A stretch of DNA of 63,978 nt, filler included, from Candidatus Hydrogenedentota bacterium (GTDB lineage Bacteria; JBFMHD01): assembly GCA_040752395.1 (NCBI GenBank). It is 11 parts of 11 records of this genome, joined end to end, with 100 filler letters (N's around TTAATTAATTAA, not from the genome) between each part and the next. Parts side by side here need not be neighbours in the genome. Positions count along the whole stretch, not along the records: positions 1 to 4,684 come from JBFMHD010000216.1; 10 more parts are not named here. One strand, 5' to 3'. Made by a program: the position numbers and the translations under genes. The notes under the pieces are model-generated. The model made no database searches, was not told where the DNA came from, and saw only the letters and a program-made list of their open reading frames with translations. This document shows positions 1-63,978 of this stretch, one piece after another. How positions within the stretch are numbered: the first letter of the stretch is position 1; the number at the start of each line of letters is the position of its first letter.

Positions 1-188
1 GTTTTTCAGAGGAGTCATCATGCGGTGCGTTGCACCGCTACACAAAGCCTGAAAAACCAGATTCAGACGTTTTCTTGCCTCTTGCTTCTTGCCTCTTTCG
101 TTATCTTTCTTTCCGTTATCTTGCTTCTTGCTTCTTGCCTCTTGCTTCTACTTGATATTATTATAGTTACAACGTTTTTCAGAGGAGG
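1..188 (+). repeat. Modular intergenic repeat copy (palindrome module, (CTTGCTT)n, terminal SD module) upstream of argG
   Basis: GCGGTGC-GTT-GCACCGC hairpin at 22-38, heptamer array, then CTACTTGATATTATTATAGTTACAACGTTTTTCAGAGGAGG ending 11 nt before ATG 200. Confidence 0.9.
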
Positions 189-199
189 TAGCTACTTTA

Positions 200-1414
200 A
201 TGAAAGACAAGGTTGTGTTAGCGTATTCAGGTGGACTTGATACATCTGTTATTTTGAAATGGCTTACTTTGAAAGGGTACGATGTTATAGCATTTGCAGC
301 TGATATTGGACAGAGAGAGGATTTTAAAGCTTTAAGAGAGAAGGCTTACAAAAGTGGAGCGAGCGAGGTGGTAATAACAGATATAAAAGATGGTTTTGCA
401 AGAGATTTTATCATTCCATGTATTCAATTCAATGCACGATATGAAGGAAGATATTTACTTGGGACATCTATGGCAAGACCCTGTATCGCTAAAGAGATGG
501 TTAGAATCGCCAATCTTAAAAAAGCAAAATATGTTGCACACGGAGCCACTGGTAAAGGAAATGATCAGGTTAGATTTGAGATCAGTGTATATGCTTTAAA
601 CCCTGATCTTGGTGTAATAGTTCCGTGGCGAGATAATGAATTCAGAAAACTGATTCCCGGTCGAAGAGAAGCGATAGAATTTGCTAAAAAACATAATATA
701 CCTGTTAAAGCAACTGTGAAAAAACCCTGGTCAAGTGATGAAAATCTGATGCATATAAGTTATGAATCAGGTATTCTTGAAGAACCAGCTGCTCGACCGC
801 CTGAGGATATGTTTGAAAGAACCCGCTCAGCACAAAAAGCACCAGATAAAGAAGAGATAATATCAGTTGAGTTTAAGAAAGGTATCCCGACAGCTATAAA
901 TGCTAAAAAAATGAAACTGGTTGAAATTTTACTAAGATTGAACGAGCTCGGTGGGAGACACAGTATTGGCAGGATAGATATGGTCGAGAGCAGGTTTGTT
1001 GGTATGAAGTCACGCGGAGTGTATGAGACACCAGGTGGCGAAATACTTGTTACAGCACATAGAGACCTTGAGGGAATAACTCTTGATAACGGCACTATAC
1101 AGCTCAAAGAAACGTTGATGCCGAGATTTTCGAAACTTGTTTATGACGGGTTCTGGTTTACTCCTGAGATGGATGCTTTAAAAGCACTATTAAAAGCAAC
1201 TCAAAAATATGTGACTGGCAGAGTAAAACTCGCACTTTATAAAGGCAGGGTTATGGCTATAGGAAGAGAAAGTGATTATTCTTTATATAATCAAAGGATA
1301 GTTTCTATGGAGGATGACAAAGGAGCATTTGACCAGTCTTTATCAACAGGGTTTATAAAGATACTTTCGATCCCTGTGAGAGCGCATTATCAAAGAACCA
1401 GGATTATGAGATAG
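200..1414 (+). CDS. argG: Argininosuccinate synthase
   Basis: VVLAYSGGLDTS, HGATGKGNDQVRFE and GMKSRGVYETPGG motifs. Confidence 0.97.
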   Translation: MKDKVVLAYSGGLDTSVILKWLTLKGYDVIAFAADIGQREDFKALREKAYKSGASEVVITDIKDGFARDFIIPCIQFNARYEGRYLLGTSMARPCIAKEMVRIANLKKAKYVAHGATGKGNDQVRFEISVYALNPDLGVIVPWRDNEFRKLIPGRREAIEFAKKHNIPVKATVKKPWSSDENLMHISYESGILEEPAARPPEDMFERTRSAQKAPDKEEIISVEFKKGIPTAINAKKMKLVEILLRLNELGGRHSIGRIDMVESRFVGMKSRGVYETPGGEILVTAHRDLEGITLDNGTIQLKETLMPRFSKLVYDGFWFTPEMDALKALLKATQKYVTGRVKLALYKGRVMAIGRESDYSLYNQRIVSMEDDKGAFDQSLSTGFIKILSIPVRAHYQRTRIMR

Positions 1415-1445
1415 GAGAGAGAATTCAGTGGTTAGAGGGATGTTT

Positions 1446-2825
1446 ATGAAAAATAGATTATGGGGTGGGAGATTCAAAAAAGAACAAAATCCATTGTTTA
1501 TGAAGTTTCAATCCTCGTTAAATTTTGATCTCAGATTATATTCTTATGATATTATCGGAAGTAAAGCATACGCGAGCGAACTTTGTAAAAAAGGGGTCTT
1601 AAGTGAAAAAGAGTGTAAAACAATAATAAAAGCGCTTGATGAGATAAAACAGGAATTAGACAGAGGAAAACATAAAAATAGAGAGCTTGAGGATATCCAT
1701 ACCCTTATCGAGGTTTTGCTAATAGAAAAGATAGGTGAAACAGCAAAAAAAATACATACAGGCCGAAGCAGAAATGACCAGGTTATGGTTGATATTAAAT
1801 TGTACCTTTTAGATGAAATGATTAATTTAAAGCAAAATATTTGTTCTCTGATAAAGACATTAGTAGCTAAAAGTAAAAAATATCTGAGCCTACCTTTCCC
1901 TTCATATACTCATCTACAACCAGCTCAACCTGTACTTTTCAGTCATTATCTTTTATATATTGCGAATACCATGTTAAGAGATGGGTTAAGGGTTAAGAGA
2001 TGTTTTTTGGAGCTTTCTTCCTGCCCCCTCGGGACAGGAGCAATCTCTGGTAACGCATTTTCTATAAACAGGGAAAGATTAGCAAAATCATTAAATTTTT
2101 TGAGTGTCACACAGAACAGTATCGATACAGTTACAAACAGAGATGATTTATTAGATGTATTATATGCGATTGCTGTAATTGGCGTTCATCTTTCGAGGGT
2201 TGCTGAAGATTTAATTATATTCTCAAGTAAAGAGTTTGATATAGTAGAGATAAAAGAAGAATTCAAAACTGGTTCATCGCTTATGCCCCAGAAACGTAAC
2301 CCTGATTTGTTAGAACTCATAAGAGGTAAATCAGCTCGGTTTATATCTAACCTGAATAGATTGATGATAGTATTGAAGGCTTTACCATCGGGTTATCAGA
2401 AAGATTTACAGGAAGATAAAGAAGCTTTATTTGATAGTATAGACCAGATTAAAATTATTCTTAATCTTTTTACTCAATTAATTCAAGGACTCAAAATTAA
2501 CGAAAAGAGAGCAAGAGAGATATTGGAGAAAGGACAGATGACAGCAACAGATTTAGCTGATTATTTTGTATTAAAAGGGATTCCATTTAGAGAGGCACAT
2601 AGACGTTCAGGTGAGATAATTCAAAAACTCGAAGAGAATGATTTAGATATTTCTACTGTTGATATAAAAATATTGAAAAAAATAGATTCAGTCATCGAGG
2701 ATGATGTTGAGAAGTTTATAAGAATAGAAGGCTCTATCAATAGAAGGAATGTAACAGGTGGTACTTCTATTCAAGCAGTAAAGAAAACCATCCGATATCT
2801 TGAAAAACAACTAAACAAATTTTAA
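1446..2825 (+). CDS. argH: Argininosuccinate lyase (start probably MKNRLWGGRF at 1446)
   Basis: LWGGRF, HTGRSRNDQV and GSSLMPQKRNPD fumarate-lyase signature; follows argG. Confidence 0.96.
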   Translation: MKNRLWGGRFKKEQNPLFMKFQSSLNFDLRLYSYDIIGSKAYASELCKKGVLSEKECKTIIKALDEIKQELDRGKHKNRELEDIHTLIEVLLIEKIGETAKKIHTGRSRNDQVMVDIKLYLLDEMINLKQNICSLIKTLVAKSKKYLSLPFPSYTHLQPAQPVLFSHYLLYIANTMLRDGLRVKRCFLELSSCPLGTGAISGNAFSINRERLAKSLNFLSVTQNSIDTVTNRDDLLDVLYAIAVIGVHLSRVAEDLIIFSSKEFDIVEIKEEFKTGSSLMPQKRNPDLLELIRGKSARFISNLNRLMIVLKALPSGYQKDLQEDKEALFDSIDQIKIILNLFTQLIQGLKINEKRAREILEKGQMTATDLADYFVLKGIPFREAHRRSGEIIQKLEENDLDISTVDIKILKKIDSVIEDDVEKFIRIEGSINRRNVTGGTSIQAVKKTIRYLEKQLNKF

Positions 2826-2839
2826 CTTACAACTTACCT

Positions 2840-3340
2840 ATGCTTTTTTTGGCTCCTACTATATGGGGCGATTTTATTGTTGAATTAACTAACAATAATG
2901 AAGTGCTTGAACTAAACTTTCCAAACCAGCGTATATCGCAGAGAATCAAAGAAAAAAATGAAAAACTGGGGGATGAATTAAATAGATATTTTACCGGGAA
3001 AAGCAAAAAAATTAATTTAGAATATTCTGTGGAAAAAATCAAGAGTGGATTTGATTCGAAGGTATTGAATGAGGTTCTGAAAATAAGATACGGCGAAATA
3101 ACAACATATTCTGATATCTCTAAAAAGTTGTATAATTCAGTTAAATGGACTCGGGCAGTTGGGAATGCATTAAAAAGAAATCCATTGCCTATTATTATCC
3201 CCTGTCATAGAATTATCAGAAATGATTCTTTTATTTCCGGTTTTTCTGGTGGGATAATATGGAAAAAACGATTGATAGAACTTGAGCGAGGTAAAAAATG
3301 TATTATATCCAGAAAAGGTCATTATTATCTTCTCTCATAA
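2840..3340 (+). CDS. ogt: Methylated-DNA-protein-cysteine methyltransferase
   Basis: RAVGNAL..NPLPIIIPCHRII active-site motif. Confidence 0.9.
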   Translation: MLFLAPTIWGDFIVELTNNNEVLELNFPNQRISQRIKEKNEKLGDELNRYFTGKSKKINLEYSVEKIKSGFDSKVLNEVLKIRYGEITTYSDISKKLYNSVKWTRAVGNALKRNPLPIIIPCHRIIRNDSFISGFSGGIIWKKRLIELERGKKCIISRKGHYYLLS

Positions 3341-4386
3341 TACATTTATTCTTATTTTTTTTACTCTTTCAATGGAAAATAGTCTATTATAAAAATAAGA
3401 TTATAGGGAAAGAGACCGGTGAGAAATTTGTATTTTTTACCCTTGAAGAAGATGAACCGGAAATAAAAAAAATAGAAACAGAGGGTAAACCTTTTAATAA
3501 TATTAAACCAGCAGAAAAAATAGATAAGTTAAAATCCAAAAATGAAAAACTGATTCTTAATAAAGATGATTTGATTGTAAAGGCGATGAAAGATATAAAT
3601 ATAACAGAGGCGGAGAAAAAAGAAGAAATCATAATACCAGAAAAGATTCAAAAAAAGGATGCTCAAAAAGAAGAAATGATAAAAGAAAAGCTGACACAAG
3701 AAGAAATAAAAAAAGATGAAGAACAGATAAATGTTAATAGATTAGTAATCGAAGATAAAAAAGAAGAAATTTTACCCATTCACCAGATTGATACCCAAAA
3801 GAAAAAAAACGATAATATATTAAAACCAGCTGAAATATTTGTTCCGATAGAAAACCCTGTGGATAGAGAAGATATGAAAGTTTTTGATAAAACACATTCC
3901 GATAAAGAAGAATCATTAAGAGTAAAATCAATAGATGAATTTTTAAAAGAGAAAAAAGATAGAAATGAATACACTCTAAACGAGTTTGAAAAACTGGATA
4001 AAGAGGATGAGAATGAATTTGATTTCGCACAATTTCGAGGCATTACTTTATCAAATTATGGCTGGGACTGGGAACCTTATTTAAGAAATTTAAGACGACA
4101 TATAAAGTTTCACTGGTATCCACCTGAGGCATTCAGAACCTACGGACTATGCTCAGGAAATACAATTATAAGATTCAGTATGGATAAAAAAGGAAATATG
4201 ATTGAGTGGAAGCTATTACATAAAGAGGGTGGCGGTGACTCTTATGCAATAGCACAGATGCATCAATCCAGTATCGATGCTATACTGACATCAGACCCGT
4301 TTCCTCAATTACCTGAAGATTTTCCTGACAAAAAGCTTGAAATAACAGTCGGCTTTTATTATTTAAAGTATGAAGAGAGTAGATAG
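3298..4386 (+). CDS. TonB/TolA-like C-terminal domain protein
   Basis: N-terminal TM with SLIIH, long charged linker, C-terminal HWYPP...PFPQLPEDF TonB_C-like domain. Confidence 0.7.
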   Translation: MYYIQKRSLLSSLIIHLFLFFLLFQWKIVYYKNKIIGKETGEKFVFFTLEEDEPEIKKIETEGKPFNNIKPAEKIDKLKSKNEKLILNKDDLIVKAMKDINITEAEKKEEIIIPEKIQKKDAQKEEMIKEKLTQEEIKKDEEQINVNRLVIEDKKEEILPIHQIDTQKKKNDNILKPAEIFVPIENPVDREDMKVFDKTHSDKEESLRVKSIDEFLKEKKDRNEYTLNEFEKLDKEDENEFDFAQFRGITLSNYGWDWEPYLRNLRRHIKFHWYPPEAFRTYGLCSGNTIIRFSMDKKGNMIEWKLLHKEGGGDSYAIAQMHQSSIDAILTSDPFPQLPEDFPDKKLEITVGFYYLKYEESR

Positions 4387-4410
4387 TAGATTGAAAGATT
4401 AAAATTTTTT

Positions 4411-4684
4411 CTGATACTTCTCACTTCTTACTTTCAAAGGCACAAAGGCACAGAGGCACAGAGGCACAAAGTATGAAAAGAGTCGTGAGTCGCAAGTCGT
4501 GAGTCAAAACAGGACTCAGGACTCAAGACTCAAGACTCAAGACTTTTCAGCAGGCTCCGGGCTTTTGGCTCCAGCCGGCTGTAGTCCGTAGCCCGTAGCC
4601 CGAATTATTATAGTTACAATGTTTTTCAGAGGAGTCATCATGCGGTGCGTTGCACCGCTACACAAAGCCTGAAAAACCAGATTC
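4411..4684 (+). repeat. Modular repeat copy running into the contig end
   Basis: (GGCACAGA)n, (GTCGTGA)n, (ACTCAAG)n, CAGCCGGCTG core, (GTAGCCC)n and terminal module; last 64 nt are identical to 1-64. Confidence 0.9.
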
Positions 4685-4784
4685 NNNNNNNNNNNNNNNN
4701 NNNNNNNNNNNNNNNNNNNNNNNNNNNNTTAATTAATTAANNNNNNNNNNNNNNNNNNNNNNNNNNNNNNNNNNNNNNNNNNNN
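4685..4784. other. Artificial contig linker, first of ten (others 9455-9554, 14218-14317, 18907-19006, 38771-38870, 43372-43471, 47953-48052, 52528-52627, 57093-57192, 61597-61696)
   Basis: Identical 100-nt N-run containing TTAATTAATTAA (stops in all six frames). Confidence 0.98.
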
Positions 4785-4796
4785 CAAATTCAAGAG

Positions 4797-7535
4797 CTAC
4801 CGATTCTTAGCAACTGATTGAGCTGCTGCGAGTATAGCGATAGGGACACGATACGGTGAGCAGGAAACATAATCCATTTTTACATTGTGACAGAATTCTA
4901 CTGATCTTGGTTCACCCCCATGCTCACCGCAGATACCTACTTCCAGTTTTCTATAAGTCTTTCTTCCTCGTTCTATCCCTATTTTTATTAGTTCACCGAT
5001 ACCGTCTCTATCAATACTCTGAAATGGGTCTTCTGGTAGCACACCTTTAGAAATATAATCTGGTAAAAAACCTCCGATATCATCACGTGAAAAACCATAA
5101 CCCATCTGTGTTAAATCATTTGTTCCGTAAGAGAAAAATTGAGCTACACTCGCTATCTTATCAGCGACCAGACAAGCCCTTGGTATCTCTATCATAGTTC
5201 CAAATAAATACTTTATCTTTTTTAAATTATATTTAGCAATTACTTCGCTATATACTTTTTTAGTGATCTCGAGTTGATGCTTCAATTCTTTAACATCACA
5301 TACAACAGGTATCATAATCTCGGGGTATGGTTTTTTACCTTCTTTAATAAGCTCTGCTGAGGCTTCAAAAATAGCTCGTATCTGCATCTCACTGACTTCA
5401 GGATACGTTATCCCGAGTCTTACTCCCCGATGACCCATCATCGGGTTCGCTTCATGTAAAGCAACCGCCCTCTTCTCAAGTTCATCAAGTGTGATATTTA
5501 AATCTTTAGCTAATTGTTCAAGCTTGTCCTTTTCTCTCGGCACAAATTCATGTAAAGGCGGGTCAAGTAATCTAAAAACAACTGGTAATCCATCCATCGC
5601 TTCCAGTGTTCCTTTTACATCTTCTTTTACATAGGGAAACAATTCGAGGAGCGCTTTTTTTCTCTCTCCCTCTGTTTTAGAAACAATCATCTTACGTAAT
5701 CTAAATAAAGGTTCTTCAGAACCTTTGCCATAAAACATATGTTCAGTTCTAAATAATCCGATGCCTTCAGCTTGAAACATTCTTGCTTTTTTCGCATCCT
5801 CTGGAGTATCAGCATTGGTTCTTACACCAAGCCTTTTTATAGATTTACAAATTTTTAAAAAGTCATTCAATAGAACATTTTCCGAAGAAGTATCAATCAT
5901 CGGCAGTTTACCTTCGTATACATTGCCCTTCCCTCCATTTAATGTAATCCAATCCCCTTCTTTAAAAACTTTATCAGCTATTCTCATCTCTTTTTTCTGA
6001 TAATCGATATGTATAGCCCCACAGCCAACGATACAGCATTTACCCCAGCCTCGTGCTACAAGCGCAGCATGTGAGGTCATTCCGCCACGAGCTGTTAATA
6101 TAGCCTGCGCAGCACGCATACCCTCAACATCCTCAGGGTTTGTCTCTTCCCGTACTAAAATAACTTTCTTACCCTCTTTTGACCAGCTGACAGCCTCAAT
6201 AGCGTTAAATACTATCTGACCATTTGCGCCACCAGGTCCTGCTGGTAGCCCTTTTGCCAAAATCTTCTGGTTTCTTTCCTGTAGCGGTTCAATAATAGGA
6301 TGTAATAATTCATCAAGCTGAGATGGTGTCACACGCATAACTGCTTCATATTTACTTATCAATCTCTCTTTTATCATATCAAGTGCCATACGAACAGCTG
6401 CGGGACCATTGCGTTTTCCAACACGGCACTGAAGCATAAATAACCGACCTTTTTCTATCGTAAACTCTATATCCTGCATATCATGATAATGTCTTTCCAG
6501 CCGTTTCCTGTAGACACATAATTCTTTATAGAGTTGAGGCATAAGTCTTTCTAATGTTGGTAAATCTTTATTATGTTCTGATTTCGAATATTCATTTAGC
6601 GGTGAAGGTGTTCGTATGCCTGCTACAACGTCTTCTCCCTGAGCATTAATTAAATACTCACCATAAAACTTATTCTCACCGTTACCTGGATTCCGTGAAA
6701 AAGCAACCCCTGTAGCAGAATCATCGCCCATATTCCCAAATACCATTGTTTGAACATTAACAGCAGTGCCCCACTCATCAGGTATCCCCTCTATCCGTCT
6801 GTAAGCAACAGCCCGTTTACCATTCCATGAATCAAACACAGCACCTATCCCACCCCATAACTGCTGTTCAGGTTCATCAGGGAACTCTTTTTTTAATACT
6901 TCTTTAATCTTATCTTTGAATAATCCACATAATTTTTTCAAGTCAGAAGCGGTTAGATCAGTATCGCTCTTATATCCTTTTTCTTTTTTCAGACCATCCA
7001 TAATTTTTTCAAGCTGTCTCCGTATACCTGCTTCATCATTCTCAGGCTCTATACCCGCGGCCTTCTCCATAACTACATCCGAGTACATCATAATCAATCT
7101 TCTATAGGCATCATAAACAAACCTTTCATTACCGCCACTCTGTTTAATAAGTGCTGGTATGGTCTTTTCAGTCAAACCAATGTTCAGAACAGTCTCCATC
7201 ATCCCTGGCATAGATTTACGTGCACCTGAGCGAACCGAGACAAGTAATGGATTATCAGTTGAACCGAATTTTCGCTGCATAATATCTTCAACCCGTTTTA
7301 GAGCTTTGGCTACTTCTTCTCTTAATCCTTTTGGGTATAATTTTTTGTTATTAAAATAATAAGTGCAAACCAAAGTAGTGATTGTAAAGCCAGGTGGCAC
7401 AGGTAACCTTAAATTTCTATGACCCGCCATTTCAGCGAGATTAGCACCTTTACCACCCAATAAATTTTTCATACTCTCATTACCATCGGCTCGGCCGCCA
7501 CCAAAAAAATAAACGTATTTCTTCTTTTTACTCAT
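4797..7535 (-). CDS. ppdK: Pyruvate, phosphate dikinase
   Basis: LGGKGANLAEM, PLLVSVRSGA, GGMTSHAALVAR phospho-His motif and GICGEHGG. Confidence 0.97.
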   Translation of the reverse strand: MSKKKKYVYFFGGGRADGNESMKNLLGGKGANLAEMAGHRNLRLPVPPGFTITTLVCTYYFNNKKLYPKGLREEVAKALKRVEDIMQRKFGSTDNPLLVSVRSGARKSMPGMMETVLNIGLTEKTIPALIKQSGGNERFVYDAYRRLIMMYSDVVMEKAAGIEPENDEAGIRRQLEKIMDGLKKEKGYKSDTDLTASDLKKLCGLFKDKIKEVLKKEFPDEPEQQLWGGIGAVFDSWNGKRAVAYRRIEGIPDEWGTAVNVQTMVFGNMGDDSATGVAFSRNPGNGENKFYGEYLINAQGEDVVAGIRTPSPLNEYSKSEHNKDLPTLERLMPQLYKELCVYRKRLERHYHDMQDIEFTIEKGRLFMLQCRVGKRNGPAAVRMALDMIKERLISKYEAVMRVTPSQLDELLHPIIEPLQERNQKILAKGLPAGPGGANGQIVFNAIEAVSWSKEGKKVILVREETNPEDVEGMRAAQAILTARGGMTSHAALVARGWGKCCIVGCGAIHIDYQKKEMRIADKVFKEGDWITLNGGKGNVYEGKLPMIDTSSENVLLNDFLKICKSIKRLGVRTNADTPEDAKKARMFQAEGIGLFRTEHMFYGKGSEEPLFRLRKMIVSKTEGERKKALLELFPYVKEDVKGTLEAMDGLPVVFRLLDPPLHEFVPREKDKLEQLAKDLNITLDELEKRAVALHEANPMMGHRGVRLGITYPEVSEMQIRAIFEASAELIKEGKKPYPEIMIPVVCDVKELKHQLEITKKVYSEVIAKYNLKKIKYLFGTMIEIPRACLVADKIASVAQFFSYGTNDLTQMGYGFSRDDIGGFLPDYISKGVLPEDPFQSIDRDGIGELIKIGIERGRKTYRKLEVGICGEHGGEPRSVEFCHNVKMDYVSCSPYRVPIAILAAAQSVAKNR

Positions 7536-7679
7536 CGAAGAATCCTCCAGTGAAAATCTTCTGTATTTTTATCTTTTATATTAAAGTGTCAAGAGTTTAA
7601 TTTTTTATCTTCCACACCCATTTCACCACCCTGGGGTGTCATCTAGTCCCTTATTATGGATTGTAACGAAGTCACGTGG

Positions 7680-8984
7680 TCATTTTATAAATTCATAATA
7701 GATTGCTTTTACTGCGTTTTCAAAATCTTTATTTTCAATACCAATAATAATGTTAAGTTCAGATGCGCCTTGATTAATAACCCTGATATTGACACCAGCC
7801 CTGGAAACAGCACCAAATAATCTTGCAGCAGTCCCTACCCTGTAAACCATCCCCTCGCCCACTGTGGCTATAAGCGCAAGGTTTTTTATTAGCTCTACTC
7901 TATCGGGCTGAAAAACTCGCTGTATATCATCGAGCAAGTCTTCACCCTTGTCCTTTAGTTCACTATCACTCATTATAACACACATTGAATCAATACTCGT
8001 TGGTGTATGCTCAAAACTTATATCGTGAGATTCGACTATTGCTAATAATCTTCTGCCAAACCCCTTTTCTTTATTCATTAAAGCTTTTTCAATATAAACC
8101 ATACTGAAATTCTTTCTTCCAGCAATACCGATAACAGGTGTATTTCTATAATCTCTATTACCAACTATCAGCGTTCCTTCAGCCTGTGGTTCGTTGGTGT
8201 TCTTTATACGTATAGGGATATTTTTTTCTCTAACAGGAAATATGGCTTCATCATGAAGAACAGTTGCACCCATATATGCAAGCTCTCTTAATTCTCTGTA
8301 AGATACTTCTTTCATAGGTTTAGCATCAGGTATAATGTTCGGGTCAGCCATATGGAATCCACTTACATCAGTCCAGTTTTCATACAATGATGAAGATGTA
8401 GCCCTGGCAACTATGGAGCCTGTTACATCAGACCCGCCACGTGAGAAAGTCTTTATCAGATTATTTGGTCCTGCACCATAAAACCCAGGAACCACAAATA
8501 AACCATCCCTTTTTAATAAATTACCAAGAATTTCATAAGTAATCTCTTTTAATTTACCTTCACCTGTTATAAAAATACTATTTTGTGGTTCGATAAACTG
8601 AGCATTTAAATATTTAGCCATTATTTTACCCATAAGATATTCACCACGTGAAGCTATATAATCAGGTGTAGTCCCTTTTTCTAATTCTTCTACAATTATC
8701 TTATATTCATCTTCTAAATCAAGATTAAGATTTAATTCTTTTATAATACGGTTATATCTATCCTTGATTTTGTTCAGAGTATCAGTATAATCCATATTAT
8801 CCTCGGCCATTTTGTATAAGTGATACAATAGGTCAGTAATTTTAATATCTTTTTTATCTCTTTTCCCTGGTGCTGAGACAACTATGTATCTTCGTTCTTT
8901 ATTATCATTTATAATGTTATTGACCTTTTTTACCTGATTCGCATCAGCAAGCGAAGTACCACCAAATTTACAAGTTATAGTCAT
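7680..8984 (-). CDS. lysC: Aspartate kinase with C-terminal ACT domains
   Basis: KFGGTSLA, VVSAPG, FSRGGSDVTG and ACT-domain tail. Confidence 0.92.
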   Translation of the reverse strand: MTITCKFGGTSLADANQVKKVNNIINDNKERRYIVVSAPGKRDKKDIKITDLLYHLYKMAEDNMDYTDTLNKIKDRYNRIIKELNLNLDLEDEYKIIVEELEKGTTPDYIASRGEYLMGKIMAKYLNAQFIEPQNSIFITGEGKLKEITYEILGNLLKRDGLFVVPGFYGAGPNNLIKTFSRGGSDVTGSIVARATSSSLYENWTDVSGFHMADPNIIPDAKPMKEVSYRELRELAYMGATVLHDEAIFPVREKNIPIRIKNTNEPQAEGTLIVGNRDYRNTPVIGIAGRKNFSMVYIEKALMNKEKGFGRRLLAIVESHDISFEHTPTSIDSMCVIMSDSELKDKGEDLLDDIQRVFQPDRVELIKNLALIATVGEGMVYRVGTAARLFGAVSRAGVNIRVINQGASELNIIIGIENKDFENAVKAIYYEFIK

Positions 8985-8989
8985 ATAAA

Positions 8990-9182
8990 CCTCCTCTGAA
9001 AAACGCTGTAACTCTAATAATTCGGGCTACGGGCTACGGACTACAGCCGGCTGGAGCCAAAAGCCCAAAGCCTGCTGAAAAGTCTTGAGTCTTGAGTCTT
9101 GAGTCCTGTTTTGACTCACGACTTGCGACTTGTGACTCTTTTCATATCATCTTTAGTTTTTTCATCTTGCTTCTTGCTTCTA
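8990..9182 (-). repeat. Modular repeat copy supplying the SD of the aspartokinase gene
   Basis: Reverse strand reads ...CCCGAATTATTAGAGTTACAGCGTTTTTCAGAGGAGG-TTTAT-ATG(8984). Confidence 0.9.
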
Positions 9183-9454
9183 CTTAATCAGAATAATAAT
9201 AATGCCTGTGTTAAAAAGGACAATAATAAAAAGAAGTAGATTAATTATAAAAAGTATCCCTATTTTAGATTCTTTTTTTTCTATCTCGGTTTTAGTAAGT
9301 CTATAAGTATCGTATATAGAATACATCCAAAAAATAAGAAAAGCAAGATTTAGAAAGATACCTGTCTGAAAAATAATGATATTAAACTTATTACCAACAA
9401 GTAGATTAATCAAAGGAATAAAAATAAGAATTAAAGAAATAAGTAAAGAGACCA
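9180..9454 (-). CDS. Membrane protein, C-terminal fragment truncated by contig end
   Basis: Hydrophobic ORF with FWMYSIYDTY, open toward the gap. Confidence 0.5.
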
Positions 9455-9554
9455 NNNNNNNNNNNNNNNNNNNNNNNNNNNNNNNNNNNNNNNNNNNNTT
9501 AATTAATTAANNNNNNNNNNNNNNNNNNNNNNNNNNNNNNNNNNNNNNNNNNNN

Positions 9555-9693
9555 GATTAATACCCCTTTAAAGGTTGTGATCAACGAATGTATAGAGATA
9601 GCTAAACGATTCGGGACAGAAGATTCAGGGAAGTTTGTCAATGGTGTTCTTGATAAGGCAGCAGAAGAGTTGAAAAAGAGGAGTAAAAATTGA
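9555..9693 (+). CDS. nusB: Transcription antitermination factor NusB, C-terminal fragment (not in ORF track)
   Basis: Frame from 9556 reads [36 protein letters not shown]..., the NusB C-terminal motif; stop overlaps the next TTG start. Confidence 0.88.
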
Positions 9694-11522
9694 AGAGTAT
9701 CATCTATTTAATCATAGTTATAAATCTAATTAATGCCATTAATTTTTACCTTTATTATAATATTTTAAAGAAAAATATTTTTGCAGGTCTGTTTGTATTT
9801 TATCTAATTATTTCTGTTGCTATAGCGTATCTATTAGGGAGCAAAAATATAAATGTTGAATTTATATTAATATCTTTTTTAGCTATTACTCTCTTTGATT
9901 ATTTTAAAAATGATATAAAAGAATTAAAAAAGAGTAAATTGGTTAAAACCGCTATAAGCATAATCGTTTTTTTTATTTTATTTTTTGTGGTTTCTTTTAA
10001 ATATGAAGACAGTACCACGTTTAATAATTTAGTCAGAGTAATAGCTTCGTTATTTGTGGGATGTTACTTTTTATATTACGTTGTGATTCTTCCGGAAAGA
10101 TTGATAAAGTTCTTACTCTTTGGAATCTACTTTTTTATTTTTGGTATCTTCAGAGTTAAATATTTCGCTTACTTCCTTTTAGCTATTTCAACGGCTAATT
10201 TAATAATATCAATGGTAGAGAATATAAATGTAATAAAAGAAGAGATACAAAAATTTAAGAGATTATTAAAAGAACGAATAGAATTAATACAGAATATTTC
10301 AAGTAAAGGTGCCCAGAGCGAAAATATAAAAGAGGTATCAGAATTATTACTTAAAGATTTGAAAGATAGATTCAGTCTTGAGGGATTGGTTTTGTATTTA
10401 AGAAATATGGATACATTGCAGGCAATCGCCGTAGTGGGTACATTTCCTCCCACCAAACCACACAAACAGGTTAGTGGATTACAGAATATTCAAAGAATTG
10501 TATTATCTGAAAAAATAACAAACGGACTTATTATGGAGTGTGTTAAAAATAAAGAAAAAAAAGAAATAATAAATCGCGAAGATTTTTTCGATCTTGGTAT
10601 AAAAGCAGCTTATTATCTGCCTGTAACATATAAAGAAAGAAGTGCAGGAGTCCTTGGTTTAAGTTGCAAAGAGACCGAAATACTTGATAAAAATATTGAG
10701 GAATTCTGGATAATCAGCAATCAGATAGGTATTTTACTAAGGTTTCACAGTTTATACGAAGAAATCGTTAAAAATGCTTTATTAAAAGAAGACGTGAGAC
10801 TCGGGGTAGAGATACAGAAAGCTTTACTCCCTGAAAAAGACCCTTCAATCGAAGGGCTCGAAATAAAGAGTTTTTATCAGGCTGCACGCGAACTTGGTGG
10901 AGATTATTATGATTATATCTTTACCGCTGATGGTAAGTTCGGTGCTTGCGTCGCTGATGTATCAGGTAAGGGTATCGGCGCATCTATGGTGATGGCTATT
11001 TATCGTGTTTTGCTGCGTGTGGCTTCACGGGAGATCAATACCCCAGCTGAAATATTCTTGAAAATATCGAAATTTTTACGCGGTGAGATACCACCTGATA
11101 TGTTTGTCACAGGGATATGCGCTGTTTATGATAATGTTAATAATAAATTAATAATATCAAATTCAGGCCATAATTATCCATTGATTTTTAAACAACAAAC
11201 CGGGGCTGTTACAGAACTGAAAATAAGAGGTGTGGCAATAGGGTCTGTATCCCAGGCTATTTTTGAACGACTTTTAAAAAATGAAGAAATAGATTTTGAA
11301 CAAGGAGATGTGATACTCTTATATTCTGATGGTTTGACTGAAGCTATGAACAGAGAGTGTAATGAATACGGCCTGGATAGAGTGGTAAGGATATTTAAAG
11401 CCTATGCTCGTGATAGTGTAGAGACATTAGTTAATAAATTGATTGAGGATGTTAATAAGTTTACAGGTGAAGCCATTCAGAATGATGACATAACTCTTAT
11501 CACTATTAAACATATCGCGTAA
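9690..11522 (+). CDS. Membrane-bound GAF + SpoIIE/PP2C phosphatase (RsbU-like)
   Basis: N-terminal TMs, GAF-like region, [21 protein letters not shown] and DDITL. Confidence 0.9.
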
Positions 11523-11601
11523 GCCATCGATTATACGTAGAAACAAGAAGCAAGATTAAGGAAACCAAAACCGAAGACTGAACCATTACTACTGATGATA
11601 C

Positions 11602-11952
11602 TTAAAGCAAAGAGATCGCCTCTTCGCTGGTTTTATGAATAGGCAAGACCTGGTCAAAACCAAGCATACTTATGATATTTAATATCTTTGTAGGTAAACT
11701 GCAGATTTTTAATACACCCTTATTTTTTTCACTTAAGTTTAGCGCACCCATCAGAGTCCCTATACCAGTACTCGAAATATAAGAAACACCTGCCATATCT
11801 ACGATAATCTTTACTGATTCTTTTGAATATAATTTTTCAAATACAGCTTTTAATCGCGGTGAAGTATGACCATCTAAAAAGCCGGTAAGTTTTATATAAA
11901 CGGCATTTTCCTGGGCATCTAATACTTTGGCGTCAATGTTAAGTTCAGGCAT
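11602..11952 (-). CDS. STAS-domain anti-anti-sigma factor (RsbV/SpoIIAA-like)
   Basis: G.LD...VDMAGVSYISSTGIGTL phosphoserine motif. Confidence 0.9.
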   Translation of the reverse strand: MPELNIDAKVLDAQENAVYIKLTGFLDGHTSPRLKAVFEKLYSKESVKIIVDMAGVSYISSTGIGTLMGALNLSEKNKGVLKICSLPTKILNIISMLGFDQVLPIHKTSEEAISLL

Positions 11953-12373
11953 TAACAGTTTCCTTCGCGAATATTTTCTTTGAGAGCGTAAAAATATTTT
12001 TGTTTTCTTTTCTCTCTATATTTAATGTATCCATAAACTTTTTTACAATATAAAGCCCAAGCCCTCGCTCTCTCCTCTTTTTAATATAATCTGATATATC
12101 AATATTTTCAAGATGTTTTACTAAATCAAAAGGAGCTCCATCATCAATAATTTTGCATTCGAAAACATTATCTTTGTAGGTAAAAATATATTCTATAGGA
12201 AGCTTTCCATTTGAATATTCTATAATATTAACTATTATTTCATCAACGCTTATCTCAATTGTATCTATGATATCTTTACGAATATTACACTGGCTGCAGA
12301 AATATTTAGTGTTATTTCTGACATTGTTTAAAAAAACTTTATCTCGCGGTATAGATTCTTTGAAAGTAATCAT
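11945..12373 (-). CDS. Anti-sigma factor Ser/Thr kinase (RsbW-like)
   Basis: DEIIVNIIEYS, DDGAPFD and GLGLYIVKKFMD HATPase_c_2 motifs. Confidence 0.88.
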   Translation of the reverse strand: MITFKESIPRDKVFLNNVRNNTKYFCSQCNIRKDIIDTIEISVDEIIVNIIEYSNGKLPIEYIFTYKDNVFECKIIDDGAPFDLVKHLENIDISDYIKKRRERGLGLYIVKKFMDTLNIERKENKNIFTLSKKIFAKETVNA

Positions 12374-12382
12374 AAATAATTG

Positions 12383-12862
12383 CTATCCGAATATCTTTTT
12401 TCTCAATGCATCCATTAAAGGCTCTATCTCTTTCTCACGACCAAGCAGCTTTATAGACATAGCAGCATTCCATTTCATATCAAGACTCTCATTAGGATTT
12501 TTTAATACCTGTAATAGATACGGCATAGCACCCTCATTGCCTATCTGACCTAAAGAATAGATAATTTTTTCTTTAATATTTGGGTTTTTTGTTTGCTGAA
12601 AGATCGCAGATAATATATTAAAAGCGTCATAATACTTGAGCTCCCCAAGCGCCCAGACAAGAGAAGAAGCTATACCCTCTTCATTTCGCCTCAGACTCAA
12701 GGCCTCGGCTAATACAGACGCCATAACCTTCCTGTTACGCTTTGCAAAATCTTCAACCTCTGACTCTGTTAATTCATTATAACTTAATTCTCCTGTGAGA
12801 TACTTCCATTCCTTATCTGTTATTTCATAATCCTTTGAAGACTTTTGCTTTTCTTCATCCAT
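12383..12862 (-). CDS. HEAT-repeat protein
   Basis: Repeated ALGEL / SLGQIGNEGAMPYLLQVL helical repeats. Confidence 0.75.
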   Translation of the reverse strand: MDEEKQKSSKDYEITDKEWKYLTGELSYNELTESEVEDFAKRNRKVMASVLAEALSLRRNEEGIASSLVWALGELKYYDAFNILSAIFQQTKNPNIKEKIIYSLGQIGNEGAMPYLLQVLKNPNESLDMKWNAAMSIKLLGREKEIEPLMDALRKKIFG

Positions 12863-13080
12863 AAATTTAACTCATAATCCAATCAGTCTTAGGTAGAGCT
12901 GGTTAATCTTAGACCATTTACGTTTGAGGCACAAAGGCACAGAGTGACAAAAGCACAAAGCTCTCTTGCTTCTTGCCTCTTGCTTCTAACTATAACCGAT
13001 AGGTTACATTTAACCCTAAAATATATTTGACTAATTATAAATAATTAAATATTTATAAGCAAGAAATATTTTATTTATTA

Positions 13081-13246
13081 CTTTTAACTTTTTATAGGAG
13101 TCGTTATGAGCGCTTTTGCGCTCTACACTATTGGGTTCTTGGGTTCTTGCGTTCTTGCGTTATCTTTCTTTCCGTTATCTTGCTTCTTGCTTCTTGCTTC
13201 TTGTTTCTACTTGATATTATTAGAGTTACAACGTTTTTCAGAGGAG
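13081..13246 (+). repeat. Modular repeat copy supplying the SD of ORF 13254; a (GGCACAAA)/(CTTGCTT) fragment also lies at 12926-12988
   Basis: GAGCGC-TTTT-GCGCTC hairpin, (GGGTTCTT)n, (CTTGCTT)n, terminal module GAGGAG 7 nt before ATG. Confidence 0.9.
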
Positions 13247-13253
13247 ATGCTTT

Positions 13254-13565
13254 ATGATGAGAGAACAGGTTATTAATGCTGTCAGGAAAAATATGGAAAT
13301 TATCAAGGATATAAGAAGAGACCTAAGAACTGCACTTAAAGGATACGACAAGATTATTCTGGAATTAGAAGATGAGAGCCTTCTTGGCGAGTATGGTGTT
13401 TATGAACATAATATTGATTCAATGGAAAAGATAGTTTTTAATCTTCAAAAGAATATTAAAGAAAAATTTGAAAAATTAAGAAAAAGTATGAATAGTCTTA
13501 AAGATGTTTCAAAAAAAGCACAGGTTGAAGAAAGTATGAGGCCCAGAATACCGCATACACAGTAG
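13254..13565 (+). CDS. Hypothetical helical/coiled-coil protein
   Basis: 103-aa ORF with repeat-derived SD. Confidence 0.65.
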   Translation: MMREQVINAVRKNMEIIKDIRRDLRTALKGYDKIILELEDESLLGEYGVYEHNIDSMEKIVFNLQKNIKEKFEKLRKSMNSLKDVSKKAQVEESMRPRIPHTQ

Positions 13566-13654
13566 GCTCTTTGTCAACAAGGTTTCTGCAGTCAACAGGC
13601 ACAAAGAAGAAAAAACGTAGATGGTCGTTGAAATTGGATTGAGGCGCTGCTTCA

Positions 13655-13825
13655 TTAAACTGTAATATCAATCTTGTTTCCAATGTTTGGTGACTTGATG
13701 ATAATCTGAGAAAAATATGATGGATTGCCTGCAACATTAGTTAAGAGCGATTCTGAGCCGGTTTTAACAGTGAATGACGTAGTATTTTGTAGATTAATAC
13801 CATGGATCGCAGAAATAGCTGACAT
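13655..13825 (-). CDS. Small protein, possibly YjfB-like (putative motility protein)
   Basis: SD-like AAGGGGGTG before ATG 13825; 56 aa ending in GNKIDITV. Confidence 0.45.
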   Translation of the reverse strand: MSAISAIHGINLQNTTSFTVKTGSESLLTNVAGNPSYFSQIIIKSPNIGNKIDITV

Positions 13826-13842
13826 TTTATTCACCCCCTTTT

Positions 13843-13884
13843 TGAAAAATTGCAAATTGGAAATTGAAAATTGCAAATTTTTCA
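13843..13884. repeat. (AAATTG[C/G/A])n heptamer array forming an imperfect inverted repeat
   Basis: TGAAAAATTGCAAATTGGAAATTGAAAATTGCAAATTTTTCA directly upstream of the small-ORF SD. Confidence 0.75.
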
Positions 13885-13933
13885 TACGTTGCACAGGACG
13901 CAATGATTTCTATTTATATTATAAACATTTTGT

Positions 13934-14217
13934 ATGAAAAAAAAAATGGGAAAAAAGTACTATTTAAATGAGTACACCAATTGTAATATTATTAGTATAT
14001 TTTTAATCATTCTTTTAATCTTAGCTTCTTGTGGGGAAAATATTGAAACAACAAAAAACAATAGGATACCTCAAGATGAGATAATTATTGGTATGACACA
14101 AGAACCAGATAGTTTGGACCCTGTTTTTTCGCAGATGGCTGCTTCAAGTTTAATTCAGGGGGCACTGTTTGAGGCCGAAACCGAAAGAAATGAAAAATGG
14201 GATCGAGAACTGAGATT
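13934..14217 (+). CDS. Peptide ABC transporter substrate-binding lipoprotein (family 5), N-terminal fragment
   Basis: LASC lipobox, IIIGMTQEPDSLDP; truncated by gap. Confidence 0.8.
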
Positions 14218-14317
14218 NNNNNNNNNNNNNNNNNNNNNNNNNNNNNNNNNNNNNNNNNNNNTTAATTAATTAANNNNNNNNNNNNNNNNNNNNNNNNNNN
14301 NNNNNNNNNNNNNNNNN

Positions 14318-14739
14318 CCCTGCACCACTGAATCCGTATTCACTGATATCGGACCATTACCTCTATTGTAAAAACCTACTGTATACACTATCGTATCTCC
14401 TGGCTGACCATAACCTACGCCATCTGTGTCGTGGTTCGCCGTACCACCTGCTCCACCAGTATCAAGAAACGAGATGTCCCACGCTAACTGAACTGTGCAG
14501 GTACATCGGTCAGCTGCTGTGGTTCCTGTGTCTACATACTTGGTATCAGCTCCTGTCTTATTCGTATAAGATAGTGATAATTCACCAGGTGAATCTGCCT
14601 GGGTATCCTCTGCATCATCAGCATTTGTTATCACTGTACCAGAATCCGTACCAGCTGCGTGCACAGAGAGAGGAATAATCAAGGCGCCAAACCATATGAT
14701 TATCCATAACACTAATAAAATTTTCATAAAGTTACTCAT
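14318..14739 (-). CDS. Secreted DUF11-like protein, N-terminal fragment; paralog of 16807-17907
   Basis: Signal peptide, GTDSGTVITNA..., PGDTIVYTVGFYNRGN; truncated by gap. Confidence 0.75.
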
Positions 14740-14751
14740 AAACCTTTGTTC

Positions 14752-15018
14752 TCCTTAAAAAAGAAAAGTTAAAAGTTAAGAAAAACATTTCTTTGGGCTA
14801 CAGGCTTCAGGCTACAGGCTCCAGCCGGCTGTAGTCCATAGCCCGTAGTCTGTAGCCTGCTAAAAACTCTTGAGTCCTGTTTTAACTCACGACTCACGAC
14901 TCTTTTCATATCATCTACTTCTTGCTTCTTCCGTTGTCTTTCTTTTCCGTTCCTCAACCTCAACCTCAACCTTTACCTTTACTTTTTCTTTCTTTCCGTT
15001 ATCTTGCTTCTTGCTTCT
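14752..15018. repeat. Modular repeat copy with mixed module orientation
   Basis: (AAAAGTT)n, CAGCCGGCTG hairpin, (ACTCACG)n, (CTCAAC)n and (CTTGCTT)n. Confidence 0.85.
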
Positions 15019-16528
15019 AATACACTGGCATTACTTTCCATTCGTGCAAAATCACACATTTGTATTGTTTCCGTTTTCTGTAATACGGGTTACCTTGTTT
15101 CATATAAAACTTAAGATACCTCGCTATCCGTCTGTTAAGATCGATTGTGTGTATAATAATTGGATTACCTTTGATATATGTAAATACGCCGCTATCAGCA
15201 GTTAAATTATCATCTATAAGTTCCCAGTCTTTAGCATCTATACTGGTATAAAGTGCATACTTTTGTGGATAAGCTGTTTGTCGCCAGTAAAACTCGGTTC
15301 TCTGTAAAGGTCCTGGTTCTGATAAATCAAGTATTAAGTATTGGTCACCCTTATCAGGGTCTTTACTCGCGGTCATTCCGGTATAATAATCAAGTCTGCC
15401 GTCAGTTACTCGTTGTATTAAAGGCGGTGTATTGCTAATAAACGCAGGCTCAATATTTGTCCAGAAGGTGCCCTGTACAGTTCTATGTAAAGCGATATTA
15501 TATTCAGCTGATGTAAAGAATCCTTTGTTTGATTTTGCCGACCGACCATAAATATCTTCTACGTAGATACGATAATAATAAGTTTTTTCAGGCTCTAATC
15601 TATCAAGCACTACCTGATGCGAGGCTGCAGGAACAGTATCAAATGCCTGCATTGGGAGATAAAACATAGAGTCACCATACTGAACTTTAGTTATTGACAT
15701 TGTGTTAGTGGTCCAGTTAAGAAAAACGCGGTCAGAACGTATGTTTGACACAGAGATATTAAAGATTCTTAATGGTGGGATACCTGTTGTCTGGAATTGA
15801 TATAGTTCACTCTCCTCGAACCTGCCTGCTTCATCAACACCGCGAGCTACATAATAATATAGTGTTCCTGGCTCCAGGTTTTCTATAACAATTCGATGTA
15901 TGGTATCAATCGAGGCATCGACACTTGTTTTATCCAGTCGCTGACGTGTAATACCATAAGCGACATTACTACCACAAGCTTTATCTGTTATAAACTCAAT
16001 CTCAACTTTGGTATCTGCTAAAATATTTGATTTTACATCGAGTATATTAATCTCAGTTTGTTTTCCTTTTATGGCCTGAACTTCACGAAGAATAAGGCCT
16101 TTACCTGTGAGCCGAATAAGTTGTGCTATCTCGGATTCTAATCCTGCTTCTTTCAATTCAGGGAACTTTTGCTTGAGCGTAAAAAATTTCCAGGTCACAC
16201 CATCCTGTGATATGGAGACAGAGATTTCTTCTGGTTTATTTGGCGTGTAAACCTTTATTCTTTTTAAGGGGTATACCATGCCTAAATCGAGAATAATATT
16301 TACTTCATCATCGAGATATACTTCGGTCGCAGTATCTCCATCAACAATAACACTCCCTCGCTCAATACCTATGATTTTTTCAATTTTAAGGTTCTCTTGA
16401 GCTAATACCAGATCCGGAAAATACAGAACTAACAGCAGAATTAGAACTATAAGGATCCGGTTTTCAGTTAGAGAGACTCTATCCCACAGTTTCGCTTGTG
16501 TTTTATTCGTCATAATCTCAAACCTCAA
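15017..16528 (-). CDS. Secreted protein with discoidin (F5/8-type C)-like and FN3-like domains
   Basis: Signal-like hydrophobic stretch, ILDLG..SQDGVTW, two NLEPGTLYYY/RLEPEKTYYYRI FN3-like repeats, C-terminal LDL..SIDAKDW..ARYLKF; start uncertain. Confidence 0.72.
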   Translation of the reverse strand: MRFEIMTNKTQAKLWDRVSLTENRILIVLILLLVLYFPDLVLAQENLKIEKIIGIERGSVIVDGDTATEVYLDDEVNIILDLGMVYPLKRIKVYTPNKPEEISVSISQDGVTWKFFTLKQKFPELKEAGLESEIAQLIRLTGKGLILREVQAIKGKQTEINILDVKSNILADTKVEIEFITDKACGSNVAYGITRQRLDKTSVDASIDTIHRIVIENLEPGTLYYYVARGVDEAGRFEESELYQFQTTGIPPLRIFNISVSNIRSDRVFLNWTTNTMSITKVQYGDSMFYLPMQAFDTVPAASHQVVLDRLEPEKTYYYRIYVEDIYGRSAKSNKGFFTSAEYNIALHRTVQGTFWTNIEPAFISNTPPLIQRVTDGRLDYYTGMTASKDPDKGDQYLILDLSEPGPLQRTEFYWRQTAYPQKYALYTSIDAKDWELIDDNLTADSGVFTYIKGNPIIIHTIDLNRRIARYLKFYMKQGNPYYRKRKQYKCVILHEWKVMPVY

Positions 16529-16806
16529 CTTAGCGTAATGGCCGCTAAAAAATATTCATTTAGAGTGATTAATCTTTCCCTTTTTTTCATCATCCAGGCA
16601 CCCCTGCTATAGTCAAGGGTGCCCGGAGTGAAAATATGTCTTTTCAGGGATATGAGTTCTAATGTGGCAGTGCCACCAGCCAGGCTACTATATGAAAGCT
16701 TTTAACGTCATATAGTTGAGTTAAAATTCTACGCAAATTGCCTGGCTCTTACGATATAAGAACATCAGTAATCACCCTAAAGGATTACGAATAAAGCGAA
16801 ACTGTG

Positions 16807-17907
16807 TTAATTAATCTCTACTTTAAATCTAACTCTACCTGCGTCTAAATCAGCGCCATCATCTGTAGCGTTAGTTGTAGAATCGCCATCAGTCGGCGAG
16901 ACATCAGATAAACAAGTCCATCGTATCTTTGCTGCACTGGCACTCTCAGCATCAGCAAATGATGGGTCAGTAAGCTCATTTTCCCACGCTACTTCTATAT
17001 TACCGCTATGCGGGTCAGAATCCCAGCAGGAATTAACCTTATATGTTGTGTTCGTAGGTATAGCTTCATAAATCGTTACAAATTTTGCAGTATCTGCTCC
17101 GTCATTATCGTAGATAATCTCATACTGGATAGTATCCCCTGGTCTGTAGTTCCCAGCACTTGAGATCCGTTTTGCCATACGAACAACTGCATAAATTACA
17201 TAGGTTGTTACAGTGTCATACTGGGTATCATACGAGTCATTTGACCAGATAGGTACACCACCCTCCCAACCATCACCTGTGGTCGAGCCATAGCTTGTTT
17301 TTATTATCGCGTTATCAGTTACCTTGAAAACAGATACGCTACTATCACCATCACTTGCATAAGATGGGATGGCTACTGTTGCGAAAAAGGTTTCTGAATT
17401 ATCAGGTGCAAGTGGATAATTCTCGTAAACTCTGGTATCTGTTCCTGCATCATAAGCATTGTCCTCATCAGCATCGTGATACACATTGTATCTCGTATCA
17501 CCCCATGCAGTACCATAAGGAGTACCAGAAGCAGTATGACTGAAGGTTAAAAATACAGAGCCATTACCGAGGTTCCTGATATGATATTTATACACTTCAG
17601 TATCACCCGGGTTGCCTGTATCAGCAGTCATGAGTGAATTTGAATCTATTGGAGCTAAATCAAACGCGAGTATAACTGTACAGCACAATGTTGATGTAGA
17701 ATCAGTATATTGTGTATCACTACCTGAGCTATTAGCAGCACTCAAACTCATCTCGCCAGCTGCATCAGGTATCGAGTCACTGGCATCATTTGCGTTAACA
17801 ATAGTTGTACCTGAATCTGTACCATTCTCAGCTGCATAAGTTTGAGTAACTGGATATAGAACCAAACCTATGCTTAATACTATTAAAATCAAAAGTTGTT
17901 TACTCAT
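16807..17907 (-). CDS. Secreted DUF11 (conserved-repeat)-domain surface protein
   Basis: Signal peptide, PGDTEVYKYHIRNLGNG, RPGDTIQYEIIYDNDG...IYEAIPTNTTY, ends RVRFKVEIN. Confidence 0.78.
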   Translation of the reverse strand: MSKQLLILIVLSIGLVLYPVTQTYAAENGTDSGTTIVNANDASDSIPDAAGEMSLSAANSSGSDTQYTDSTSTLCCTVILAFDLAPIDSNSLMTADTGNPGDTEVYKYHIRNLGNGSVFLTFSHTASGTPYGTAWGDTRYNVYHDADEDNAYDAGTDTRVYENYPLAPDNSETFFATVAIPSYASDGDSSVSVFKVTDNAIIKTSYGSTTGDGWEGGVPIWSNDSYDTQYDTVTTYVIYAVVRMAKRISSAGNYRPGDTIQYEIIYDNDGADTAKFVTIYEAIPTNTTYKVNSCWDSDPHSGNIEVAWENELTDPSFADAESASAAKIRWTCLSDVSPTDGDSTTNATDDGADLDAGRVRFKVEIN

Positions 17908-18051
17908 TGTAATTTTTCCCCTGAAAAAGACATTGGTTCTGTCAAAGACAGAAGATATATTATAGAGAAGACAGGAGACAGAATACAGAATACAGGATTG
18001 GGCTCCTGGTCATTACTGTCTCCGGTCAACAATTAATGATAAATAATCAAT

Positions 18052-18120
18052 CACCTCCTTTTTGAAAAAGTTAAAAGTTAAAAGTTAAGAAAAACATCTC
18101 TTCTTGCTTCTTGCTTCTAA
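18052..18120. repeat. Short repeat copy: (AAAAGTT)n plus (CTTGCTT)n, shared with 14752-14790
   Basis: AAAAGTTAAAAGTTAAGAAAAACAT occurs at both sites; an (ACAGAAT/GACAGGA)n array also lies near 17968-17996. Confidence 0.75.
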
Positions 18121-18121
18121 C

Positions 18122-18906
18122 TCATTCTACCCTCACTTCCATCGTTAATGTTGCTACAACATTTGTTATATGTGGATATACATTACTCTCATACTTCCAG
18201 CGGACAATAGTTGCTGAGGAACTGTATGCTGATTGATAATCAGCACCGACTTTGTATTCAATAATAGTACCTGCTAGATCACTTGTAGCAGAATCTGATA
18301 GCGTAGTATTTTCTGGTCTATAATCATAAGCGATGAAGCCGTTGGCAGGCGCAAACCCAGTATTAAATACTCGTATAGTATATAAAATAGTATCACCTGG
18401 TCTTGTTGAGTCTATGTCCTTGGTTTTTGTAAGATACATATACGGTGCAGATAACTCTACACTCGAATCACTCTCATTATCATAAATATCAATCAGTGTT
18501 ATTTTGTAGAAATAGCTATCACCCTGTTGTACATAGCTATCTAAAAAGTCAGTATCGTTTTTAGCAGTGGTATCGTATAATACCCAGCTTACCCCATTGG
18601 TGCTTCGATAGATTCTATATTCTTTTGAATCAGACTCTGTACCCGGCTCCCAGTAGATATACACCCCTGTCTCTGGTGTGGTGAGATCAGCGATTGCATG
18701 TACGTTCTGCGGCGTATCAGGTGATACAATATCAACACTGAAATAATTCGTGGTATCTGTTCCTGTGTCGTCACCATCGTATACATAAACCCGTATCCGC
18801 ACCCTCGTATCATAAGTTATCCCATCTGCTGAGGCATCCCAGTAGTATGTATATGTCTCACCATCAATATCAGCATACCGCGAATCAGTAGTATCTGACC
18901 CTGTAC
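18122..18906 (-). CDS. Large FN3 + DUF11 surface protein, C-terminal fragment
   Basis: PDTPQNV..W..YRIYRS..YFYKIT FN3 motif, then RPGDTILYTIRVFNTG; frame extends toward the gap. Confidence 0.75.
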
Positions 18907-19006
18907 NNNNNNNNNNNNNNNNNNNNNNNNNNNNNNNNNNNNNNNNNNNNTTAATTAATTAANNNNNNNNNNNNNNNNNNNNNNNNNNNNNNNNNNNNNN
19001 NNNNNN

Positions 19007-19556
19007 CAACATAATGTTTCTTTTCCGGGGTAAAATATCATTTGTTATTACAAGCACTTTACCAGTTGAAGGTAAAACAACGATACTTGCGAACCTCGCT
19101 TTAACCTTTGCTGAAATAGAAAAAAGAACGCTTATTCTCTCCTGTAATTTAAGAAACCCACAACTCCATAAATATTTTCGTATTAATAATAATTCAGGGA
19201 TTACTGACTGGTTCGTGAGTAATGAACCGATTGAAAAATATATTCTTGATACCTATGAGTCCCATCTCAAGATAATTAATTCAGGCGAGATACAACATAA
19301 CCCATCAATTATTTTTACAAGTAGCAAGTTTAAAAAGCTATTGGCTACACTAAAGCGGAAGTTTGACGTTATTATTATCGATAGCCCTTCGGTAATATCT
19401 GTAAATGACACGGCTTTAATCCTGTCAATTATCAAAAATGTTGTTATGGTATCAAGACTCAGAAAAATAGATAGTGATACTTTATTAAAAGCAACGAAAA
19501 TTATTATAGAAAACTGTAAAGCCCAAATACTGGGATTGGTCTTAAACGATTATTGA
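19007..19556 (+). CDS. CpsD/CapB (Wzc-type) tyrosine-kinase domain, C-terminal fragment
   Basis: ITSTLPVEGKTT Walker A, IIIDSP Walker B; overlaps the sequence at 57193-57396. Confidence 0.85.
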
Positions 19557-19572
19557 TTTTGAAAACGAGAAT

Positions 19573-20472
19573 ATGTTAAAGATGTTCTTAGAAATAATAA
19601 AGTTTTTATCGGGTTTTGTTGCTATAGTTTTACCGCTCTCTCTTATACTTATTATTATTACTTTCAATAAATATACTCACCCACCTAAATATCCTCTTAT
19701 TACAAAACCATCAGATTATGGTATAGCTTATGAAGACGTAAGATTTTTAACCGAGGATGGTATGATGCTATCAGGATGGTTTATTAAAGGAGAGCGGGAT
19801 AAACCTGGTGTTATTGTAATCCATGGCTATGGAACAAACAGAAGTGATCTGATTGATATTATTTTTATGTTTTACAAACTGGGGTTTTCTGTGTTAAGTT
19901 TTGATTTTAGAGCACACGGTGAGAGTGGAGGTACAAGGACTGGTTTAGGATGGACTGAGAGAAAGGATGTCAGGAGCGCTTTATTATATTTGAAAAATTA
20001 TAAAATGAGCGAATACAATGGTATGGTCGGAGCGTATGGCACCTCTATGGGTGCCTCAGCTACAATTCTTGCAACAGATAAAGATTTGATTTTTGATTTT
20101 TATATAATTGATGGTGCGTATGCAAGATTACAGGAGAGTATTAAAAGACATTTAAAATTATTGATAAAGACAGACAATGTATTAATATATAAATTTCTTG
20201 ATTATATATATAAAAGGCAGAATGGTGTATCTTTTGAAGATGTTAACCCTTATCAATCGATGAAATATATTGATAAAAAGCCTGTTTTACTTATTTATGC
20301 TGAGGATGATTCTTTAGCCTGTGTAGCTGATGGTCTAATGTTTCAGGAATGGTATCCTAAAGCTGAATTAATTGTTATTAAAGGAGCTGAGCACGGTCAA
20401 TCGTTTCATCTGGGAAAAGATATTATCCAGGAGAAGATACTTAAAATCTCCGAAGGCTCAGGTACACCATAA
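19573..20472 (+). CDS. Alpha/beta hydrolase with N-terminal membrane anchor
   Basis: IHGYG, DFRAHGES, GTSMG nucleophile elbow and GAEHG. Confidence 0.88.
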   Translation: MLKMFLEIIKFLSGFVAIVLPLSLILIIITFNKYTHPPKYPLITKPSDYGIAYEDVRFLTEDGMMLSGWFIKGERDKPGVIVIHGYGTNRSDLIDIIFMFYKLGFSVLSFDFRAHGESGGTRTGLGWTERKDVRSALLYLKNYKMSEYNGMVGAYGTSMGASATILATDKDLIFDFYIIDGAYARLQESIKRHLKLLIKTDNVLIYKFLDYIYKRQNGVSFEDVNPYQSMKYIDKKPVLLIYAEDDSLACVADGLMFQEWYPKAELIVIKGAEHGQSFHLGKDIIQEKILKISEGSGTP

Positions 20473-20520
20473 AAATACTTGCTTAAAAAAAGATATAAGA
20501 TAAAATTTACTCATCAACTT

Positions 20521-20644
20521 TTTTGAAGGAATTGTCATGCGGTGAACTGCACCGCCACACAAAACATGAAAAACCAGATGTTTGTTTATCTTGCTTCTTG
20601 CTTCTATTTGATATTATTAGAGTTACAACGTTTTTCAGAGGAGG
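20521..20644 (+). repeat. Modular repeat copy supplying the SD of preT
   Basis: GCGGTG-AACTG-CACCGC hairpin, (CTTGCTT)n, terminal module GGAGG 7 nt before ATG 20652. Confidence 0.9.
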
Positions 20645-20651
20645 TTTGACA

Positions 20652-21983
20652 ATGGAGAGTATTAATAAATTATTCGATATGGAACGAGGATATTCTCTAT
20701 CGCAGGCCATAGCAGAAGCTGACAGATGTCTTCTCTGTTATGATGCGCCCTGTAGTGCAGGATGTCCAGCTGATACTGATCCGGGTAAATTTATTAGAAA
20801 ACTCAGATTAAAGAATTTAAAAGGTGCTATCAGAACGATTAAAGAAAATAATATACTTGGTGGTATCTGCGGTATAGTATGTCCTACAAAACGGTTATGT
20901 GAAGAAAAATGTTCTTCAACCGAGATAGACAGACCTATAAATATCGGTAAGTTACAGCGGTTTCTTATCGAGTATGGCTGGCAGATAGGTTTTAATCCAA
21001 TTATTAAGAAGCAGTCAAATAGTATACATATCGCGGTTATAGGTTCCGGACCTGCGGGTTTGAGTTGTGCTGCTACTTTAGCAAAACAAGGCTACAGCGT
21101 AACTATTTTTGAGAAAGAAAAAAAACCAGGTGGCATCTTAAGATATGGTGTACCCTCATTTAGATTGAATGATGAATTTGTTGATAGAGAAATAAATGAT
21201 GTTCTCGCACTTGGGGTTAAGATAAAGTGTAATAAAGCTATTAAAGGGAATGGAGCGATTGAGAAGCTTTTAAAAAAAGGGTATAAAGCTGTTTTTGTAA
21301 GTACCGGGTTATCTATCCCCTATTCATTAAAAATACCTGGAGTGAATTTAAAAAATGTAACGACAGCCCAGGTCTTTTTAAGAAACGCAAGAAATGGGAA
21401 TGTTAGAAAACTCAAGCTAATGGTAAGAAATAAAAATGTCGCAATAATAGGTGGGGGTTCTGTTGCGATGGATGTCGCGTGTACGTGCAAATCGCTTGGT
21501 GCAAAAAGAGTTTATTGTATCGCGCTTGAGAGTATGAAAGAGTTACCTGCTGATAAAGATGATCTACAAATGGCTATTGATAATTATGTTATTATTAAAC
21601 CGCAGGCGCAGGTAAAAGAGATAATAGGCAGAGGTGGAGAGGTTTGTGGTGTCAGGGGTACAGAGACCGAGTGGATAAAAAAAGGGTTATTAATACCTTC
21701 GAATGTAAGAGAAGTGCCGGATACCTCATTTTCATTAAAAGTCAAAGCAGTAATAATTGCTATAGGTTCAGCTCCTGATGTGAAACTCAAAGAACAGCTC
21801 CCATCAGTTAAATTTAACAAACGAGATTTAATAGTGGTTAACAAAAACACTTTAGAGACAGCAAAGAAAGGTATATATGCAGGTGGCGATATTGTAAGGG
21901 GGCCTGCTCGTGTTATTGATGCAGTAGCTGATGGCAAGCTTGCAGCAAAATCGATTATGAAAAATATAGAAGCTCGGAGGTAA
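20652..21983 (+). CDS. preT: NAD-dependent dihydropyrimidine dehydrogenase subunit (GltD-like); true start 20652
   Basis: EADRCLLCYDAPCSAGCP, GSGPAGL, GGGSVAMD; adjacent to preA. The 43-aa N-terminus in the ORF track is repeat-derived. Confidence 0.88.
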   Translation: MESINKLFDMERGYSLSQAIAEADRCLLCYDAPCSAGCPADTDPGKFIRKLRLKNLKGAIRTIKENNILGGICGIVCPTKRLCEEKCSSTEIDRPINIGKLQRFLIEYGWQIGFNPIIKKQSNSIHIAVIGSGPAGLSCAATLAKQGYSVTIFEKEKKPGGILRYGVPSFRLNDEFVDREINDVLALGVKIKCNKAIKGNGAIEKLLKKGYKAVFVSTGLSIPYSLKIPGVNLKNVTTAQVFLRNARNGNVRKLKLMVRNKNVAIIGGGSVAMDVACTCKSLGAKRVYCIALESMKELPADKDDLQMAIDNYVIIKPQAQVKEIIGRGGEVCGVRGTETEWIKKGLLIPSNVREVPDTSFSLKVKAVIIAIGSAPDVKLKEQLPSVKFNKRDLIVVNKNTLETAKKGIYAGGDIVRGPARVIDAVADGKLAAKSIMKNIEARR

Positions 21984-21988
21984 TAAAG

Positions 21989-23227
21989 ATGCGAGATTTA
22001 AGTATAAATTTTTGTGGTAAAAACTTCCCAACACCTTTCTTGCTTTCATCTTCACCAGTGAGTAATACTGCAGAGATGATAGCACGTGGGTTTGAAGCAG
22101 GGTTTGGGGGCGTTGCATATAAAACACTTGGCGCTGACAACATAAAGATTATTCATCCATCACCAAGAATGCAGGGTTATCATTATGGCAGTAAAAGATT
22201 AATAGGTTTACAGAACGTTGAGCAGATTACTGATAGACCATTAAAAGATAATTTACAGGATATAAAATGGTTAAAAAAGAATTATCCTGATAATGTGGTT
22301 ATAGCGAGTATTATGGGGTTCTCAAAAGACGAATGGAAATATCTTGCAAAATCCTGTGAAGATGCAGGATGTGATATGCTTGAATTAAATTTCTCCTGCC
22401 CACATATGACAATCGAAGGGTCAGGAATGAAAGTTGGTCAGGCATTTGAATTATTAAAAGAGTTTACCGAGATAGTTCGTTCTGTTGTAAAGATACCTAT
22501 CCTTGCTAAACTTACTTCTAATATAACAGATATTACAGAGCCTGCGATGTATGCCAAGGAGGGTGGTGCTGACGGTATAACAGCGATTAATACTGTGCGC
22601 GGGCTTGCAGGTATAAATTTAGATGATTTTGTCCCCAGTCTAAATGTTTTTGGTAAAGGTGCTATTAGCGGATATTCAGGACCAGCAATAAAACCAATTG
22701 GTTTGAAATGTGTTGTTGAGCTTGCAAAGAAAAAAGAGCTCGGACTCCCAATTGCAGGATGCGGCGGTATTGAGACATGGATTGACGCAGTAGAATATTT
22801 ACTTTGTGGAGCTACTATTGTTCAGATGACAACAGCTGTTATAAGGTATGGCCATAGAGTTGTAGAAGATATGTGTGAAGGGTTATCGGATTTTATGGAT
22901 GCCAGAGGGTTTCAGGGAGTTAAAGACATTGTTGGACTTGCATTAACTAACATTCATGAAACAGGTGATTTTGATTTACAGCGCCAGGGTTCTGCTTTTT
23001 ATGATCTTGATAGATGTATAGGTTGTGGTCAATGTTATATTGTGTGTCAGGATGCTGGTGGTCAGGTGCTTGAGTGGGATTCTAAAAAGAGAAAGCCTAT
23101 ACCAGATGATGAAAAATGTTACAGTTGTATGATATGTTCATTTGTATGTCCTGTTAGTGACCCACCGGTTATAACATTTAGAGAGATAAAGAACAAGAAA
23201 CCATGGATACCGCAACCGTCAAGGTAG
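21989..23227 (+). CDS. preA: Dihydropyrimidine dehydrogenase subunit PreA
   Basis: ELNFSCPH, GYSGPAIKPI and C-terminal 2x[4Fe-4S] CIGCGQC / CYSCMIC. Confidence 0.92.
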   Translation: MRDLSINFCGKNFPTPFLLSSSPVSNTAEMIARGFEAGFGGVAYKTLGADNIKIIHPSPRMQGYHYGSKRLIGLQNVEQITDRPLKDNLQDIKWLKKNYPDNVVIASIMGFSKDEWKYLAKSCEDAGCDMLELNFSCPHMTIEGSGMKVGQAFELLKEFTEIVRSVVKIPILAKLTSNITDITEPAMYAKEGGADGITAINTVRGLAGINLDDFVPSLNVFGKGAISGYSGPAIKPIGLKCVVELAKKKELGLPIAGCGGIETWIDAVEYLLCGATIVQMTTAVIRYGHRVVEDMCEGLSDFMDARGFQGVKDIVGLALTNIHETGDFDLQRQGSAFYDLDRCIGCGQCYIVCQDAGGQVLEWDSKKRKPIPDDEKCYSCMICSFVCPVSDPPVITFREIKNKKPWIPQPSR

Positions 23228-23286
23228 AGGCAACCCGGGAAAAAAACTTTGTGCCTTTGTGCCTCAAACCAAGGGGTTATATTATT

Positions 23287-23805
23287 ATGAAAGAAAAGAT
23301 TATATGTGAGATTTGCGGCGAAAATGAGGCTACTGTACATTTTACTGAGATCAGGGGTAAAAAAGCTCGAAAGATTCATATGTGTGAGGAGTGTGCTGCT
23401 AAAAAAGGGATCAAGATTGTGAAAGGACAGCCACCAGGAATAAATCTTGAAAATATACTCTCTGATTTGTTTTCTTCAATTGAAGAAAAACCCGAGTATT
23501 TACCACAACTTCAGTGCCCGAATTGTGGACTGACTTATCAAGGATTTATGAGTATCAGTAAATTTAGTTGCTCAGAATGTTATAAAGCTTTTGAGTCAGA
23601 GATAAAACCTTTATTAAAACGCATTCATGGGAATATCACACATATAGGTAGAGTCCCAAAAGGTGTGTCAAAAAAGGAGAGTGTCCCTCATAAATTAAGA
23701 CAATTAAATATAGAATTAAAGAAAGCGATAGAAGAAGAACGTTATGAAGATGCAGCAAAGATACGGGATGAGATAAGAAAAATGAAAGAAAAGAAAACAG
23801 TTTAA
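23287..23805 (+). CDS. mcsA: McsA (UVR-domain activator of the protein-arginine kinase); start 23287
   Basis: Four CXXC motifs, IHG..H.G, C-terminal UVR EERYEDAAKIRDEI. Confidence 0.9.
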   Translation: MKEKIICEICGENEATVHFTEIRGKKARKIHMCEECAAKKGIKIVKGQPPGINLENILSDLFSSIEEKPEYLPQLQCPNCGLTYQGFMSISKFSCSECYKAFESEIKPLLKRIHGNITHIGRVPKGVSKKESVPHKLRQLNIELKKAIEEERYEDAAKIRDEIRKMKEKKTV

Positions 23806-23827
23806 ATTTATTTTCGGAGCAAAACAA

Positions 23828-24877
23828 ATGTTTTTTAATAATTTTTTTGAGAAGTTTGGAGAATGGCTTGGAGGAACAGGACCCCAGAGCGATGTTTGTA
23901 TAGCTTCAAGAATAAGACTTGTTAGAAACTTAAAAAATGCTGTATTCCCCCACAGAGCCACGCATCAAGAAAGCAAAAACATACTTGAAAATGTCTTTAA
24001 CTCTGCAAAGGAGATACCATTTTTGCGGAACTCTTATATGTTTGAGATCAAAAAATTAGAGAGGATCGAACAGGAGGTACTCGTAGAACGGCATTTAATA
24101 TCTAAAGACTTAATTAAATACAATTCGCCTGGTGTGATATTTGACGAAAAAGAGATTGTAAGCATAATGATTAATGAGGAAGACCATTTAAGGATGCAAT
24201 GCTTATTTTCAGGATTAGACCTCATTAATGCCTATAGGATATTAACCCGCATAGATGATGAATTGAGTGAAAAACTTGATTTCGCGTTTCATCCTGATTT
24301 CGGCTATCTTTCTGCCTGCCCTACTAATACAGGAACAGGAATAAGAGCAAGTGTTTTAGTTCATTTACCTGCCCTGGTTATCTCTGAACAGATAGGTAAA
24401 ATATTAAATACACTTGGACAGATGGGATTAGCTATACGTGGTTTTTATGGTGAAGGCACAGAAGCACTTGGCAACTTTTTTCAGGTTTCAAATCAAAAGA
24501 CGCTTGGCAAAACCGAGGAAGAGATAATAGAGAGTGTGGAAAAAGTTACGAAAAATCTTATAAACAAAGAGAGAGAGGTAAGACAGAGTCTTTTAAAAGA
24601 ATCGAAACTTAAGATTGAAGACAGTATATTCAGGGCATTAGGTATTTTATCTAATGCAAGACTTATATCTTCCAAAGAGGCTATGCAGCATTTATCGATG
24701 TTACGTCTTGGTGTAGAGATGGGAATTATTGACAAAATTTCAGTTCATAGCTTAAATAAACTATTAATTTTAATACAGCCCTCGCATCTACGCAGTTATG
24801 CAAAAATACCTGAAAATAATACAATTATGAGGGATAAAACAAGAGCTGATATTATGCGCGAACAATTACGGCACTAA
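23828..24877 (+). CDS. mcsB: Protein-arginine kinase McsB
   Basis: SRIRLVRN, NEEDHLR and CPTNTGTGIRAS phosphagen-kinase motifs. Confidence 0.95.
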   Translation: MFFNNFFEKFGEWLGGTGPQSDVCIASRIRLVRNLKNAVFPHRATHQESKNILENVFNSAKEIPFLRNSYMFEIKKLERIEQEVLVERHLISKDLIKYNSPGVIFDEKEIVSIMINEEDHLRMQCLFSGLDLINAYRILTRIDDELSEKLDFAFHPDFGYLSACPTNTGTGIRASVLVHLPALVISEQIGKILNTLGQMGLAIRGFYGEGTEALGNFFQVSNQKTLGKTEEEIIESVEKVTKNLINKEREVRQSLLKESKLKIEDSIFRALGILSNARLISSKEAMQHLSMLRLGVEMGIIDKISVHSLNKLLILIQPSHLRSYAKIPENNTIMRDKTRADIMREQLRH

Positions 24878-24921
24878 TATTGCATAAATTAATTAGATAT
24901 TTTATTATTTAACGTAGATGT

Positions 24922-25046
24922 TAAAACAAAAGATGATATGCTGACTCCGGGCTTCAGATTACAGACTACAGGCTACGGACCCCAGCCGGCTGTAGTCCGT
25001 AGCCTGTAGCCCGAATTATTAGAGTTACAGCGTTTTTCGAAGGAGG
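24922..25046 (+). repeat. Modular repeat copy (long hairpin) supplying the SD of clpC
   Basis: CTACAGGCTACGGAC-CC-CAGCCGGCTG-TA-GTCCGTAGCCTGTAG, then ...GTTTTTCGAAGGAGG 8 nt before ATG 25055. Confidence 0.9.
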
Positions 25047-25054
25047 CGTGCACG

Positions 25055-27556
25055 ATGTTTGGCCGTTATACTGAAAGGGTTGAGAGAGTTTTAAAATATG
25101 CTCGTGAAGAAGCTTATAATCTTAATCATTCAAGTGTTGATACTGAACATTTATTATTAGGTTTAATAAAAGAGGGGGAGGGTATCGCAGCTCAATTATT
25201 AAATAATCTTGGGATAGAGCTTGAGAGTGTCAGAATAGAGATTGAGAAACTGGTAACACCGGGAAAAGATACTCTGCAGATAGGCGATATAGATTTATCA
25301 CCGCGGGCCAAAAGAGTTTTACAGCTCGCACTTCAAGAAGCCCAGGCTCTTGGCCATACTTATATCGGTACTGAGCATCTGCTACTTGGATTACTGCAAG
25401 AGTCTGAGGGTTTAGCTTCAAGGGTATTATTAAATCTTGGGTTAGAGCCTGAGGTTGTACGTGAATTATTACTTGATTTACTTGGGACAGGGCATAAAGC
25501 TCCAAAACCCAAAGAAGCAAACAAGGCAGCTGGTACGCAGGTTGCACCAAAGAAAGCCACAAGAACGCCGGTTTTAGATGCGTTTTCTCGTGATTTAACC
25601 CAGCTTGGTCGGAATGGGAATCTTGATCCAGTGATTGGCAGACAGAAAGAGATAGAGCGGGTTATACAGATATTATCAAGGAGGACAAAAAACAATCCTG
25701 TGCTTATAGGCGAGCCCGGGGTAGGTAAGACAGCGATAGTTGAGGGTTTAGCGCAAAGGATTATCGAGGGTTCGATACCTCATATACTTGCAGATAGGCG
25801 GGTTGTGGCTTTAGATTTAGCAGCTATTGTTGCGGGTACTAAATATCGTGGTGAGTTTGAGGAGCGGTTAAAGAAGATTTTAACTGAGCTTAAAAGGGAG
25901 CGGAATGTTATTATTTTTATTGATGAAATTCATACGCTTGTAGGTGCGGGTGCAGCTGAGGGTGCCATCGATGCAGCTAATATCTTAAAGCCTGCTCTTG
26001 CTCGGGGTGAGATACAATGTATAGGTGCTACCACGCTTGATGAGTATCGTAAACACGTTGAAAGAGACACCGCACTTGAACGCAGGTTTCAGACAGTAAT
26101 GGTTGATGAGCCAGGTGTTAATGAAACAATCGAAATTTTAAAAGGGCTTCGTGATAAATATGAGGCTCATCACAGGGTAAAATATACAGATGATGCCCTA
26201 AAAGCAGCCGCACGTTTATCGCATCGATATATTCAGGATAGACATTTACCTGATAAAGCCATAGATGTTATAGATGAAGCAGGCTCTCGTGCAAGACTAT
26301 TAAACACCGTGCTGCCCGATAGTATTAAAGAGATGCAAAAAGAGATAGAAAAAATCAATGCTGAAAAGAACCAGGCTGTGAATAATCAGGAGTTCGAGGC
26401 CGCAGCGCGATTAAGAGATAAAGAAAAACAGATGCGTGATGATCTCGAACTGAAAAAGAAAGAATGGTTCGAATCGAAATCTAAAGAAGAAGTGATACTT
26501 ACACAAGAACAGATTGAAGAGGTTATTGCAAAATGGACCGGTATCCCGGTTGATAAACTCGCTGAAGAAGAATCTAAACGACTCCTGAAGATGGAAGAGG
26601 AACTCAGTAAAGAAATCATAGGTCAGAGAGAGGTTATAGAAGCTTTATCAAAAGCATTGAGACGTTCGAGAAGCGGGATGAAAGACCCTCGAAGACCTGT
26701 TGGAACTTTTTTATTTCTCGGACCCACAGGTGTTGGCAAAACCGAGATGGCGAGGGTTCTGGCTGAATTTATCTTTGGTGATATCGATTCTTTGATACGA
26801 CTTGATATGAGCGAATTTATGGAACGTCATACAGTATCACGGCTTGTCGGCTCGCCACCAGGATACGTCGGTTATGAAGAGGGTGGTAAATTAACCGAGG
26901 CTGTACGAAGGAAACCGTACTCCGTTGTTCTATTTGATGAGATAGAAAAGGCTCATCCAGATGTATTTAATATCTTGCTGCAGGTAATGGATGACGGCAG
27001 ACTCACTGATAATCTGGGTCATACAGTTGATTTCAGAAATACAATTATTATTTTAACCTCAAATATCGGTGGCAGATTATTATCCAAAGGCTCAACACTC
27101 GGGTTTGGACCGGGTGATAAACAAAGAGATTTTGAAAAAATGAAAGAGACTGTCCTTGAAGAAGCTAAACGTTTATTTAACCCAGAATTCATTAACAGAC
27201 TTGATGATATAATTGTGTTCAGACAGCTGTCAAAAGAAGAACTTAAATTAATAGTCGACCTGCTTACCAGCAAAGTATGTAAACATCTTTTTGAAGACAA
27301 ACACATAGAATTAAGACTGCAGGATAAAGCCAAAGAATATCTTGTTGACAAAGGTTATGACCCTAATTTCGGTGCAAGACCACTCCGAAGGGCTATACAG
27401 AAATATCTCGAAGACCCGCTCTCTGAAGAAATATTAAATGGTAATATAAAGAGTGATGACTCGGTTTCTGTAACTGTAAACAAAGAGGGTAGTTCATTGG
27501 TATTTAAATCTAAAACACCTAAAGAAAAAGAAGTAGGAAGTGATGAAAAGAAATAG
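25055..27556 (+). CDS. clpC: ATP-dependent Clp protease ATP-binding subunit ClpC
   Basis: Two Clp-N repeats, [11 protein letters not shown] domain and GPTGVGKT. Confidence 0.97.
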
Positions 27557-30245
27557 ACTATTAGTTTTTTTTCTATTATTTTTTGCAAATAATCTATTTG
27601 CAGAAGATATCCCCTCATCCATAGTAAGACCATTCAATTTTGCTATCGGTCTTTATAAACAGGAAATCTACGATGGTGCAATAGAAGAATTTGAAGATTT
27701 TCTTAAGAAGTATCCGGAAACAGCCATCTCTGATGATGCTCTTTTCTGGCTTGCTATGGCATACTGGAGAAATAATAATATAGAGAAAGCAATACAAAAT
27801 TTTAATGATTACCTCGATAAATATCCAGCTGAAAAATATACAGAATATACGATCTCATATCTCGGGCTTATTTATTTTGAAAATAATATGATTGACAGCG
27901 GAATAAAGACAATGAATGTATTACTTGACAAGTTCCCTGATAATACAATCGTTGCAGATGCTTTATTTAATAGTGGGGTAAAATTATATAATGATAACAG
28001 GTTTGATATAGCATTAAATATATTTGATATTTTAGCACGGGTTAAAGCTGACAAGAATTTTATGTCCAAAGTCAAATATTATGAAGGGCTGGCTTATTTA
28101 AAGAAAAAAGACTATGATAAAGCTGATATAAAATTAAAAGAGATATTGGACCTTAAACCTGAGGATACGATAATATTTGCCTCAGGAATGTTTTTACGTG
28201 GAGAGATAGAATATAATAAGGGTAATTACAAAAAAGCATTAGAGTATTATGAAAAGATATTACAGGATTTTGGTGATGTAAGTTCTGTTATCCCGGGTGT
28301 GTATTACAGTCTTGGTTGGACGTATTCGCAGCTTAAGGAGTATAGAAGAGGAGCAGATTATTTTTTAAGACTTTTCAAAGAGTTCCCTCAAGATAAAAAT
28401 ACGCCGCATTCTTTATTCAGAGCTTCTAATCTTTTATTACAGCTTGGCGAAATGGACGAATCAATAAAAATACTTGAAGAATTAATCGTTAGATACGAAG
28501 AATCATCTCTTCTCTCTGAAGCGTATTATACCCTCGGTTATCTCTATTATAATAAAGGTGATTATCTGACTGCAAAAAATATTTTTTTGAAATTGTATTC
28601 AATCTCTAAAAATATAGATAAAGAGAACGAAAAGCGGGCTTTGTATATGCTCGGTGAAAGTTTTTATAAACTTAGAAATTATAACACTACCATACAATAT
28701 ACCTCTTTATACCTTGATAAATATTCTAATGAACCTATGTTATTATCAAAGGTTTTGATGACACGCGCCTGGGCTTATAAAGAACTCGAAGATTATGAGC
28801 CGGCTCTCAAAGATTATCAGACTATTATAAATATTGATGCGACAACCACAAAGACCGAGGCTATATTCAGAATGGGTGAAATCTATTATAATAAAAAGAA
28901 CTGGGATAAAGCTAAAGAATATTTCACCGATCTGATTAATAATTATAAAGATTCCGAATTTGTTGAACACAGTTACTTTGCACGTGGCTTATGTTATTTA
29001 AAACTTAAGATGTTCAAGGAAAGTATAGCTGACTTTCTAAAACTTATTGAATTATATCCTGACTCCGAACATAGAGATGATGCGTATATGGATATCGGTT
29101 GGGCATATTTCAGAACCGAACAATATGAAAACGCTATTCTCTATTTCGATAAAGTTTCCGATAAAAACGAAAACTATCTTCAGGCTGTGTATCAAATCGG
29201 TGAATGTTATTTTAACATAAAAAATTATGATACAGCTATAGAGTTTTATCATAAAGTTATTGCTCTTGACCCCAATACACCATTAAGTGATGATGCCTCT
29301 TATGGCATAGGCATCTCATACCTGCACAAAAAGAGTTTCGATCGAGGTATAGCTATACTTGAAAATTTTATTAATAAATTTCCAGAAAGTGACCTTGTTG
29401 AAAACGTAAGAATGGTTTTAGGAGACCATTTCGCTTCACTTAATAATACTGATAGCGCTATATATCATTACAATAAAATTATATCCTCTAAAAAAGTGGA
29501 AAGACTTAAGGAAGAAACTTTTCTAAAACTTGGTCAGATGTATCAACAAAAAAACGACATACAAAAAGCTGTGGGTTATTATGACAGTGTAATATCGTTA
29601 AATAGCACACTGAAATCAAAGGCTATTTTACTTAAGGGGTTACTTTATAAAAATCTTGGTAAACTGAATGAAGCTATCTCCCAGTTCCGTATGATTGTTG
29701 AACATAGAATTGATGAAGCATTGATGCAGAGATGTTATTATGAGCTCGGCTATCTTTACAGTAATCTATCAGAGTGGGAGATCGCAAAAAAGTATTATAT
29801 AAAAGCTATTGAACTCGATGGCTATTATAAAGCTGATGCATATCTTGGGCTTGGTATGGTTTATTATATTCTCGAAAACTTTGATACCGCTATTAACAAT
29901 TATATATCAGCCATTGACTACGGGAATGAAGATGTAGGTTCAAGAGCCCAATTCTGGTTAGGTCAAACTTACTATGCGATGCAGAAATTCGATAGGGCTA
30001 TAAAAGAATTTTTGAAAATCTTTATATTGTATAAAGAAAGCGGAAATGCTGACTATGCTCTTTTAAGAATCGCAGAAAGTTATCAAATGCTAAATGATTA
30101 TGTAAAAGCAAAAGACTATTATGAAAGAGTAATTAAAGAATATCCGGATAGCAACTATGCTAATGAAGCAAGAGAACGGATCAAATGGCTCGATCAGGTT
30201 GGGAAAGACCTGAAAAGATTAGAAACAGGAGGCAAGAAAAGATGA
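27540..30245 (+). CDS. Large exported TPR protein with CpoB/BamD-like repeats
   Basis: Signal peptide and many TPRs of the A.F....YP.S....A type. Confidence 0.88.
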   Translation: MMKRNRLLVFFLLFFANNLFAEDIPSSIVRPFNFAIGLYKQEIYDGAIEEFEDFLKKYPETAISDDALFWLAMAYWRNNNIEKAIQNFNDYLDKYPAEKYTEYTISYLGLIYFENNMIDSGIKTMNVLLDKFPDNTIVADALFNSGVKLYNDNRFDIALNIFDILARVKADKNFMSKVKYYEGLAYLKKKDYDKADIKLKEILDLKPEDTIIFASGMFLRGEIEYNKGNYKKALEYYEKILQDFGDVSSVIPGVYYSLGWTYSQLKEYRRGADYFLRLFKEFPQDKNTPHSLFRASNLLLQLGEMDESIKILEELIVRYEESSLLSEAYYTLGYLYYNKGDYLTAKNIFLKLYSISKNIDKENEKRALYMLGESFYKLRNYNTTIQYTSLYLDKYSNEPMLLSKVLMTRAWAYKELEDYEPALKDYQTIINIDATTTKTEAIFRMGEIYYNKKNWDKAKEYFTDLINNYKDSEFVEHSYFARGLCYLKLKMFKESIADFLKLIELYPDSEHRDDAYMDIGWAYFRTEQYENAILYFDKVSDKNENYLQAVYQIGECYFNIKNYDTAIEFYHKVIALDPNTPLSDDASYGIGISYLHKKSFDRGIAILENFINKFPESDLVENVRMVLGDHFASLNNTDSAIYHYNKIISSKKVERLKEETFLKLGQMYQQKNDIQKAVGYYDSVISLNSTLKSKAILLKGLLYKNLGKLNEAISQFRMIVEHRIDEALMQRCYYELGYLYSNLSEWEIAKKYYIKAIELDGYYKADAYLGLGMVYYILENFDTAINNYISAIDYGNEDVGSRAQFWLGQTYYAMQKFDRAIKEFLKIFILYKESGNADYALLRIAESYQMLNDYVKAKDYYERVIKEYPDSNYANEARERIKWLDQVGKDLKRLETGGKKR

Positions 30246-30613
30246 ATCTTAAAAAATTTATTAGCATTTTACTATTGATTGTTTTTATAAGTTGTTGTAC
30301 AAATCTAAATTTATACTCATTATTAGCTGAAGAAGAAAAATTACCAGTTGATAAAACTACTATCAAAGGTGAAGACAAAACCAAACTTGAAGTGGGCGAA
30401 AAAGAAGAAGCTGAACTTAAAGAAAAAGACCAGCAAAAAGAAACACTTACACCTCAATTAGAAGAAACTAAAAAAGAACCAGAAGCTAAAGAAGAACAAA
30501 CAAAGAAACAGGAAAAGATTAAACGTGGGAAGGGTGAGCGATTCCTTTTCTCTAAAGCCTTCTTTGGATTATTATTACTTGTCGGTATTATTGTAGCAGC
30601 AAGCAACGATTGA
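30242..30613 (+). CDS. Small exported/membrane protein with charged linker and C-terminal TM; start 30242
   Basis: MNLKKFISILLL signal, E/K-rich middle, hydrophobic C-terminus; overlaps the TPR stop. Confidence 0.6.
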   Translation: MNLKKFISILLLIVFISCCTNLNLYSLLAEEEKLPVDKTTIKGEDKTKLEVGEKEEAELKEKDQQKETLTPQLEETKKEPEAKEEQTKKQEKIKRGKGERFLFSKAFFGLLLLVGIIVAASND

Positions 30614-30623
30614 AAAACCAAAC

Positions 30624-30704
30624 TGATACCTCTCACTTCTTCCGTTATCTTGCTTCTTGCTTCTACTTGATATTATTAGAGTTACAATGTTTTTCAGAGG
30701 AGGG
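30624..30704 (+). repeat. Short repeat copy supplying the SD of exbB
   Basis: CTGATACCTCTCACTTCTTCCGTTATCTTGCTTC...TTTTTCAGAGGAGGG, then ATG 30712. Confidence 0.9.
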
Positions 30705-30711
30705 TTCTTCG

Positions 30712-31359
30712 ATGATCGATGTAATGACTAAAGGTGGGGTTCTAATGTGGCCTATACTTCTTGAGGCAATTATAGGCCTTGGTATAATAATTGAGCGAGG
30801 TGTGATATTATATAAATCGAAAATACCAACGATTAATTTCTTTAATGAAATTAAAGAAAATCTAAGACAGGGGTTTATTTATAAAGCAATAGCCTTGTGC
30901 GATAGTTTACAGGGCCCAATCCCGCTACTTGTAAAAGAAATAATAAAAAATTTTGAGGAAAACAAAAATGTTATTAAACGTGAATCTGTCCAGCAAATTA
31001 TTGATACTATATGTGTTCGTGAAATACCTAAACTTGAAAGAAATATGGTTATATTAGCTATTATCGGTTATACAGCTACTTTATTAGGATTACTTGGCAC
31101 TGTGCAAGGTATGATTATGTGTTTTATGAAGGTTCAGGAAATGGGTGGAGTAGTAAATCCTTCTGATTTAGCAGCTGGTATCTGGACAGCTTTGCTTACT
31201 ACATTTGCTGGTTTATCTGTAGCTATACCTACTGTTATATGTTATAACTATTATGCACATTATATTAATAGAATGACAAATGAGATAGAAGTAGCTGCAA
31301 ATGAACTATATAATTTTATAAATCTGCAGTTTAGCAATGTATTAAAAAACGAGGGCTAA
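30712..31359 (+). CDS. exbB: MotA/TolQ/ExbB proton-channel protein; true start 30712
   Basis: GGVLMWPI, LLGLLGTVQGMI, GIWTALLTTFAGLSVAIP. Confidence 0.92.
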   Translation: MIDVMTKGGVLMWPILLEAIIGLGIIIERGVILYKSKIPTINFFNEIKENLRQGFIYKAIALCDSLQGPIPLLVKEIIKNFEENKNVIKRESVQQIIDTICVREIPKLERNMVILAIIGYTATLLGLLGTVQGMIMCFMKVQEMGGVVNPSDLAAGIWTALLTTFAGLSVAIPTVICYNYYAHYINRMTNEIEVAANELYNFINLQFSNVLKNEG

Positions 31360-31360
31360 T

Positions 31361-31480
31361 CTGATACTTCTCACTTCTCACTTATTACTTACGCTGTTAT
31401 CTTGCTTCTTGCGTTATCTTTCTTTTCCGTTTCTCAACCTCAACCTCTACCTTTTCTTTCTTTCCGTTATCTTGCTTCTA
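31361..31480 (+). repeat. Repeat copy between exbB and exbD
   Basis: (TTCTCAC)n, (CTTGCTT), (CTCAAC)n and CCGTTATCTTGCTTC, starting just after the exbB stop. Confidence 0.85.
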
Positions 31481-31494
31481 TTATATGGAGGGTG

Positions 31495-31944
31495 ATGCTG
31501 AGTTTAGCGAGGTATCAAAAGATGAGGGTTAAAAAACAAAAGATTGAGTATATTCAACTTGATATCACGCCGCTTGTTGATGTTGTATTTCAGCTTTTAA
31601 TATTCTTTTTATTAGCCTCAAGTTTTGAATTATCAACAGGTATTAAAGTTGAGCTCCCTGAAAGTAAAAGCACTGAAACTATAAAACATCAATCAGAGTG
31701 CGTTATAACTATTAAAAAGGATGATAAGATTTATTTGAATGGATTAGAGACACCATTAATCGACCTTAAATACGAGATAAAAAAAATAATGGATTCAAAG
31801 GGTATAAACAGAGTCATAATTCAGGCTGACAGGTTTGTTTATTATGGTCGAGTGGTACGAATTATAGACATTGTGAAAGAACTTGGTATTAAGAATGTGG
31901 GTTTACCAACAAAATATATTGAAGAAGAGGTCCCGACATTTTAA
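31495..31944 (+). CDS. exbD: ExbD/TolR biopolymer transporter; start probably 31495
   Basis: DITPLVDVVFQLLIFF, VELP and IQADRFVYYGRVV. Confidence 0.92.
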   Translation: MLSLARYQKMRVKKQKIEYIQLDITPLVDVVFQLLIFFLLASSFELSTGIKVELPESKSTETIKHQSECVITIKKDDKIYLNGLETPLIDLKYEIKKIMDSKGINRVIIQADRFVYYGRVVRIIDIVKELGIKNVGLPTKYIEEEVPTF

Positions 31945-31951
31945 ACTGTCA

Positions 31952-32294
31952 GCTTTTTCGCAGAAGTCGTCATAATCGCGGTTTGTGCTCTACACTATTG
32001 GGTTATTGGGTTTTTGGGTTTTTGGGTTCTTGGGTTTTTGCGCTCTACACAATGTATGAAAAACTAAAGATGATATGAAAAGAGTCACAAGTCGCAAGTC
32101 GTGAGTTGCAAGTCGTGAGTCAAAACAGGACTCAAGACTCAAGACTCAAGACTTTTTAGCAGGCTTTTGGCTTTTGGCTCCAGCCGGCTGTAGTCCGTAG
32201 CCTGTAGCCTGTCCTGATACTTCTCACTTCTTCCGTTATCTTGCTTCTTGCTTCTACTTGATATTATTATAATTACAATGTTTTTCAGAGGAGG
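31952..32294 (+). repeat. Most complete copy (about 340 nt) of the modular repeat
   Basis: All core modules in order, ending TATAATTACAATGTTTTTCAGAGGAGG before TTG 32305. Confidence 0.92.
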
Positions 32295-32304
32295 CAAGTG
32301 AATC

Positions 32305-33450
32305 TTGAGTCTAATTTATACAAGAGAACAGGATAACATTTTTTTTAATAGTATGCTTATCTCCATTATTTTTCATATCTCTTTATTTATTTTTTTCCCT
32401 TATTTAAGATATCAATTAACCGAGAAACCACCTTTAAAGATTATTCAGGTTGATATTACTGATTTTGGCACTATTTTGCGACATAAAATTTACAGCCCGG
32501 ATAAAAGAATAATCAGTCCGAAAGAGGAACTCACAGAAAAACAATCACAGGATGCATTGGTTGAGAGCGAGAACCCCAATAATCAAACCACTGAAACTTT
32601 AAAAATGACACTGGATATTTCGCAACCTTTTTTTAAAGAAAATAGAAAAAATTTGAATATTCTGGATTTAACAGAAGAAATTAAGACACCTCAATTACAA
32701 CCAGAAGACATCTCATCAAATCCTAAAAAGATAGACCTCACAGCAAGTATTAAACTTTCTAATGAAAAGCAGCCAAGCGAAGAGATATTTCCTGATAATT
32801 TACAAGAGAGAAAAATAACTTTTACTAAAGAAGATAGATTTCTTGAAAATATAAGTACCAGAGATAAAAATAAAAGTAATCTGGTTATGCCGGTACCTGA
32901 AAATCTAAATCTACCTGTAGACGACGATGCTTTTAAAGTACCCAATGAGATAAAGGGGTACCAGGATAAATACAAAAGCACTCAAACCCTGGATGAAGGC
33001 ATTGATAATTTTAGTTCAGGGATAGCTGTTAGTTCATTGAAAGACGATATTAATCTTCCAGCACCAAATCCAGCAGGTGCTGATAAAATTCAGAGTTTAC
33101 CAGAGGGGATTATTCCATTAAACCAGGGTGATATCGTTGATAAGAATGTAGGCCCTGAAGTAAAAAGGATTACTGCAGATAAAGATTTAAAAAAGAGAAA
33201 GGACAGAGCCATTATATACGAACCAGAAACAAAGATGCCTGCCTGGGCTGAAAAACAGGGGATAAATACAAAATTTAAAGCCCGTATCTTGATCGCTCCT
33301 AAAGGCGATATTACTGAGGTAAGATTGATTACAAAGACAGGGTTTGCTGAACTTGATAATTTAGCTATTGAGCATATTAAGAAAATATTATACGAACCAT
33401 ATTATGAATATACTGAAAGATTGATTGAAGTTGAGCTTATAACAAAATGA
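32305..33450 (+). CDS. tonB: TonB family energy transducer
   Basis: N-terminal TM with SIIFH, C-terminal P.WAEKQGI...TGFAELDNLA TonB_C; follows exbBD. Confidence 0.8.
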   Translation: MSLIYTREQDNIFFNSMLISIIFHISLFIFFPYLRYQLTEKPPLKIIQVDITDFGTILRHKIYSPDKRIISPKEELTEKQSQDALVESENPNNQTTETLKMTLDISQPFFKENRKNLNILDLTEEIKTPQLQPEDISSNPKKIDLTASIKLSNEKQPSEEIFPDNLQERKITFTKEDRFLENISTRDKNKSNLVMPVPENLNLPVDDDAFKVPNEIKGYQDKYKSTQTLDEGIDNFSSGIAVSSLKDDINLPAPNPAGADKIQSLPEGIIPLNQGDIVDKNVGPEVKRITADKDLKKRKDRAIIYEPETKMPAWAEKQGINTKFKARILIAPKGDITEVRLITKTGFAELDNLAIEHIKKILYEPYYEYTERLIEVELITK

Positions 33451-36400
33451 GAAAAATTATTTTTTATCTATGTGCATTGATTAGCATTAATAACGGTCTT
33501 TACTCACAGGATGACCCCAGATATCTGGAGGCTGCAGCTATCAGTCAGGAAGACGCTGCTAAGATTCGTGAAGAACTCGGTGATGTTAAAGAAGCCTCAA
33601 AACTTTATAATGAGGCTGCTTCTATCTGGGAACGCGCTGCTAAAGCTTACGAAAATCAGAATAACCCGGATAAAGCAAGATACTGCTGGGATGAATTTAA
33701 AAAAACAGCTGAACTCGCTGAAAAACTCAAAATTAAAGGCAGATTAGAAAAAATATCAGGTGATTTCCAGGAGGTGGTTGTCACAGAAGTCGTTGAACAA
33801 AAACTTATTATTCAGCTTAAACTTGAAGGTAATATCACACCAGAAGGATATAAAATTAATTTCAGTATTATAGATACTCCAAAACAAGCACAGGATTTCA
33901 AACTATCTGAAGAATCTGTAATTTGTGATAAAGATGGGTATGCCGGCGTTTTTTTTACCGCTGGTAATAAAGCCGGGATATACAGAATCCAAGCATCAAC
34001 TGTTGAAATTAAAACAAGCCCTATTATCTTTGAGATCCAGGCAGTGCCATCTGAAGCCTCGATTCTTTCTTATGTCGATGGAAATAACCAGATTGTAAGA
34101 GCTAATGAAAAATCTCCTAAACCTATGGAAGTATCTGTTACTGACCTGTATGGTAATAGAATTATTGGTGTGCCAGTTGAATTTAAGATTATAAAAATAC
34201 CTGAGGATGGGGTAGGGTTTGGTGTTAGTGCTGATAAAACTCTTACCGGTATAACAGCTGTTGCAAGGAGTGATTTTATTGCTGGTGATAAAGAAGGTGA
34301 ATGTATCGTTCACGCAATAAATGAGAAACTTGATGGCTCGCCGATAAAATTTAATTTTACAGTTGTACCTTCTATCCCAAGAGTTGTTATTAGAGAAATA
34401 TATTTTGAAGGTAATAAAACCGTTCATAATTCTGTGCTTGAAGAGGCATTAACCTTAAAAGTAGGAGATGAATATCTTATAACTCAATTTGAAGAAGCGG
34501 TAGCAGGTGGTATAAAAGACATCTATCATCTTGGCAGTTTTGAAGAGGTCCAGGCTCAGACCGAAATAGAAGCCAATACTGCCAGAGTTAAATTCCTGCT
34601 TACAGAATATCCAAGAATAGCAAAAATTTGTTTCAGAGGTAATGATAAATTAAAAGAAGATAAACTTAAAGAATCCATCACTTTAAGTGAAGGTCAATTC
34701 TACAGCCCATATAGAATGGAAAAGACAATAAAAGAATTGAAAAAAGCTTATGCAGAAAAAGGGTTTATCTATGTAGATATCGAAGCATTAGAAGAAAATA
34801 GAAAAGAGGATAAAATCGATGTTGTTTTTAATATCTTTGAAGGGATCAAAGTAAAGATCACAAGATTTAATATCCACGGAAATAAAGCATTCTCAACTAT
34901 GAGATTAAACTGGGAAATGAAAACCGGTAAAGGCAAGGTATATTCTAAAGAGACCTTTGATGTCGATAGGGAACGAGTATTGCTTAAGTATGCTAAGAAA
35001 GGTTACATAACCGCAACTATTGACGAGCCGGTTATAACTTATAATAAAGACCACACTGAGATGTACGTTGATGTCTATATAAACGAGGGTAAAAGATATA
35101 AAATGGGTAAATTGAGTTTTGAGGGTATGACTGTATTCTCTGAAAATACTCTCTTATCAAAAGTTAAACTTAAAGAAGGCGAGATTTTTAATCAGGAAAA
35201 GTTTAGAGAAGATATTATGAATATTCAAGATGCTTATTCTGAAAAAGGTTATATCTTTGCAAGAATACTTCCTAAAGAAACGCTTGATAAAGAAAACGGG
35301 ATAATCCATCTCGTGATACAGATTGAAGAAGGCGCAGTCGCCTATATAGAAAAGATTATTATAACAGGTAATATCAAAACCAAAGAAAAAGTTATAAAAA
35401 GAGAGCTATTATTCAAAGAAGGTGAAATCTTTAATGGTGTGAAAGTCAGAGAATCAAGAAGAAATCTTGTAAACCTTGGGTTCTTTGATGAAGTAAATAT
35501 AAAACATAATCCAGGAACAAAAGAAGGATACCAGATTATAGAGATAGAGGTTAAAGAAGGTAAAACGGGTCAGGCTAATTTTGGTGCAGGGTATAGTTCC
35601 CAGGATGGGTTCGTGGGATTTATTCAGATAACTAAAAAGAATTTTGACCCTAAAGATTTCTGGAGTTTTACAGGTGCAGGACAAAACATTAGCGTATCTT
35701 CTGAATTTGGCGGTAAAAGATCGAGTTTCAGTATTAACTGGGGTGACCCGCATTTTAGAGATTCGCCATATTCGCTAAATCTGAGCGGATTTAATACTAC
35801 CCAGGAAAAAGAAGGATATGATATTAATAATTCTGGTGGCAGTATAGGTGTTGGCAGACAATGGGGTAAAGATAAAGATAACAGAATCTATGGAAGTTAT
35901 CAGTACGATGATGTTACGATAGATAATATAACGCCCGGTATCGCTCCTACATCTATCGTTGAAGAAGCAGGCTCTGATTTAATAACTGAGAGAGCAATAT
36001 CAAGTATCACAGTGACTTTTACAAGAGATAAACGTGACAATTTCTTTTTCCCAACACAAGGCTATAGATTGATGTTAACAAATGAAGTGGCAGGCTATTT
36101 TTTAGGCGGAGATGAGGATTTTGATGAGTTCCAGATTGAAGGCAGATGGTTTAAGAATTTTATATCAAACCAGGTCTTTGCTGTTAGAGCAAGATATGGG
36201 ATAATCGGTGATATCTCAGGAAGCGATACTATACCATCCTTTAGAAGATTTTATATAGGCGGCCAGAATACTGTTCGTGGGTTTAGAGATAGACAGATCG
36301 CTATCAGGTCTGATACAGGCGTTATACTTGGCGGCGGTGCCCAGATGTTTTATCTTAATCTTGAATACCGGATACCAATAGTAGAGAAGCTATTCAGTGT

Positions 36401-36599
36401 TGTAGTATTTGCAGATGCAGGCACTGTATGGAGTGGATTTGGTAAGAGTTTTGATTCTTCTGATATAGCTTATGGTGCAGGGTTGGGTATGAGGATATCC
36501 ACACCGCTTGGGCCTATAAGACTTGATTTTTCACGCGGGTTATCTGACCCGAATAAAGGCAATACCGAGGTTTACTTCGGTATCGGCGAATCATTTTAG
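33447..36599 (+). CDS. bamA: Outer-membrane protein assembly factor BamA with an N-terminal extension of about 310 aa
   Basis: POTRA repeats (IYFEGN, ICFRGN, FNIHGN, LSFEG, IIITGN), GGQNTVRGF loop, TPLGPIRLDF, C-terminal F; followed by skp-lpxD. Confidence 0.92.
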   Translation: MRKIIFYLCALISINNGLYSQDDPRYLEAAAISQEDAAKIREELGDVKEASKLYNEAASIWERAAKAYENQNNPDKARYCWDEFKKTAELAEKLKIKGRLEKISGDFQEVVVTEVVEQKLIIQLKLEGNITPEGYKINFSIIDTPKQAQDFKLSEESVICDKDGYAGVFFTAGNKAGIYRIQASTVEIKTSPIIFEIQAVPSEASILSYVDGNNQIVRANEKSPKPMEVSVTDLYGNRIIGVPVEFKIIKIPEDGVGFGVSADKTLTGITAVARSDFIAGDKEGECIVHAINEKLDGSPIKFNFTVVPSIPRVVIREIYFEGNKTVHNSVLEEALTLKVGDEYLITQFEEAVAGGIKDIYHLGSFEEVQAQTEIEANTARVKFLLTEYPRIAKICFRGNDKLKEDKLKESITLSEGQFYSPYRMEKTIKELKKAYAEKGFIYVDIEALEENRKEDKIDVVFNIFEGIKVKITRFNIHGNKAFSTMRLNWEMKTGKGKVYSKETFDVDRERVLLKYAKKGYITATIDEPVITYNKDHTEMYVDVYINEGKRYKMGKLSFEGMTVFSENTLLSKVKLKEGEIFNQEKFREDIMNIQDAYSEKGYIFARILPKETLDKENGIIHLVIQIEEGAVAYIEKIIITGNIKTKEKVIKRELLFKEGEIFNGVKVRESRRNLVNLGFFDEVNIKHNPGTKEGYQIIEIEVKEGKTGQANFGAGYSSQDGFVGFIQITKKNFDPKDFWSFTGAGQNISVSSEFGGKRSSFSINWGDPHFRDSPYSLNLSGFNTTQEKEGYDINNSGGSIGVGRQWGKDKDNRIYGSYQYDDVTIDNITPGIAPTSIVEEAGSDLITERAISSITVTFTRDKRDNFFFPTQGYRLMLTNEVAGYFLGGDEDFDEFQIEGRWFKNFISNQVFAVRARYGIIGDISGSDTIPSFRRFYIGGQNTVRGFRDRQIAIRSDTGVILGGGAQMFYLNLEYRIPIVEKLFSVVVFADAGTVWSGFGKSFDSSDIAYGAGLGMRISTPLGPIRLDFSRGLSDPNKGNTEVYFGIGESF

Positions 36600-36600
36600 T

Positions 36601-36822
36601 AAGGAGTACTTATGAGCGCGGTTTGCGCTCTACACTATTGGGTTCTTGGGTTCTTGGGTTATTGCGTTTTTGGGTTTTTGCGCTCTACACAAAGGATGAA
36701 AAACCAGATGTTTGTTTATCTTGCTTCTTGCCTCTTGCCTCTTGCTTCTACTTGATATTATTATAGTTACAATGTTTTTCAGAGGAGATGATATATTAAA
36801 GGCAAGAAGCAAGAAGCAAGAA
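36601..36822 (+). repeat. Repeat copy between bamA and skp, with an inverted (GCAAGAA)n tail
   Basis: GAGCGC-GGTTT-GCGCTC, (GGGTTCTT)n, (CTTGCCT)n, terminal module, then GCAAGAAGCAAGAAGCAAGAA. Confidence 0.9.
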
Positions 36823-36837
36823 AAGGAGGATTTCCAA

Positions 36838-37368
36838 ATGAAGACATCAAAAATATTGTTATTAATTAGTGCTCTTTTTATTTCTAATCCAATGCTTTAC
36901 GCAGTCGATTTAATTAAAATCGGTGTGATTGATATGATTAAGGTCGGTGCGAATTATGAAGCGTATCAGAATTCCAACGAGAAACTTCTTGATAAACGAG
37001 ATGAGATACAAAAAGTTATTGAACGAGAGGAAAAAAGAGTTATGGATATGTATCAGGATTATAAGAACAAAGTTGCAGTTCTAAGTGAGGAACAGAAAAA
37101 AGAACAGGAAGATTTACTTGAAAAAGAAGATAAAAAATTACAGGAATTCGTAGCTGACCAGAACAAACTTCTTAAACGAGAAAAAGAAGAACTCGATGCT
37201 AAAACTAAAAAAGATATACTAAAAATAGTTGAAGAGATCGCTACTGAACAAGGCTTAAGCGTTGTGCTTGAAAAAAACCTTATTGTCTGGTCTCGACCCG
37301 ATTTTGATATCACTGAGTTGGTTATAGAAAAACTTAATGCTACTGCACAGGATTCCACAAAAAAGTAA
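36838..37368 (+). CDS. skp: OmpH/Skp periplasmic chaperone; true start 36838
   Basis: Signal peptide, KIGVIDM, coiled coil, DITELVIEKLN; own SD AAGGAGG. Confidence 0.9.
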   Translation: MKTSKILLLISALFISNPMLYAVDLIKIGVIDMIKVGANYEAYQNSNEKLLDKRDEIQKVIEREEKRVMDMYQDYKNKVAVLSEEQKKEQEDLLEKEDKKLQEFVADQNKLLKREKEELDAKTKKDILKIVEEIATEQGLSVVLEKNLIVWSRPDFDITELVIEKLNATAQDSTKK

Positions 37369-37371
37369 AAA

Positions 37372-38433
37372 ATGGATAAAAAAGTGTTAGTTAAAGAAAT
37401 AGCTTCGTTTGTTCAGGCCGATGTCATCGGTGATGATAAAACTGTTATATCCGGTATCTCATCGATTGAAGACTCGCAAAAAGGCGATATTACTTTCGCA
37501 CTCGATGAAAAATATCTTAAACTCGCACTTAAATCGCCAGCCACCGCAATTATTATATCTAAAAAATTATATCCTAAAGAACAGACTGATAAAGTTTTAT
37601 TAAAAGTTGATAACCCAAGACTATCTTATGCAAAAGTACTCGATTTGTTTAAATCCGAACCAGCCCTACTTAAAGGTATAAGTGAAAAGTCCTGCATCGC
37701 AAGATCAGCTGAAATAGGTAAAAATGTTTGTATCGCCGCGTTTGTCTATATAGGTGAAAAAGTTATAATAGAAGACAATGTTAAAATATATCCCAATGTA
37801 ACTATACATGATAACTCCATAGTCAGAGAAGGCACAGTAATCCATGCTAATACGAGTATTTATGATAGAACACTAATCGGTAGGAATTGTTTAATCCATG
37901 CAGGTGTGGTTATAGGTGCTGATGGCTTTGGATTTGTTGAGCATCAGAAAAAACATTTAAAAATTCCGCAGATCGGTTATGTAGAGATTGGTGATGAGGT
38001 TGAGATAGGTGCAAATGTCTGTATTGACAGGGGTACGACTGGAAAAACGTATATAGGAAATCGTGTAAAGATTGATAATCTTGTGCATATAGCTCATAAT
38101 GTTAAGATAGGTGATGATTCTATTATTATAGCACAGGTTGGTATCTCAGGCAGTGTAAAGATTGGTGAACACGTAACCATAGCGGGGCAGGCAGGTTTAG
38201 CGAGCCATATAAATATCGGTGACAATGTTGTGATAGCTGCAAAGAGCGGTGTGACAAAATCCGTTCCATCAGATATGGAGGTTTCAGGTTTTCCCGCAAG
38301 GCCGCATCAGGATGAGAAAAAATTAAAAGTATCGTTACTAAAACTTCCAGCACTTATTCAGTGTTATCAGCAGGTATTATCGTCCCTCAAGCGCCTCTCA
38401 GACCGTCTCTCCAAACTCGAAAAACTAAATTAG
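37372..38433 (+). CDS. lpxD: UDP-3-O-acyl-glucosamine N-acyltransferase
   Basis: Hexapeptide repeats, IGADGFGF and [12 protein letters not shown]. Confidence 0.96.
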
Positions 38434-39016
38434 ATGAGCAGAGACAGGGAGTTTTTTCCGACTGATCAATTAACCAGAGATTCTTCGCCTTTCCCTTCAA
38501 ATTAGTGCGACGAGGATAATTTTTGGCTCATTCGTAAAAAAACATGAGTTTGACAGAATAAGCTAAAAAAAGCTGATATAAGTATTAAAATATATTGATA
38601 ATATTAGAGTTAATTTTTCCATTTCTTTAGCCTAAGTTCAAAATTTTAACCCCTAAAATCACCATTTTTTGACCTATCTTTTTTGTTAATTGTAATATTA
38701 TCAAGAATGTTATCTGTTATTTAATCAAATATTAAAATAAAGTAGGGGTAAAAATAACAGCAAAAAAAGCNNNNNNNNNNNNNNNNNNNNNNNNNNNNNN
38801 NNNNNNNNNNNNNNTTAATTAATTAANNNNNNNNNNNNNNNNNNNNNNNNNNNNNNNNNNNNNNNNNNNNATCACTAATTAATTTTTGATAGTTTATATC
38901 ACTTCCCTGTGAACCATAAAAAATTAGAATCATTATTTAATACCTTGAAAATGGCTGCTTAAATGAAATCCATTGACTTATTTTCTGCTAAAGTATATTA
39001 AAATAAAACAAGTAAA

Positions 39017-39580
39017 TTATATATCTATTATCAGTTTGGTTCCTGGATAAATTGTTTCGGATTTTAATCTGTTTCTTTTTATTATTTTATTTACAGGTAC
39101 TCTGAAAGATTTTGCTAAAGAGTAAAGACTATCTCCTCGCAAGACTTTTATCCATAGAACATTAGATTTTACAGGTAATTTTATAATAGTGCCTGATTTT
39201 ATTTTCCGTGTATTTAGCTCCTTATTTGCCTGTCTTATTAAATTAATATGGATACCTGTTCGCTTGCTTAAACTTGAAAAATTATCTCCCTTAAGTAAAA
39301 CATAATTAATAAGGGTATAGCCTTCTAAGCTTATTTCAGGAACAATAACATCTGTTTCCTCATTTGTCTCATTTTTTACATTTTTTAACTCTATTGCATT
39401 TATCACCTTTCGACCGTTATTCAGAGCTGTTGGTAAATCGCAATCATTGCCTGAAAAAAAGCCAAAAAAGGGTATAGTGAAAAGGATTATTGCAAGGATG
39501 ATGATACGCTTGTGTTTTGTGTAATCTTTTGGAGGTTTAATAGCTTTGCTCTGAAAATTTCTATCACGAAAATCCATCAT
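39017..39580 (-). CDS. LysM-domain membrane-anchored protein (two LysM)
   Basis: GDNFSSLSK and GDSLYSLAK...IYPGTKL. Confidence 0.85.
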   Translation of the reverse strand: MMDFRDRNFQSKAIKPPKDYTKHKRIIILAIILFTIPFFGFFSGNDCDLPTALNNGRKVINAIELKNVKNETNEETDVIVPEISLEGYTLINYVLLKGDNFSSLSKRTGIHINLIRQANKELNTRKIKSGTIIKLPVKSNVLWIKVLRGDSLYSLAKSFRVPVNKIIKRNRLKSETIYPGTKLIIDI

Positions 39581-39718
39581 AACTTATCGACCCTGATAAC
39601 TTATCGGTATTATTTGTAATATTTTTTAGGTATTTTTTGAGGTCGGCCAGTTCTTCCGCAGTTATAGGTGGTGGAGAATATGATTTAGAAGCAAGAAACG
39701 GCACTAACATACAGAGCT

Positions 39719-40219
39719 TTAACCCAATTTTATATTCGCTAGTTTTTGGGGTGGTCTACTAAAGAATCGCAGCCAGAAGCGTATCTCTGGTTTGGGGAGT
39801 GGATGAGACTTGGGTTCGGTCCTCTTTATTATTTTTTCTCTTTTTTTGTTAAGTATCTCTAAGAAACCTTCTGATGAAATCCGATCACATTTCAGTTTTT
39901 TTGCGGGTTTATATACGTCTTTTATATCAGATGAAACTACAAGACATCTCTCTTTACTGTTTCTTGCTTTTTCCAGGATAAATTCATCAGCATTTTCATT
40001 ATAATAAATCTTTATACCATTAACTGTCACATAGGATTTTAATTCTTTATAGGGTCTTCTGGTTGATTCATCAAAGATTATACTGAATTTTACATCTTTC
40101 CCAAAATGCGATAATAACTCACACAAATGCTCTATGCATTTTTCAGGGTGTTTTTTATAGATACTTTTAAGCTCTTTACTTTTAAAAATCAGGTTATAGC
40201 CATCAATGATGATTTCCAT
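39719..40219 (-). CDS. NYN/YacP-like PIN-fold RNase
   Basis: IIIDGYNL, IIFD, ADEFI and VVSSD. Confidence 0.82.
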   Translation of the reverse strand: MEIIIDGYNLIFKSKELKSIYKKHPEKCIEHLCELLSHFGKDVKFSIIFDESTRRPYKELKSYVTVNGIKIYYNENADEFILEKARNSKERCLVVSSDIKDVYKPAKKLKCDRISSEGFLEILNKKREKIIKRTEPKSHPLPKPEIRFWLRFFSRPPQKLANIKLG

Positions 40220-40279
40220 TTAAATTAACCTTTTACACTGCTAAATCTATATGATATAATTATTTAAGGAGTTTGATAT

Positions 40280-41206
40280 TTGGTCAACTTGATTTTTAAA
40301 CGGCTTACAAGCAGTCTGATCAGTTTGGTGGGTGTTATACTTATCTCGTTTATTCTTCTTGATTTGATTCCTGGAAGTCCGGTCTACGAGATTATAGGTT
40401 CGCGAGCTGATAAAGATACCATCGAAAGTTTAAATAAAAAATTGAATATTGATAAATCGCTCCCTGAAAAATTTTTCGGTTATTTCAAGAACATATTAAC
40501 AGGTAACTTTGGTGAATCCTTTTTTACAAATGAGAAAGTTATTGATGAGATACTGAAACGGTTTCCAAAAACTTTTTATCTTGCATTTGGGGCAATGATA
40601 CTATCATCCTTGCTCGGGATTTTCATAGGGGTTATGAGCGCATATTTCCATAATACTTTTATTGATAAATCGCTGATCTCAATAACTCTACTTGGCATCT
40701 CTACCCCTGTATTCTGGCTTGGGATTCTATTTATTTTACTTTTTTCGGTTAAATTACAGATATTACCTGCTGGCGGATATGAAGATGGAGACGTAAGATA
40801 TCTTATTTTACCTGTCTTAACACTTGGTATAAGACCTGCTTCTTTTATAGCCCGACTAACACGTTCAGAAATGATTAATGTTTTAACCGAAACATACATT
40901 AACACAGCTAAAGCTAAAGGACTCTCGGTTTTTACAATTTTATTCAAACACGCTTTAAAAAATGTTCTTATTCCAGTGATTCAACTTATTGGTATGGATA
41001 TCGGCACACTTCTTGGCGGAGCAGCACTTATTGAGATAGTATTTAATTATCCGGGTATAGGGTATTACGGGCTTAAAGCCATAGCACAGCGTGATTATCC
41101 TGTGATACTTGGGGTTGTTGTATTTTCGGCAGTATGTTTTATCATCGTAAATTTTATTGTAGATATACTTAATGGGTTCCTTAACCCGAGACTTAAAACA
41201 GAATGA
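40280..41206 (+). CDS. Peptide/nickel ABC transporter permease (DppB-like)
   Basis: STPVFWLG, YINTAKAKGL EAA loop and RDYPVI. Confidence 0.92.
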   Translation: MVNLIFKRLTSSLISLVGVILISFILLDLIPGSPVYEIIGSRADKDTIESLNKKLNIDKSLPEKFFGYFKNILTGNFGESFFTNEKVIDEILKRFPKTFYLAFGAMILSSLLGIFIGVMSAYFHNTFIDKSLISITLLGISTPVFWLGILFILLFSVKLQILPAGGYEDGDVRYLILPVLTLGIRPASFIARLTRSEMINVLTETYINTAKAKGLSVFTILFKHALKNVLIPVIQLIGMDIGTLLGGAALIEIVFNYPGIGYYGLKAIAQRDYPVILGVVVFSAVCFIIVNFIVDILNGFLNPRLKTE

Positions 41207-42018
41207 ATACCAAAAGTTTTAATTCTAATTTAATTTCAGGTCTGATCCTTCTGTCTTTTATTCTATTTTTGTCTGTTATTATTTATCCACTATCTAAATC
41301 AGACCCATTTACCCAGGATTTAGCTCATTCACTAAAATCACCATCAGGAGATTTTCTATTCGGTACAGACACTCTTGGTAGAGATTTGTTTTCACGAACT
41401 TTATATGCTACAAAATACTCTTTTGTGCTTGGTGTAATAATAACATTTTTAACAGTAGTTGCAGGTACACTCATAGCATTGATCTCAGGTTATTTTGGAG
41501 GTTGGTTTGATGAAGTATTGATGCGTATTATGGATTGTATGATGGCGTTCCCATTTTTGTTGCTGGCAATCAGTATCGCTTCATTGTTTGAGCCTGGTAA
41601 TTTTGCTGTGTGTTTTTCTCTTATTATTGCAGGCATTCCTAATGTGGCTCGCCTTGTTCGTGGTAGTGTAATCCAGATTAAATGCCGCGATTTTATCACG
41701 GCTTGTAAATCTGCTGGCGGAAGCAATACTCGTATAATATTTTTACATATCCTCCCCAATATGTTATCAACTATTATCGTTGTTTTTTCTATACGTATAG
41801 GTTCGGTCATTTTATCTGAGGCATCTTTATCATTTTTGGGACTCGGAATACAACCACCAGTGCCTACACTTGGAAGTCTTATTGAAGCAGGAAGCGCATA
41901 TATTTTTGAAGCACCCTGGTGGTCAATATTCCCTGGCATTTTTCTTGCACTAATTGTCTTTGGCTGGAATATACTTGGTGATGCTCTTCGTGATATACTT
42001 GACCCAAGATTACAATAA
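41203..42018 (+). CDS. Peptide/nickel ABC transporter permease (DppC-like)
   Basis: FGTDTLGRDLFSR, EASLSFLGLG and GDALRDILDP. Confidence 0.92.
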   Translation: MNTKSFNSNLISGLILLSFILFLSVIIYPLSKSDPFTQDLAHSLKSPSGDFLFGTDTLGRDLFSRTLYATKYSFVLGVIITFLTVVAGTLIALISGYFGGWFDEVLMRIMDCMMAFPFLLLAISIASLFEPGNFAVCFSLIIAGIPNVARLVRGSVIQIKCRDFITACKSAGGSNTRIIFLHILPNMLSTIIVVFSIRIGSVILSEASLSFLGLGIQPPVPTLGSLIEAGSAYIFEAPWWSIFPGIFLALIVFGWNILGDALRDILDPRLQ

Positions 42019-42021
42019 ATG

Positions 42022-42386
42022 CAGTAGAGAGTAGAGAGAAGACAGGAGACAGAAGTTAGGAGTTGAGGAGTTGAAGAGTTAAAGAATGTATGGAGTTTTT
42101 GGGTTATTGGGTTCTTGGGTTATTGGGTTTTTGCGCTCTACACAAAGTATGAAAAACTAAAGATGATATGAAAAGAGTTGTGAGTCGCAAGTCGTGAGTC
42201 AAAACAGGACTCGAGACTCAAGACTCAAGACTTTTCAGCAGGCTCCGGGCTTCGGGCTCCAGCCGGCTGTAGCCTGTAGCCTGTCCTCATACTTCTCACT
42301 TCCCACTTCTTACTTCTTACTTTTTTCGTTATCTTGCTTCTTGCTTCTACTTGATATTATTATAGTTACAATGTTTTTCAGAGAAG
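42022..42386 (+). repeat. Near-complete repeat copy upstream of nfi
   Basis: Core modules in order; terminal module GAGAAG 3 nt before ATG 42390. Confidence 0.9.
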
Positions 42387-42389
42387 AAT

Positions 42390-43058
42390 ATGGATTTAGG
42401 TTCTCTTGTTTTTATACAGAAAAAAATAGCAGAAAGAGTAAAGATAAAAAGATTAATTAGAAAAAATATTAATAATATTGGGTTCTGTGATGTCTCATAT
42501 CCTAAAAATCAAAAAAAATTGAATGCAGTAATAGCCATTTATAATCGTTATACCTGGAAGATCGTTGAAAAAATTGCTGTAAAAGAAAAGATATCTTTTC
42601 CTTATATAAGTGGTTTCTTAAGTTTCAGGGAAGCACCAGCTATTGTCAAAGCTTTTAAAAGACTTAAAATTAAGCCTGATTTACTTGTTCTTGATGGTCA
42701 GGGATTAGCGCATCCTCGTGGCTGCGGAATAGCAACACATATCGGTGTTATGCTTAATATCCCAACAATCGGCATAGCTAAATCACATCTTGCTGGTAGT
42801 ATAGTTCCAGCACCCTTGAGCATTACCAAAAAACAGCGGGTCCAAAGAACAGAAATATATGGCTTAAAAATTAGAAATAAACAGGTCGGCTGGGTAATAT
42901 ATACTCCTTCATCAAAACATCCGGTGTATCTATCAATAGGCTATCTTATTAGTCTTTTTGATTTATTATGGTTGTGGGAGATGATGCCGCGTAAATACAG
43001 GCTCCCTGAACCAGTTAGAGAGACGCATATATATAGTAAGGCAGAAGACAGAAGATAA
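42390..43058 (+). CDS. nfi: Endonuclease V
   Basis: DVSY, FPYISGFLSFREAP, DGQGLAHPRGCGIATHIG and RLPEP. Confidence 0.93.
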   Translation: MDLGSLVFIQKKIAERVKIKRLIRKNINNIGFCDVSYPKNQKKLNAVIAIYNRYTWKIVEKIAVKEKISFPYISGFLSFREAPAIVKAFKRLKIKPDLLVLDGQGLAHPRGCGIATHIGVMLNIPTIGIAKSHLAGSIVPAPLSITKKQRVQRTEIYGLKIRNKQVGWVIYTPSSKHPVYLSIGYLISLFDLLWLWEMMPRKYRLPEPVRETHIYSKAEDRR

Positions 43059-43332
43059 AAAGATACAAAGATTAAAATTTTTTTCTGATACTTCTCACTT
43101 CTTTCGTTATCTTTCTTTTCCGTTATCTTGCTTCTTGCTTCTACTTGATATCTTTAGAGTTACAATGTTTTCGAAGGAGTCAACATGAGCGCGTTTGCGC
43201 TCTACACAATATATGAAAAACTAAAGATGATATGTTGGCTTCAGTCTCCGGGCTTCGGGCTCCAGCCGGCTGTAGTCCGTAGCCCGTAGCCTGTACCCCG
43301 AATTATTAGAGTTACAGCGTTTTTCAGAGGAG
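43040..43332 (+). repeat. Two tandem repeat copies (two terminal modules) near contig end
   Basis: ...TTTTCGAAGGAG-TCAAC-ATGAGCGCGTTTGCGCTC..., then ...TTTTTCAGAGGAG. Confidence 0.88.
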
Positions 43333-43471
43333 ATGCCTATCTGTAAATTAGACAGACTCGCAACTCGAAACNNNNNNNNNNNNNNNNNNNNNNNNNNNNN
43401 NNNNNNNNNNNNNNNTTAATTAATTAANNNNNNNNNNNNNNNNNNNNNNNNNNNNNNNNNNNNNNNNNNNN

Positions 43472-43683
43472 CAAAGGATATTAGGGGATGGGTCATAGGG
43501 GATGGGGTATATTAGGGGGCGGCGGTTAGGGGTTAGGGGTCGGGAGTCGAGAGTCGTGAGTCAAAACAGGACTCGAGACTCAAGACTTTTCAGCAGGCTC
43601 CGGGCTTTTGGCTCCAGCCGGCTGTAGTCCGTAGCCTGTAGCCTGTACCCCGAATTATTAGAGTTGCGAAGTTTTTCAGAGGA
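43472..43683 (+). repeat. Repeat copy with a G-rich (TTAGGGG) module, supplying the SD of the UGPase gene
   Basis: GGGG tracts, (ACTCAAG), CAGCCGGCTG and ...TTTTTCAGAGGA-TGAT-ATG 43688. Confidence 0.88.
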
Positions 43684-43687
43684 TGAT

Positions 43688-44758
43688 ATGAATATAAACA
43701 AATTACATCAGGTATTTGAAGAATTAAAAGAAAAGTTTGTAAATGGTGAATTCACATTTGAGGATAATATAATCAAAGGAAAGATAGAACCACCAAGTGT
43801 AAAAGATTTTCTTAATATTAAAAGACTCGATGAAACAATAAAAAAGAAATATTTTGAAAAAGGCAAGGATGCGATAAAAAATAATCGACTCGGGTGTGTC
43901 ATTATGAATGGTGGGATGGCTACAAGATTTGGGAGTGGTGTAAAAGGTATAGTTGAGGTATATGATGGTAAGAGTTTTTTACAGATCAAATTAGAAAAGA
44001 TAAAGAGGGTTATGGCTGAATACAATGCGGTTGTGGAGATATTCATTATGAATTCGTTTGCAACAGCGAAACAAACAACAGAGTATTTAACAAAAAACAG
44101 TTTTTTCGGGATTGATAAAAATAATATACATTTTTTTAATCAATACAAATTTCCAAGGCTGCGGAGCGATGGTAGTTTTTTTACAAGTAGCGAGAAAGAG
44201 GAGAATAATTACTATGGACCCGGACACGGAGACTTTATTTATACGTTCCGAGAATCAGGACTGCTTGATAACTTTGTGAATTCTGGAGGCAGCTATCTCT
44301 GGTATTCTAATGTTGATAATTTAGGCTCAACGATAGACCCTGTTATTTTAGGAGCTCATATAGAAAGTATTTGTGAGATGACAGTGGAGTTAGCAGAAAA
44401 AGTTAAAGGAGATAAAGGTGGCGCACCAGCAATAGTTAATAATAAACTTCAGATTGTTGAAGGGTTTCAATTCCCGGAAACGTTCAACCAGGATAGTATT
44501 ACAATATTTAATACAGCGACTTATATATTTAATGCCGGGGCATTAAATAAGGATGTAACTCTGCCGTTTTACGTTGTAAAAAAGAATGTAGAGGGTGTGG
44601 ATGTTATTCAGTTTGAGCGGCTTACTGGTGATTTATCAGTATTTTTAGAATGTTTTTACATAATTGTACCGCGTGAAGAGCGGTTCTTTCCTATAAAGAC
44701 AAAAGAGGATTTAGAGAACCAGCGAGAAAAATTAAAAGAGAGATTTGAAAAAGATTGA
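43688..44758 (+). CDS. UTP--glucose-1-phosphate uridylyltransferase, UDPGP (eukaryote-like) family; start 43688
   Basis: MNGGMATRFG, GPGHGD, SNVDNLG, KGG, FNT and RFFPIK. Confidence 0.85.
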   Translation: MNINKLHQVFEELKEKFVNGEFTFEDNIIKGKIEPPSVKDFLNIKRLDETIKKKYFEKGKDAIKNNRLGCVIMNGGMATRFGSGVKGIVEVYDGKSFLQIKLEKIKRVMAEYNAVVEIFIMNSFATAKQTTEYLTKNSFFGIDKNNIHFFNQYKFPRLRSDGSFFTSSEKEENNYYGPGHGDFIYTFRESGLLDNFVNSGGSYLWYSNVDNLGSTIDPVILGAHIESICEMTVELAEKVKGDKGGAPAIVNNKLQIVEGFQFPETFNQDSITIFNTATYIFNAGALNKDVTLPFYVVKKNVEGVDVIQFERLTGDLSVFLECFYIIVPREERFFPIKTKEDLENQREKLKERFEKD

Positions 44759-44811
44759 CAATTTAATGAAAAAATTGTAAATTAAAAAATATAAATACAA
44801 GGGCCAGAGAT

Positions 44812-46290
44812 TTGAAAAAATTATTGTTTATTTGGTTACTTTATACTTTTTTGCTGTGCTCAGTTATATTCTCTCAAGAAGAGGAGATAGAGGAACGGAA
44901 ACGGATTATTGAAGAGGAGCGTATATGGGAGTTATCGACTACTGAGATTAGCGGCATATCTGGTTCACGCTCTAAATTGATAAGTGATTTCCAGGCCCGA
45001 ACTAATACAGAGATATATTACGGTGGTTGGTTTACTTACTCACATACCTTTTTTAAAAATGCGGATAAAAATAAAAATACCCAGGATACTTTAAGATATA
45101 TCGATTCTTATGATTTAAGGCTATGGACCAGGATTGAGCGACCAAAACATAATGACCTTGTATATTCACGTGTTAAATTTTTCTGGAATGATAGAGAATA
45201 TATACAGGGGAGATACATAGCTGCGGCAAAAGAGGTTTATGATGCTACAAGACTTGATATGGGTTATTATGAGAAAAAATGGAATGGTTTAAAGCATTTC
45301 AGAAATATAAAACTTACGTTAGGCAGGCGGCAATTTAGAGTTGGGCGTGGTATAGCATATAGTGGAGTGAATGATGGTGTAGATCTTCAATTAAATCATA
45401 AATCGGGTTTTAATTTTGATATTTCAGCATCAAAGATAATCCGTTCTAAAAATGATTTAGATAGTTCACGGCCGTATCCTGGCAAAAACTGGTCAAGACG
45501 ATATTTTTACGCTTTAGAGATAGATAAAAAATGGCATCCTAAACATACGATTGATGTATATGGCTTAATCCAGAGAGACCACAACAAAGAAGTACCTGAA
45601 AATAGAAACCTTGAATATGATTATGATTCTGAATATTATGGTATATATCTCAAAGGTGAATTAATCAGTAATTTAAAATACTGGGGTGAATTTATAAAAG
45701 AAGAGGGACATAGTTATGCAACCGGTACAAATGCGAACCCGAATCTACAGTTTAAGGAGAATATTGATGCTTATGCCTTTGTTTTAGGAATGCAATATTT
45801 TGCTGATAAGTTATATGGGAAACCATCGCTTGTTGTTGAGTATGCAGAAGCATCTGGTGATACAGATAGACAGAGTGTCTCAAATACTGTTAATGGTAAT
45901 TTAAGGAGAACTGAGGATGAATGCTTTATACCGTTTGGTATTTTCCCAAGCGGTGCGGCTTCTTCTTTTAAGTTTTCAAACCTGCATATATTAAAAGTTG
46001 GTGCGAATATCAAACCATTAGAAAAAATAGAAATTTTTAAAGATTTTATGTTTACGTATGAGTATTACAGATATAAAGCTGATGAGAGTGCAGGCGCAAT
46101 AAGTGATGCATTAGCTGACCTTGTTGATAAAGACATAGGCAAAGAACATGATTTTATTATTTCCTGGAGACCGTTATCAGATTTGAAGATTAGTTTCAAA
46201 TATGGTAGATTTAAGCCCGGGAATGCATATTTATTAACAAACAGGGATAGCAAGACCTACTGGAATCTGAGCACAACTTTAGATTTTTAA
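44812..46290 (+). CDS. Outer-membrane beta-barrel, alginate-export-like
   Basis: Signal peptide, LGRRQF..GRG, ASGD, IGKEHDF, C-terminal F. Confidence 0.7.
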   Translation: MKKLLFIWLLYTFLLCSVIFSQEEEIEERKRIIEEERIWELSTTEISGISGSRSKLISDFQARTNTEIYYGGWFTYSHTFFKNADKNKNTQDTLRYIDSYDLRLWTRIERPKHNDLVYSRVKFFWNDREYIQGRYIAAAKEVYDATRLDMGYYEKKWNGLKHFRNIKLTLGRRQFRVGRGIAYSGVNDGVDLQLNHKSGFNFDISASKIIRSKNDLDSSRPYPGKNWSRRYFYALEIDKKWHPKHTIDVYGLIQRDHNKEVPENRNLEYDYDSEYYGIYLKGELISNLKYWGEFIKEEGHSYATGTNANPNLQFKENIDAYAFVLGMQYFADKLYGKPSLVVEYAEASGDTDRQSVSNTVNGNLRRTEDECFIPFGIFPSGAASSFKFSNLHILKVGANIKPLEKIEIFKDFMFTYEYYRYKADESAGAISDALADLVDKDIGKEHDFIISWRPLSDLKISFKYGRFKPGNAYLLTNRDSKTYWNLSTTLDF

Positions 46291-46302
46291 ACAAGATGAT
46301 CT

Positions 46303-46346
46303 AAGCAAGATAACGGAAAGAAAGATAACAAAAGAGGCAAGAAGCG
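46303..46346 (-). repeat. Inverted (CTTGCTT)/CCGTTATC repeat fragment
   Basis: AAGCAAGATAACGGAAAGAAAGATAAC...GCAAGAAGC. Confidence 0.75.
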
Positions 46347-46348
46347 AG

Positions 46349-46834
46349 ATGAAGATATTTATGAGAAGATTAATTCTAAGTTTGATTACAATTTTATTTA
46401 TCGTTAACACTCTTTATGCTAAAGGAACTAATAAAAGTACAACCAAGTATTTTCGTGAGCTTGCAAAGAGGGATTATGTGACTTTAGCTGATGCTTGTCT
46501 GGCTTTGTGTTTACTCCTTGATGGACCTAAAGAAAAAGATTTTGAGTTCCAGCTGGAGTTTTTGAAAAAGAAGAAAATATTGTTTAAAGAAACGCCAACT
46601 GACCCTAAAATCAGGTTAGCTAAAGGCACTGTTGCTGTAATGTTATGTAAGGCATTGAAGATAAAGGGTGGGATAATGCTACGGCTCTTCCCTGATAATC
46701 AAAAATATGCATTAAAGGAACTGGTTTATTTAAAACTTATCGGTGATGACAGTATTAATGAGTGGATAAGCGGTAAAGAACTAATAGGATGGCTGGATAA
46801 AGCAACTGAATATAGAAAAGAACATTATAAATAG
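46349..46834 (+). CDS. Exported hypothetical protein
   Basis: Signal peptide; 161-aa ORF. Confidence 0.65.
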   Translation: MKIFMRRLILSLITILFIVNTLYAKGTNKSTTKYFRELAKRDYVTLADACLALCLLLDGPKEKDFEFQLEFLKKKKILFKETPTDPKIRLAKGTVAVMLCKALKIKGGIMLRLFPDNQKYALKELVYLKLIGDDSINEWISGKELIGWLDKATEYRKEHYK

Positions 46835-47124
46835 GTGCCAGGGCCGGCTTTGTTTCCCCTCGACTGCTAATCCTGAAGACACTGAATGGCAGAAGGCTCT
46901 TAAGAGAAAATAAGTGGTTATTTTGTGATGAGAGAATCAATAAGATATCTGGATAATGCAAAAGAGATATTAAAGGGTGTAAAGATAGAGAATAATATTT
47001 ATGGCTCTTCTCCAATTTGATACAGTAAAATACTAACTAAAACCAGATGCTTGAAATATCTTTAAGATGAAGTAATGTTGATCATGGAAACCATAAGCAC
47101 ATCTATCGTATTAAACCAATCGTA

Positions 47125-47322
47125 TTATTGGTAGCCTCTATCTTTGCAGTATTGATTGGATAAAGACAATAATTCAGGATCAAAGAGGGCTAAATCCCGA
47201 ATTTGTCTCCGTTCTCTACGATTAGGACTTGCAGGTGTTTGACATGAGGAACATAAATAGCCAAAACGTTTATCACGATCAACGTGAATAATCACTGTTT
47301 TTAGCTCTTCACTTACACTCAT
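47125..47322 (-). pseudogene. Possible ISL3-family transposase N-terminal zinc-finger fragment
   Basis: CSSC...RQIRDL motif followed by early truncation. Confidence 0.45.
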
Positions 47323-47426
47323 AATGTCAAATATTTAGTGCAAAAAGTTTATCTGGGCACTTCTTCCATTTAACATTATAATAGTTAAAAATAGCAAAAA
47401 GAATACGTTCACAACTTGCCTTATTC

Positions 47427-47875
47427 TTAAATGAGGGTATTGCCTTCGTCACTACGATTAATTTTATCTTTTACATTACGGGTTAAGTGAACCCAACACC
47501 GTTGCACAAGCGTGTATGGATATATCTTCTCCAAAGCTTTATGTAAACCCGGACTACCGTCAGATATAATCAGCTTTAACATATTCCCTATTTGTCTGCA
47601 ACGAGCTACTCGAAGTCTCTCTATGAGCCCAAACTCTGTCTCTAAATCACGATAATTCACACCACACCGGTAATCCACCCGCTTTTCGTCTCGTGCATAT
47701 CTGCCAGCACAAAGATAACGTGTGAGATCTGCGCTTATAGCTGCTTCTAAGGTTTTCTTTAACATCTCTAAATATTGGGGTTCAAATCTCCCCAGATATC
47801 CTCCTCTTCGACCTTGACTTCTTTCCATAAGTCTGATTCTGTTAAGGCTGTTAACAGCTTACTCATGCTTTTCAT
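47427..47875 (-). mobile_element. Degenerate IS256 (Mutator-type) transposase remnant
   Basis: R.DYR.G...RDLETEFG, LIISDG.PGL, VQRCWVHLTRNV; upstream AGGAGG-ATG(47875) is in another frame; internal region missing. Confidence 0.8.
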
Positions 47876-48052
47876 AGGGTATGTTCCTCCTTTTTAAGAG
47901 TTTTTATACTTAATTAAGGAAGAATATGCCCTTTTTTATTTCTTTTCAATATNNNNNNNNNNNNNNNNNNNNNNNNNNNNNNNNNNNNNNNNNNNNTTAA
48001 TTAATTAANNNNNNNNNNNNNNNNNNNNNNNNNNNNNNNNNNNNNNNNNNNN

Positions 48053-48233
48053 CTTTGTAACTCTAATAATTCGGGCTACAGCCTACAGGCTACAGCCGGC
48101 TGGAGACAAAAGCCCAAAGCCTGCTGAAAAGTCTTGAGTCTCGAGTCCTGTTTTGACTCACGACTTGCGACTTGTGACTCTTTTCATATCATCTTTAGTT
48201 TTTCATACTTTGTGTCTCTGTGCCTTTGTGCCT
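48053..48233 (-). repeat. Repeat copy co-oriented with the hnd-like operon, running into the contig end
   Basis: Reverse complement of (GGCACA..)n, (GTCGCAA), (ACTCAAG), CAGCCGGCTG and the terminal module. Confidence 0.88.
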
Positions 48234-48237
48234 TCCT

Positions 48238-49152
48238 TTACTTAATATAAACCACAAACTCCAAATTAGTACCTACACCGACCTTTGAATCAATCTTCAT
48301 CTCGTCAGTACTATTCTTTATATTGGGCAACCCCATACCTGCACCAAACCCCATCTCTCTTACCCAGTCCTGTGCAGTAGAGAATCCTGGCTGCATAGCT
48401 TTTTCTATATCAAGTATGCCTGGTCCTTTATCAATAGCATTAACTTTAATTTTTTTCTCTTCTACTTGAGCAATAATTTCGCCGCCCTCAGTAAAAATAA
48501 TAATATTCATCTCAGCTTCACAAGCTGCTATTACGACTCTTCTTGCAATCTTGGGTAATATACCAAGTCTCAACAGATTAACTTTTAAATAACCGCTCTG
48601 TTCGCCAGCTTTCTGGTAATTCCCGCCTGCTACCTTATATTTTAATATTATTGTCGTGTCATCTGACCTGATGTCTTCAAATAAATGACTTGCCCTGTAT
48701 TTATGAATCTCTTCTTCATGATAATTTATCTCAAGTTCTTTAAGAAGACATTTAATAATATCGCCCTTTGTGATTATGCCGATTAGTTTTTCTGTTTCTT
48801 TATCAATAACGGGAAATCTCCCGTATCCCAACTTATCAAACTTACTTATAGCATGAATCAATGGTTCGTTATTGTACAATACTTTAACGTCTGTAGTCAT
48901 ACTCTCTTTCACTTTTTTATCTATTCCGCCATCCATAATGCAATTTATGAAATTTTCTATACTTATAATACCTATCAATTTTTCGTCTTCAACCACCGGC
49001 AATCCTGATATTCGTTTTTCTTTAAGTATTTTCCTTACCTCGACCATAGTATCATCTGGTTTTACATAAATAATATCAGAGACCATAGCCTGTTCAACTT
49101 TAAGTTCGTATGCTAATTCCTGAATCTTTGACGGTGCTGTCTTATCTTTCAT
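48238..49152 (-). CDS. CBS-pair + RsbT-like HATPase Ser/Thr kinase fusion
   Basis: Two CBS domains, then EAEMNIII, DKGPGI and GFGAGMGLPN. Confidence 0.85.
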   Translation of the reverse strand: MKDKTAPSKIQELAYELKVEQAMVSDIIYVKPDDTMVEVRKILKEKRISGLPVVEDEKLIGIISIENFINCIMDGGIDKKVKESMTTDVKVLYNNEPLIHAISKFDKLGYGRFPVIDKETEKLIGIITKGDIIKCLLKELEINYHEEEIHKYRASHLFEDIRSDDTTIILKYKVAGGNYQKAGEQSGYLKVNLLRLGILPKIARRVVIAACEAEMNIIIFTEGGEIIAQVEEKKIKVNAIDKGPGILDIEKAMQPGFSTAQDWVREMGFGAGMGLPNIKNSTDEMKIDSKVGVGTNLEFVVYIK

Positions 49153-49223
49153 AAAATCCTGTATCTCTATACCTTAACCTTTTCAACAACCCAAGAACCC
49201 AAAAACCCAAAACCCAATAACGC

Positions 49224-49577
49224 TCATATCTCCGAACATCCTATAAGACCTTCTTTATATAACTTGCCGCAACTTTCATACATTGGCAAATCAGTAGCGA
49301 GTAGAACCATCTGGCGCTCGGCCGCAAGTTCTATCATTTCCTTGTCAGGTTTCTTGCCCCTTACAAAACATATCACTTTTATATCCACAGCATCGGCTGT
49401 GTATATAGTCTGTGGTGTAGTTAATCCTGTAAGAAGCAATGTGTTATCACTCTTTACATGAGCCAGAACATGACTCATAAGGTCACAACCGCAAGCCATC
49501 TTCACTTCACTCTCTAAAAATTTTTCACCCGTAATCACTTCCGCATCAAGTATCTCTCTCACTCTCTTTATTTTCAT
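49224..49577 (-). CDS. DRTGG-domain protein
   Basis: GCDLMSHVL, LLLTGL, FVRGKKP; typical of hydrogenase-associated regulatory loci. Confidence 0.8.
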   Translation of the reverse strand: MKIKRVREILDAEVITGEKFLESEVKMACGCDLMSHVLAHVKSDNTLLLTGLTTPQTIYTADAVDIKVICFVRGKKPDKEMIELAAERQMVLLATDLPMYESCGKLYKEGLIGCSEI

Positions 49578-51451
49578 TATTTTTTCTTCCTTTCAGAACA
49601 TAAAACCGGTCCTGGCAGTTTTTCCAGTGATTCGATCTCCTTGGTACCAGAGACTTTGATCACGGCACCAACTTTTGGTGGACAGACTTCAAAGCACTGA
49701 CCACATTTTGTGCATTTTGAAGCATCTATAATATGAACATACTTGGGTTGACCCGTTATGGCATTGACCGGACAGATTTTGAAACACTGCTGACAACCGA
49801 TACATTTGTCAGGATTGATATAATACTGTATCAGATTTTTACATACGAGTGCGGGACACTTTTTATCCCTCACATGCGTTTCATATTCTTCTCTAAAATA
49901 TCGTAATGTAGATAGAACCGGGTTGGGTAAAGTCTGACCCAGTCCACACATAGAAGCATCCTTAATTGTCTGTCCGAGTTCGGAAAGAAACTCTATATCA
50001 CCATCGCTGGCCTGACCGTCTGCTATGCGGCTAAGCACCTCTAACAATGCTTCGCTACCATCACGACAGGACACACATTTGCCACAGGATTCATCATTGG
50101 TGAACTGTATAAAAAATTTTGCTACGTCAACTATACAGGTGTCTTCATCCATAACTATCATACCACCAGACCCCATCATCGAACCCGCCTCTGTCAATGA
50201 TTCGTAATCTATTGGTAAATCAAGCAAGCTTGCAGGTATACATCCGCCTGATGGACCACCTGTCTGCACTGCTTTGAATTGTTTACCGCCAGGTATTCCT
50301 CCACCTATTTCATATACTATTTCACGTAATGTTATACCCATAGGTACTTCAATAAGCCCGGTATTGCTGATTTTACCAACAAGCGAAAATATTTTTGTAC
50401 CTTTGCTTGTTCTGGTACCGATGCTTGAAAACCAATCCGCACCACGACATATTATTACAGGTACATTTGCCAGAGTCTCCACATTGTTTATAAGTGTAGG
50501 ATACCCCCATAGACCTGACTCTGCGGGGAATGGTGGCCGCTGCCGTGGTTCCGGAATATTCCCTTCAATCGATCGTATAAGTGATGTCTCTTCACCACAG
50601 ACGAATGCACCTGAACCTTCCCGTATCTCGATATCAAAATTAAATCCAGAACCGAGTATATCGTTACCCAAAAGACCATACTCTCGTGCCTGTGATAAAG
50701 CGACCTTCATTCTTGAGATAGCCAGCGGGTATTCAGTACGTATGTATATGAAGCCCTGATGAGCACCAATGGCAAAGCCGGCAATAGTCATACCTTCTAT
50801 AACTGAATGTGGGTCAGACTCAAGCAGACTGCGGTCCATATATGCGCCAGGGTCACCTTCATCACAGTTTGCGATAAGATATTTAGGCGTTTTGTTCTGT
50901 GCTCTGGTAATCTGCCATTTACGACCGGTTGGAAACCCTGCGCCACCACGACCTCGTAACCCTGAGTTCAGTATTTCAGTTATAATCTGCTCCTGTGTCA
51001 TAGAACTCAGAACTTTCTCTAATGCAACATATCCTTCTCTTGCTATATAATCCTGTATTTTTTCAGGATCTATAATACCTTTGTTGCGTAAGACTATAAG
51101 CAGCTGTTTTTTGAAGAAAGATATGTCCGAGAGGAGAGGTATGGGTTCTTTCTTTTCAGGTGGGATGAACATCAATTTTTTAACAGGTCTGCCCTTAAGA
51201 AAATGTTCTTCTACAAGATGTGGTATGTCATCAACTTTAAGCCAGCCGTAAAATATGTTATCGGGTATAACAACCATTAATGGACCCTGACCACAAAATC
51301 CATTACAACCAGTTGCCACAACAGATACCTCATCCTGTAGTCCGCGTACAGTTAGCTCTTTTTTCAAAGCGTCTATAATCTGGAACGCGGCACCCGCAAC
51401 ACAACTAGTACCTGTACAGACCATCAATTCTATCCGTTTTTTCTCCACCAT
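49577..51451 (-). CDS. NADH-binding subunit, NuoF/HndC/HydB-like
   Basis: N-terminal 2Fe-2S, GLRGRGGAGFPTG, NCDEGDPGAYMDR, GAFVCGEETSL, ESCGKCVSCR and C-terminal 2x[4Fe-4S]. Confidence 0.93.
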   Translation of the reverse strand: MVEKKRIELMVCTGTSCVAGAAFQIIDALKKELTVRGLQDEVSVVATGCNGFCGQGPLMVVIPDNIFYGWLKVDDIPHLVEEHFLKGRPVKKLMFIPPEKKEPIPLLSDISFFKKQLLIVLRNKGIIDPEKIQDYIAREGYVALEKVLSSMTQEQIITEILNSGLRGRGGAGFPTGRKWQITRAQNKTPKYLIANCDEGDPGAYMDRSLLESDPHSVIEGMTIAGFAIGAHQGFIYIRTEYPLAISRMKVALSQAREYGLLGNDILGSGFNFDIEIREGSGAFVCGEETSLIRSIEGNIPEPRQRPPFPAESGLWGYPTLINNVETLANVPVIICRGADWFSSIGTRTSKGTKIFSLVGKISNTGLIEVPMGITLREIVYEIGGGIPGGKQFKAVQTGGPSGGCIPASLLDLPIDYESLTEAGSMMGSGGMIVMDEDTCIVDVAKFFIQFTNDESCGKCVSCRDGSEALLEVLSRIADGQASDGDIEFLSELGQTIKDASMCGLGQTLPNPVLSTLRYFREEYETHVRDKKCPALVCKNLIQYYINPDKCIGCQQCFKICPVNAITGQPKYVHIIDASKCTKCGQCFEVCPPKVGAVIKVSGTKEIESLEKLPGPVLCSERKKK

Positions 51452-51461
51452 TTTATCACCC

Positions 51462-51839
51462 TTAAATTAATCTTAACTTTGTAACTCGCGGGTCTATTAT
51501 CACATCATCATTTTCAAAATCGAGTTTTATTCTCCATTTCTGCAGTGTTGCAGCACCTATCAGGACTGATTCAGATAAATTCTCTATAACCATAAATTCA
51601 TCAGTAAATCGATAGCCATTTATATAAAATATAAGGCTTATATGTTCTTTAATTTTAACCTTTCTTCCTTTTTCAGCTGTTTCTATTCTAAAAGGCTTTG
51701 GTAGTTTATCTAAAAGTCCTAATTGAGATGCTAAATCCCTTTTAATACAAGAATAGGTAGCACCACTATCAAATAATGCTATCTCTTTCCGTTTTCCTTT
51801 TGAGCCTTCAAACAATATCTGTTTTTGTATAACTGTCAT
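51462..51839 (-). CDS. Retropepsin-like (clan AA) aspartic protease
   Basis: ALFDSGATYS catalytic motif and VLIGA..LQ. Confidence 0.8.
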   Translation of the reverse strand: MTVIQKQILFEGSKGKRKEIALFDSGATYSCIKRDLASQLGLLDKLPKPFRIETAEKGRKVKIKEHISLIFYINGYRFTDEFMVIENLSESVLIGAATLQKWRIKLDFENDDVIIDPRVTKLRLI

Positions 51840-51855
51840 TATTTTGTCTCTCTTT

Positions 51856-52239
51856 CTATCCTACCCTTTCTGATCCAATACCTATTACATACTCTCTAAC
51901 TATATTCCCTGCGATTATATGTTTCTCAAAAATCTCTTTTGCTTTAGCTGGTGTAAGTTTACCATATTTAACTGGTGAAGAATTTTGTAGTTCAATAGTT
52001 ATCATTGGTTCTTGAGAACATAATCCTGCACATCCAGTAGATGTAAACATAATATCAGTTATCCCTCTTTTATTAAATTCATCAAGAAAGGTACTCATTA
52101 TTTCACGTGCACCTGCAGCTATACCACAGGTGCCTAAATGCACTATAAGTTTACCCCTGAATTTTCCTTCTCGAAGCGAGATCTCTTTTTTAGCAGACTC
52201 TCTCATTTTCTTCAGTTCATCTATGGTCAATTTCGGCAT
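51856..52239 (-). CDS. Thioredoxin-like [2Fe-2S] ferredoxin (HndB-like)
   Basis: VHLGTCGIAAGA and TGCAGLCSQEP. Confidence 0.88.
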   Translation of the reverse strand: MPKLTIDELKKMRESAKKEISLREGKFRGKLIVHLGTCGIAAGAREIMSTFLDEFNKRGITDIMFTSTGCAGLCSQEPMITIELQNSSPVKYGKLTPAKAKEIFEKHIIAGNIVREYVIGIGSERVG

Positions 52240-52258
52240 ATATCTTTACTCCTTCTTC

Positions 52259-52510
52259 CCTCCTCTGAAAAACATTGTAACTATAATAATATCAAGTAGA
52301 AGCAAGAGGCAAGATAACGGAAGAAGTGAGAGGTATCAGGACAGGCTACGGGCTACGGACTACAGCCGGCTGGAGCCCCCTATGAAAAGTCTTGAGTCTT
52401 GAGTCTTGAGTCTCGAGTCCTGTTTTGACTCACGACTCACGACTCTTTTCATATCATCTTTAGTTTTTCATATATTGTGTAGAGCGCAACCCGCGCTCAT
52501 GACGATTCCT
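52259..52510 (-). repeat. Near-complete repeat copy upstream of the hndB-like gene
   Basis: On + strand GTAGAGCGCAACCCGCGCTCAT at about 52479-52500; terminal module at about 52259-52300. Confidence 0.9.
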
Positions 52511-52627
52511 TACTTTTGTATTTTTTTNNNNNNNNNNNNNNNNNNNNNNNNNNNNNNNNNNNNNNNNNNNNTTAATTAATTAANNNNNNNNNNNNNNNNN
52601 NNNNNNNNNNNNNNNNNNNNNNNNNNN

Positions 52628-52903
52628 AGGGGCGGCGCTTAGGGGTTAGGGGTCGGGAGTCGAGAGTCGTGAGTCAAAACAGGACTCAAGACTCAAGACT
52701 TTTCAGCAGGCTCTGGGCTTTTGGCTCCAGCCGGCTGTAGTCCGTAGCCTGTAGCCTGTCCTGATACTTCTCACTTCTTCCGTTATCTTGCTTCTTGCCT
52801 CTTGCTTCTTTCGTTATCTTTCTTTTTCGTTATCTTGCTTCTTGCCTCTTGCCTCTTGCTTCTACGTGATATTATTATAGTTACAAAGTTTTTCAGAGGA
52901 GGG
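52628..52903 (+). repeat. Repeat copy with TTAGGGG module, supplying the SD of the AMMECR1 gene
   Basis: ...TTTTTCAGAGGAGGG-ACTACTTT-ATG 52912. Confidence 0.9.
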
Positions 52904-52911
52904 ACTACTTT

Positions 52912-53475
52912 ATGCCGATAGGTAATCTTACAGAAGAAGAAAAAAAATATCTGCTTGAGCTCGCTAAACGAACAGTCTATGAAAAAATAGTTAATCGGGT
53001 GGAATACGCTCCTTCTGAAAACGACGTCCCACTTGAGCTGAAAAAACAGGGTGCTGCTTTTGTAACACTGAAAAAACATAGCGATTTACGAGGATGTATA
53101 GGCCACATCATCGCAAGAGAACCTTTATATAAATGCGTCTGCGAAATGAGCATAGCTTCAGCTACTCAAGACCCGAGATTCCCACCCGTAAATTCTAATG
53201 AGCTGAAACATTTAAGTTATGAAGTAACGATCTTGGGACCACTTGAAGAGATAAAAGACCCGATGGATTTTGAAATCGGGAGATATGGTCTATATATTAA
53301 AAAGGGACCTTATTCTGGTGTGCTGCTACCCCAGGTGCCGGTTGAATATGGCTGGGATAAACTTGAGTTCCTTGAACATCTCTGCTATAAAGCAGGTCTC
53401 GGTAAAAACGACTGGAAAGAAAAAGGAACAATAATTTATAGATTCAAAGGAGAAGTAATCGAAGAAAATGATTAA
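52912..53475 (+). CDS. AmmeMemoRadiSam system protein A (AMMECR1 domain)
   Basis: AFVTL, LRGCIG, DPRFPP and GVLLPQV. Confidence 0.93.
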   Translation: MPIGNLTEEEKKYLLELAKRTVYEKIVNRVEYAPSENDVPLELKKQGAAFVTLKKHSDLRGCIGHIIAREPLYKCVCEMSIASATQDPRFPPVNSNELKHLSYEVTILGPLEEIKDPMDFEIGRYGLYIKKGPYSGVLLPQVPVEYGWDKLEFLEHLCYKAGLGKNDWKEKGTIIYRFKGEVIEEND

Positions 53476-54280
53476 AATAAACGCTCTCACAGAAGTCTAC
53501 GCAATATTGGGGAACCCTGTTAAACATTCTTTATCACCTTTTATACATAATACCGCATTCCAGAGATATAAGATGAATAAGGTTTATCTGACTTTTTTTG
53601 TATCTAATCTAAAAAAAGCGATCGATGGTGTTAGAGCACTTGATATCAAAGGTTTATCTATTACCATACCTTTTAAGGTCTCAATAATCCCGTATCTTGA
53701 TGAGCTTGACCCTTTAAGTAAAACTATCGGCGCTGTTAATACAGTTGTAAATAAAAATGATAAGCTTATCGGGTATAATACTGATGTTTATGGTGCTATT
53801 TCCTCAATTGAGGAGAAGATAAAAATAAAAGATAAGACAGTTGTAATGCTCGGTGCTGGCGGTGTTGCTCGAGCTATCGGTTATGGTATCGTTAATAAGA
53901 AGGGTAATCTTATTATATACAACCGCACAATAAAAAAGGGGAAACGACTCGCTTGTGAATTAAACTGTCAATTTAAACCTATCGAAGAAATCAGATGGGA
54001 TAAGGTGGATATCTTGATTAATTCTACCTCTGTTGGTATGACACCTTTTATAAATGAATCTCCTATAGATATCAAGTATTTAAAAAATATAGTTGTTTTT
54101 GACACAGTATATAATCCACGTATCACCAGACTTTTAAGATTAGCAAAAAAGAAGGGTTGCGTTATTATCCAGGGTATCAGTATGTTAATTAACCAGGCTG
54201 AAAAACAATTTGAATTATGGACTGGTAGACGATGGGATAGCAAATTTAAGGATAGTCTCACAAATGAAATTAGTCGTTGA
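53468..54280 (+). CDS. aroE: Shikimate dehydrogenase
   Basis: GNPVKHSLSP, TIPFK, GAVNT, NTD and GAGG. Confidence 0.95.
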   Translation: MIKINALTEVYAILGNPVKHSLSPFIHNTAFQRYKMNKVYLTFFVSNLKKAIDGVRALDIKGLSITIPFKVSIIPYLDELDPLSKTIGAVNTVVNKNDKLIGYNTDVYGAISSIEEKIKIKDKTVVMLGAGGVARAIGYGIVNKKGNLIIYNRTIKKGKRLACELNCQFKPIEEIRWDKVDILINSTSVGMTPFINESPIDIKYLKNIVVFDTVYNPRITRLLRLAKKKGCVIIQGISMLINQAEKQFELWTGRRWDSKFKDSLTNEISR

Positions 54281-55535
54281 TAAAACAGATACTATAAGTG
54301 GTGAAGCAGAGATACCTGCTTCAAAATCACATACCATTCGCGCAGTTGTCTTTGCCTCACTTGCAGAGGGAACCTCTATACTAACATACCCTCTTGAATC
54401 AGAAGACACAAAATCTGCTATCAATGCTTGTATAAATTTAGGTGCAAAAATTAATAAAAAAGATAAAAAGATTGAAATAACTGGTTTCGCTGGTGTACCA
54501 GATGTTATAAACGATAAAATAGATACGCTTAATTCAGGAACAACAACTAACATCATATCAAGCGTTGCCGCACTTTGTGATAAAACAATTAATATTGACG
54601 GCGATGAATCAATCAGAAGACGACCGATCCAGCCGCTACTTGATGCTATTAATAATCTTGGTGCTAAAGCTATATCATTAAAAAATAATGGCTGCCCACC
54701 GCTTCAGATTAAAGGCAGACTAAAAGGTGGTAAAACCGAGCTTGATTGTAAAAGTTCGCAGTATCTTACAAGCCTTTTAATTACAGCTCCCCTACTCTCT
54801 CAAGATACCAGGATAACTGTAAAAAACATCTGTGAAAAACCATATATTGATATGACTTTAAGCTGGCTTGATGAGTTAGGGATACAATATGAAAATAGAA
54901 ATTATGATACCTTTATTATCCATAGAAACCAGAAATATAAAGCATTCCAGAAACAGATCCCTTCGGATTGGTCTTCTGCTACGTTTTTGCTTGTAGCTGG
55001 CGTTATGGCAGGAAAAGACCTTATAATCAAAGGGCTTGATCTTACTGATACACAGGCTGATAAAGAGGTATTATCCTATCTTCTAAAGATGGGCGCTGAT
55101 ATAAAATTAAAAGAAAATGAAATCATAATAAATAAATCTGAATTACAAGGATTTGAGCTTGATTTGAATAATACTCCAGATGCTCTACCTGCTATGAGTG
55201 TTCTTGGTTGTTATGCTAAAGGTAAAACAACCTTAAAAAATGTAGCTCATGCAAGAATTAAAGAAACAGATAGAATAAAAGTTATGGCATCTGAATTATC
55301 TAAAATGGGTGCAAATATAAAAGAGTTGCCTGATGGTCTTTTGATCTTGCATAGCAGATTAAAAGGCTGCGAAGTTAATGGCTATAATGACCACAGGGTC
55401 GTAATGGCTCTCTCACTTGCCGGGATGATCGCTTCTAATAAAACTATAATTGATACACAAGAAGCAATTAATGTAACATTTCCCAGCTATATAGAACTAA
55501 TGAATAGTTTAGGCACTTCTTTTGCTATAGTATAG
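54264..55535 (+). CDS. aroA: 3-phosphoshikimate 1-carboxyvinyltransferase; start 54264
   Basis: PASKSHTIR, NSGTT, SSQYLTSLL, KETDRI and DHRVVM. Confidence 0.95.
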   Translation: MKLVVDKTDTISGEAEIPASKSHTIRAVVFASLAEGTSILTYPLESEDTKSAINACINLGAKINKKDKKIEITGFAGVPDVINDKIDTLNSGTTTNIISSVAALCDKTINIDGDESIRRRPIQPLLDAINNLGAKAISLKNNGCPPLQIKGRLKGGKTELDCKSSQYLTSLLITAPLLSQDTRITVKNICEKPYIDMTLSWLDELGIQYENRNYDTFIIHRNQKYKAFQKQIPSDWSSATFLLVAGVMAGKDLIIKGLDLTDTQADKEVLSYLLKMGADIKLKENEIIINKSELQGFELDLNNTPDALPAMSVLGCYAKGKTTLKNVAHARIKETDRIKVMASELSKMGANIKELPDGLLILHSRLKGCEVNGYNDHRVVMALSLAGMIASNKTIIDTQEAINVTFPSYIELMNSLGTSFAIV

Positions 55536-55538
55536 TTT

Positions 55539-56759
55539 ATGATTAAAAAATTATCCATTTCGTATATAATTATATCATTCTTTATTTTATCAAGCCTTTA
55601 TGCTGGCTCTAAAGAATACCGTATCTTTGGCGCACTTGGTTTACTTAAAGCGATGTATGATATGAGGTTTGATGATGATGATGAGTTAAAAACAGCACGG
55701 AAAATAGAAGAGGTAATAGCAAAAAAAAATATTTATTATAATGAGAGTGAACTGGCTAATTATATAGACTCAATTGTAGAAAAGATTAAACCGTTTGCTA
55801 TCGCTGATAGAAGCACATTCAGTCACTACAGAATACACGTTATTCGCGATTATCAGCTGAATGCATTTACAGTGGGTGCCGGCTATATATTTGTCAATAG
55901 TGGTATTATTGCCAAACTTGATAATGAGGCTCAACTTGCATCAGTCCTTGCTCATGAAATGGCACATGTAACAAAAAACCATATCCAGCAGACTGTTCAT
56001 GAACATGCAAAAGTCTCAGGTGTTTTATCACTCGCTACAATCGGAATGGGCGATAAAATAGCTGAACTCTCTGATAAAGCTAATCTTGTATTAAACTTAA
56101 GTCTCAATGCTATGGTTAATGGCTGGGGTAGAGAGAAGGAAGAGCAGGCAGACCTCACAGCTGTCAGCTACATAATTAAAGCGGGTTATGACCCACGTGA
56201 GATGCCAAAGGTATTTGAAATACTGCTCGAAACATACGGCGACCCTGACCCACTCGGTAACTTCTTTTATAGTAATCACCCTGAAAATAGAAAGAGAATA
56301 ATCTATGTTAATAAATATATATCAGATAATCAAAGCTCTATCCCATTTGATGATTTAAAAATTAATCAACAGAGTTATGATATACAGACTAAAATCGTAA
56401 GGTTTGAAACAGGTAAAGATTTAATACAGGATAATCAATTTAATTCAGGTATTAAACTTCTTGAAAAAGTAAGCAGTACTGATACTTTATATCTTGATGG
56501 CTATTACTGGCTTGGCGAGGGTTATAGATTACAACGTAAACCTGAATATAGAGATAAAGCATTATCATATTACACGGATGCATTACGTATCAATGAGAAT
56601 TACGCTTATAGTTATCTCGGTATAGGTATGATTTTTTACGAGGAAAAAAATTATCCGCTGGCACGAACGAATTTTGAAAAATATCTCGCATTAAATCCGA
56701 ACGCACCTGACCGCGAAAAAATTGAAAAATTGATTAGATATACGTACAGATATAGATAA
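55539..56759 (+). CDS. M48 metallopeptidase with C-terminal TPRs (BepA-like)
   Basis: LNAF, LAHEMAH, E.QAD, NHP...R and TPR tail. Confidence 0.88.
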   Translation: MIKKLSISYIIISFFILSSLYAGSKEYRIFGALGLLKAMYDMRFDDDDELKTARKIEEVIAKKNIYYNESELANYIDSIVEKIKPFAIADRSTFSHYRIHVIRDYQLNAFTVGAGYIFVNSGIIAKLDNEAQLASVLAHEMAHVTKNHIQQTVHEHAKVSGVLSLATIGMGDKIAELSDKANLVLNLSLNAMVNGWGREKEEQADLTAVSYIIKAGYDPREMPKVFEILLETYGDPDPLGNFFYSNHPENRKRIIYVNKYISDNQSSIPFDDLKINQQSYDIQTKIVRFETGKDLIQDNQFNSGIKLLEKVSSTDTLYLDGYYWLGEGYRLQRKPEYRDKALSYYTDALRINENYAYSYLGIGMIFYEEKNYPLARTNFEKYLALNPNAPDREKIEKLIRYTYRYR

Positions 56760-56810
56760 AAAGATTAAAAAATTGAAAGATACGGCAAGGAAGTGTATAT
56801 TCTCATTTTC

Positions 56811-57092
56811 TTTACTTTTAACTTGTCATAGGAGTTAGAAGTTAGGAGTTCGTAATAATAGATACGAGTTCCGAGCTCCGAACTTTGAACTTCGAACTTT
56901 TTCAGAGGAGTACCCATGAGCGCGGGTTGCGCTCTACACTATTGGGTTCTTGGGTTCTTGGGTTATTGCGTTTTTGGGTTTTTGCGCTCTACACAAAGGA
57001 TGAAAAACTAAAGATGATATAAAAAGAGTCGTGAGTCACAAGTCGCAAGTCGTGAGTCAAAACAGGACTCAAGACTCAAGACTTTTCAGCAG
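56811..57092 (+). repeat. Repeat copy running into the contig end
   Basis: (CGAACTT)n, TTTTTCAGAGGAG-TACCC-ATGAGCGCGGGTTGCGCTC, (GGGTTCTT)n, (GTCGCAA) and (ACTCAAG). Confidence 0.9.
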
Positions 57093-57192
57093 NNNNNNNN
57101 NNNNNNNNNNNNNNNNNNNNNNNNNNNNNNNNNNNNTTAATTAATTAANNNNNNNNNNNNNNNNNNNNNNNNNNNNNNNNNNNNNNNNNNNN

Positions 57193-58902
57193 CCAGTCAG
57201 TAATCCCTGAATTATTATTAATACGAAAATATTTATGGAGTTGTGGGTTTCTTAAATTACAGGAGAGAATAAGCGTTCTTTTTTCTATTTCAGCAAAGGT
57301 TAAAGCGAGGTTCGCAAGGATCGTTGTTTTACCTTCAGCTGGTAAAGAGCTTGTAATAACAAATGATATTTTACCCCGGAAAAGAAACATTATGTTGTTT
57401 CTTAAAGTTCTAAAGTCTTCTGCAACAGAGCTCAATGATTTTTCTTTTACTATCAATCCGTATTTAGTGATTTTGAAATCGGGGATAGTTGCAAGAACGT
57501 TCAATCCCGCATTCTCTTCCATACCTCTATAACCTTTCTCAAGGAATCCCAGAACAAAGATTACGATTGTACCAATTACAACACCAATAATAAAAGCGAT
57601 ACTTATATTGAATTTTTTATCTGGTGATACAGGCTTTTGTGAGATATCAGGCTCTGTCAAAACACTCATCGTATTAAGTTTAGCGTTTTCATTCAGTCGG
57701 ATGTATTCTAATTTGTCCACCATCGAGAATAACATACTTTCTTTCATCTTTATTTCATTATCAAAATCTTCTTTTGACAATATCCCATTAAAAGCCAATT
57801 CTTTTTTTAAGGCGGCATAACTCTCAAGATTATCATCAATATTAACCAATTCTATTTCAATAGTTTTCTTTTTTAGAATAAACGTTTTTGAGAGAGTACG
57901 AAGGTAGTGTATTATCAGTGCATCTTTTTTCTTTTCAAAATCTTTTAATTTTTTTCGTGTGGACGTAAATAATTGAGATTGTTCAATCATTAATGGATGC
58001 TGTGTTTTATAGACTTTTAAATCTTCATTATATTTTTTGAGAATCTTATCAATTTCTCTTTTTATAGCAGTTAATTCTATATCCAGTAAATAATAGAGAT
58101 TATAAAACGGCTTGAGTTTTATCCGTTCTTCATTTGTAAGATATTCCTCGAAAGAATAAAGTTCTATGTTTATTGATGCTGGGTTCTCTAATGTTGTAGT
58201 TTGCATAATATATTTCAGCGTTATAATTTTGTCGTATTTTTCAGCCGGGTATTTCTTCTGAAAATCGCTTGCTTTTATCTCGTATTCTTCATCAAGTCTA
58301 TCAAGTATATCATTATATCTTTGTAATTTTGCAGATAATTCCTCTTTCTTTTCAAGCATTATGCCGAGTTGCTCAAATGATATTTTCTTTAGCTGTAATT
58401 CTGACAATTCTCTTTTTGTTTGTTCAACCTTTTCAATAAGATACCGAGTCATAGACTGCTGTGTCTCTTTATTTTTTTCATTTATGGTTTCTTTAAGGTT
58501 ATCGATAATAATTTTTAAGATATCAGCTGATACTCTGGCATCCTGCCATCGGCATACTAAAAGAATATTTTCAGATTCATCTCGTAGGGTAACAAACAGT
58601 GACCTTTTAATCTCCCTGATAAATTGATTGATATTCTTCTCATCTGGTTTTATATTTTTTGCAACTTTTTCTAAGAGTTTTTCTTGATAGATAATGTCTC
58701 TTAACGTTTTAGAAGTTATTCTGTAGGTAGGTAATATCTCTTTTAATACCTCGCCACCCTCTATCTCTTCTACCCTTATTTCAGCTCTTGATTCGTAGAG
58801 ATACGGCTGGTTTATAGTATATATCAGACCAATTATAATGCAAAGTATTACAATAAATAAAAAAATATATATTTTTTTTATCTTCTTTTTAAACATTCTC
58901 AT
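57193..58902 (-). CDS. Polysaccharide co-polymerase / tyrosine kinase (Wzc/GumC-like), truncated by gap
   Basis: TM-PYLYES..., coiled coil, PVSP-TM, AEDFRTLRNNI and Walker A EGKTT. Confidence 0.88.
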
Positions 58903-60344
58903 TATTTATTGCTGTCTACTTTATAGGTCCCTCTAATAGAACCGAGTATTCGTGCCCAGAATTCTAAAGAATCAGAGACAACAGTTTCAGGTACGTAAAT
59001 AACATCGCCGTTTTCTAAAAGTATATCTTCTTCTAAATTACCACCAATGACTTTTGAAAGGTTTACCCTGATAACCTTTGGATTGTCTGGCCAGCCGCGT
59101 ATAATCCTCGTCTGAGCCAGCTGTGCTCCGAAAGTAGGTTGTTCTGCAAAAGATAAAGCTTGAAAGATGTTCATACTCTCATATCGTGAATATAACCCTG
59201 GTTTTGCAACCTTGCCAAGAACATAAACCTCTATTAACTCTTTCTGCGGTATCATTAAGGTATCACCTGGTTTTAATATTATATCCTGCGTAACATCACC
59301 TGAGTATAATAATTTTTTTAAATCAATGGTCTCTTTTAATCCATTGTTTCTTATAACCAGAGTATTACTCAAATCTGCTTCTTCTCTGTAACCCTCTGAC
59401 AAAATTAAAGCCTCTTTTACTCTAATCCCCTCTGGTTCCCTTAATCTGTACGTGCCTGATCTCTTAACCGCTCCCACAATAATTATCTTCATTTCTGTTT
59501 CTTCGTAAGCCGGTAATATTATCGTATCCCAGGGTTTAAGATATACATTTCTTGATACATCTTCTCCTTTTAAGATTTTTAATACATTTATAATAACTTT
59601 ATTTCCATTTTTAGATACTATTATCACATTTGAGATGTCAGCGTGTTCGTAATCAATATTTGCCAGTGTGAGTATATCAAGCAGTCTTGAGTTGGGATAT
59701 ATCTTGTATTCTCCGGGGTTTGATACAGCACCTATAACTGTTACCCTGCCGGATGATACAAGACTTGTATCTTGCGGAGATATTTTTTCCGGGATGTAAA
59801 TTATATCGTCTTTTTCAAGGAGAGTATTACCTGAGCTATCTTCGCCTTTTAAAAATTTTAAAAAATCGATCTCAATCACTTTCTCTTTTCTAAAAATCTT
59901 TATTCTTTCTAAATCCGCACTCTTCTCTTTGACTTTCTGTTTGAATAAAAGTTTAGCCAGACTAAATCCGTCTTCTAATTGAACCTCGCCGTAATCCTCA
60001 ACCTCTCCTGATATATATATGCACCCCGGGCCTACCTTGATAAGCGAAACCGAGATTAGCGGCGCAACATAATATCTACTATATTCTTCTTTTAATAATT
60101 TTTCTAATTCTTTTACTTTAAGACCCTCTGCTTTTATACTGCCAATCAACGATAAAGTTATTTTACCATCAATCCCTATGGTATATTCTCTGCTTGCAAC
60201 CGCATCCCCTTTTATACTAATATAAAGGATATCATTTTTTTGTAACAGATATCTTTCAGTGTCAATAGCAAAAATTTCATTAAAAAAATTGGGTAAAAAT
60301 ATCAGGTAGAGAAACCACAAAAGGGATAATCTTAATCTCCCCAT
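58902..60344 (-). CDS. Polysaccharide export protein (Wza-like) with multiple SLBB domains
   Basis: IDGKITLSLIGSIKAEGL, repeated V.G.V..PG.Y and L..GD.I.VP. Confidence 0.88.
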   Translation of the reverse strand: MGRLRLSLLWFLYLIFLPNFFNEIFAIDTERYLLQKNDILYISIKGDAVASREYTIGIDGKITLSLIGSIKAEGLKVKELEKLLKEEYSRYYVAPLISVSLIKVGPGCIYISGEVEDYGEVQLEDGFSLAKLLFKQKVKEKSADLERIKIFRKEKVIEIDFLKFLKGEDSSGNTLLEKDDIIYIPEKISPQDTSLVSSGRVTVIGAVSNPGEYKIYPNSRLLDILTLANIDYEHADISNVIIVSKNGNKVIINVLKILKGEDVSRNVYLKPWDTIILPAYEETEMKIIIVGAVKRSGTYRLREPEGIRVKEALILSEGYREEADLSNTLVIRNNGLKETIDLKKLLYSGDVTQDIILKPGDTLMIPQKELIEVYVLGKVAKPGLYSRYESMNIFQALSFAEQPTFGAQLAQTRIIRGWPDNPKVIRVNLSKVIGGNLEEDILLENGDVIYVPETVVSDSLEFWARILGSIRGTYKVDSNK

Positions 60345-60346
60345 AA

Positions 60347-61333
60347 TTAAACCATCCCGGATTTTTCTACTAATTTAATTAAGTTATCAGTAATAGCAGA
60401 TAATTCATACTCGACTAAGTCACTGAGTAAAACCATATCATCCCTCTCAAAAGCACCGACAATATCAGATAATTTAGCCATTGTCTCTTTGATAAAATCA
60501 TTATAATTTTTACCATTTTCAAGTACTATTTTATCTAAATCAGGGATATAATTTAATTCTCGCATAAGATCCTGCAAATTATCAATTATACTTACGAATT
60601 TCTCTATTCCTTGTATTTTATTACCTGTCTGAAGTAGTGTGGCGATCTCTTCGAATTCACCCTTTTTATTTTTAATCGAAGAGAGTAAATTATTAAGCCT
60701 CTCTTTTGAAAATAACAGAGTAGAAGTATCGCTACTTTTTAATAGGAGCCAGCTAAATAAATCTTTAAATCCTGATAAAGAAAAAGGTAAATCTTTAGCA
60801 ATAAAACTTATAGTCCTGTCTCTGTTGGCTGATATAATTATCTCTTCATAAAGTTTCTTTAAGGTCCTTATATTTCCAATCCACGACCTTATGGTTTCGT
60901 TATTTACTTTTTCCCTATCTGTGTTGATTTTTAAAAGAGCAGAAACACTATCAACAACCTGCTCAATAATAGCTATCCCCTCTCGATAGTTTTCTACAAG
61001 AAGATTAAATTCTTTGTCATTTGTTAGGTAAGCCTTCAAAAAGCAGGGACAGTTTTTTATTAATTTATCAATGTGTTCGATTACCTGAGTAATGGTATCT
61101 TTTATCAGAAAATCCGTTTTCTCAATCTCGATTGAGATCTCACTGGTTTCCTCAATACTCCTTGATTTTAGCTCTTCTAAACTATCTACATAATTCTTAC
61201 CATCAACAGCTATTTTTAATATAATATATTTCTTTTGAGTAGCCCATCCATCAAAAGATTTGATAAACTCGTAAACGCTCTTCTCGTCACCGAGCTTATA
61301 TTCAGTATCCTCTCCATTAACAATAAGTCTCAT
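60347..61333 (-). CDS. Hypothetical helical protein
   Basis: 328-aa ORF with C-terminal D.VLLSDLVEYEL; stop lies 2 nt before the wza-like start. Confidence 0.7.
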   Translation of the reverse strand: MRLIVNGEDTEYKLGDEKSVYEFIKSFDGWATQKKYIILKIAVDGKNYVDSLEELKSRSIEETSEISIEIEKTDFLIKDTITQVIEHIDKLIKNCPCFLKAYLTNDKEFNLLVENYREGIAIIEQVVDSVSALLKINTDREKVNNETIRSWIGNIRTLKKLYEEIIISANRDRTISFIAKDLPFSLSGFKDLFSWLLLKSSDTSTLLFSKERLNNLLSSIKNKKGEFEEIATLLQTGNKIQGIEKFVSIIDNLQDLMRELNYIPDLDKIVLENGKNYNDFIKETMAKLSDIVGAFERDDMVLLSDLVEYELSAITDNLIKLVEKSGMV

Positions 61334-61398
61334 AACTGATTTTTATCCATCTCTTGATTTTATGTCAATTGTTTTATTATGCATATTATTGTATCCCC

Positions 61399-61596
61399 TC
61401 AGTTATAGGTTATATAATAGAAGCAAGAAGCAAGAGGCAAGAAGCAAGAAACGGCAAGCAAGAAGCAAGATAACGGAAAAGAAAGATAACGAACGAAGCA
61501 AGAAGCAAGAGGCAATAACTGACGAATTACTATTATTATAGAAGTTAATATCCCTGCAATAATGTCATCCATCACGACTCCCAACCCACCTTTAAA
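61399..61596 (-). CDS. pgpA: Probable phosphatidylglycerophosphatase A, C-terminal fragment extended by repeat sequence
   Basis: KGGLGVVMDDIIAGI is the PgpA C-terminal motif; frame continues through (CTTGCTT)n. Confidence 0.7.
   Translation of the reverse strand, partial: FKGGLGVVMDDIIAGILTSIIIVIRQLLPLASCFVRYLSFPLSCFLLAVSCFLPLASCFYYITYN
61417..61518 (-). repeat. (CTTGCTT)n/CCGTTATC array inside the pgpA-like frame
   Basis: Many GCAAGAA units on the + strand. Confidence 0.85.
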
Positions 61597-61784
61597 NNNN
61601 NNNNNNNNNNNNNNNNNNNNNNNNNNNNNNNNNNNNNNNNTTAATTAATTAANNNNNNNNNNNNNNNNNNNNNNNNNNNNNNNNNNNNNNNNNNNNTACC
61701 GCTTGTAAGCGTTGGTATCCATAAAAAAGCACCGTTAAATGCCTGTATCTTTGCACATAGAATAATTAGTAATTAATCAGATAA

Positions 61785-62004
61785 AGGACAGAAGACAGAA
61801 GACAGGAGGAGAAGGCACAAAGCATGGAAAACTAAAGATGATATGAAAAGAGTCGTGAGTCGCAAGTCGTGAGTCAAAACAGGACTCGAGACTCAAGACT
61901 CAAGACTTTTCAGCAGGCTTTGGGCTTTTGGCTCCAGCCGCTGTAGCCCGTAGCCTGTAGCCTGTACCCCGAATTATTAGAGTTACAACGTTTTTCAGAG
62001 GAGG
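61785..62004 (+). repeat. Repeat copy supplying the SD of pyrR
   Basis: ...CCCGAATTATTAGAGTTACAACGTTTTTCAGAGGAGGAGAG-ATG 62009. Confidence 0.9.
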
Positions 62005-62008
62005 AGAG

Positions 62009-62620
62009 ATGATAGAAGAAAAATTATTAAATGAGAAAGAGATAGAAGATACTATAAAACGTATAGCTAATGAGATACTTGACAGACATCGAGATAAAAA
62101 GATAGCGATTGTGGGTATTCATGCAAGAGGTGTAATTTTTGCTGATAGAGTATATAAGATATTAAAAAAATCCTGTAAAAATATTTTAAGAGGTACTCTT
62201 GATATAACACTATATAGAGATGACCTTGATAATTTAGGGACGATACCCCATGTTAAAGGTTCGGAACTTGATTTTGATGTTAATGGTATTGTGATAATAC
62301 TTTTTGACGATGTTTTGTTCACAGGTAGAACTATAAGAGCAGCTTTAGACGAAATCATAGATTATGGACGGCCTGCTAAAATAGAACTTGCTGTTCTTAT
62401 AGACAGAGGGAATAGAGAATTACCTATCAAGCCTGATTATACAGGGAAATATATAAAGACAGAGAGAAACGAATATATTAAAGTCAGGTTCAAAGAATCA
62501 GATAAAGAAGATGCCATATATTTGATTAGAGAATTAGAATATAGAAGCAAGATAACGAAAGAAGCAAGAAGTATCAGGACAGGCTACAGAGTACAGGCTA
62601 CGGGCTCCAGCCGGCTGTAG
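62009..62620 (+). CDS. pyrR: PyrR regulator / uracil phosphoribosyltransferase with repeat-encoded C-terminal tail
   Basis: LDITLYRDD, DDVLFTGRTIRAALD and DRGNRELPI. Confidence 0.95.
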   Translation: MIEEKLLNEKEIEDTIKRIANEILDRHRDKKIAIVGIHARGVIFADRVYKILKKSCKNILRGTLDITLYRDDLDNLGTIPHVKGSELDFDVNGIVIILFDDVLFTGRTIRAALDEIIDYGRPAKIELAVLIDRGNRELPIKPDYTGKYIKTERNEYIKVRFKESDKEDAIYLIRELEYRSKITKEARSIRTGYRVQATGSSRL

Positions 62621-62676
62621 CCCGTGGCCCGTAGCCTGTACCCCGAATTATTAGAGTTACAACGTTTTTCAGAGGA
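62542..62676 (+). repeat. Repeat copy overlapping the pyrR 3' end and supplying the SD of pyrB
   Basis: GTACAGGCTACGGGCT-C-CAGCCGGCTG-T-AGCCCGTGGCCCGTAGCCTGTAC hairpin; GAGGAG-AACG-ATG 62682. Confidence 0.9.
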
Positions 62677-62681
62677 GAACG

Positions 62682-63641
62682 ATGATGGGAAAAGATACAA
62701 TAGGAAGAAAAGACCTGCTTGATATAGGAAGTTTGAGTAGAAAAGAGATAGAATTAATTTTGCAAACAACAAAACCTTTCAAGGACTTGTTTACACGCTC
62801 TGTTAAAAAAGTGCCGACCTTAAAAGGTAAAACCGTTGTTTTATTATTTTATGAGCCGTCAACAAGGACTCGAACGTCGTTTGAGATCGCAGCAAAAAGG
62901 CTGTCAGCTGACGTTATTAATATCTCGGTTGCCGCATCAAGTATTGTTAAGGGTGAATCGATACTTGATACTATAAAGACCTTGCAGGCTATGAGAACTG
63001 ATTATATTGTTGTTAGACATTCTGTTTCTGGGGTTCCTTCTTATATCTCGAAAAATACCACTGCCTCTGTTATAAATGCAGGTGATGGGTTTCATGCTCA
63101 TCCCACTCAGGCGCTACTCGATGCATTCACTATTAAAGAGAAGATTAAAGATTTAGAAAACACCAAAATACTGATAGTCGGTGATATTTTACATTCACGC
63201 GTAGCAAGGTCAGATATGGAGTGTTTTCATAAACTGGGGATGAAGATCGGTGTGTTTGGACCTGCAACTTTAATACCAGCTAATCTTCCAAAATATATAA
63301 AAGTCTTTTATAATTATGATGATACCATTGCATGGGGACTACCAGATGTTATATATCTACTTAGAATACAGCTTGAGAGACAGAAAACAAATTTTTTCCC
63401 GAATATACGAGAATATCATAATATATTCGGAATAACAAAAGAAAGGTTTAAAATCATAAAAGATAAGGGAATATATATTTTACATCCGGGTCCTGTGAAC
63501 AGGGGTGTAGAACTTATTGATGATGTTATGGATTATGAAAGGACTTTAATCTGTAATCAGGTGGAGAATGGTGTGGCTGTTAGAATGTCGGTTCTTTATT
63601 TATTAACACAAACCCACTCAGTTATAGATAGCGAAGTGTGA
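62682..63641 (+). CDS. pyrB: Aspartate carbamoyltransferase catalytic subunit
   Basis: FYEPSTRTRTSF, HPTQALLD, GDILHSRV and HPGPVNRG. Confidence 0.97.
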   Translation: MMGKDTIGRKDLLDIGSLSRKEIELILQTTKPFKDLFTRSVKKVPTLKGKTVVLLFYEPSTRTRTSFEIAAKRLSADVINISVAASSIVKGESILDTIKTLQAMRTDYIVVRHSVSGVPSYISKNTTASVINAGDGFHAHPTQALLDAFTIKEKIKDLENTKILIVGDILHSRVARSDMECFHKLGMKIGVFGPATLIPANLPKYIKVFYNYDDTIAWGLPDVIYLLRIQLERQKTNFFPNIREYHNIFGITKERFKIIKDKGIYILHPGPVNRGVELIDDVMDYERTLICNQVENGVAVRMSVLYLLTQTHSVIDSEV

Positions 63642-63677
63642 AAAAATTGTAGTGAGCATCTTTAGATGCGTCTGCAT

Positions 63678-63978
63678 TCTTACTTTTTTTGAAGGAGTAG
63701 TCATAAGCGCGGTTTGCGCTCTACACTATTGTGTTATTGGGTTCTTGGGTTATTGCGTTTTTGCGCTCTACACAAAGGATGAAAAACTAAAGATGATATA
63801 AAAAGAGTCGTGAGTCGCAAGTCGTGAGTCGTGAGTCGTGAGTCAAAACAGGACTCAAGACTCAAGACTTTTCAGCAGGCTCTGGGCTGTTGGCTCCAGC
63901 CGGCTGTAGTCCGTAGCCTGTAGCCTGTAGCCCGTCCTGACACCTCTCACTTCTTCCGTTATCTTGCCTCTTGCTTCT
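63678..63978 (+). repeat. Near-complete repeat copy at the window end
   Basis: Same module order as 31952-32294. Confidence 0.9.

Follow-up and report, generated by a model that had tools for sequence, protein, structure and literature searches.

Why do a dozen unrelated genes in this bacterium share nearly the same sequence just upstream of their start codons? An initial annotation of this stretch of DNA (63,978 nucleotides, filler included; hereafter the window) had proposed that the end of a repeat acts as a portable ribosome-binding site, and possibly as a promoter, for these genes. We examined the 63-kb window and one 2.2-kb contig. (The window is 11 contigs chained by N44-TTAATTAATTAA-N44 linkers, so neighborhoods that span a linker are not real.) The copies support the view that the shared sequence, which we call the module, would serve as a ribosome-binding cassette; a promoter role is weakly indicated.

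The module is 31 nt long (ATTATTAKAGTTACARYGTTTTTCAGAGGAG) and is present in 16 complete copies in the 63 kb, or about one per 4 kb, where the chance expectation is 0. Searching for the 23-mer AGTTACARYGTTTTTCRRAGGAG with up to 3 mismatches gave 15 matches, versus 0.00 expected from 100 shuffles, and the 16th copy, at 43662, has 4 mismatches to it. The module consists of a U-tract and then an extended Shine-Dalgarno sequence (SD), AGAGGAG, mostly with a G next. When 17 copies are aligned over the 31 positions from -30 to 0, at least 16 of them agree at 27 positions, and the other four are variable (K, R, or Y). Conservation is sharply bounded after GGAG and is gone from +2. There are two flavors among the aligned copies, A (n = 9) and B (n = 8). 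We found no inverted partner of this terminal module in the window. All copies, including partial ones and those of the 14-mer S, are listed in Table 1.

Table 1. The module and related repeat blocks in the window. For the module, the gap runs from the last G of GGAG (or its equivalent) to the start codon.
Position	Strand	Flavor	Feature	Gap (nt)	Start that follows
1..60	+		S truncated (1-14), then ATG-hairpin H2 and CTGAAAAAC (K)	5	H2 ATG
157..187	+	A	module	12	argG ATG (200)
4604..4634	+	B	module, internal; H2 module next; contig end 4684		
8991..9021	-	B	module	6	lysC ATG (8984)
13216..13246	+	A	module	7	ORF 13254
17916..17929	-		degenerate S (CTTTTTCAGGGGAA)	8	ORF start 17907
20613..20643	+	A	module	8	preT ATG (20652)
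25015..25045	+	B	module, CGAAGGAG variant	9	clpC ATG (25055)
30672..30702	+	A	module	9	exbB ATG (30712)
31977..32294	+		near full-length mosaic element, exbD-tonB spacer		
32263-32293	+	A	module of exbD-tonB element	11	tonB TTG (32305)
36757..36787	+	A	module	51	skp ATG (36839)
42356..42386	+	A	module, SD = GAAG	3	nfi ATG (42390)
43150..43179	+		degenerate internal copy	5	ATG of hairpin module H1
43302..43332	+	B	module (copy 43310); contig end 43371	0	ATG immediately after GGAG
43654..43684	+	B	degenerate module (GGAT)	3	UDP-glucose pyrophosphorylase (UGPase) ATG (43688)
48053..48070	-	B	module interrupted by contig end		
52260..52290	-	A	module	20	hndB-like ORF (52239)
52871..52901	+	A	module	10	AMMECR1 ATG (52912)
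56897..56910	+		S alone, different upstream context	5	H1 ATG
61973..62003	+	B	module	5	pyrR ATG (62009)
62543..62678	+		repeat block coding PyrR C-terminal tail; stop inside hairpin module		
62647-62677	+	B	module of PyrR-tail block	4	pyrB ATG (62682)

Twelve of the 16 complete copies end 3-12 nt 5' of the start of an unrelated gene, all of them co-oriented with it (binomial P about 5e-16 versus random placement in 9238 nt of non-coding DNA). Thus 12 of the 53 genes in the window, or about a quarter, have the module immediately ahead of their start codon. Counting complete, partial, and degenerate copies (about 20), none is oriented against the next gene on its own contig. The initial annotation had named these 12 genes, and we found a copy by position before each one, pointing along the gene as described; the distance had been given as 3-11 nt, which is right except for an upper bound that is off by one (argG, at 12 nt). 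It also holds that these genes have no other SD, as none of the 12 spacers contains a second one. All of these gene starts are predicted. The N-termini of argG, lysC, nfi, AMMECR1, pyrR, pyrB, UGPase, and preT are backed by the positions of Pfam domains, and the starts of tonB (a TTG) and ORF13254 are without domain support.

The other copies are informative too. As had been described, two genes lie further downstream of their copies: skp, 51 nt from the copy at 36765, has its own AGGAGG, and the hndB-like ORF, 20 nt away, has a second GGAG 9 nt from its ATG. (The hndB-like ORF has a weak match to 2Fe-2S_thioredx, with E = 1e-4, which is below the Pfam cut-off.) A degenerate version was indeed present 8 nt before the ORF at 17907. 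Six further S copies have no visible gene; one is at a contig end and five are internal, and the internal ones lead into the repeat's own ATG-hairpin module. The internal copy at 4612 is complete, and those at 1-14, 20519, 43150, and 56897 are truncated or degenerate. (The one at 20519 begins an older, diverged S-H2 unit near the preT copy.) Among the copies before genes, those of nfi and UGPase carry mutated SDs (GAAG and GGAT, respectively) just 3 nt from the ATG, so these would be poor sites.

We also compared the predicted strength of the SDs. With an assumed anti-SD sequence, the median predicted pairing energy is -12.05 kcal/mol for the module genes versus -4.65 kcal/mol for the other 40 genes, and all eight of the top-ranked predicted SDs in the window lie in modules. 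(GGAG at a similar spacing is also used by other genes in the window.) Together with the position, the strict co-orientation, the sharp boundary at GGAG, the lack of an alternative SD, and the compact or overlapping junctions in relatives (see below), this favors the proposal of a portable ribosome-binding cassette. We infer that these 12 genes use the module as their functional region for translation initiation.

The module forms the constant end, nearest the gene, of a mosaic repeat built from heptamer arrays and hairpins. The repeat totals about 4.2 kb, and the non-coding DNA of the window 9.2 kb. The repeat is found in the mcsB-clpC, pyrR-pyrB, exbD-tonB, bamA-skp, and hyp142-exbB spacers. 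The element between exbD and tonB has an H1 hairpin, an octamer array, K, gagtc/gactc and gggct/agccc hairpins, and a ttgcttc array. The gagtc/gactc hairpin and the gggct/agccc hairpin, both predicted, recur among the elements and are missing from the short A-flavor copies. At 1..60, GTTTTTCAG and CTGAAAAAC make a 9-nt inverted repeat, and the stop codon of the ORF upstream of exbB comes from a K module (TGAAAAACC) at 30611. RAYT-mobilized REP/BIME repeats are marked by short, GC-rich palindromic units that alternate in orientation and by a Y1 transposase; in the window repeat, hairpins are present and the order of modules is collinear, with the orientation set by the gene. The elements differ from one another at their left ends.

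Do related genomes have these spacers? The mcsB and clpC genes overlap in the genome bin G001, while in the window they are separated by a repeat-filled spacer of 177 nt. Similarly, G013 and G014 have overlapping pyrR and pyrB genes, and the window has a repeat-filled spacer of 61 nt. Furthermore, PyrR (203 residues) shows homology up to residue 172, and the tail beyond it is encoded by the repeat. These relatives are distant (45-62% protein identity). Overlapping genes in relatives, as opposed to repeat-filled spacers and a repeat-encoded PyrR tail in the window, support insertion at the junction with donation of an SD. The bamA-skp spacers of relatives vary in length and hence are uninformative about insertion. 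We considered whether ATTATTATTTTAAGGAGG, which precedes skp-like genes in G008 and G012, is a related repeat, and rejected this, as it has a single copy per genome, which indicates orthologous conservation.

We then asked how widespread the repeat is. A search of genome contigs returned a single contig, L001, which is from bin G001; on this contig, from another assembly, the same module lies 9 nt before an ATG. Bin G001 is a different organism: its ClpC is 62% identical, and 200-4386 of the window is unmatched. Within G001, the repeat is confined to contig C128, and among 25 genomes of G001's phylum, the 23-mer was found only there. The S 14-mer is present in the same 25 genomes at background levels only (0-2 per genome, with 8 in G004). 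We found no matches in metagenome contigs to the 23-mer or to the two-hairpin pattern, no matches to the repeat in viral contigs, and none in plasmids (by blastn). Against Rfam, the whole window gave no matches at the gathering score, and 31900-32350 gave none with E up to 1. A literature search did not find three motif words of the repeat. Overall, we think the module is probably the gene-proximal end of a lineage-specific mosaic repeat that gives these genes their initiation region.

How might the repeat have reached so many gene starts? It may have been copied and pasted into the 5' junctions of genes, either by insertion or by recombination with a crossover at the SD. Compact or overlapping junctions would have been displaced by the arriving repeat, and the SD carried by the element would have kept the genes expressed. 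Later, the repeat may have grown upstream, by duplication of units and slippage of heptamers, with the junction between S and the gene staying fixed. The annotation's suggestion that the repeat inserts at initiation sites, harmlessly since it donates an SD, is plausible by analogy, and MIRUs offer a precedent in the available text of PMC12548453. By eye, no target duplication was found in the junction sequences, and no link to a transposase was found, with no Y1 transposase among 54 ORFs scanned. Since the ATG-hairpin module, too, has a GGAG-like sequence in front of it, we considered an IS200/IS605-like insertion 3' of GGAG, and we rejected it given the heterogeneous left ends, the lack of a hairpin near the A ends, and the lack of a Y1 transposase. 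A more ambitious reading is that the family homes to gene starts, recombining or inserting at GGAG and regenerating it; that it arose when a lineage-typical MITE end (…TAGTTAC) captured a U-tract/SD leader; and that it standardized the initiation of roughly a quarter of the genes. We consider this combination improbable. If it were true, a large share of the proteome would be translated via one mobile sequence and could be controlled through that sequence.

The alternatives to a module that provides just an SD differ greatly in likelihood. The most credible of them, which we still doubt, is a complete promoter-plus-RBS cassette, in which the modules (at least those of flavor A) start transcription at an extended -10 and give a common leader of about 20-30 nt. 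As the initial annotation pointed out, the variable hexamer (TAKAGT) fits the pattern TAnnnT in all 17 aligned copies, and many copies have a TGnTATTAT-like extended -10: TGATATTAT is in 9 of 17, which are all nine of the A copies. A start about 7 nt 3' of TATTAT would yield a leader of 22-31 nt. Also, A copies precede the divergent ORF13254, the hndB-like ORF, and AMMECR1, which need their own promoters. But there are A copies in front of exbB and tonB as well, two genes usually transcribed together, and the eight B copies have neither the TG nor a better hexamer. No -35 hexamer was found at 16-18 nt at the modules, and a generic promoter scan placed no two-hexamer promoter at any module among its best 60 of 74 sites (74 sites versus 73.4 in shuffles, so no excess). 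Since the hexamer was inherited by all copies from a common ancestor, they are not independent evidence. So the idea of a shared promoter part is weak: the TGnTATTAT of flavor A speaks for it, and flavor B and the missing -35 speak against it. The two flavors also differ in predicted SD accessibility on read-through RNA (0.06-0.26 for 8 A copies versus 0.45-0.92 for 5 B copies; Mann-Whitney p = 0.004). On RNA starting from AGTTACA, the A SDs are predicted to be freer (0.29-0.69), as a promoter in the module would suggest. We rejected accessibility as a designed feature: shuffled upstream sequence gives the same low accessibility for A, so this is an effect of composition. Both of the junctions that are operon-internal in relatives are of flavor B. 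As a more speculative part of our preferred reading, flavor A (a CU-rich heptamer array and TGATATTAT) may also start transcription just 5' of the U-tract, and flavor B (a hairpin and GAATTATTA) might serve operon-internal genes on read-through mRNA. This would predict that A combines a possible promoter with a CU-rich array that masks the SD, and that B combines a hairpin with a free SD inside operons. Repeats that bring a promoter, RBS, and start codon have been described (REP2 and IR-A/IR-B, in the available text of PMC3184786).

It is quite unlikely that the module is instead a regulatory leader, in which a protein or small RNA acts in trans on the U-tract or SD to form a post-transcriptional regulon. 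Near-invariance extends to parts without an obvious role in an SD or promoter, such as AGTTACA, and the K module of the repeat (GAAAAAC) is complementary to GTTTTTC. But the upstream modules of the repeat are equally conserved, so recent spread or homogenization explains the identity of the modules. Furthermore, the genes are functionally unrelated housekeeping genes, there was no Rfam match, and we know of no candidate trans-acting factor. The genes next to REP2 in Neisseria are co-regulated, according to the available text of PMC3184786. Finally, a short-read assembler might have stitched a collapsed repeat onto gene starts inside contigs. Many contig ends do lie inside the repeat, so it does disturb assembly. 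Nevertheless, one 19.8-kb contig has five copies with unique DNA on either side, the copies differ at a few positions, and the same module is on a contig of another assembly, which makes an artifact very improbable.

RBS-carrying repeats are known but are rare and low in copy number. In this window, such a repeat is far denser: 12 of 53 genes take their SD from one 31-nt sequence, and the total length of the repeat equals almost half that of the non-coding DNA. If this were to hold genome-wide, the module would be a natural standardized, portable part for translation initiation. It would shed light on the way selfish repeats settle in operon junctions without abolishing expression, and it would provide a handle on the spread of one-ended repeats that are anchored at gene starts.

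Of the known systems, REP2 is similar in several ways. According to the available text of PMC3184786, a Neisseria genome has about 26 copies of REP2, each a single 120-150 bp unit; REP2 is intergenic, lacks terminal inverted repeats, and has internal stem-loops; and it lies directly upstream of unrelated ORFs and bears their RBS and 5' UTR. In our comparison, the module likewise supplies the RBS (12 of 16 copies, with no other SD), and the window repeat resembles REP2 in having no terminal inverted repeats and, outside the short A copies, two predicted internal stem-loops. In the same text, the ATG is part of REP2, its promoter is demonstrated, and the genes that bear it are a co-regulated set. 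In contrast, conservation in the module does not reach past GGAG; each gene has its own spacer and ATG, and the repeat's own ATG follows only the internal copies. A promoter is doubtful in the window repeat, where TGnTATTAT is in 9 of 17 copies and no -35 was found. Also unlike REP2, it is a variable mosaic of heptamer arrays at about 1 copy per 4 kb. (These two repeats are compared here by their descriptions.) The IR-A and IR-B regions of Borrelia, as presented in the available text of PMC3184786, are repeated upstream regions that supply different genes with a promoter, RBS, and start and have two stem-loops. However, they are plasmid-borne, are low in copy number, and precede paralogous lipoprotein genes, whereas the window repeat is chromosomal and precedes unrelated housekeeping genes.

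MIRUs lie between co-oriented genes and point in the direction of the operon, and their insertion at start codons is believed to leave the downstream gene translated (Supply et al. 1997, as cited in the available text of PMC12548453). The window repeat is also intercistronic and co-oriented with the flanking genes. In a MIRU, an internal ORF with -4 nt coupling to the gene maintains expression, whereas the window repeat brings an SD. We looked for a MIRU-like coupled ORF at the eight genes with NTGA and found none: in seven of these, the last upstream stop in the frame ending at NTGA is 2-65 nt before the start; only ORF13254 has a longer open frame. Correia, BOX, BIME, and NIME elements are modular too, as non-coding repeats that are interspersed or mosaic, but they are not anchored at start codons and do not supply an SD. 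Correia elements have outward promoters (in the available text of PMC3184786) and terminal inverted repeats, while the window element has no inverted partner.

Closer to home, G008 and G012 contain a TIR-MITE with two inverted ends and a length of 216-377 bp; 10 of its 12 copies have made 8-bp target duplications. Its end, ...CTACCTGAATAGTTAC after short tandem repeats, resembles the A junction (CTACTTGAT-ATTATTA-TAGTTAC), and heptamer arrays are shared across the group. Unlike the module, it has no SD after GTTAC, and its TIR was not found in the window. As a lead, the window repeat may be homologous to this TIR-MITE. Overall, repeats that carry an RBS were already known, and we liken the window repeat most to REP2, to IR-A/IR-B of Borrelia, and to MIRUs.

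The module motif is real and far above chance expectation. As the initial annotation claimed, it recurs across the window: AGTTACARYGTTTTTCRRAGGAG has 15 matches (with at most three mismatches) in the 63,978 bases, versus 0.00 in 100 dinucleotide-preserving shuffles. A 16th copy, at 43662, has four mismatches. We sought extra copies with the module halves GTTTTTCAGAGGAG and ATTATTAKAGTTACA and, more loosely, with the 13-mer TTTTTCRRAGGAG (see the table). When the 16 complete copies are aligned with the copy from L001, a contig of another assembly (n = 17), 31 nt are common to them (ATTATTAKAGTTACARYGTTTTTCAGAGGAG), and 27 of these 31 positions are identical in at least 16 copies. Conservation ends sharply after the last G: the next base is G in 11 of 17 copies, and nothing is conserved from the second base onwards.

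The window's 11 contigs are mostly of ~4.6 kb, with one of 19.8 kb, and many contig ends break within the repeat. The 10 linkers between contigs (each N44-TTAATTAATTAA-N44) are six-frame stop linkers, so genes on either side of a linker are not true neighbours (nfi and UGPase, for example).

We then related the module to gene starts. (54 ORFs were annotated with Pfam, and the gene list that we used has 53. We corrected the starts of preT, exbB, skp, and UGPase; exbD probably starts at 31522.) The module ends 3-12 nt ahead of the start of 12 genes. These are the 12 genes named initially, although the distance had been given as 3-11 nt. For random placement of 16 oriented sites in the window's non-coding DNA (9238 nt), the probability that at least 12 would be so located is 5e-16. 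The module was also said to point along the downstream gene and to be the only SD of these genes. Both statements hold: no copy, whole or partial, is oriented against the gene that follows it on the same contig, and none of the 12 spacers has a second purine-rich SD. Two genes do lie further away, as described. Between copy 36765 and skp there are 51 nt, and skp has its own AGGAGG; the distance from a copy to the hndB-like ORF, which has another GGAG, is 20 nt. The copies at 1-14, 4612, 20519, 43150, and 56897 are repeat-internal, with the ATG of a hairpin module 5 nt on; the frames from these ATGs have 2 to 34 codons, and the peptides differ between copies. Copy 43310 runs off at a contig end.

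Other genes in the window (ppdK, preA, mcsB, skp, aroE, and ABC permease 1) have GGAG at comparable spacing, so the organism uses SDs ordinarily. With an assumed canonical anti-SD core (the 16S gene is outside the window), the 12 module genes have a median predicted SD pairing of -12.05 kcal/mol, and the other 40 have one of -4.65. All of the eight strongest predicted sites are module-borne. The copies at nfi and UGPase, just 3 nt from the ATG, have mutated SDs (GAAG and GGAT).

Self-comparison of the window gave 28 repeat blocks (4181 nt in total), all within spacers or gene ends. The order of the element's modules is constant, but any module can be missing. The terminal module joins the upstream parts in two ways. 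In flavour A (9 copies), it follows …cttgcttctacttgat; in flavour B, the preceding sequence is the second hairpin, …gtagcccga (the window has 7 complete copies and 1 that is cut, and L001 has another). The gene-side 3' end of the element is constant and its 5' extent differs. The element often starts directly at the upstream gene's stop codon, and the 142-aa ORF upstream of exbB ends at the TGA of a K module (TGAAAAACC, 30611-30613). A half-module search of the window found no inverted partner of the terminal module, so the element is not a TIR-MITE.

Some other features of the arrays were apparent. The octamer array (ttgggttc)n lies between two direct copies of TTTGCGCTCTACAC, and a hairpin module without the array (43185-43215) holds a single copy. 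The pattern suggests insertion or slippage nested within the hairpin module. A further type of leader ahead of an SD has GTTTTTC, an (aactttt)n array, and GGAG in that order, which recalls U/A-rich translational enhancers. There are also shorter or older array ends that lack AGTTACA…GTTTTTC. One array end (…cttgcttctattatatGGAGG) stands before exbD, and another (…cttgcttctattatataacc…) is ~80 nt ahead of hyp328. The 58-nt spacer directly before hyp161 is filled by reverse-orientation arrays (gcaagaa…), and a sense-orientation octamer array lies ahead of a CBS-domain gene, so even where S is absent, other mosaic modules can abut start codons.

Features of the window and of related genomes
Feature	Position	Detail
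Linkers	4685-4784, 9455-9554, 14218-14317, 18907-19006, 38771-38870, 43372-43471, 47953-48052, 52528-52627, 57093-57192, 61597-61696	
argG		GGAG to start, 12 nt
lysC		GGAG to start, 6 nt
ORF13254		GGAG to start, 7 nt
preT		GGAG to start, 8 nt
clpC		GGAG to start, 9 nt
exbB		GGAG to start, 9 nt
tonB		GGAG to start, 11 nt; TTG start
nfi		GGAG to start, 3 nt
UGPase		GGAG to start, 3 nt
AMMECR1		GGAG to start, 10 nt
pyrR		GGAG to start, 5 nt
pyrB		GGAG to start, 4 nt
Truncated copy	1-14 (window start)	half-module search
Copy cut by contig end	48056 (minus)	half-module search
Degenerate or S-only copies	43150, 56897	half-module search
Degenerate copies	17916, 20519, 31954, 63685	13-mer search
Element module 1		S, U-tract and SD
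Element module 2		ATG-hairpin, two kinds (H1, H2)
Element module 3		octamer array (ttgggttc) flanked by direct repeat of TTTGCGCTCTACAC
Element module 4		K, TGAAAAAC, inverted complement of GTTTTTCA
Element module 5		aaagatgatatg
Element module 6		hairpin from gagtcgt and gactcaa heptamers
Element module 7		hairpin from gggcttt (or ctacggg) and gtagccc heptamers around CAGCCGGCTG
Element module 8		tcctgatacttctcac…
Element module 9		ttgcttc heptamer array
Element module 10		terminal module
Element start at bamA end		TAG taa GGAG…
Element start at exbB end		TAA tctgatac…
Octamer array between TTTGCGCTCTACAC copies	36613-36700, 31975-32060, 56915-57000	
GTTTTTC-(aactttt)n-GGAG leader	14745-14790 (minus), 18055-18100 (minus), 13075-13100	before hyp157, near 18060
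Shorter or older array ends	31360-31500, 61340-61520 (minus)	
Arrays abutting hyp161 and CBS-domain gene	46291-46348 and 49153-49223	
CAGAATA arrays within ORFs	L069 (G020:C12) ~1500-1580; L077 (G020:C24) ~1500-1545	

How did the module come to lie at these starts? One of the initial readings was that the element inserts at initiation sites and donates its SD, and this fits the junctions in relatives. In the genome G001, mcsB (444-1508) overlaps clpC (ATG at 1503) and the SD is within mcsB; the pyrR-pyrB overlap is 14 nt in G013 and 20 nt in G014. In the window, the mcsB-clpC junction is 177 nt and the pyrR-pyrB junction is 61 nt, and both are filled by flavour B. A caveat is that these relatives are distant (45-62% protein identity), so the comparison is informative, not decisive. 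The reading also fits the end of PyrR. Homology stops at residue 172 of 203, and the C-terminal tail of ~26-31 residues (62525-62620), which is absent from relatives, is encoded by reversed heptamer-array and hairpin modules, with the stop within the hairpin (ggctgTAGccc). The ancestral downstream genes were probably translationally coupled, and once-coupled genes would now rely on the module's SD. MIRUs are a published parallel for such insertion (PMC12548453). The window element lacks a MIRU-type internal ORF coupled at -4. We consider it reasonably likely that a spreading mosaic repeat was inserted at the 5' junctions of genes, and that its SD-bearing end acts as the translation-initiation region for about a quarter of the genes in view.

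Alternatively or in addition, the module might be a promoter. The proposed fit to TAnnnT is borne out, as TAKAGT matches in all copies. The proposed extended -10 applies to flavour A only: TGATATTAT is in all 9 A copies, but the 8 B copies have GAATTATTA, with no TG. The hexamers are common by descent, so agreement among copies is not independent evidence. No -35 was found at 16-18 nt. A generic sigma-70 scan of the 19.8-kb contig gave 74 sites versus 73.4 in shuffles, and none of this contig's five modules is among the 60 sites listed by the scan. To judge from these sequences, promoter activity of flavour A is possible but rather doubtful, and we rate flavour B below it. The flavours also differ in predicted SD accessibility. 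In read-through RNA (modelled with the 119 nt upstream of the 31-nt module), the SD's unpaired probability is 0.06-0.26 in 8 A copies versus 0.45-0.92 in 5 B copies (Mann-Whitney p 0.004). The CU-rich array of flavour A is anti-SD-like. If the RNA begins at AGTTACA, the predicted accessibility in A copies rises to 0.29-0.69. Values are similar when the upstream sequence is shuffled, which makes accessibility a composition effect and not a designed fold. At both of the junctions that are operon-internal in relatives, the flavour is B. The pattern of the two flavours is consistent with a division of labour.

The mcsA-mcsB-clpC operon (23203-27556), which is typical of Firmicutes, is on one contig with bamA-skp-lpxD and exbB-exbD-tonB (33447-38433). 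This implies that the host is a diderm with an arginine-kinase/ClpC system.

L001 (2198 bp) has the same repeat, with the module 9 nt ahead of an ATG. (The frame from this ATG has 24 codons, while the listed 27-aa ORF begins at an upstream GTG. The 24-codon frame overlaps the apparent beginning of a longer ORF, read from the sequence and absent from the ORF list, that has a GGAGG of its own.) The remainder of L001's bin, G001, is a different organism. The 23-mer (AGTTACARYGTTTTTCRRAGGAG) had no matches in the other 24 species genomes of G001's phylum or in JGI metagenome contigs and viral contigs, and the full element had no match in plasmids. A 14-mer from S was at background level only in all 25 genomes, so within these collections, the SD-bearing module is amplified only in the window's organism.

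Heptamer arrays, on the other hand, are a trait of G001's group. With at most one mismatch, CAGAATACAGAATACAG has 312 matches in G020, 108 in G008, 52 in G012, and 26 in G002, and its reversed control has none in these four genomes. This heptamer is also in the window (17950-17975). In G020, one CAGAATA array is in frame in the ORF of a leucyl-tRNA synthetase, where it separates the catalytic domain from the anticodon-binding domain, and another is within the ORF of a YfhO-like membrane protein. Arrays with 7-nt units add 7-residue peptide repeats to ORFs. GATTTTCAGAGGAG, with 4 copies in G004, may be a small repeat of that genome's own.

Part of the module might have come from a MITE. CTACYTGAWTAGTTAC has about 100 copies in G008, 61 in G012, and 47 in G016. 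In G008 and G012, this sequence terminates a classical MITE (216-377 bp) whose ends are inverted (GTAACTATTCAGGTA…TACCTGAATAGTTAC; loci L055-L066), and 10 of the 12 copies examined have A/T-rich 8-bp target duplications. The A-flavour junction (CTACTTGAT-ATTATTA-TAGTTAC) resembles this MITE end with 7 nt inserted, and a short tandem array precedes both. This post hoc resemblance suggests that the module's AGTTAC part may derive from a MITE end that gained a U-tract/SD leader. The MITE's TIR is absent from the window (1 match versus 0.78 expected), and in G008, GTTAC is not followed by an SD. Mutator/IS256-type families make 8-9-bp target duplications, like this MITE, and the window has a fragment of a Mutator/IS256-family transposase (47427-47828, minus strand; Pfam Transposase_mut, E 1.7e-15).

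Among known repeats, the cyanobacterial STRR heptamer arrays have only their array character in common with the window element. The closest functional parallels are REP2 from Neisseria and IR-A/B from Borrelia. REP2 (120-150 bp, ~26 copies) has two stem-loops and lacks TIRs. Its sequence includes a promoter, an RBS, and an ATG, and it is found directly ahead of 14 contact-regulated genes; IR-A/B are similar upstream repeats (PMC3184786). The window element shares their upstream anchoring, RBS, lack of TIRs, and hairpins. Unlike them, it is a variable mosaic built of heptamer arrays and is about two orders of magnitude denser, with a doubtful promoter and a conserved part that ends at the SD and leaves out the ATG. 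REP2 and IR-A/B are closer parallels than BOX and MIRU.

Follow-up and report, generated by a model that had tools for sequence, protein, structure and literature searches.

A dispersed, fixed-order repeat chain that ends in the Shine-Dalgarno sequence of the next gene in a Candidatus Hydrogenedentota genome, and its possible origin from gene-less four-helix-bundle cassettes

The window analyzed here is the whole stretch of DNA of 63,978 nucleotides, filler included, which consists of 11 contigs of a Candidatus Hydrogenedentota genome (2.84 Mb, 349 contigs, 34.8% GC, completeness of 93.8%) with N-linkers between them. The sample is strain-mixed, and the assembly retains strain bubbles. Genes were called by a simple mechanical caller (2393 genes). 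The focal repeat copy, at 31952..32294, lies in contig C135, with an exbD/tolR-like gene on one side and, on the other, a 381-aa open reading frame (ORF) upstream of bamA. Its modules sit where the preliminary description of this DNA had placed them. They are listed below, where FHB stands for four-helix bundle.

31954..31974, plus strand: lead-in of a degenerate Shine-Dalgarno (SD) type, TTTTTC..AGAAG followed by TCGTCATA; the family consensus is AGGAG-T(ACTC/CAAC)-ATG
31975..31995, minus strand: module A, a GTAG-tagged REP-type hairpin with the consensus GTAG-AGCGC-loop-GCGCT, its left arm degraded in this copy
31996..32050, plus strand: module B, an octamer array (TTGGGTTA/C/T)n to 32036, and a second A half-site at 32037-32050
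32056..32077, plus strand: module C, ATGAAAAACTAAAGATGATATG, perhaps the remains of an FHB 5' end (a weak lead)
32078..32154, plus strand: D-E-F, an inverted heptamer pair with a short loop, equal to the arms of the FHB gene of contig C284 (23 nt and 17 nt exact) and gene-less
32153..32212, plus strand: G-H-I, a second inverted heptamer pair and local hairpin, for which no FHB gene with such arms was found in the assembly
32214..32230, plus strand: J, a pyrimidine-rich 'right arm'
32232..32255, plus strand: K-L, a pyrimidine-rich 'right arm', 16 nt exact to the right arm of the FHB gene of contig C347
32254..32293, plus strand: terminal modules M-N-S, ending in the Shine-Dalgarno sequence AGGAG (32289-32293)

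The focal AGGAG is located 11 nt ahead of the TTG codon of the 381-aa ORF at 32305. The other copies in the window are as follows.

2..187, plus strand: copy with a rare REP variant, upstream of argG and truncated by the contig start
4411..4682, plus strand: copy at the end of contig C131
8991..9162, minus strand: copy before an aspartate kinase gene
13115..13246, plus strand: copy ABKLMNS
20568..20643, plus strand: copy cLMNS, within the mechanically called ORF 20523
24978..25045, plus strand: copy between mcsB and clpC
30623..30702, plus strand: copy before an exbB/tolQ-like gene
36622..36787, plus strand: copy after bamA, upstream of the gene preceding lpxD
42099..42386, plus strand: near-complete copy before an endonuclease V gene
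43175..43332, plus strand: A-C-H-I-m-N-S unit, 153 bp between two AGGAG, in contig C136 and missing from the allelic contig C98
43551..43684, plus strand: copy at a contig start
48065..48204, minus strand: copy cut by a contig edge
52260..52490, minus strand: copy before a 2Fe-2S ferredoxin/nuoF-like operon
52664..52901, plus strand: copy before an AmmeMemoRadiSam A gene
56898..57084, plus strand: copy cut by a contig end, with an upstream extension (GGAGTT/CCGAACT pair) in front
61826..62003, plus strand: copy before pyrR
62549..62677, plus strand: copy before pyrB that shares bases with the 3' end of the pyrR ORF
63685..63978, plus strand: copy cut by a contig end

By strict anchors, the window contains 20 separate loci with at least three modules (21 rows, one of which is an opposite-strand duplicate), plus fragments. 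The earlier count of more than 25 copies in 64 kb is therefore reached only when the fragments are included. The copies had also been described as dropping modules while they keep one order. The order is kept, but at 1, 43472, 48053, 52628, 56811 and 63678 the copies are cut by contig ends, and some of the apparent module losses are therefore assembly truncations. Contig ends lie within repeats in 240 of 698 cases, and an assembly k of approximately 127 is obtained from end overlaps (26 ends). Contig C131 (window 1-4684) has an identical 64 nt of the rare REP-variant module at both ends, which probably represents a collapsed repeat and not a circle of argG-argH-ogt. The mechanically called ORFs at 62009-62620, 20523, 30610, 31402, 36712 and 43664 begin or stop within repeat copies, so that the annotation of gene starts and ends is affected. 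The true start of ORF 20523 probably lies after module S, and the pyrR ORF extends about 30 codons into a repeat copy. An IS256 transposase fragment is located at 47427-47828, and ARAGORN gives nothing for the window.

The copies were then counted genome-wide, with a locus defined as at least 3 of 17 modules recognized by anchor patterns. Among 1061 clusters, 501 are such loci. The modules occur 43-673 times each, as compared with 0-18 times in an order-3 Markov control (93 for S), and the core 14-mers have 140-340 occurrences each. Repeated 12-mers cover 38% of the intergenic DNA (410 kb). The module order is A-B-A-C-D-E-F-G-H-I-(J-K-L-M or m)-N-S, with 3284 of the 3552 adjacent transitions forward and 268 backward, and 223 of the backward transitions are duplications (109 B>A, 82 S>A and 32 L>K). 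These results indicate that the dispersed family of ordered modules is real and genome-wide, and that the order is fixed rather than random. The 501 loci carry 287 distinct module strings, which agrees with the description of the family as combinatorial. The linkers are constant across the family, so that the family lacks unique spacers, as had been reported. It had been left without a family name, and an Rfam search of the window gives no match.

Relative to the gene that follows, the chain occupies the sense strand, and its end coincides with the Shine-Dalgarno sequence of this gene. The next gene is on the strand of the chain in 367 of the 398 loci with a neighbor, and only 4 of the 501 loci are inside genes. 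Among the 318 loci that are not near a contig edge, 261 have N or S as the last module, and the first module varies. In 249 of 337 loci, the terminal GAGGAG is followed 3-12 nt later by the start of an ORF of at least 60 codons, as compared with 66 of 1622 random spacer positions. The conservation of the family ends at GAGGAG, and the sequence beyond is variable (the top 6-mer is found in 6 of 323). The strict terminal-module pattern precedes 202 of 2296 called genes, housekeeping genes included, and the spacing from SD to start codon in these genes resembles that of 556 other GGAG genes. On the 5' side, the repeat tract starts within 15 nt after the upstream stop codon in 84 of 175 co-oriented junctions. 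The copies led by the REP hairpin start with the lead-in consensus given above, AGGAG being present in 104 of 130. Upstream of it, the chain continues through further modules, several of which are also terminated by AGGAG, and the paths meet at short shared words. An opposite-strand locus is located within 70 nt in only 4 of 501 loci, and the duplication of A is direct. The earlier statement that the copies have no terminal inverted repeats (TIRs) stands, but a short direct repeat is present, with AGGAG before the REP hairpin and GAGGAG at the chain end. That reading is extended here by three features, namely the orientation of the chain relative to the next gene, its end in a Shine-Dalgarno sequence, and FHB genes at other places of the genome whose arms match modules.

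Several modules match the arms that bracket FHB genes, and D-E-F is such a cassette with a few bases in place of the gene. The genome has five FHB (TIGR02436/PF05635) matches, two apparently intact, on C347 and C146, and three partial, and the FHB protein of C347 matches PDB 2RLD and 2GSC. The search for a co-distributed four-helix-bundle gene, which the preliminary description had proposed, thus yields genes whose arms match modules. These FHB genes are flanked by heptamer or octamer arms, and 7 of the 9 flanks tested share 13-23 exact bases with at least three mosaic loci: those of C284 with D and F, those of C347 with K/L, and those of C92 with GGCACA and B arrays. Both FHB flanks of C146 give no match to mosaic loci. 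Thus, four module families (D/F, K/L, GGCACA and B) match the arms of the genome's own FHB genes, and no matching FHB arm is found in the assembly for G-H-I, J and the terminal module. Among 913 co-oriented spacers, those with both arms of a pair have the purine-rich arm ahead of its reverse complement, and thus left ahead of right, in 49/49 cases for D/F, 40/41 for H/I, 14/14 for GGAGTT and 4/5 for K/L. At C284:24581-24840, an FHB gene ends after about 75 model positions and is fused directly to the right arm, as a half-collapsed cassette.

FHB matches are also found in 49 of 120 other genomes, in a comparison set that holds no genome closer to the source than the same domain. At 24 of 29 FHB loci from other genomes, the inverted arms score above the 95th percentile of cross-pairs, and the neighbors of these 29 loci are mostly co-oriented (22/29 and 21/29). 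In 100-kb samples, non-periodic 18-mers present at four or more loci number 0-15 in six other FHB-rich genomes versus 116-236 in three samples of the source genome, although heptamer/octamer arrays do occur (7-50) in the samples of the six genomes. The fused ordered chain is a special feature of the source genome. In one other genome (G017), partial PF05635 matches are paired on opposite strands, approximately 180-370 nt apart, at several places. Other FHB-rich genomes contain REP-like hairpins, with 4-5 loci in each 100 kb (L151-L155 of G074 and L146-L150 of G120).

Module C resembles the start of the FHB gene of C92, but 27 of 2311 gene starts score equal or higher, and its reading as an FHB remnant is a weak lead. 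Module A is a GTAG-type REP hairpin. Its minus strand carries the GTAG tag and a short hairpin in 129-130 complete copies, and a GTAG REP is defined, in excerpts of the source, as an unpaired GTAG followed by a hairpin of 5-6 bp (PMC3733652).

The chain works like BOX, BIME or Neisseria REP2 and appears to be a member of none of them. It has arm sequences and left/right polarity in common with the FHB cassettes, D-E-F being a gene-less cassette. Inverted 7/8-mer arms on the sense strand, left before right, are found for D/F, K/L, GGCACA and B. The chain differs from these cassettes in its fusion of many different arms, which follow a single order and are joined by linkers that are constant and non-periodic. 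The search of the literature found no paper on FHB-linked heptamer arms or on such a mosaic chain. The STRR repeats of cyanobacteria are comparable heptamer repeats, and the resemblance to STRR and to BIME/REP noted earlier is a fair one.

TAACTGA heptamer repeats are described for Beggiatoaceae, Cyanobacteria and Bacteroidetes (MacGregor 2015, PMC4679880). As far as excerpts of this paper go, they are likewise forward-oriented intergenic heptamer arrays just 5' of gene starts, essential genes included, with no known mechanism; in contrast to the chain, they have one unit type, overlap the expected ribosome-binding site (RBS), have an SD in about 10% of cases and show no multi-module order. 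The main text contains neither 'helix bundle' nor 'intervening', and Supplemental Table 7 (hypothetical protein BOGUAY_0693) is of possible relevance to a connection with FHB genes. Neisseria REP2 has 23-26 copies of 120-150 bp with promoter and ATG included (Delihas 2011, PMC3184786, in part). Like the chain, REP2 and Borrelia IR-A/IR-B, as portrayed in that part, lack TIRs, have internal hairpins and an RBS, and lie immediately 5' of unrelated genes (PMC3184786). The chain also places an RBS directly 5' of unrelated genes without a TIR. It differs from REP2 in its hundreds of copies, in its modular heptamer build and in stopping at the SD without ATG, the sequence after GAGGAG being variable.

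The BOX elements of pneumococci and S. suis are similar to the chain in having ordered modules, variable internal copy number, more than 100 copies and intergenic location, and the E. coli BIMEs and Neisseria NIMEs are grouped with BOX as mosaic repeats in excerpts of PMC3049150. Ordered modules with variable copy number are likewise found here. BOX differs in its TIRs, which are likened to those of ISSpn2, and in its modules of about 50 nt, and, with no Rfam match for the window, it appears to have no sequence relation to the chain, in which at least 17 modules are strand-locked to the next gene (PMC3049150, in part). The GTAG REPs and REPINs that accompany RAYT share the unpaired GTAG and the 5-6 bp hairpin with module A. 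The chain differs from them, as portions of PMC3733652 and PMC3116915 present them, in that a single strand-locked REP is located within a larger chain instead of an inverted doublet, and RAYT is not found. The TIRs of a MITE are absent, because the ends are direct (AGGAG ... GAGGAG) and the 5' ends variable. A CRISPR is not indicated, since the linkers are constant family-wide without an Rfam match, and the reverse transcriptase of a DGR is not found by profile search.

Other repeats with inverted ends are seen in the genome. A repeat of about 150 bp at C287:6400-6570 and 32 other places (33 copies), with ends AGAGGTCTC...GAGACCTCT and internal GTAG-led hairpins, is MITE-like, as is a repeat of about 95 bp at C315:7225-7345 and 30 other places (31 copies), with ends CAGAACGTGTGAAA...TTTCACACGTTCTGA. 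A repeat of about 85 bp at C316:4830-4925 and 19 other places (20 copies), with ends TATACTGCTCCCC, is nearly invariant. By eye, HicB-, RelE/antitoxin- and nucleotidyltransferase-like small genes or remnants adjoin copies of the chain at C285:375-630, C50 ~6350, C107 ~1440 and C96 ~3080.

Strain bubbles permit the alleles of one locus to be compared. Of 129 candidate pairs, 34 were removed as non-allelic and 95 were retained. The pooled differences are 46 substitutions and 30 indels in 2631 bp of repeat and 120 substitutions and 18 indels in 16082 bp of unique DNA, but these rates are inflated by non-allelic tails (C208/C293, C208/C62 and C38/C65) and an inversion (C303/C314), so that only named allele pairs are relied on. 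Alleles of one locus differ in the number of array units, in whole modules and in alternative versions of modules. C251/C61, with both flanks anchored, differ by B and the second A (63 bp). C269/C321, with one flank anchored, have the J-K-L-M versus the m branch, with matching neighboring variants and the same gene downstream, and in C194/C50, also anchored at one flank, two common forms of the G-H linker are swapped. Several allele pairs differ by 7, 8 or 14 nt. In C136/C98, with both flanks anchored, the 153-bp unit between AGGAG repeats is present or absent, and the empty allele, C98, has AGGAG once versus twice in C136. C98 keeps the CGAAGGAG variant, which is found before module A in 5/12 and at chain ends in 13/248, and this bubble is therefore more likely a deletion than proof of an insertion. 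The pairs C35/C285, C148/C260, C158/C254 and C208/C293 have a common upstream flank and a different gene downstream of the repeat copy, and may be either real strain rearrangements or chimeric mis-joins. Internal modules are inverted between inverted arms in C303/C314 (allelic), at C90:2532-2920 and in C158/C254.

Linkage between copies was analyzed with 474 single-pass loci, 15 variant sites and 76 informative site pairs. For sites up to 30 nt apart the mean r2 is 0.078, and the bins of greater distance give 0.015, 0.027 and 0.019; variant sites are unlinked beyond approximately 12-25 nt (mean r2 of about 0.02). All four allele combinations occur at 73 of the 76 site pairs, and all 35 long haplotypes are distinct. 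Under clonal copying, the simulated mean r2 is 0.42 for the coalescent and 0.26 for the Yule model, and the first percentiles are 0.18 and 0.14, so that the clonal copies with linked variants expected of a MITE are not found. Sites in hairpin arms are also unlinked, with r2 of 0.013 both for D1-F1 (n=165) and for GH2-Iend (n=112). Several variant sites sit within arrays, where slippage alone could regenerate alleles, but the mean r2 of the 23 non-array site pairs except M1-N1 is still 0.015. In control families of 33 and 31 copies from the same assembly, r2 is 0.29-0.35 for sites up to 12 nt apart, 0.12-0.33 at 13-30 nt, and near the null thereafter. The pipeline is able to detect linkage, because these two lower-copy families keep it within 12 nt. 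Because they lose linkage too at longer distances, short-tract exchange seems to operate throughout the genome and to have gone furthest in the most abundant family.

The longest tract shared between copies has a median of 75 nt, with one pair at 180 nt. Recent whole-unit copies are under-counted, because copies identical over at least 127 nt collapse in the assembly. The rare REP variant occurs at 6 places; it recurs together with its neighbors at several loci, and several of the places then continue with identical sequence, which represents some whole-block copying. The copies nevertheless appear to swap very short pieces among themselves rather than to arise by whole-unit copying. The earlier term 'self-propagating', in the sense of whole-unit copying from masters as the dominant process, is thus not borne out by linkage that is gone within about 25 nt.

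Genes that may act on the chain were searched for in this 93.8% complete genome. Neither of the two enzymes suggested earlier is found, RAYT giving no match to the PF01797 or NF047646 profiles and reverse transcriptase none to PF00078 (RVT_1). A GxxExxY gene (TIGR04256) is likewise not found in the genome. PF00589 has 3 matches and IS110 is present in a single copy. ComEC is present twice, and MutS and MutL are present and intact. The second ComEC/Competence domain is located at C298:1803-2714 in a 1025-aa open frame. A DNA search of 40 other genomes, all related at the level of the domain only, gives 0 matches, and metagenome scans by pattern and by protein and one viral scan found nothing, in collections from which near-identical records may be missing. 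A ClpC scan of the contigs of other genomes gives distant taxa only, with best identities of 43-58%.

On balance, the repeat is probably a fused, fixed-order chain of gene-less FHB-cassette arms and a REP, whose spread and shuffling would be due to recombination over very short tracts, with the Shine-Dalgarno sequence as the anchor. That it is a chain of relics, not one transposon, seems to us somewhat favored by the evidence. The spreading step is one that we infer, because 0 of 40 genomes gave orthologous empty junctions and the metagenome scans were empty. FHB cassettes and REPs would accumulate at gene junctions and lose their genes, and one nested stack would turn into a template. Its spread and reshuffling would proceed by ectopic recombination or template switching at homologies of about 5-30 nt, for which the likeliest donors would be short single-stranded fragments, for example from the uptake of kin DNA (two ComEC genes). 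The 3' anchor would be AGGAG, the one sequence common to most gene starts, beyond which copying would harm the gene, and entry at the 5' side would be possible at any module joint. Unit counts would be altered by slippage. The polarity would be taken over from the FHB cassettes and retained by the need to leave a ribosome-binding site. Intact MutS and MutL count against this proposal, because they should oppose mismatched short tracts. Many of the family variants are clustered multi-base changes, and changes of this kind can escape mismatch repair.

It is unlikely that the repeat is instead a non-autonomous element that a trans-acting protein moves as one unit. Such an element would integrate at the SD through an AGGAG core and be eroded by recombination later. 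The candidates for the trans-acting factor are the FHB protein together with a host enzyme, a RAYT that is lost or missing from the assembly, and the single IS110. Two FHB genes are apparently intact and one IS110 is present, but RAYT is absent by two models and the flanks of the IS110, examined by eye, contain no mosaic modules. Head-to-tail joins (the 82 S>A transitions), the filled/empty pair C136/C98 at AGGAG, and the rare REP variant at 6 places are as expected for such movement; 5' ends spread over many modules and the absence of linkage are not. The AGGAG at both ends (the 104 of 130 REP-led copies) is likewise in favor of such movement. However, TTTTTC is approximately 60% conserved in 53 copies with unique upstream DNA, and the distance from stop codon to AGGAG is longer than that of repeat-free junctions (24/39 within 30 nt, as compared with 76% of 141). 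The left AGGAG is therefore often part of the element and not of the target.

Still less probable is a domesticated portable 5' leader (promoter and RBS) selected to co-regulate genes and perhaps read by an RNA-binding FHB pentamer. Such a leader could account for the terminal module before 202 of 2296 genes, housekeeping genes included, and for the near absence of loci inside genes (4/501). An M variant contains TGnTATTAT, an extended -10-like motif as read from the sequence. M is nevertheless present at 20 of 30 divergent versus 112 of 175 co-oriented junctions, which is no enrichment where a promoter is needed, and a portable promoter is unsupported. The fold of the focal copy is no better than that of shuffles (z of -1.35) and the hairpin-arm sites are unlinked, and a reading as structured RNA is rejected on these grounds. 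The downstream genes are of ordinary length, and the element lacks the ATG carried by REP2. Enrichment of small cargo genes downstream is unsupported (18% versus 16% under 130 aa).

There is little probability that the combinatorial pattern is mainly an artefact of chimeric short-read assembly through repeats, combined with local slippage. The frequency of contig ends in repeats, the strain-mixed sample and the four pairs with the same upstream and different downstream sequence could be read in this way. However, joins within 10-80 nt are not expected from graph traversal at k of about 127, so that graph chimeras should not erase linkage at these distances. In addition, copies are located between the expected neighbors mcsB-clpC, exbB-exbD and pyrR-pyrB, and the control families retain short-range linkage. 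RNA-templated spread, in which leaders are reverse-transcribed from the SD end and integrated with variable 5' truncation (DGR/Avd-like, FHB proteins being similar to Avd), would fit a chain on the sense strand whose 3' end is fixed and whose 5' end varies, but is very improbable, because RVT_1 has no match in the 93.8% complete genome and the 5' variation consists mostly of alternative modules, not clean truncation.

The reading of the repeat as a chain of FHB-cassette arms and a REP can be carried further, although with much less confidence. The chain may be a selfish repeat network free of transposase and reverse transcriptase, in which the Avd-like FHB protein would bind the arms on RNA or single-stranded DNA, promote annealing of very short fragments at gene junctions and home the chain to Shine-Dalgarno sites. 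If this speculative reading is true, the ribosome-binding sites of about a tenth of the genes have been taken over, and the chain is a recombination platform that shuffles neighboring genes between strains. A practical consequence of these repeats is that assemblies are interrupted at them and that mechanically called gene starts are displaced. In one genome, the repeats join three unexplained things: intergenic heptamer repeats, the function-less FHB family and RBS-carrying repeats. They also provide a measurable signature, namely hundreds of dispersed copies near linkage equilibrium over 10-25 nt with MutS and MutL present, and this signature suggests that short patches are exchanged by a pathway other than transposition or ordinary long-tract gene conversion.
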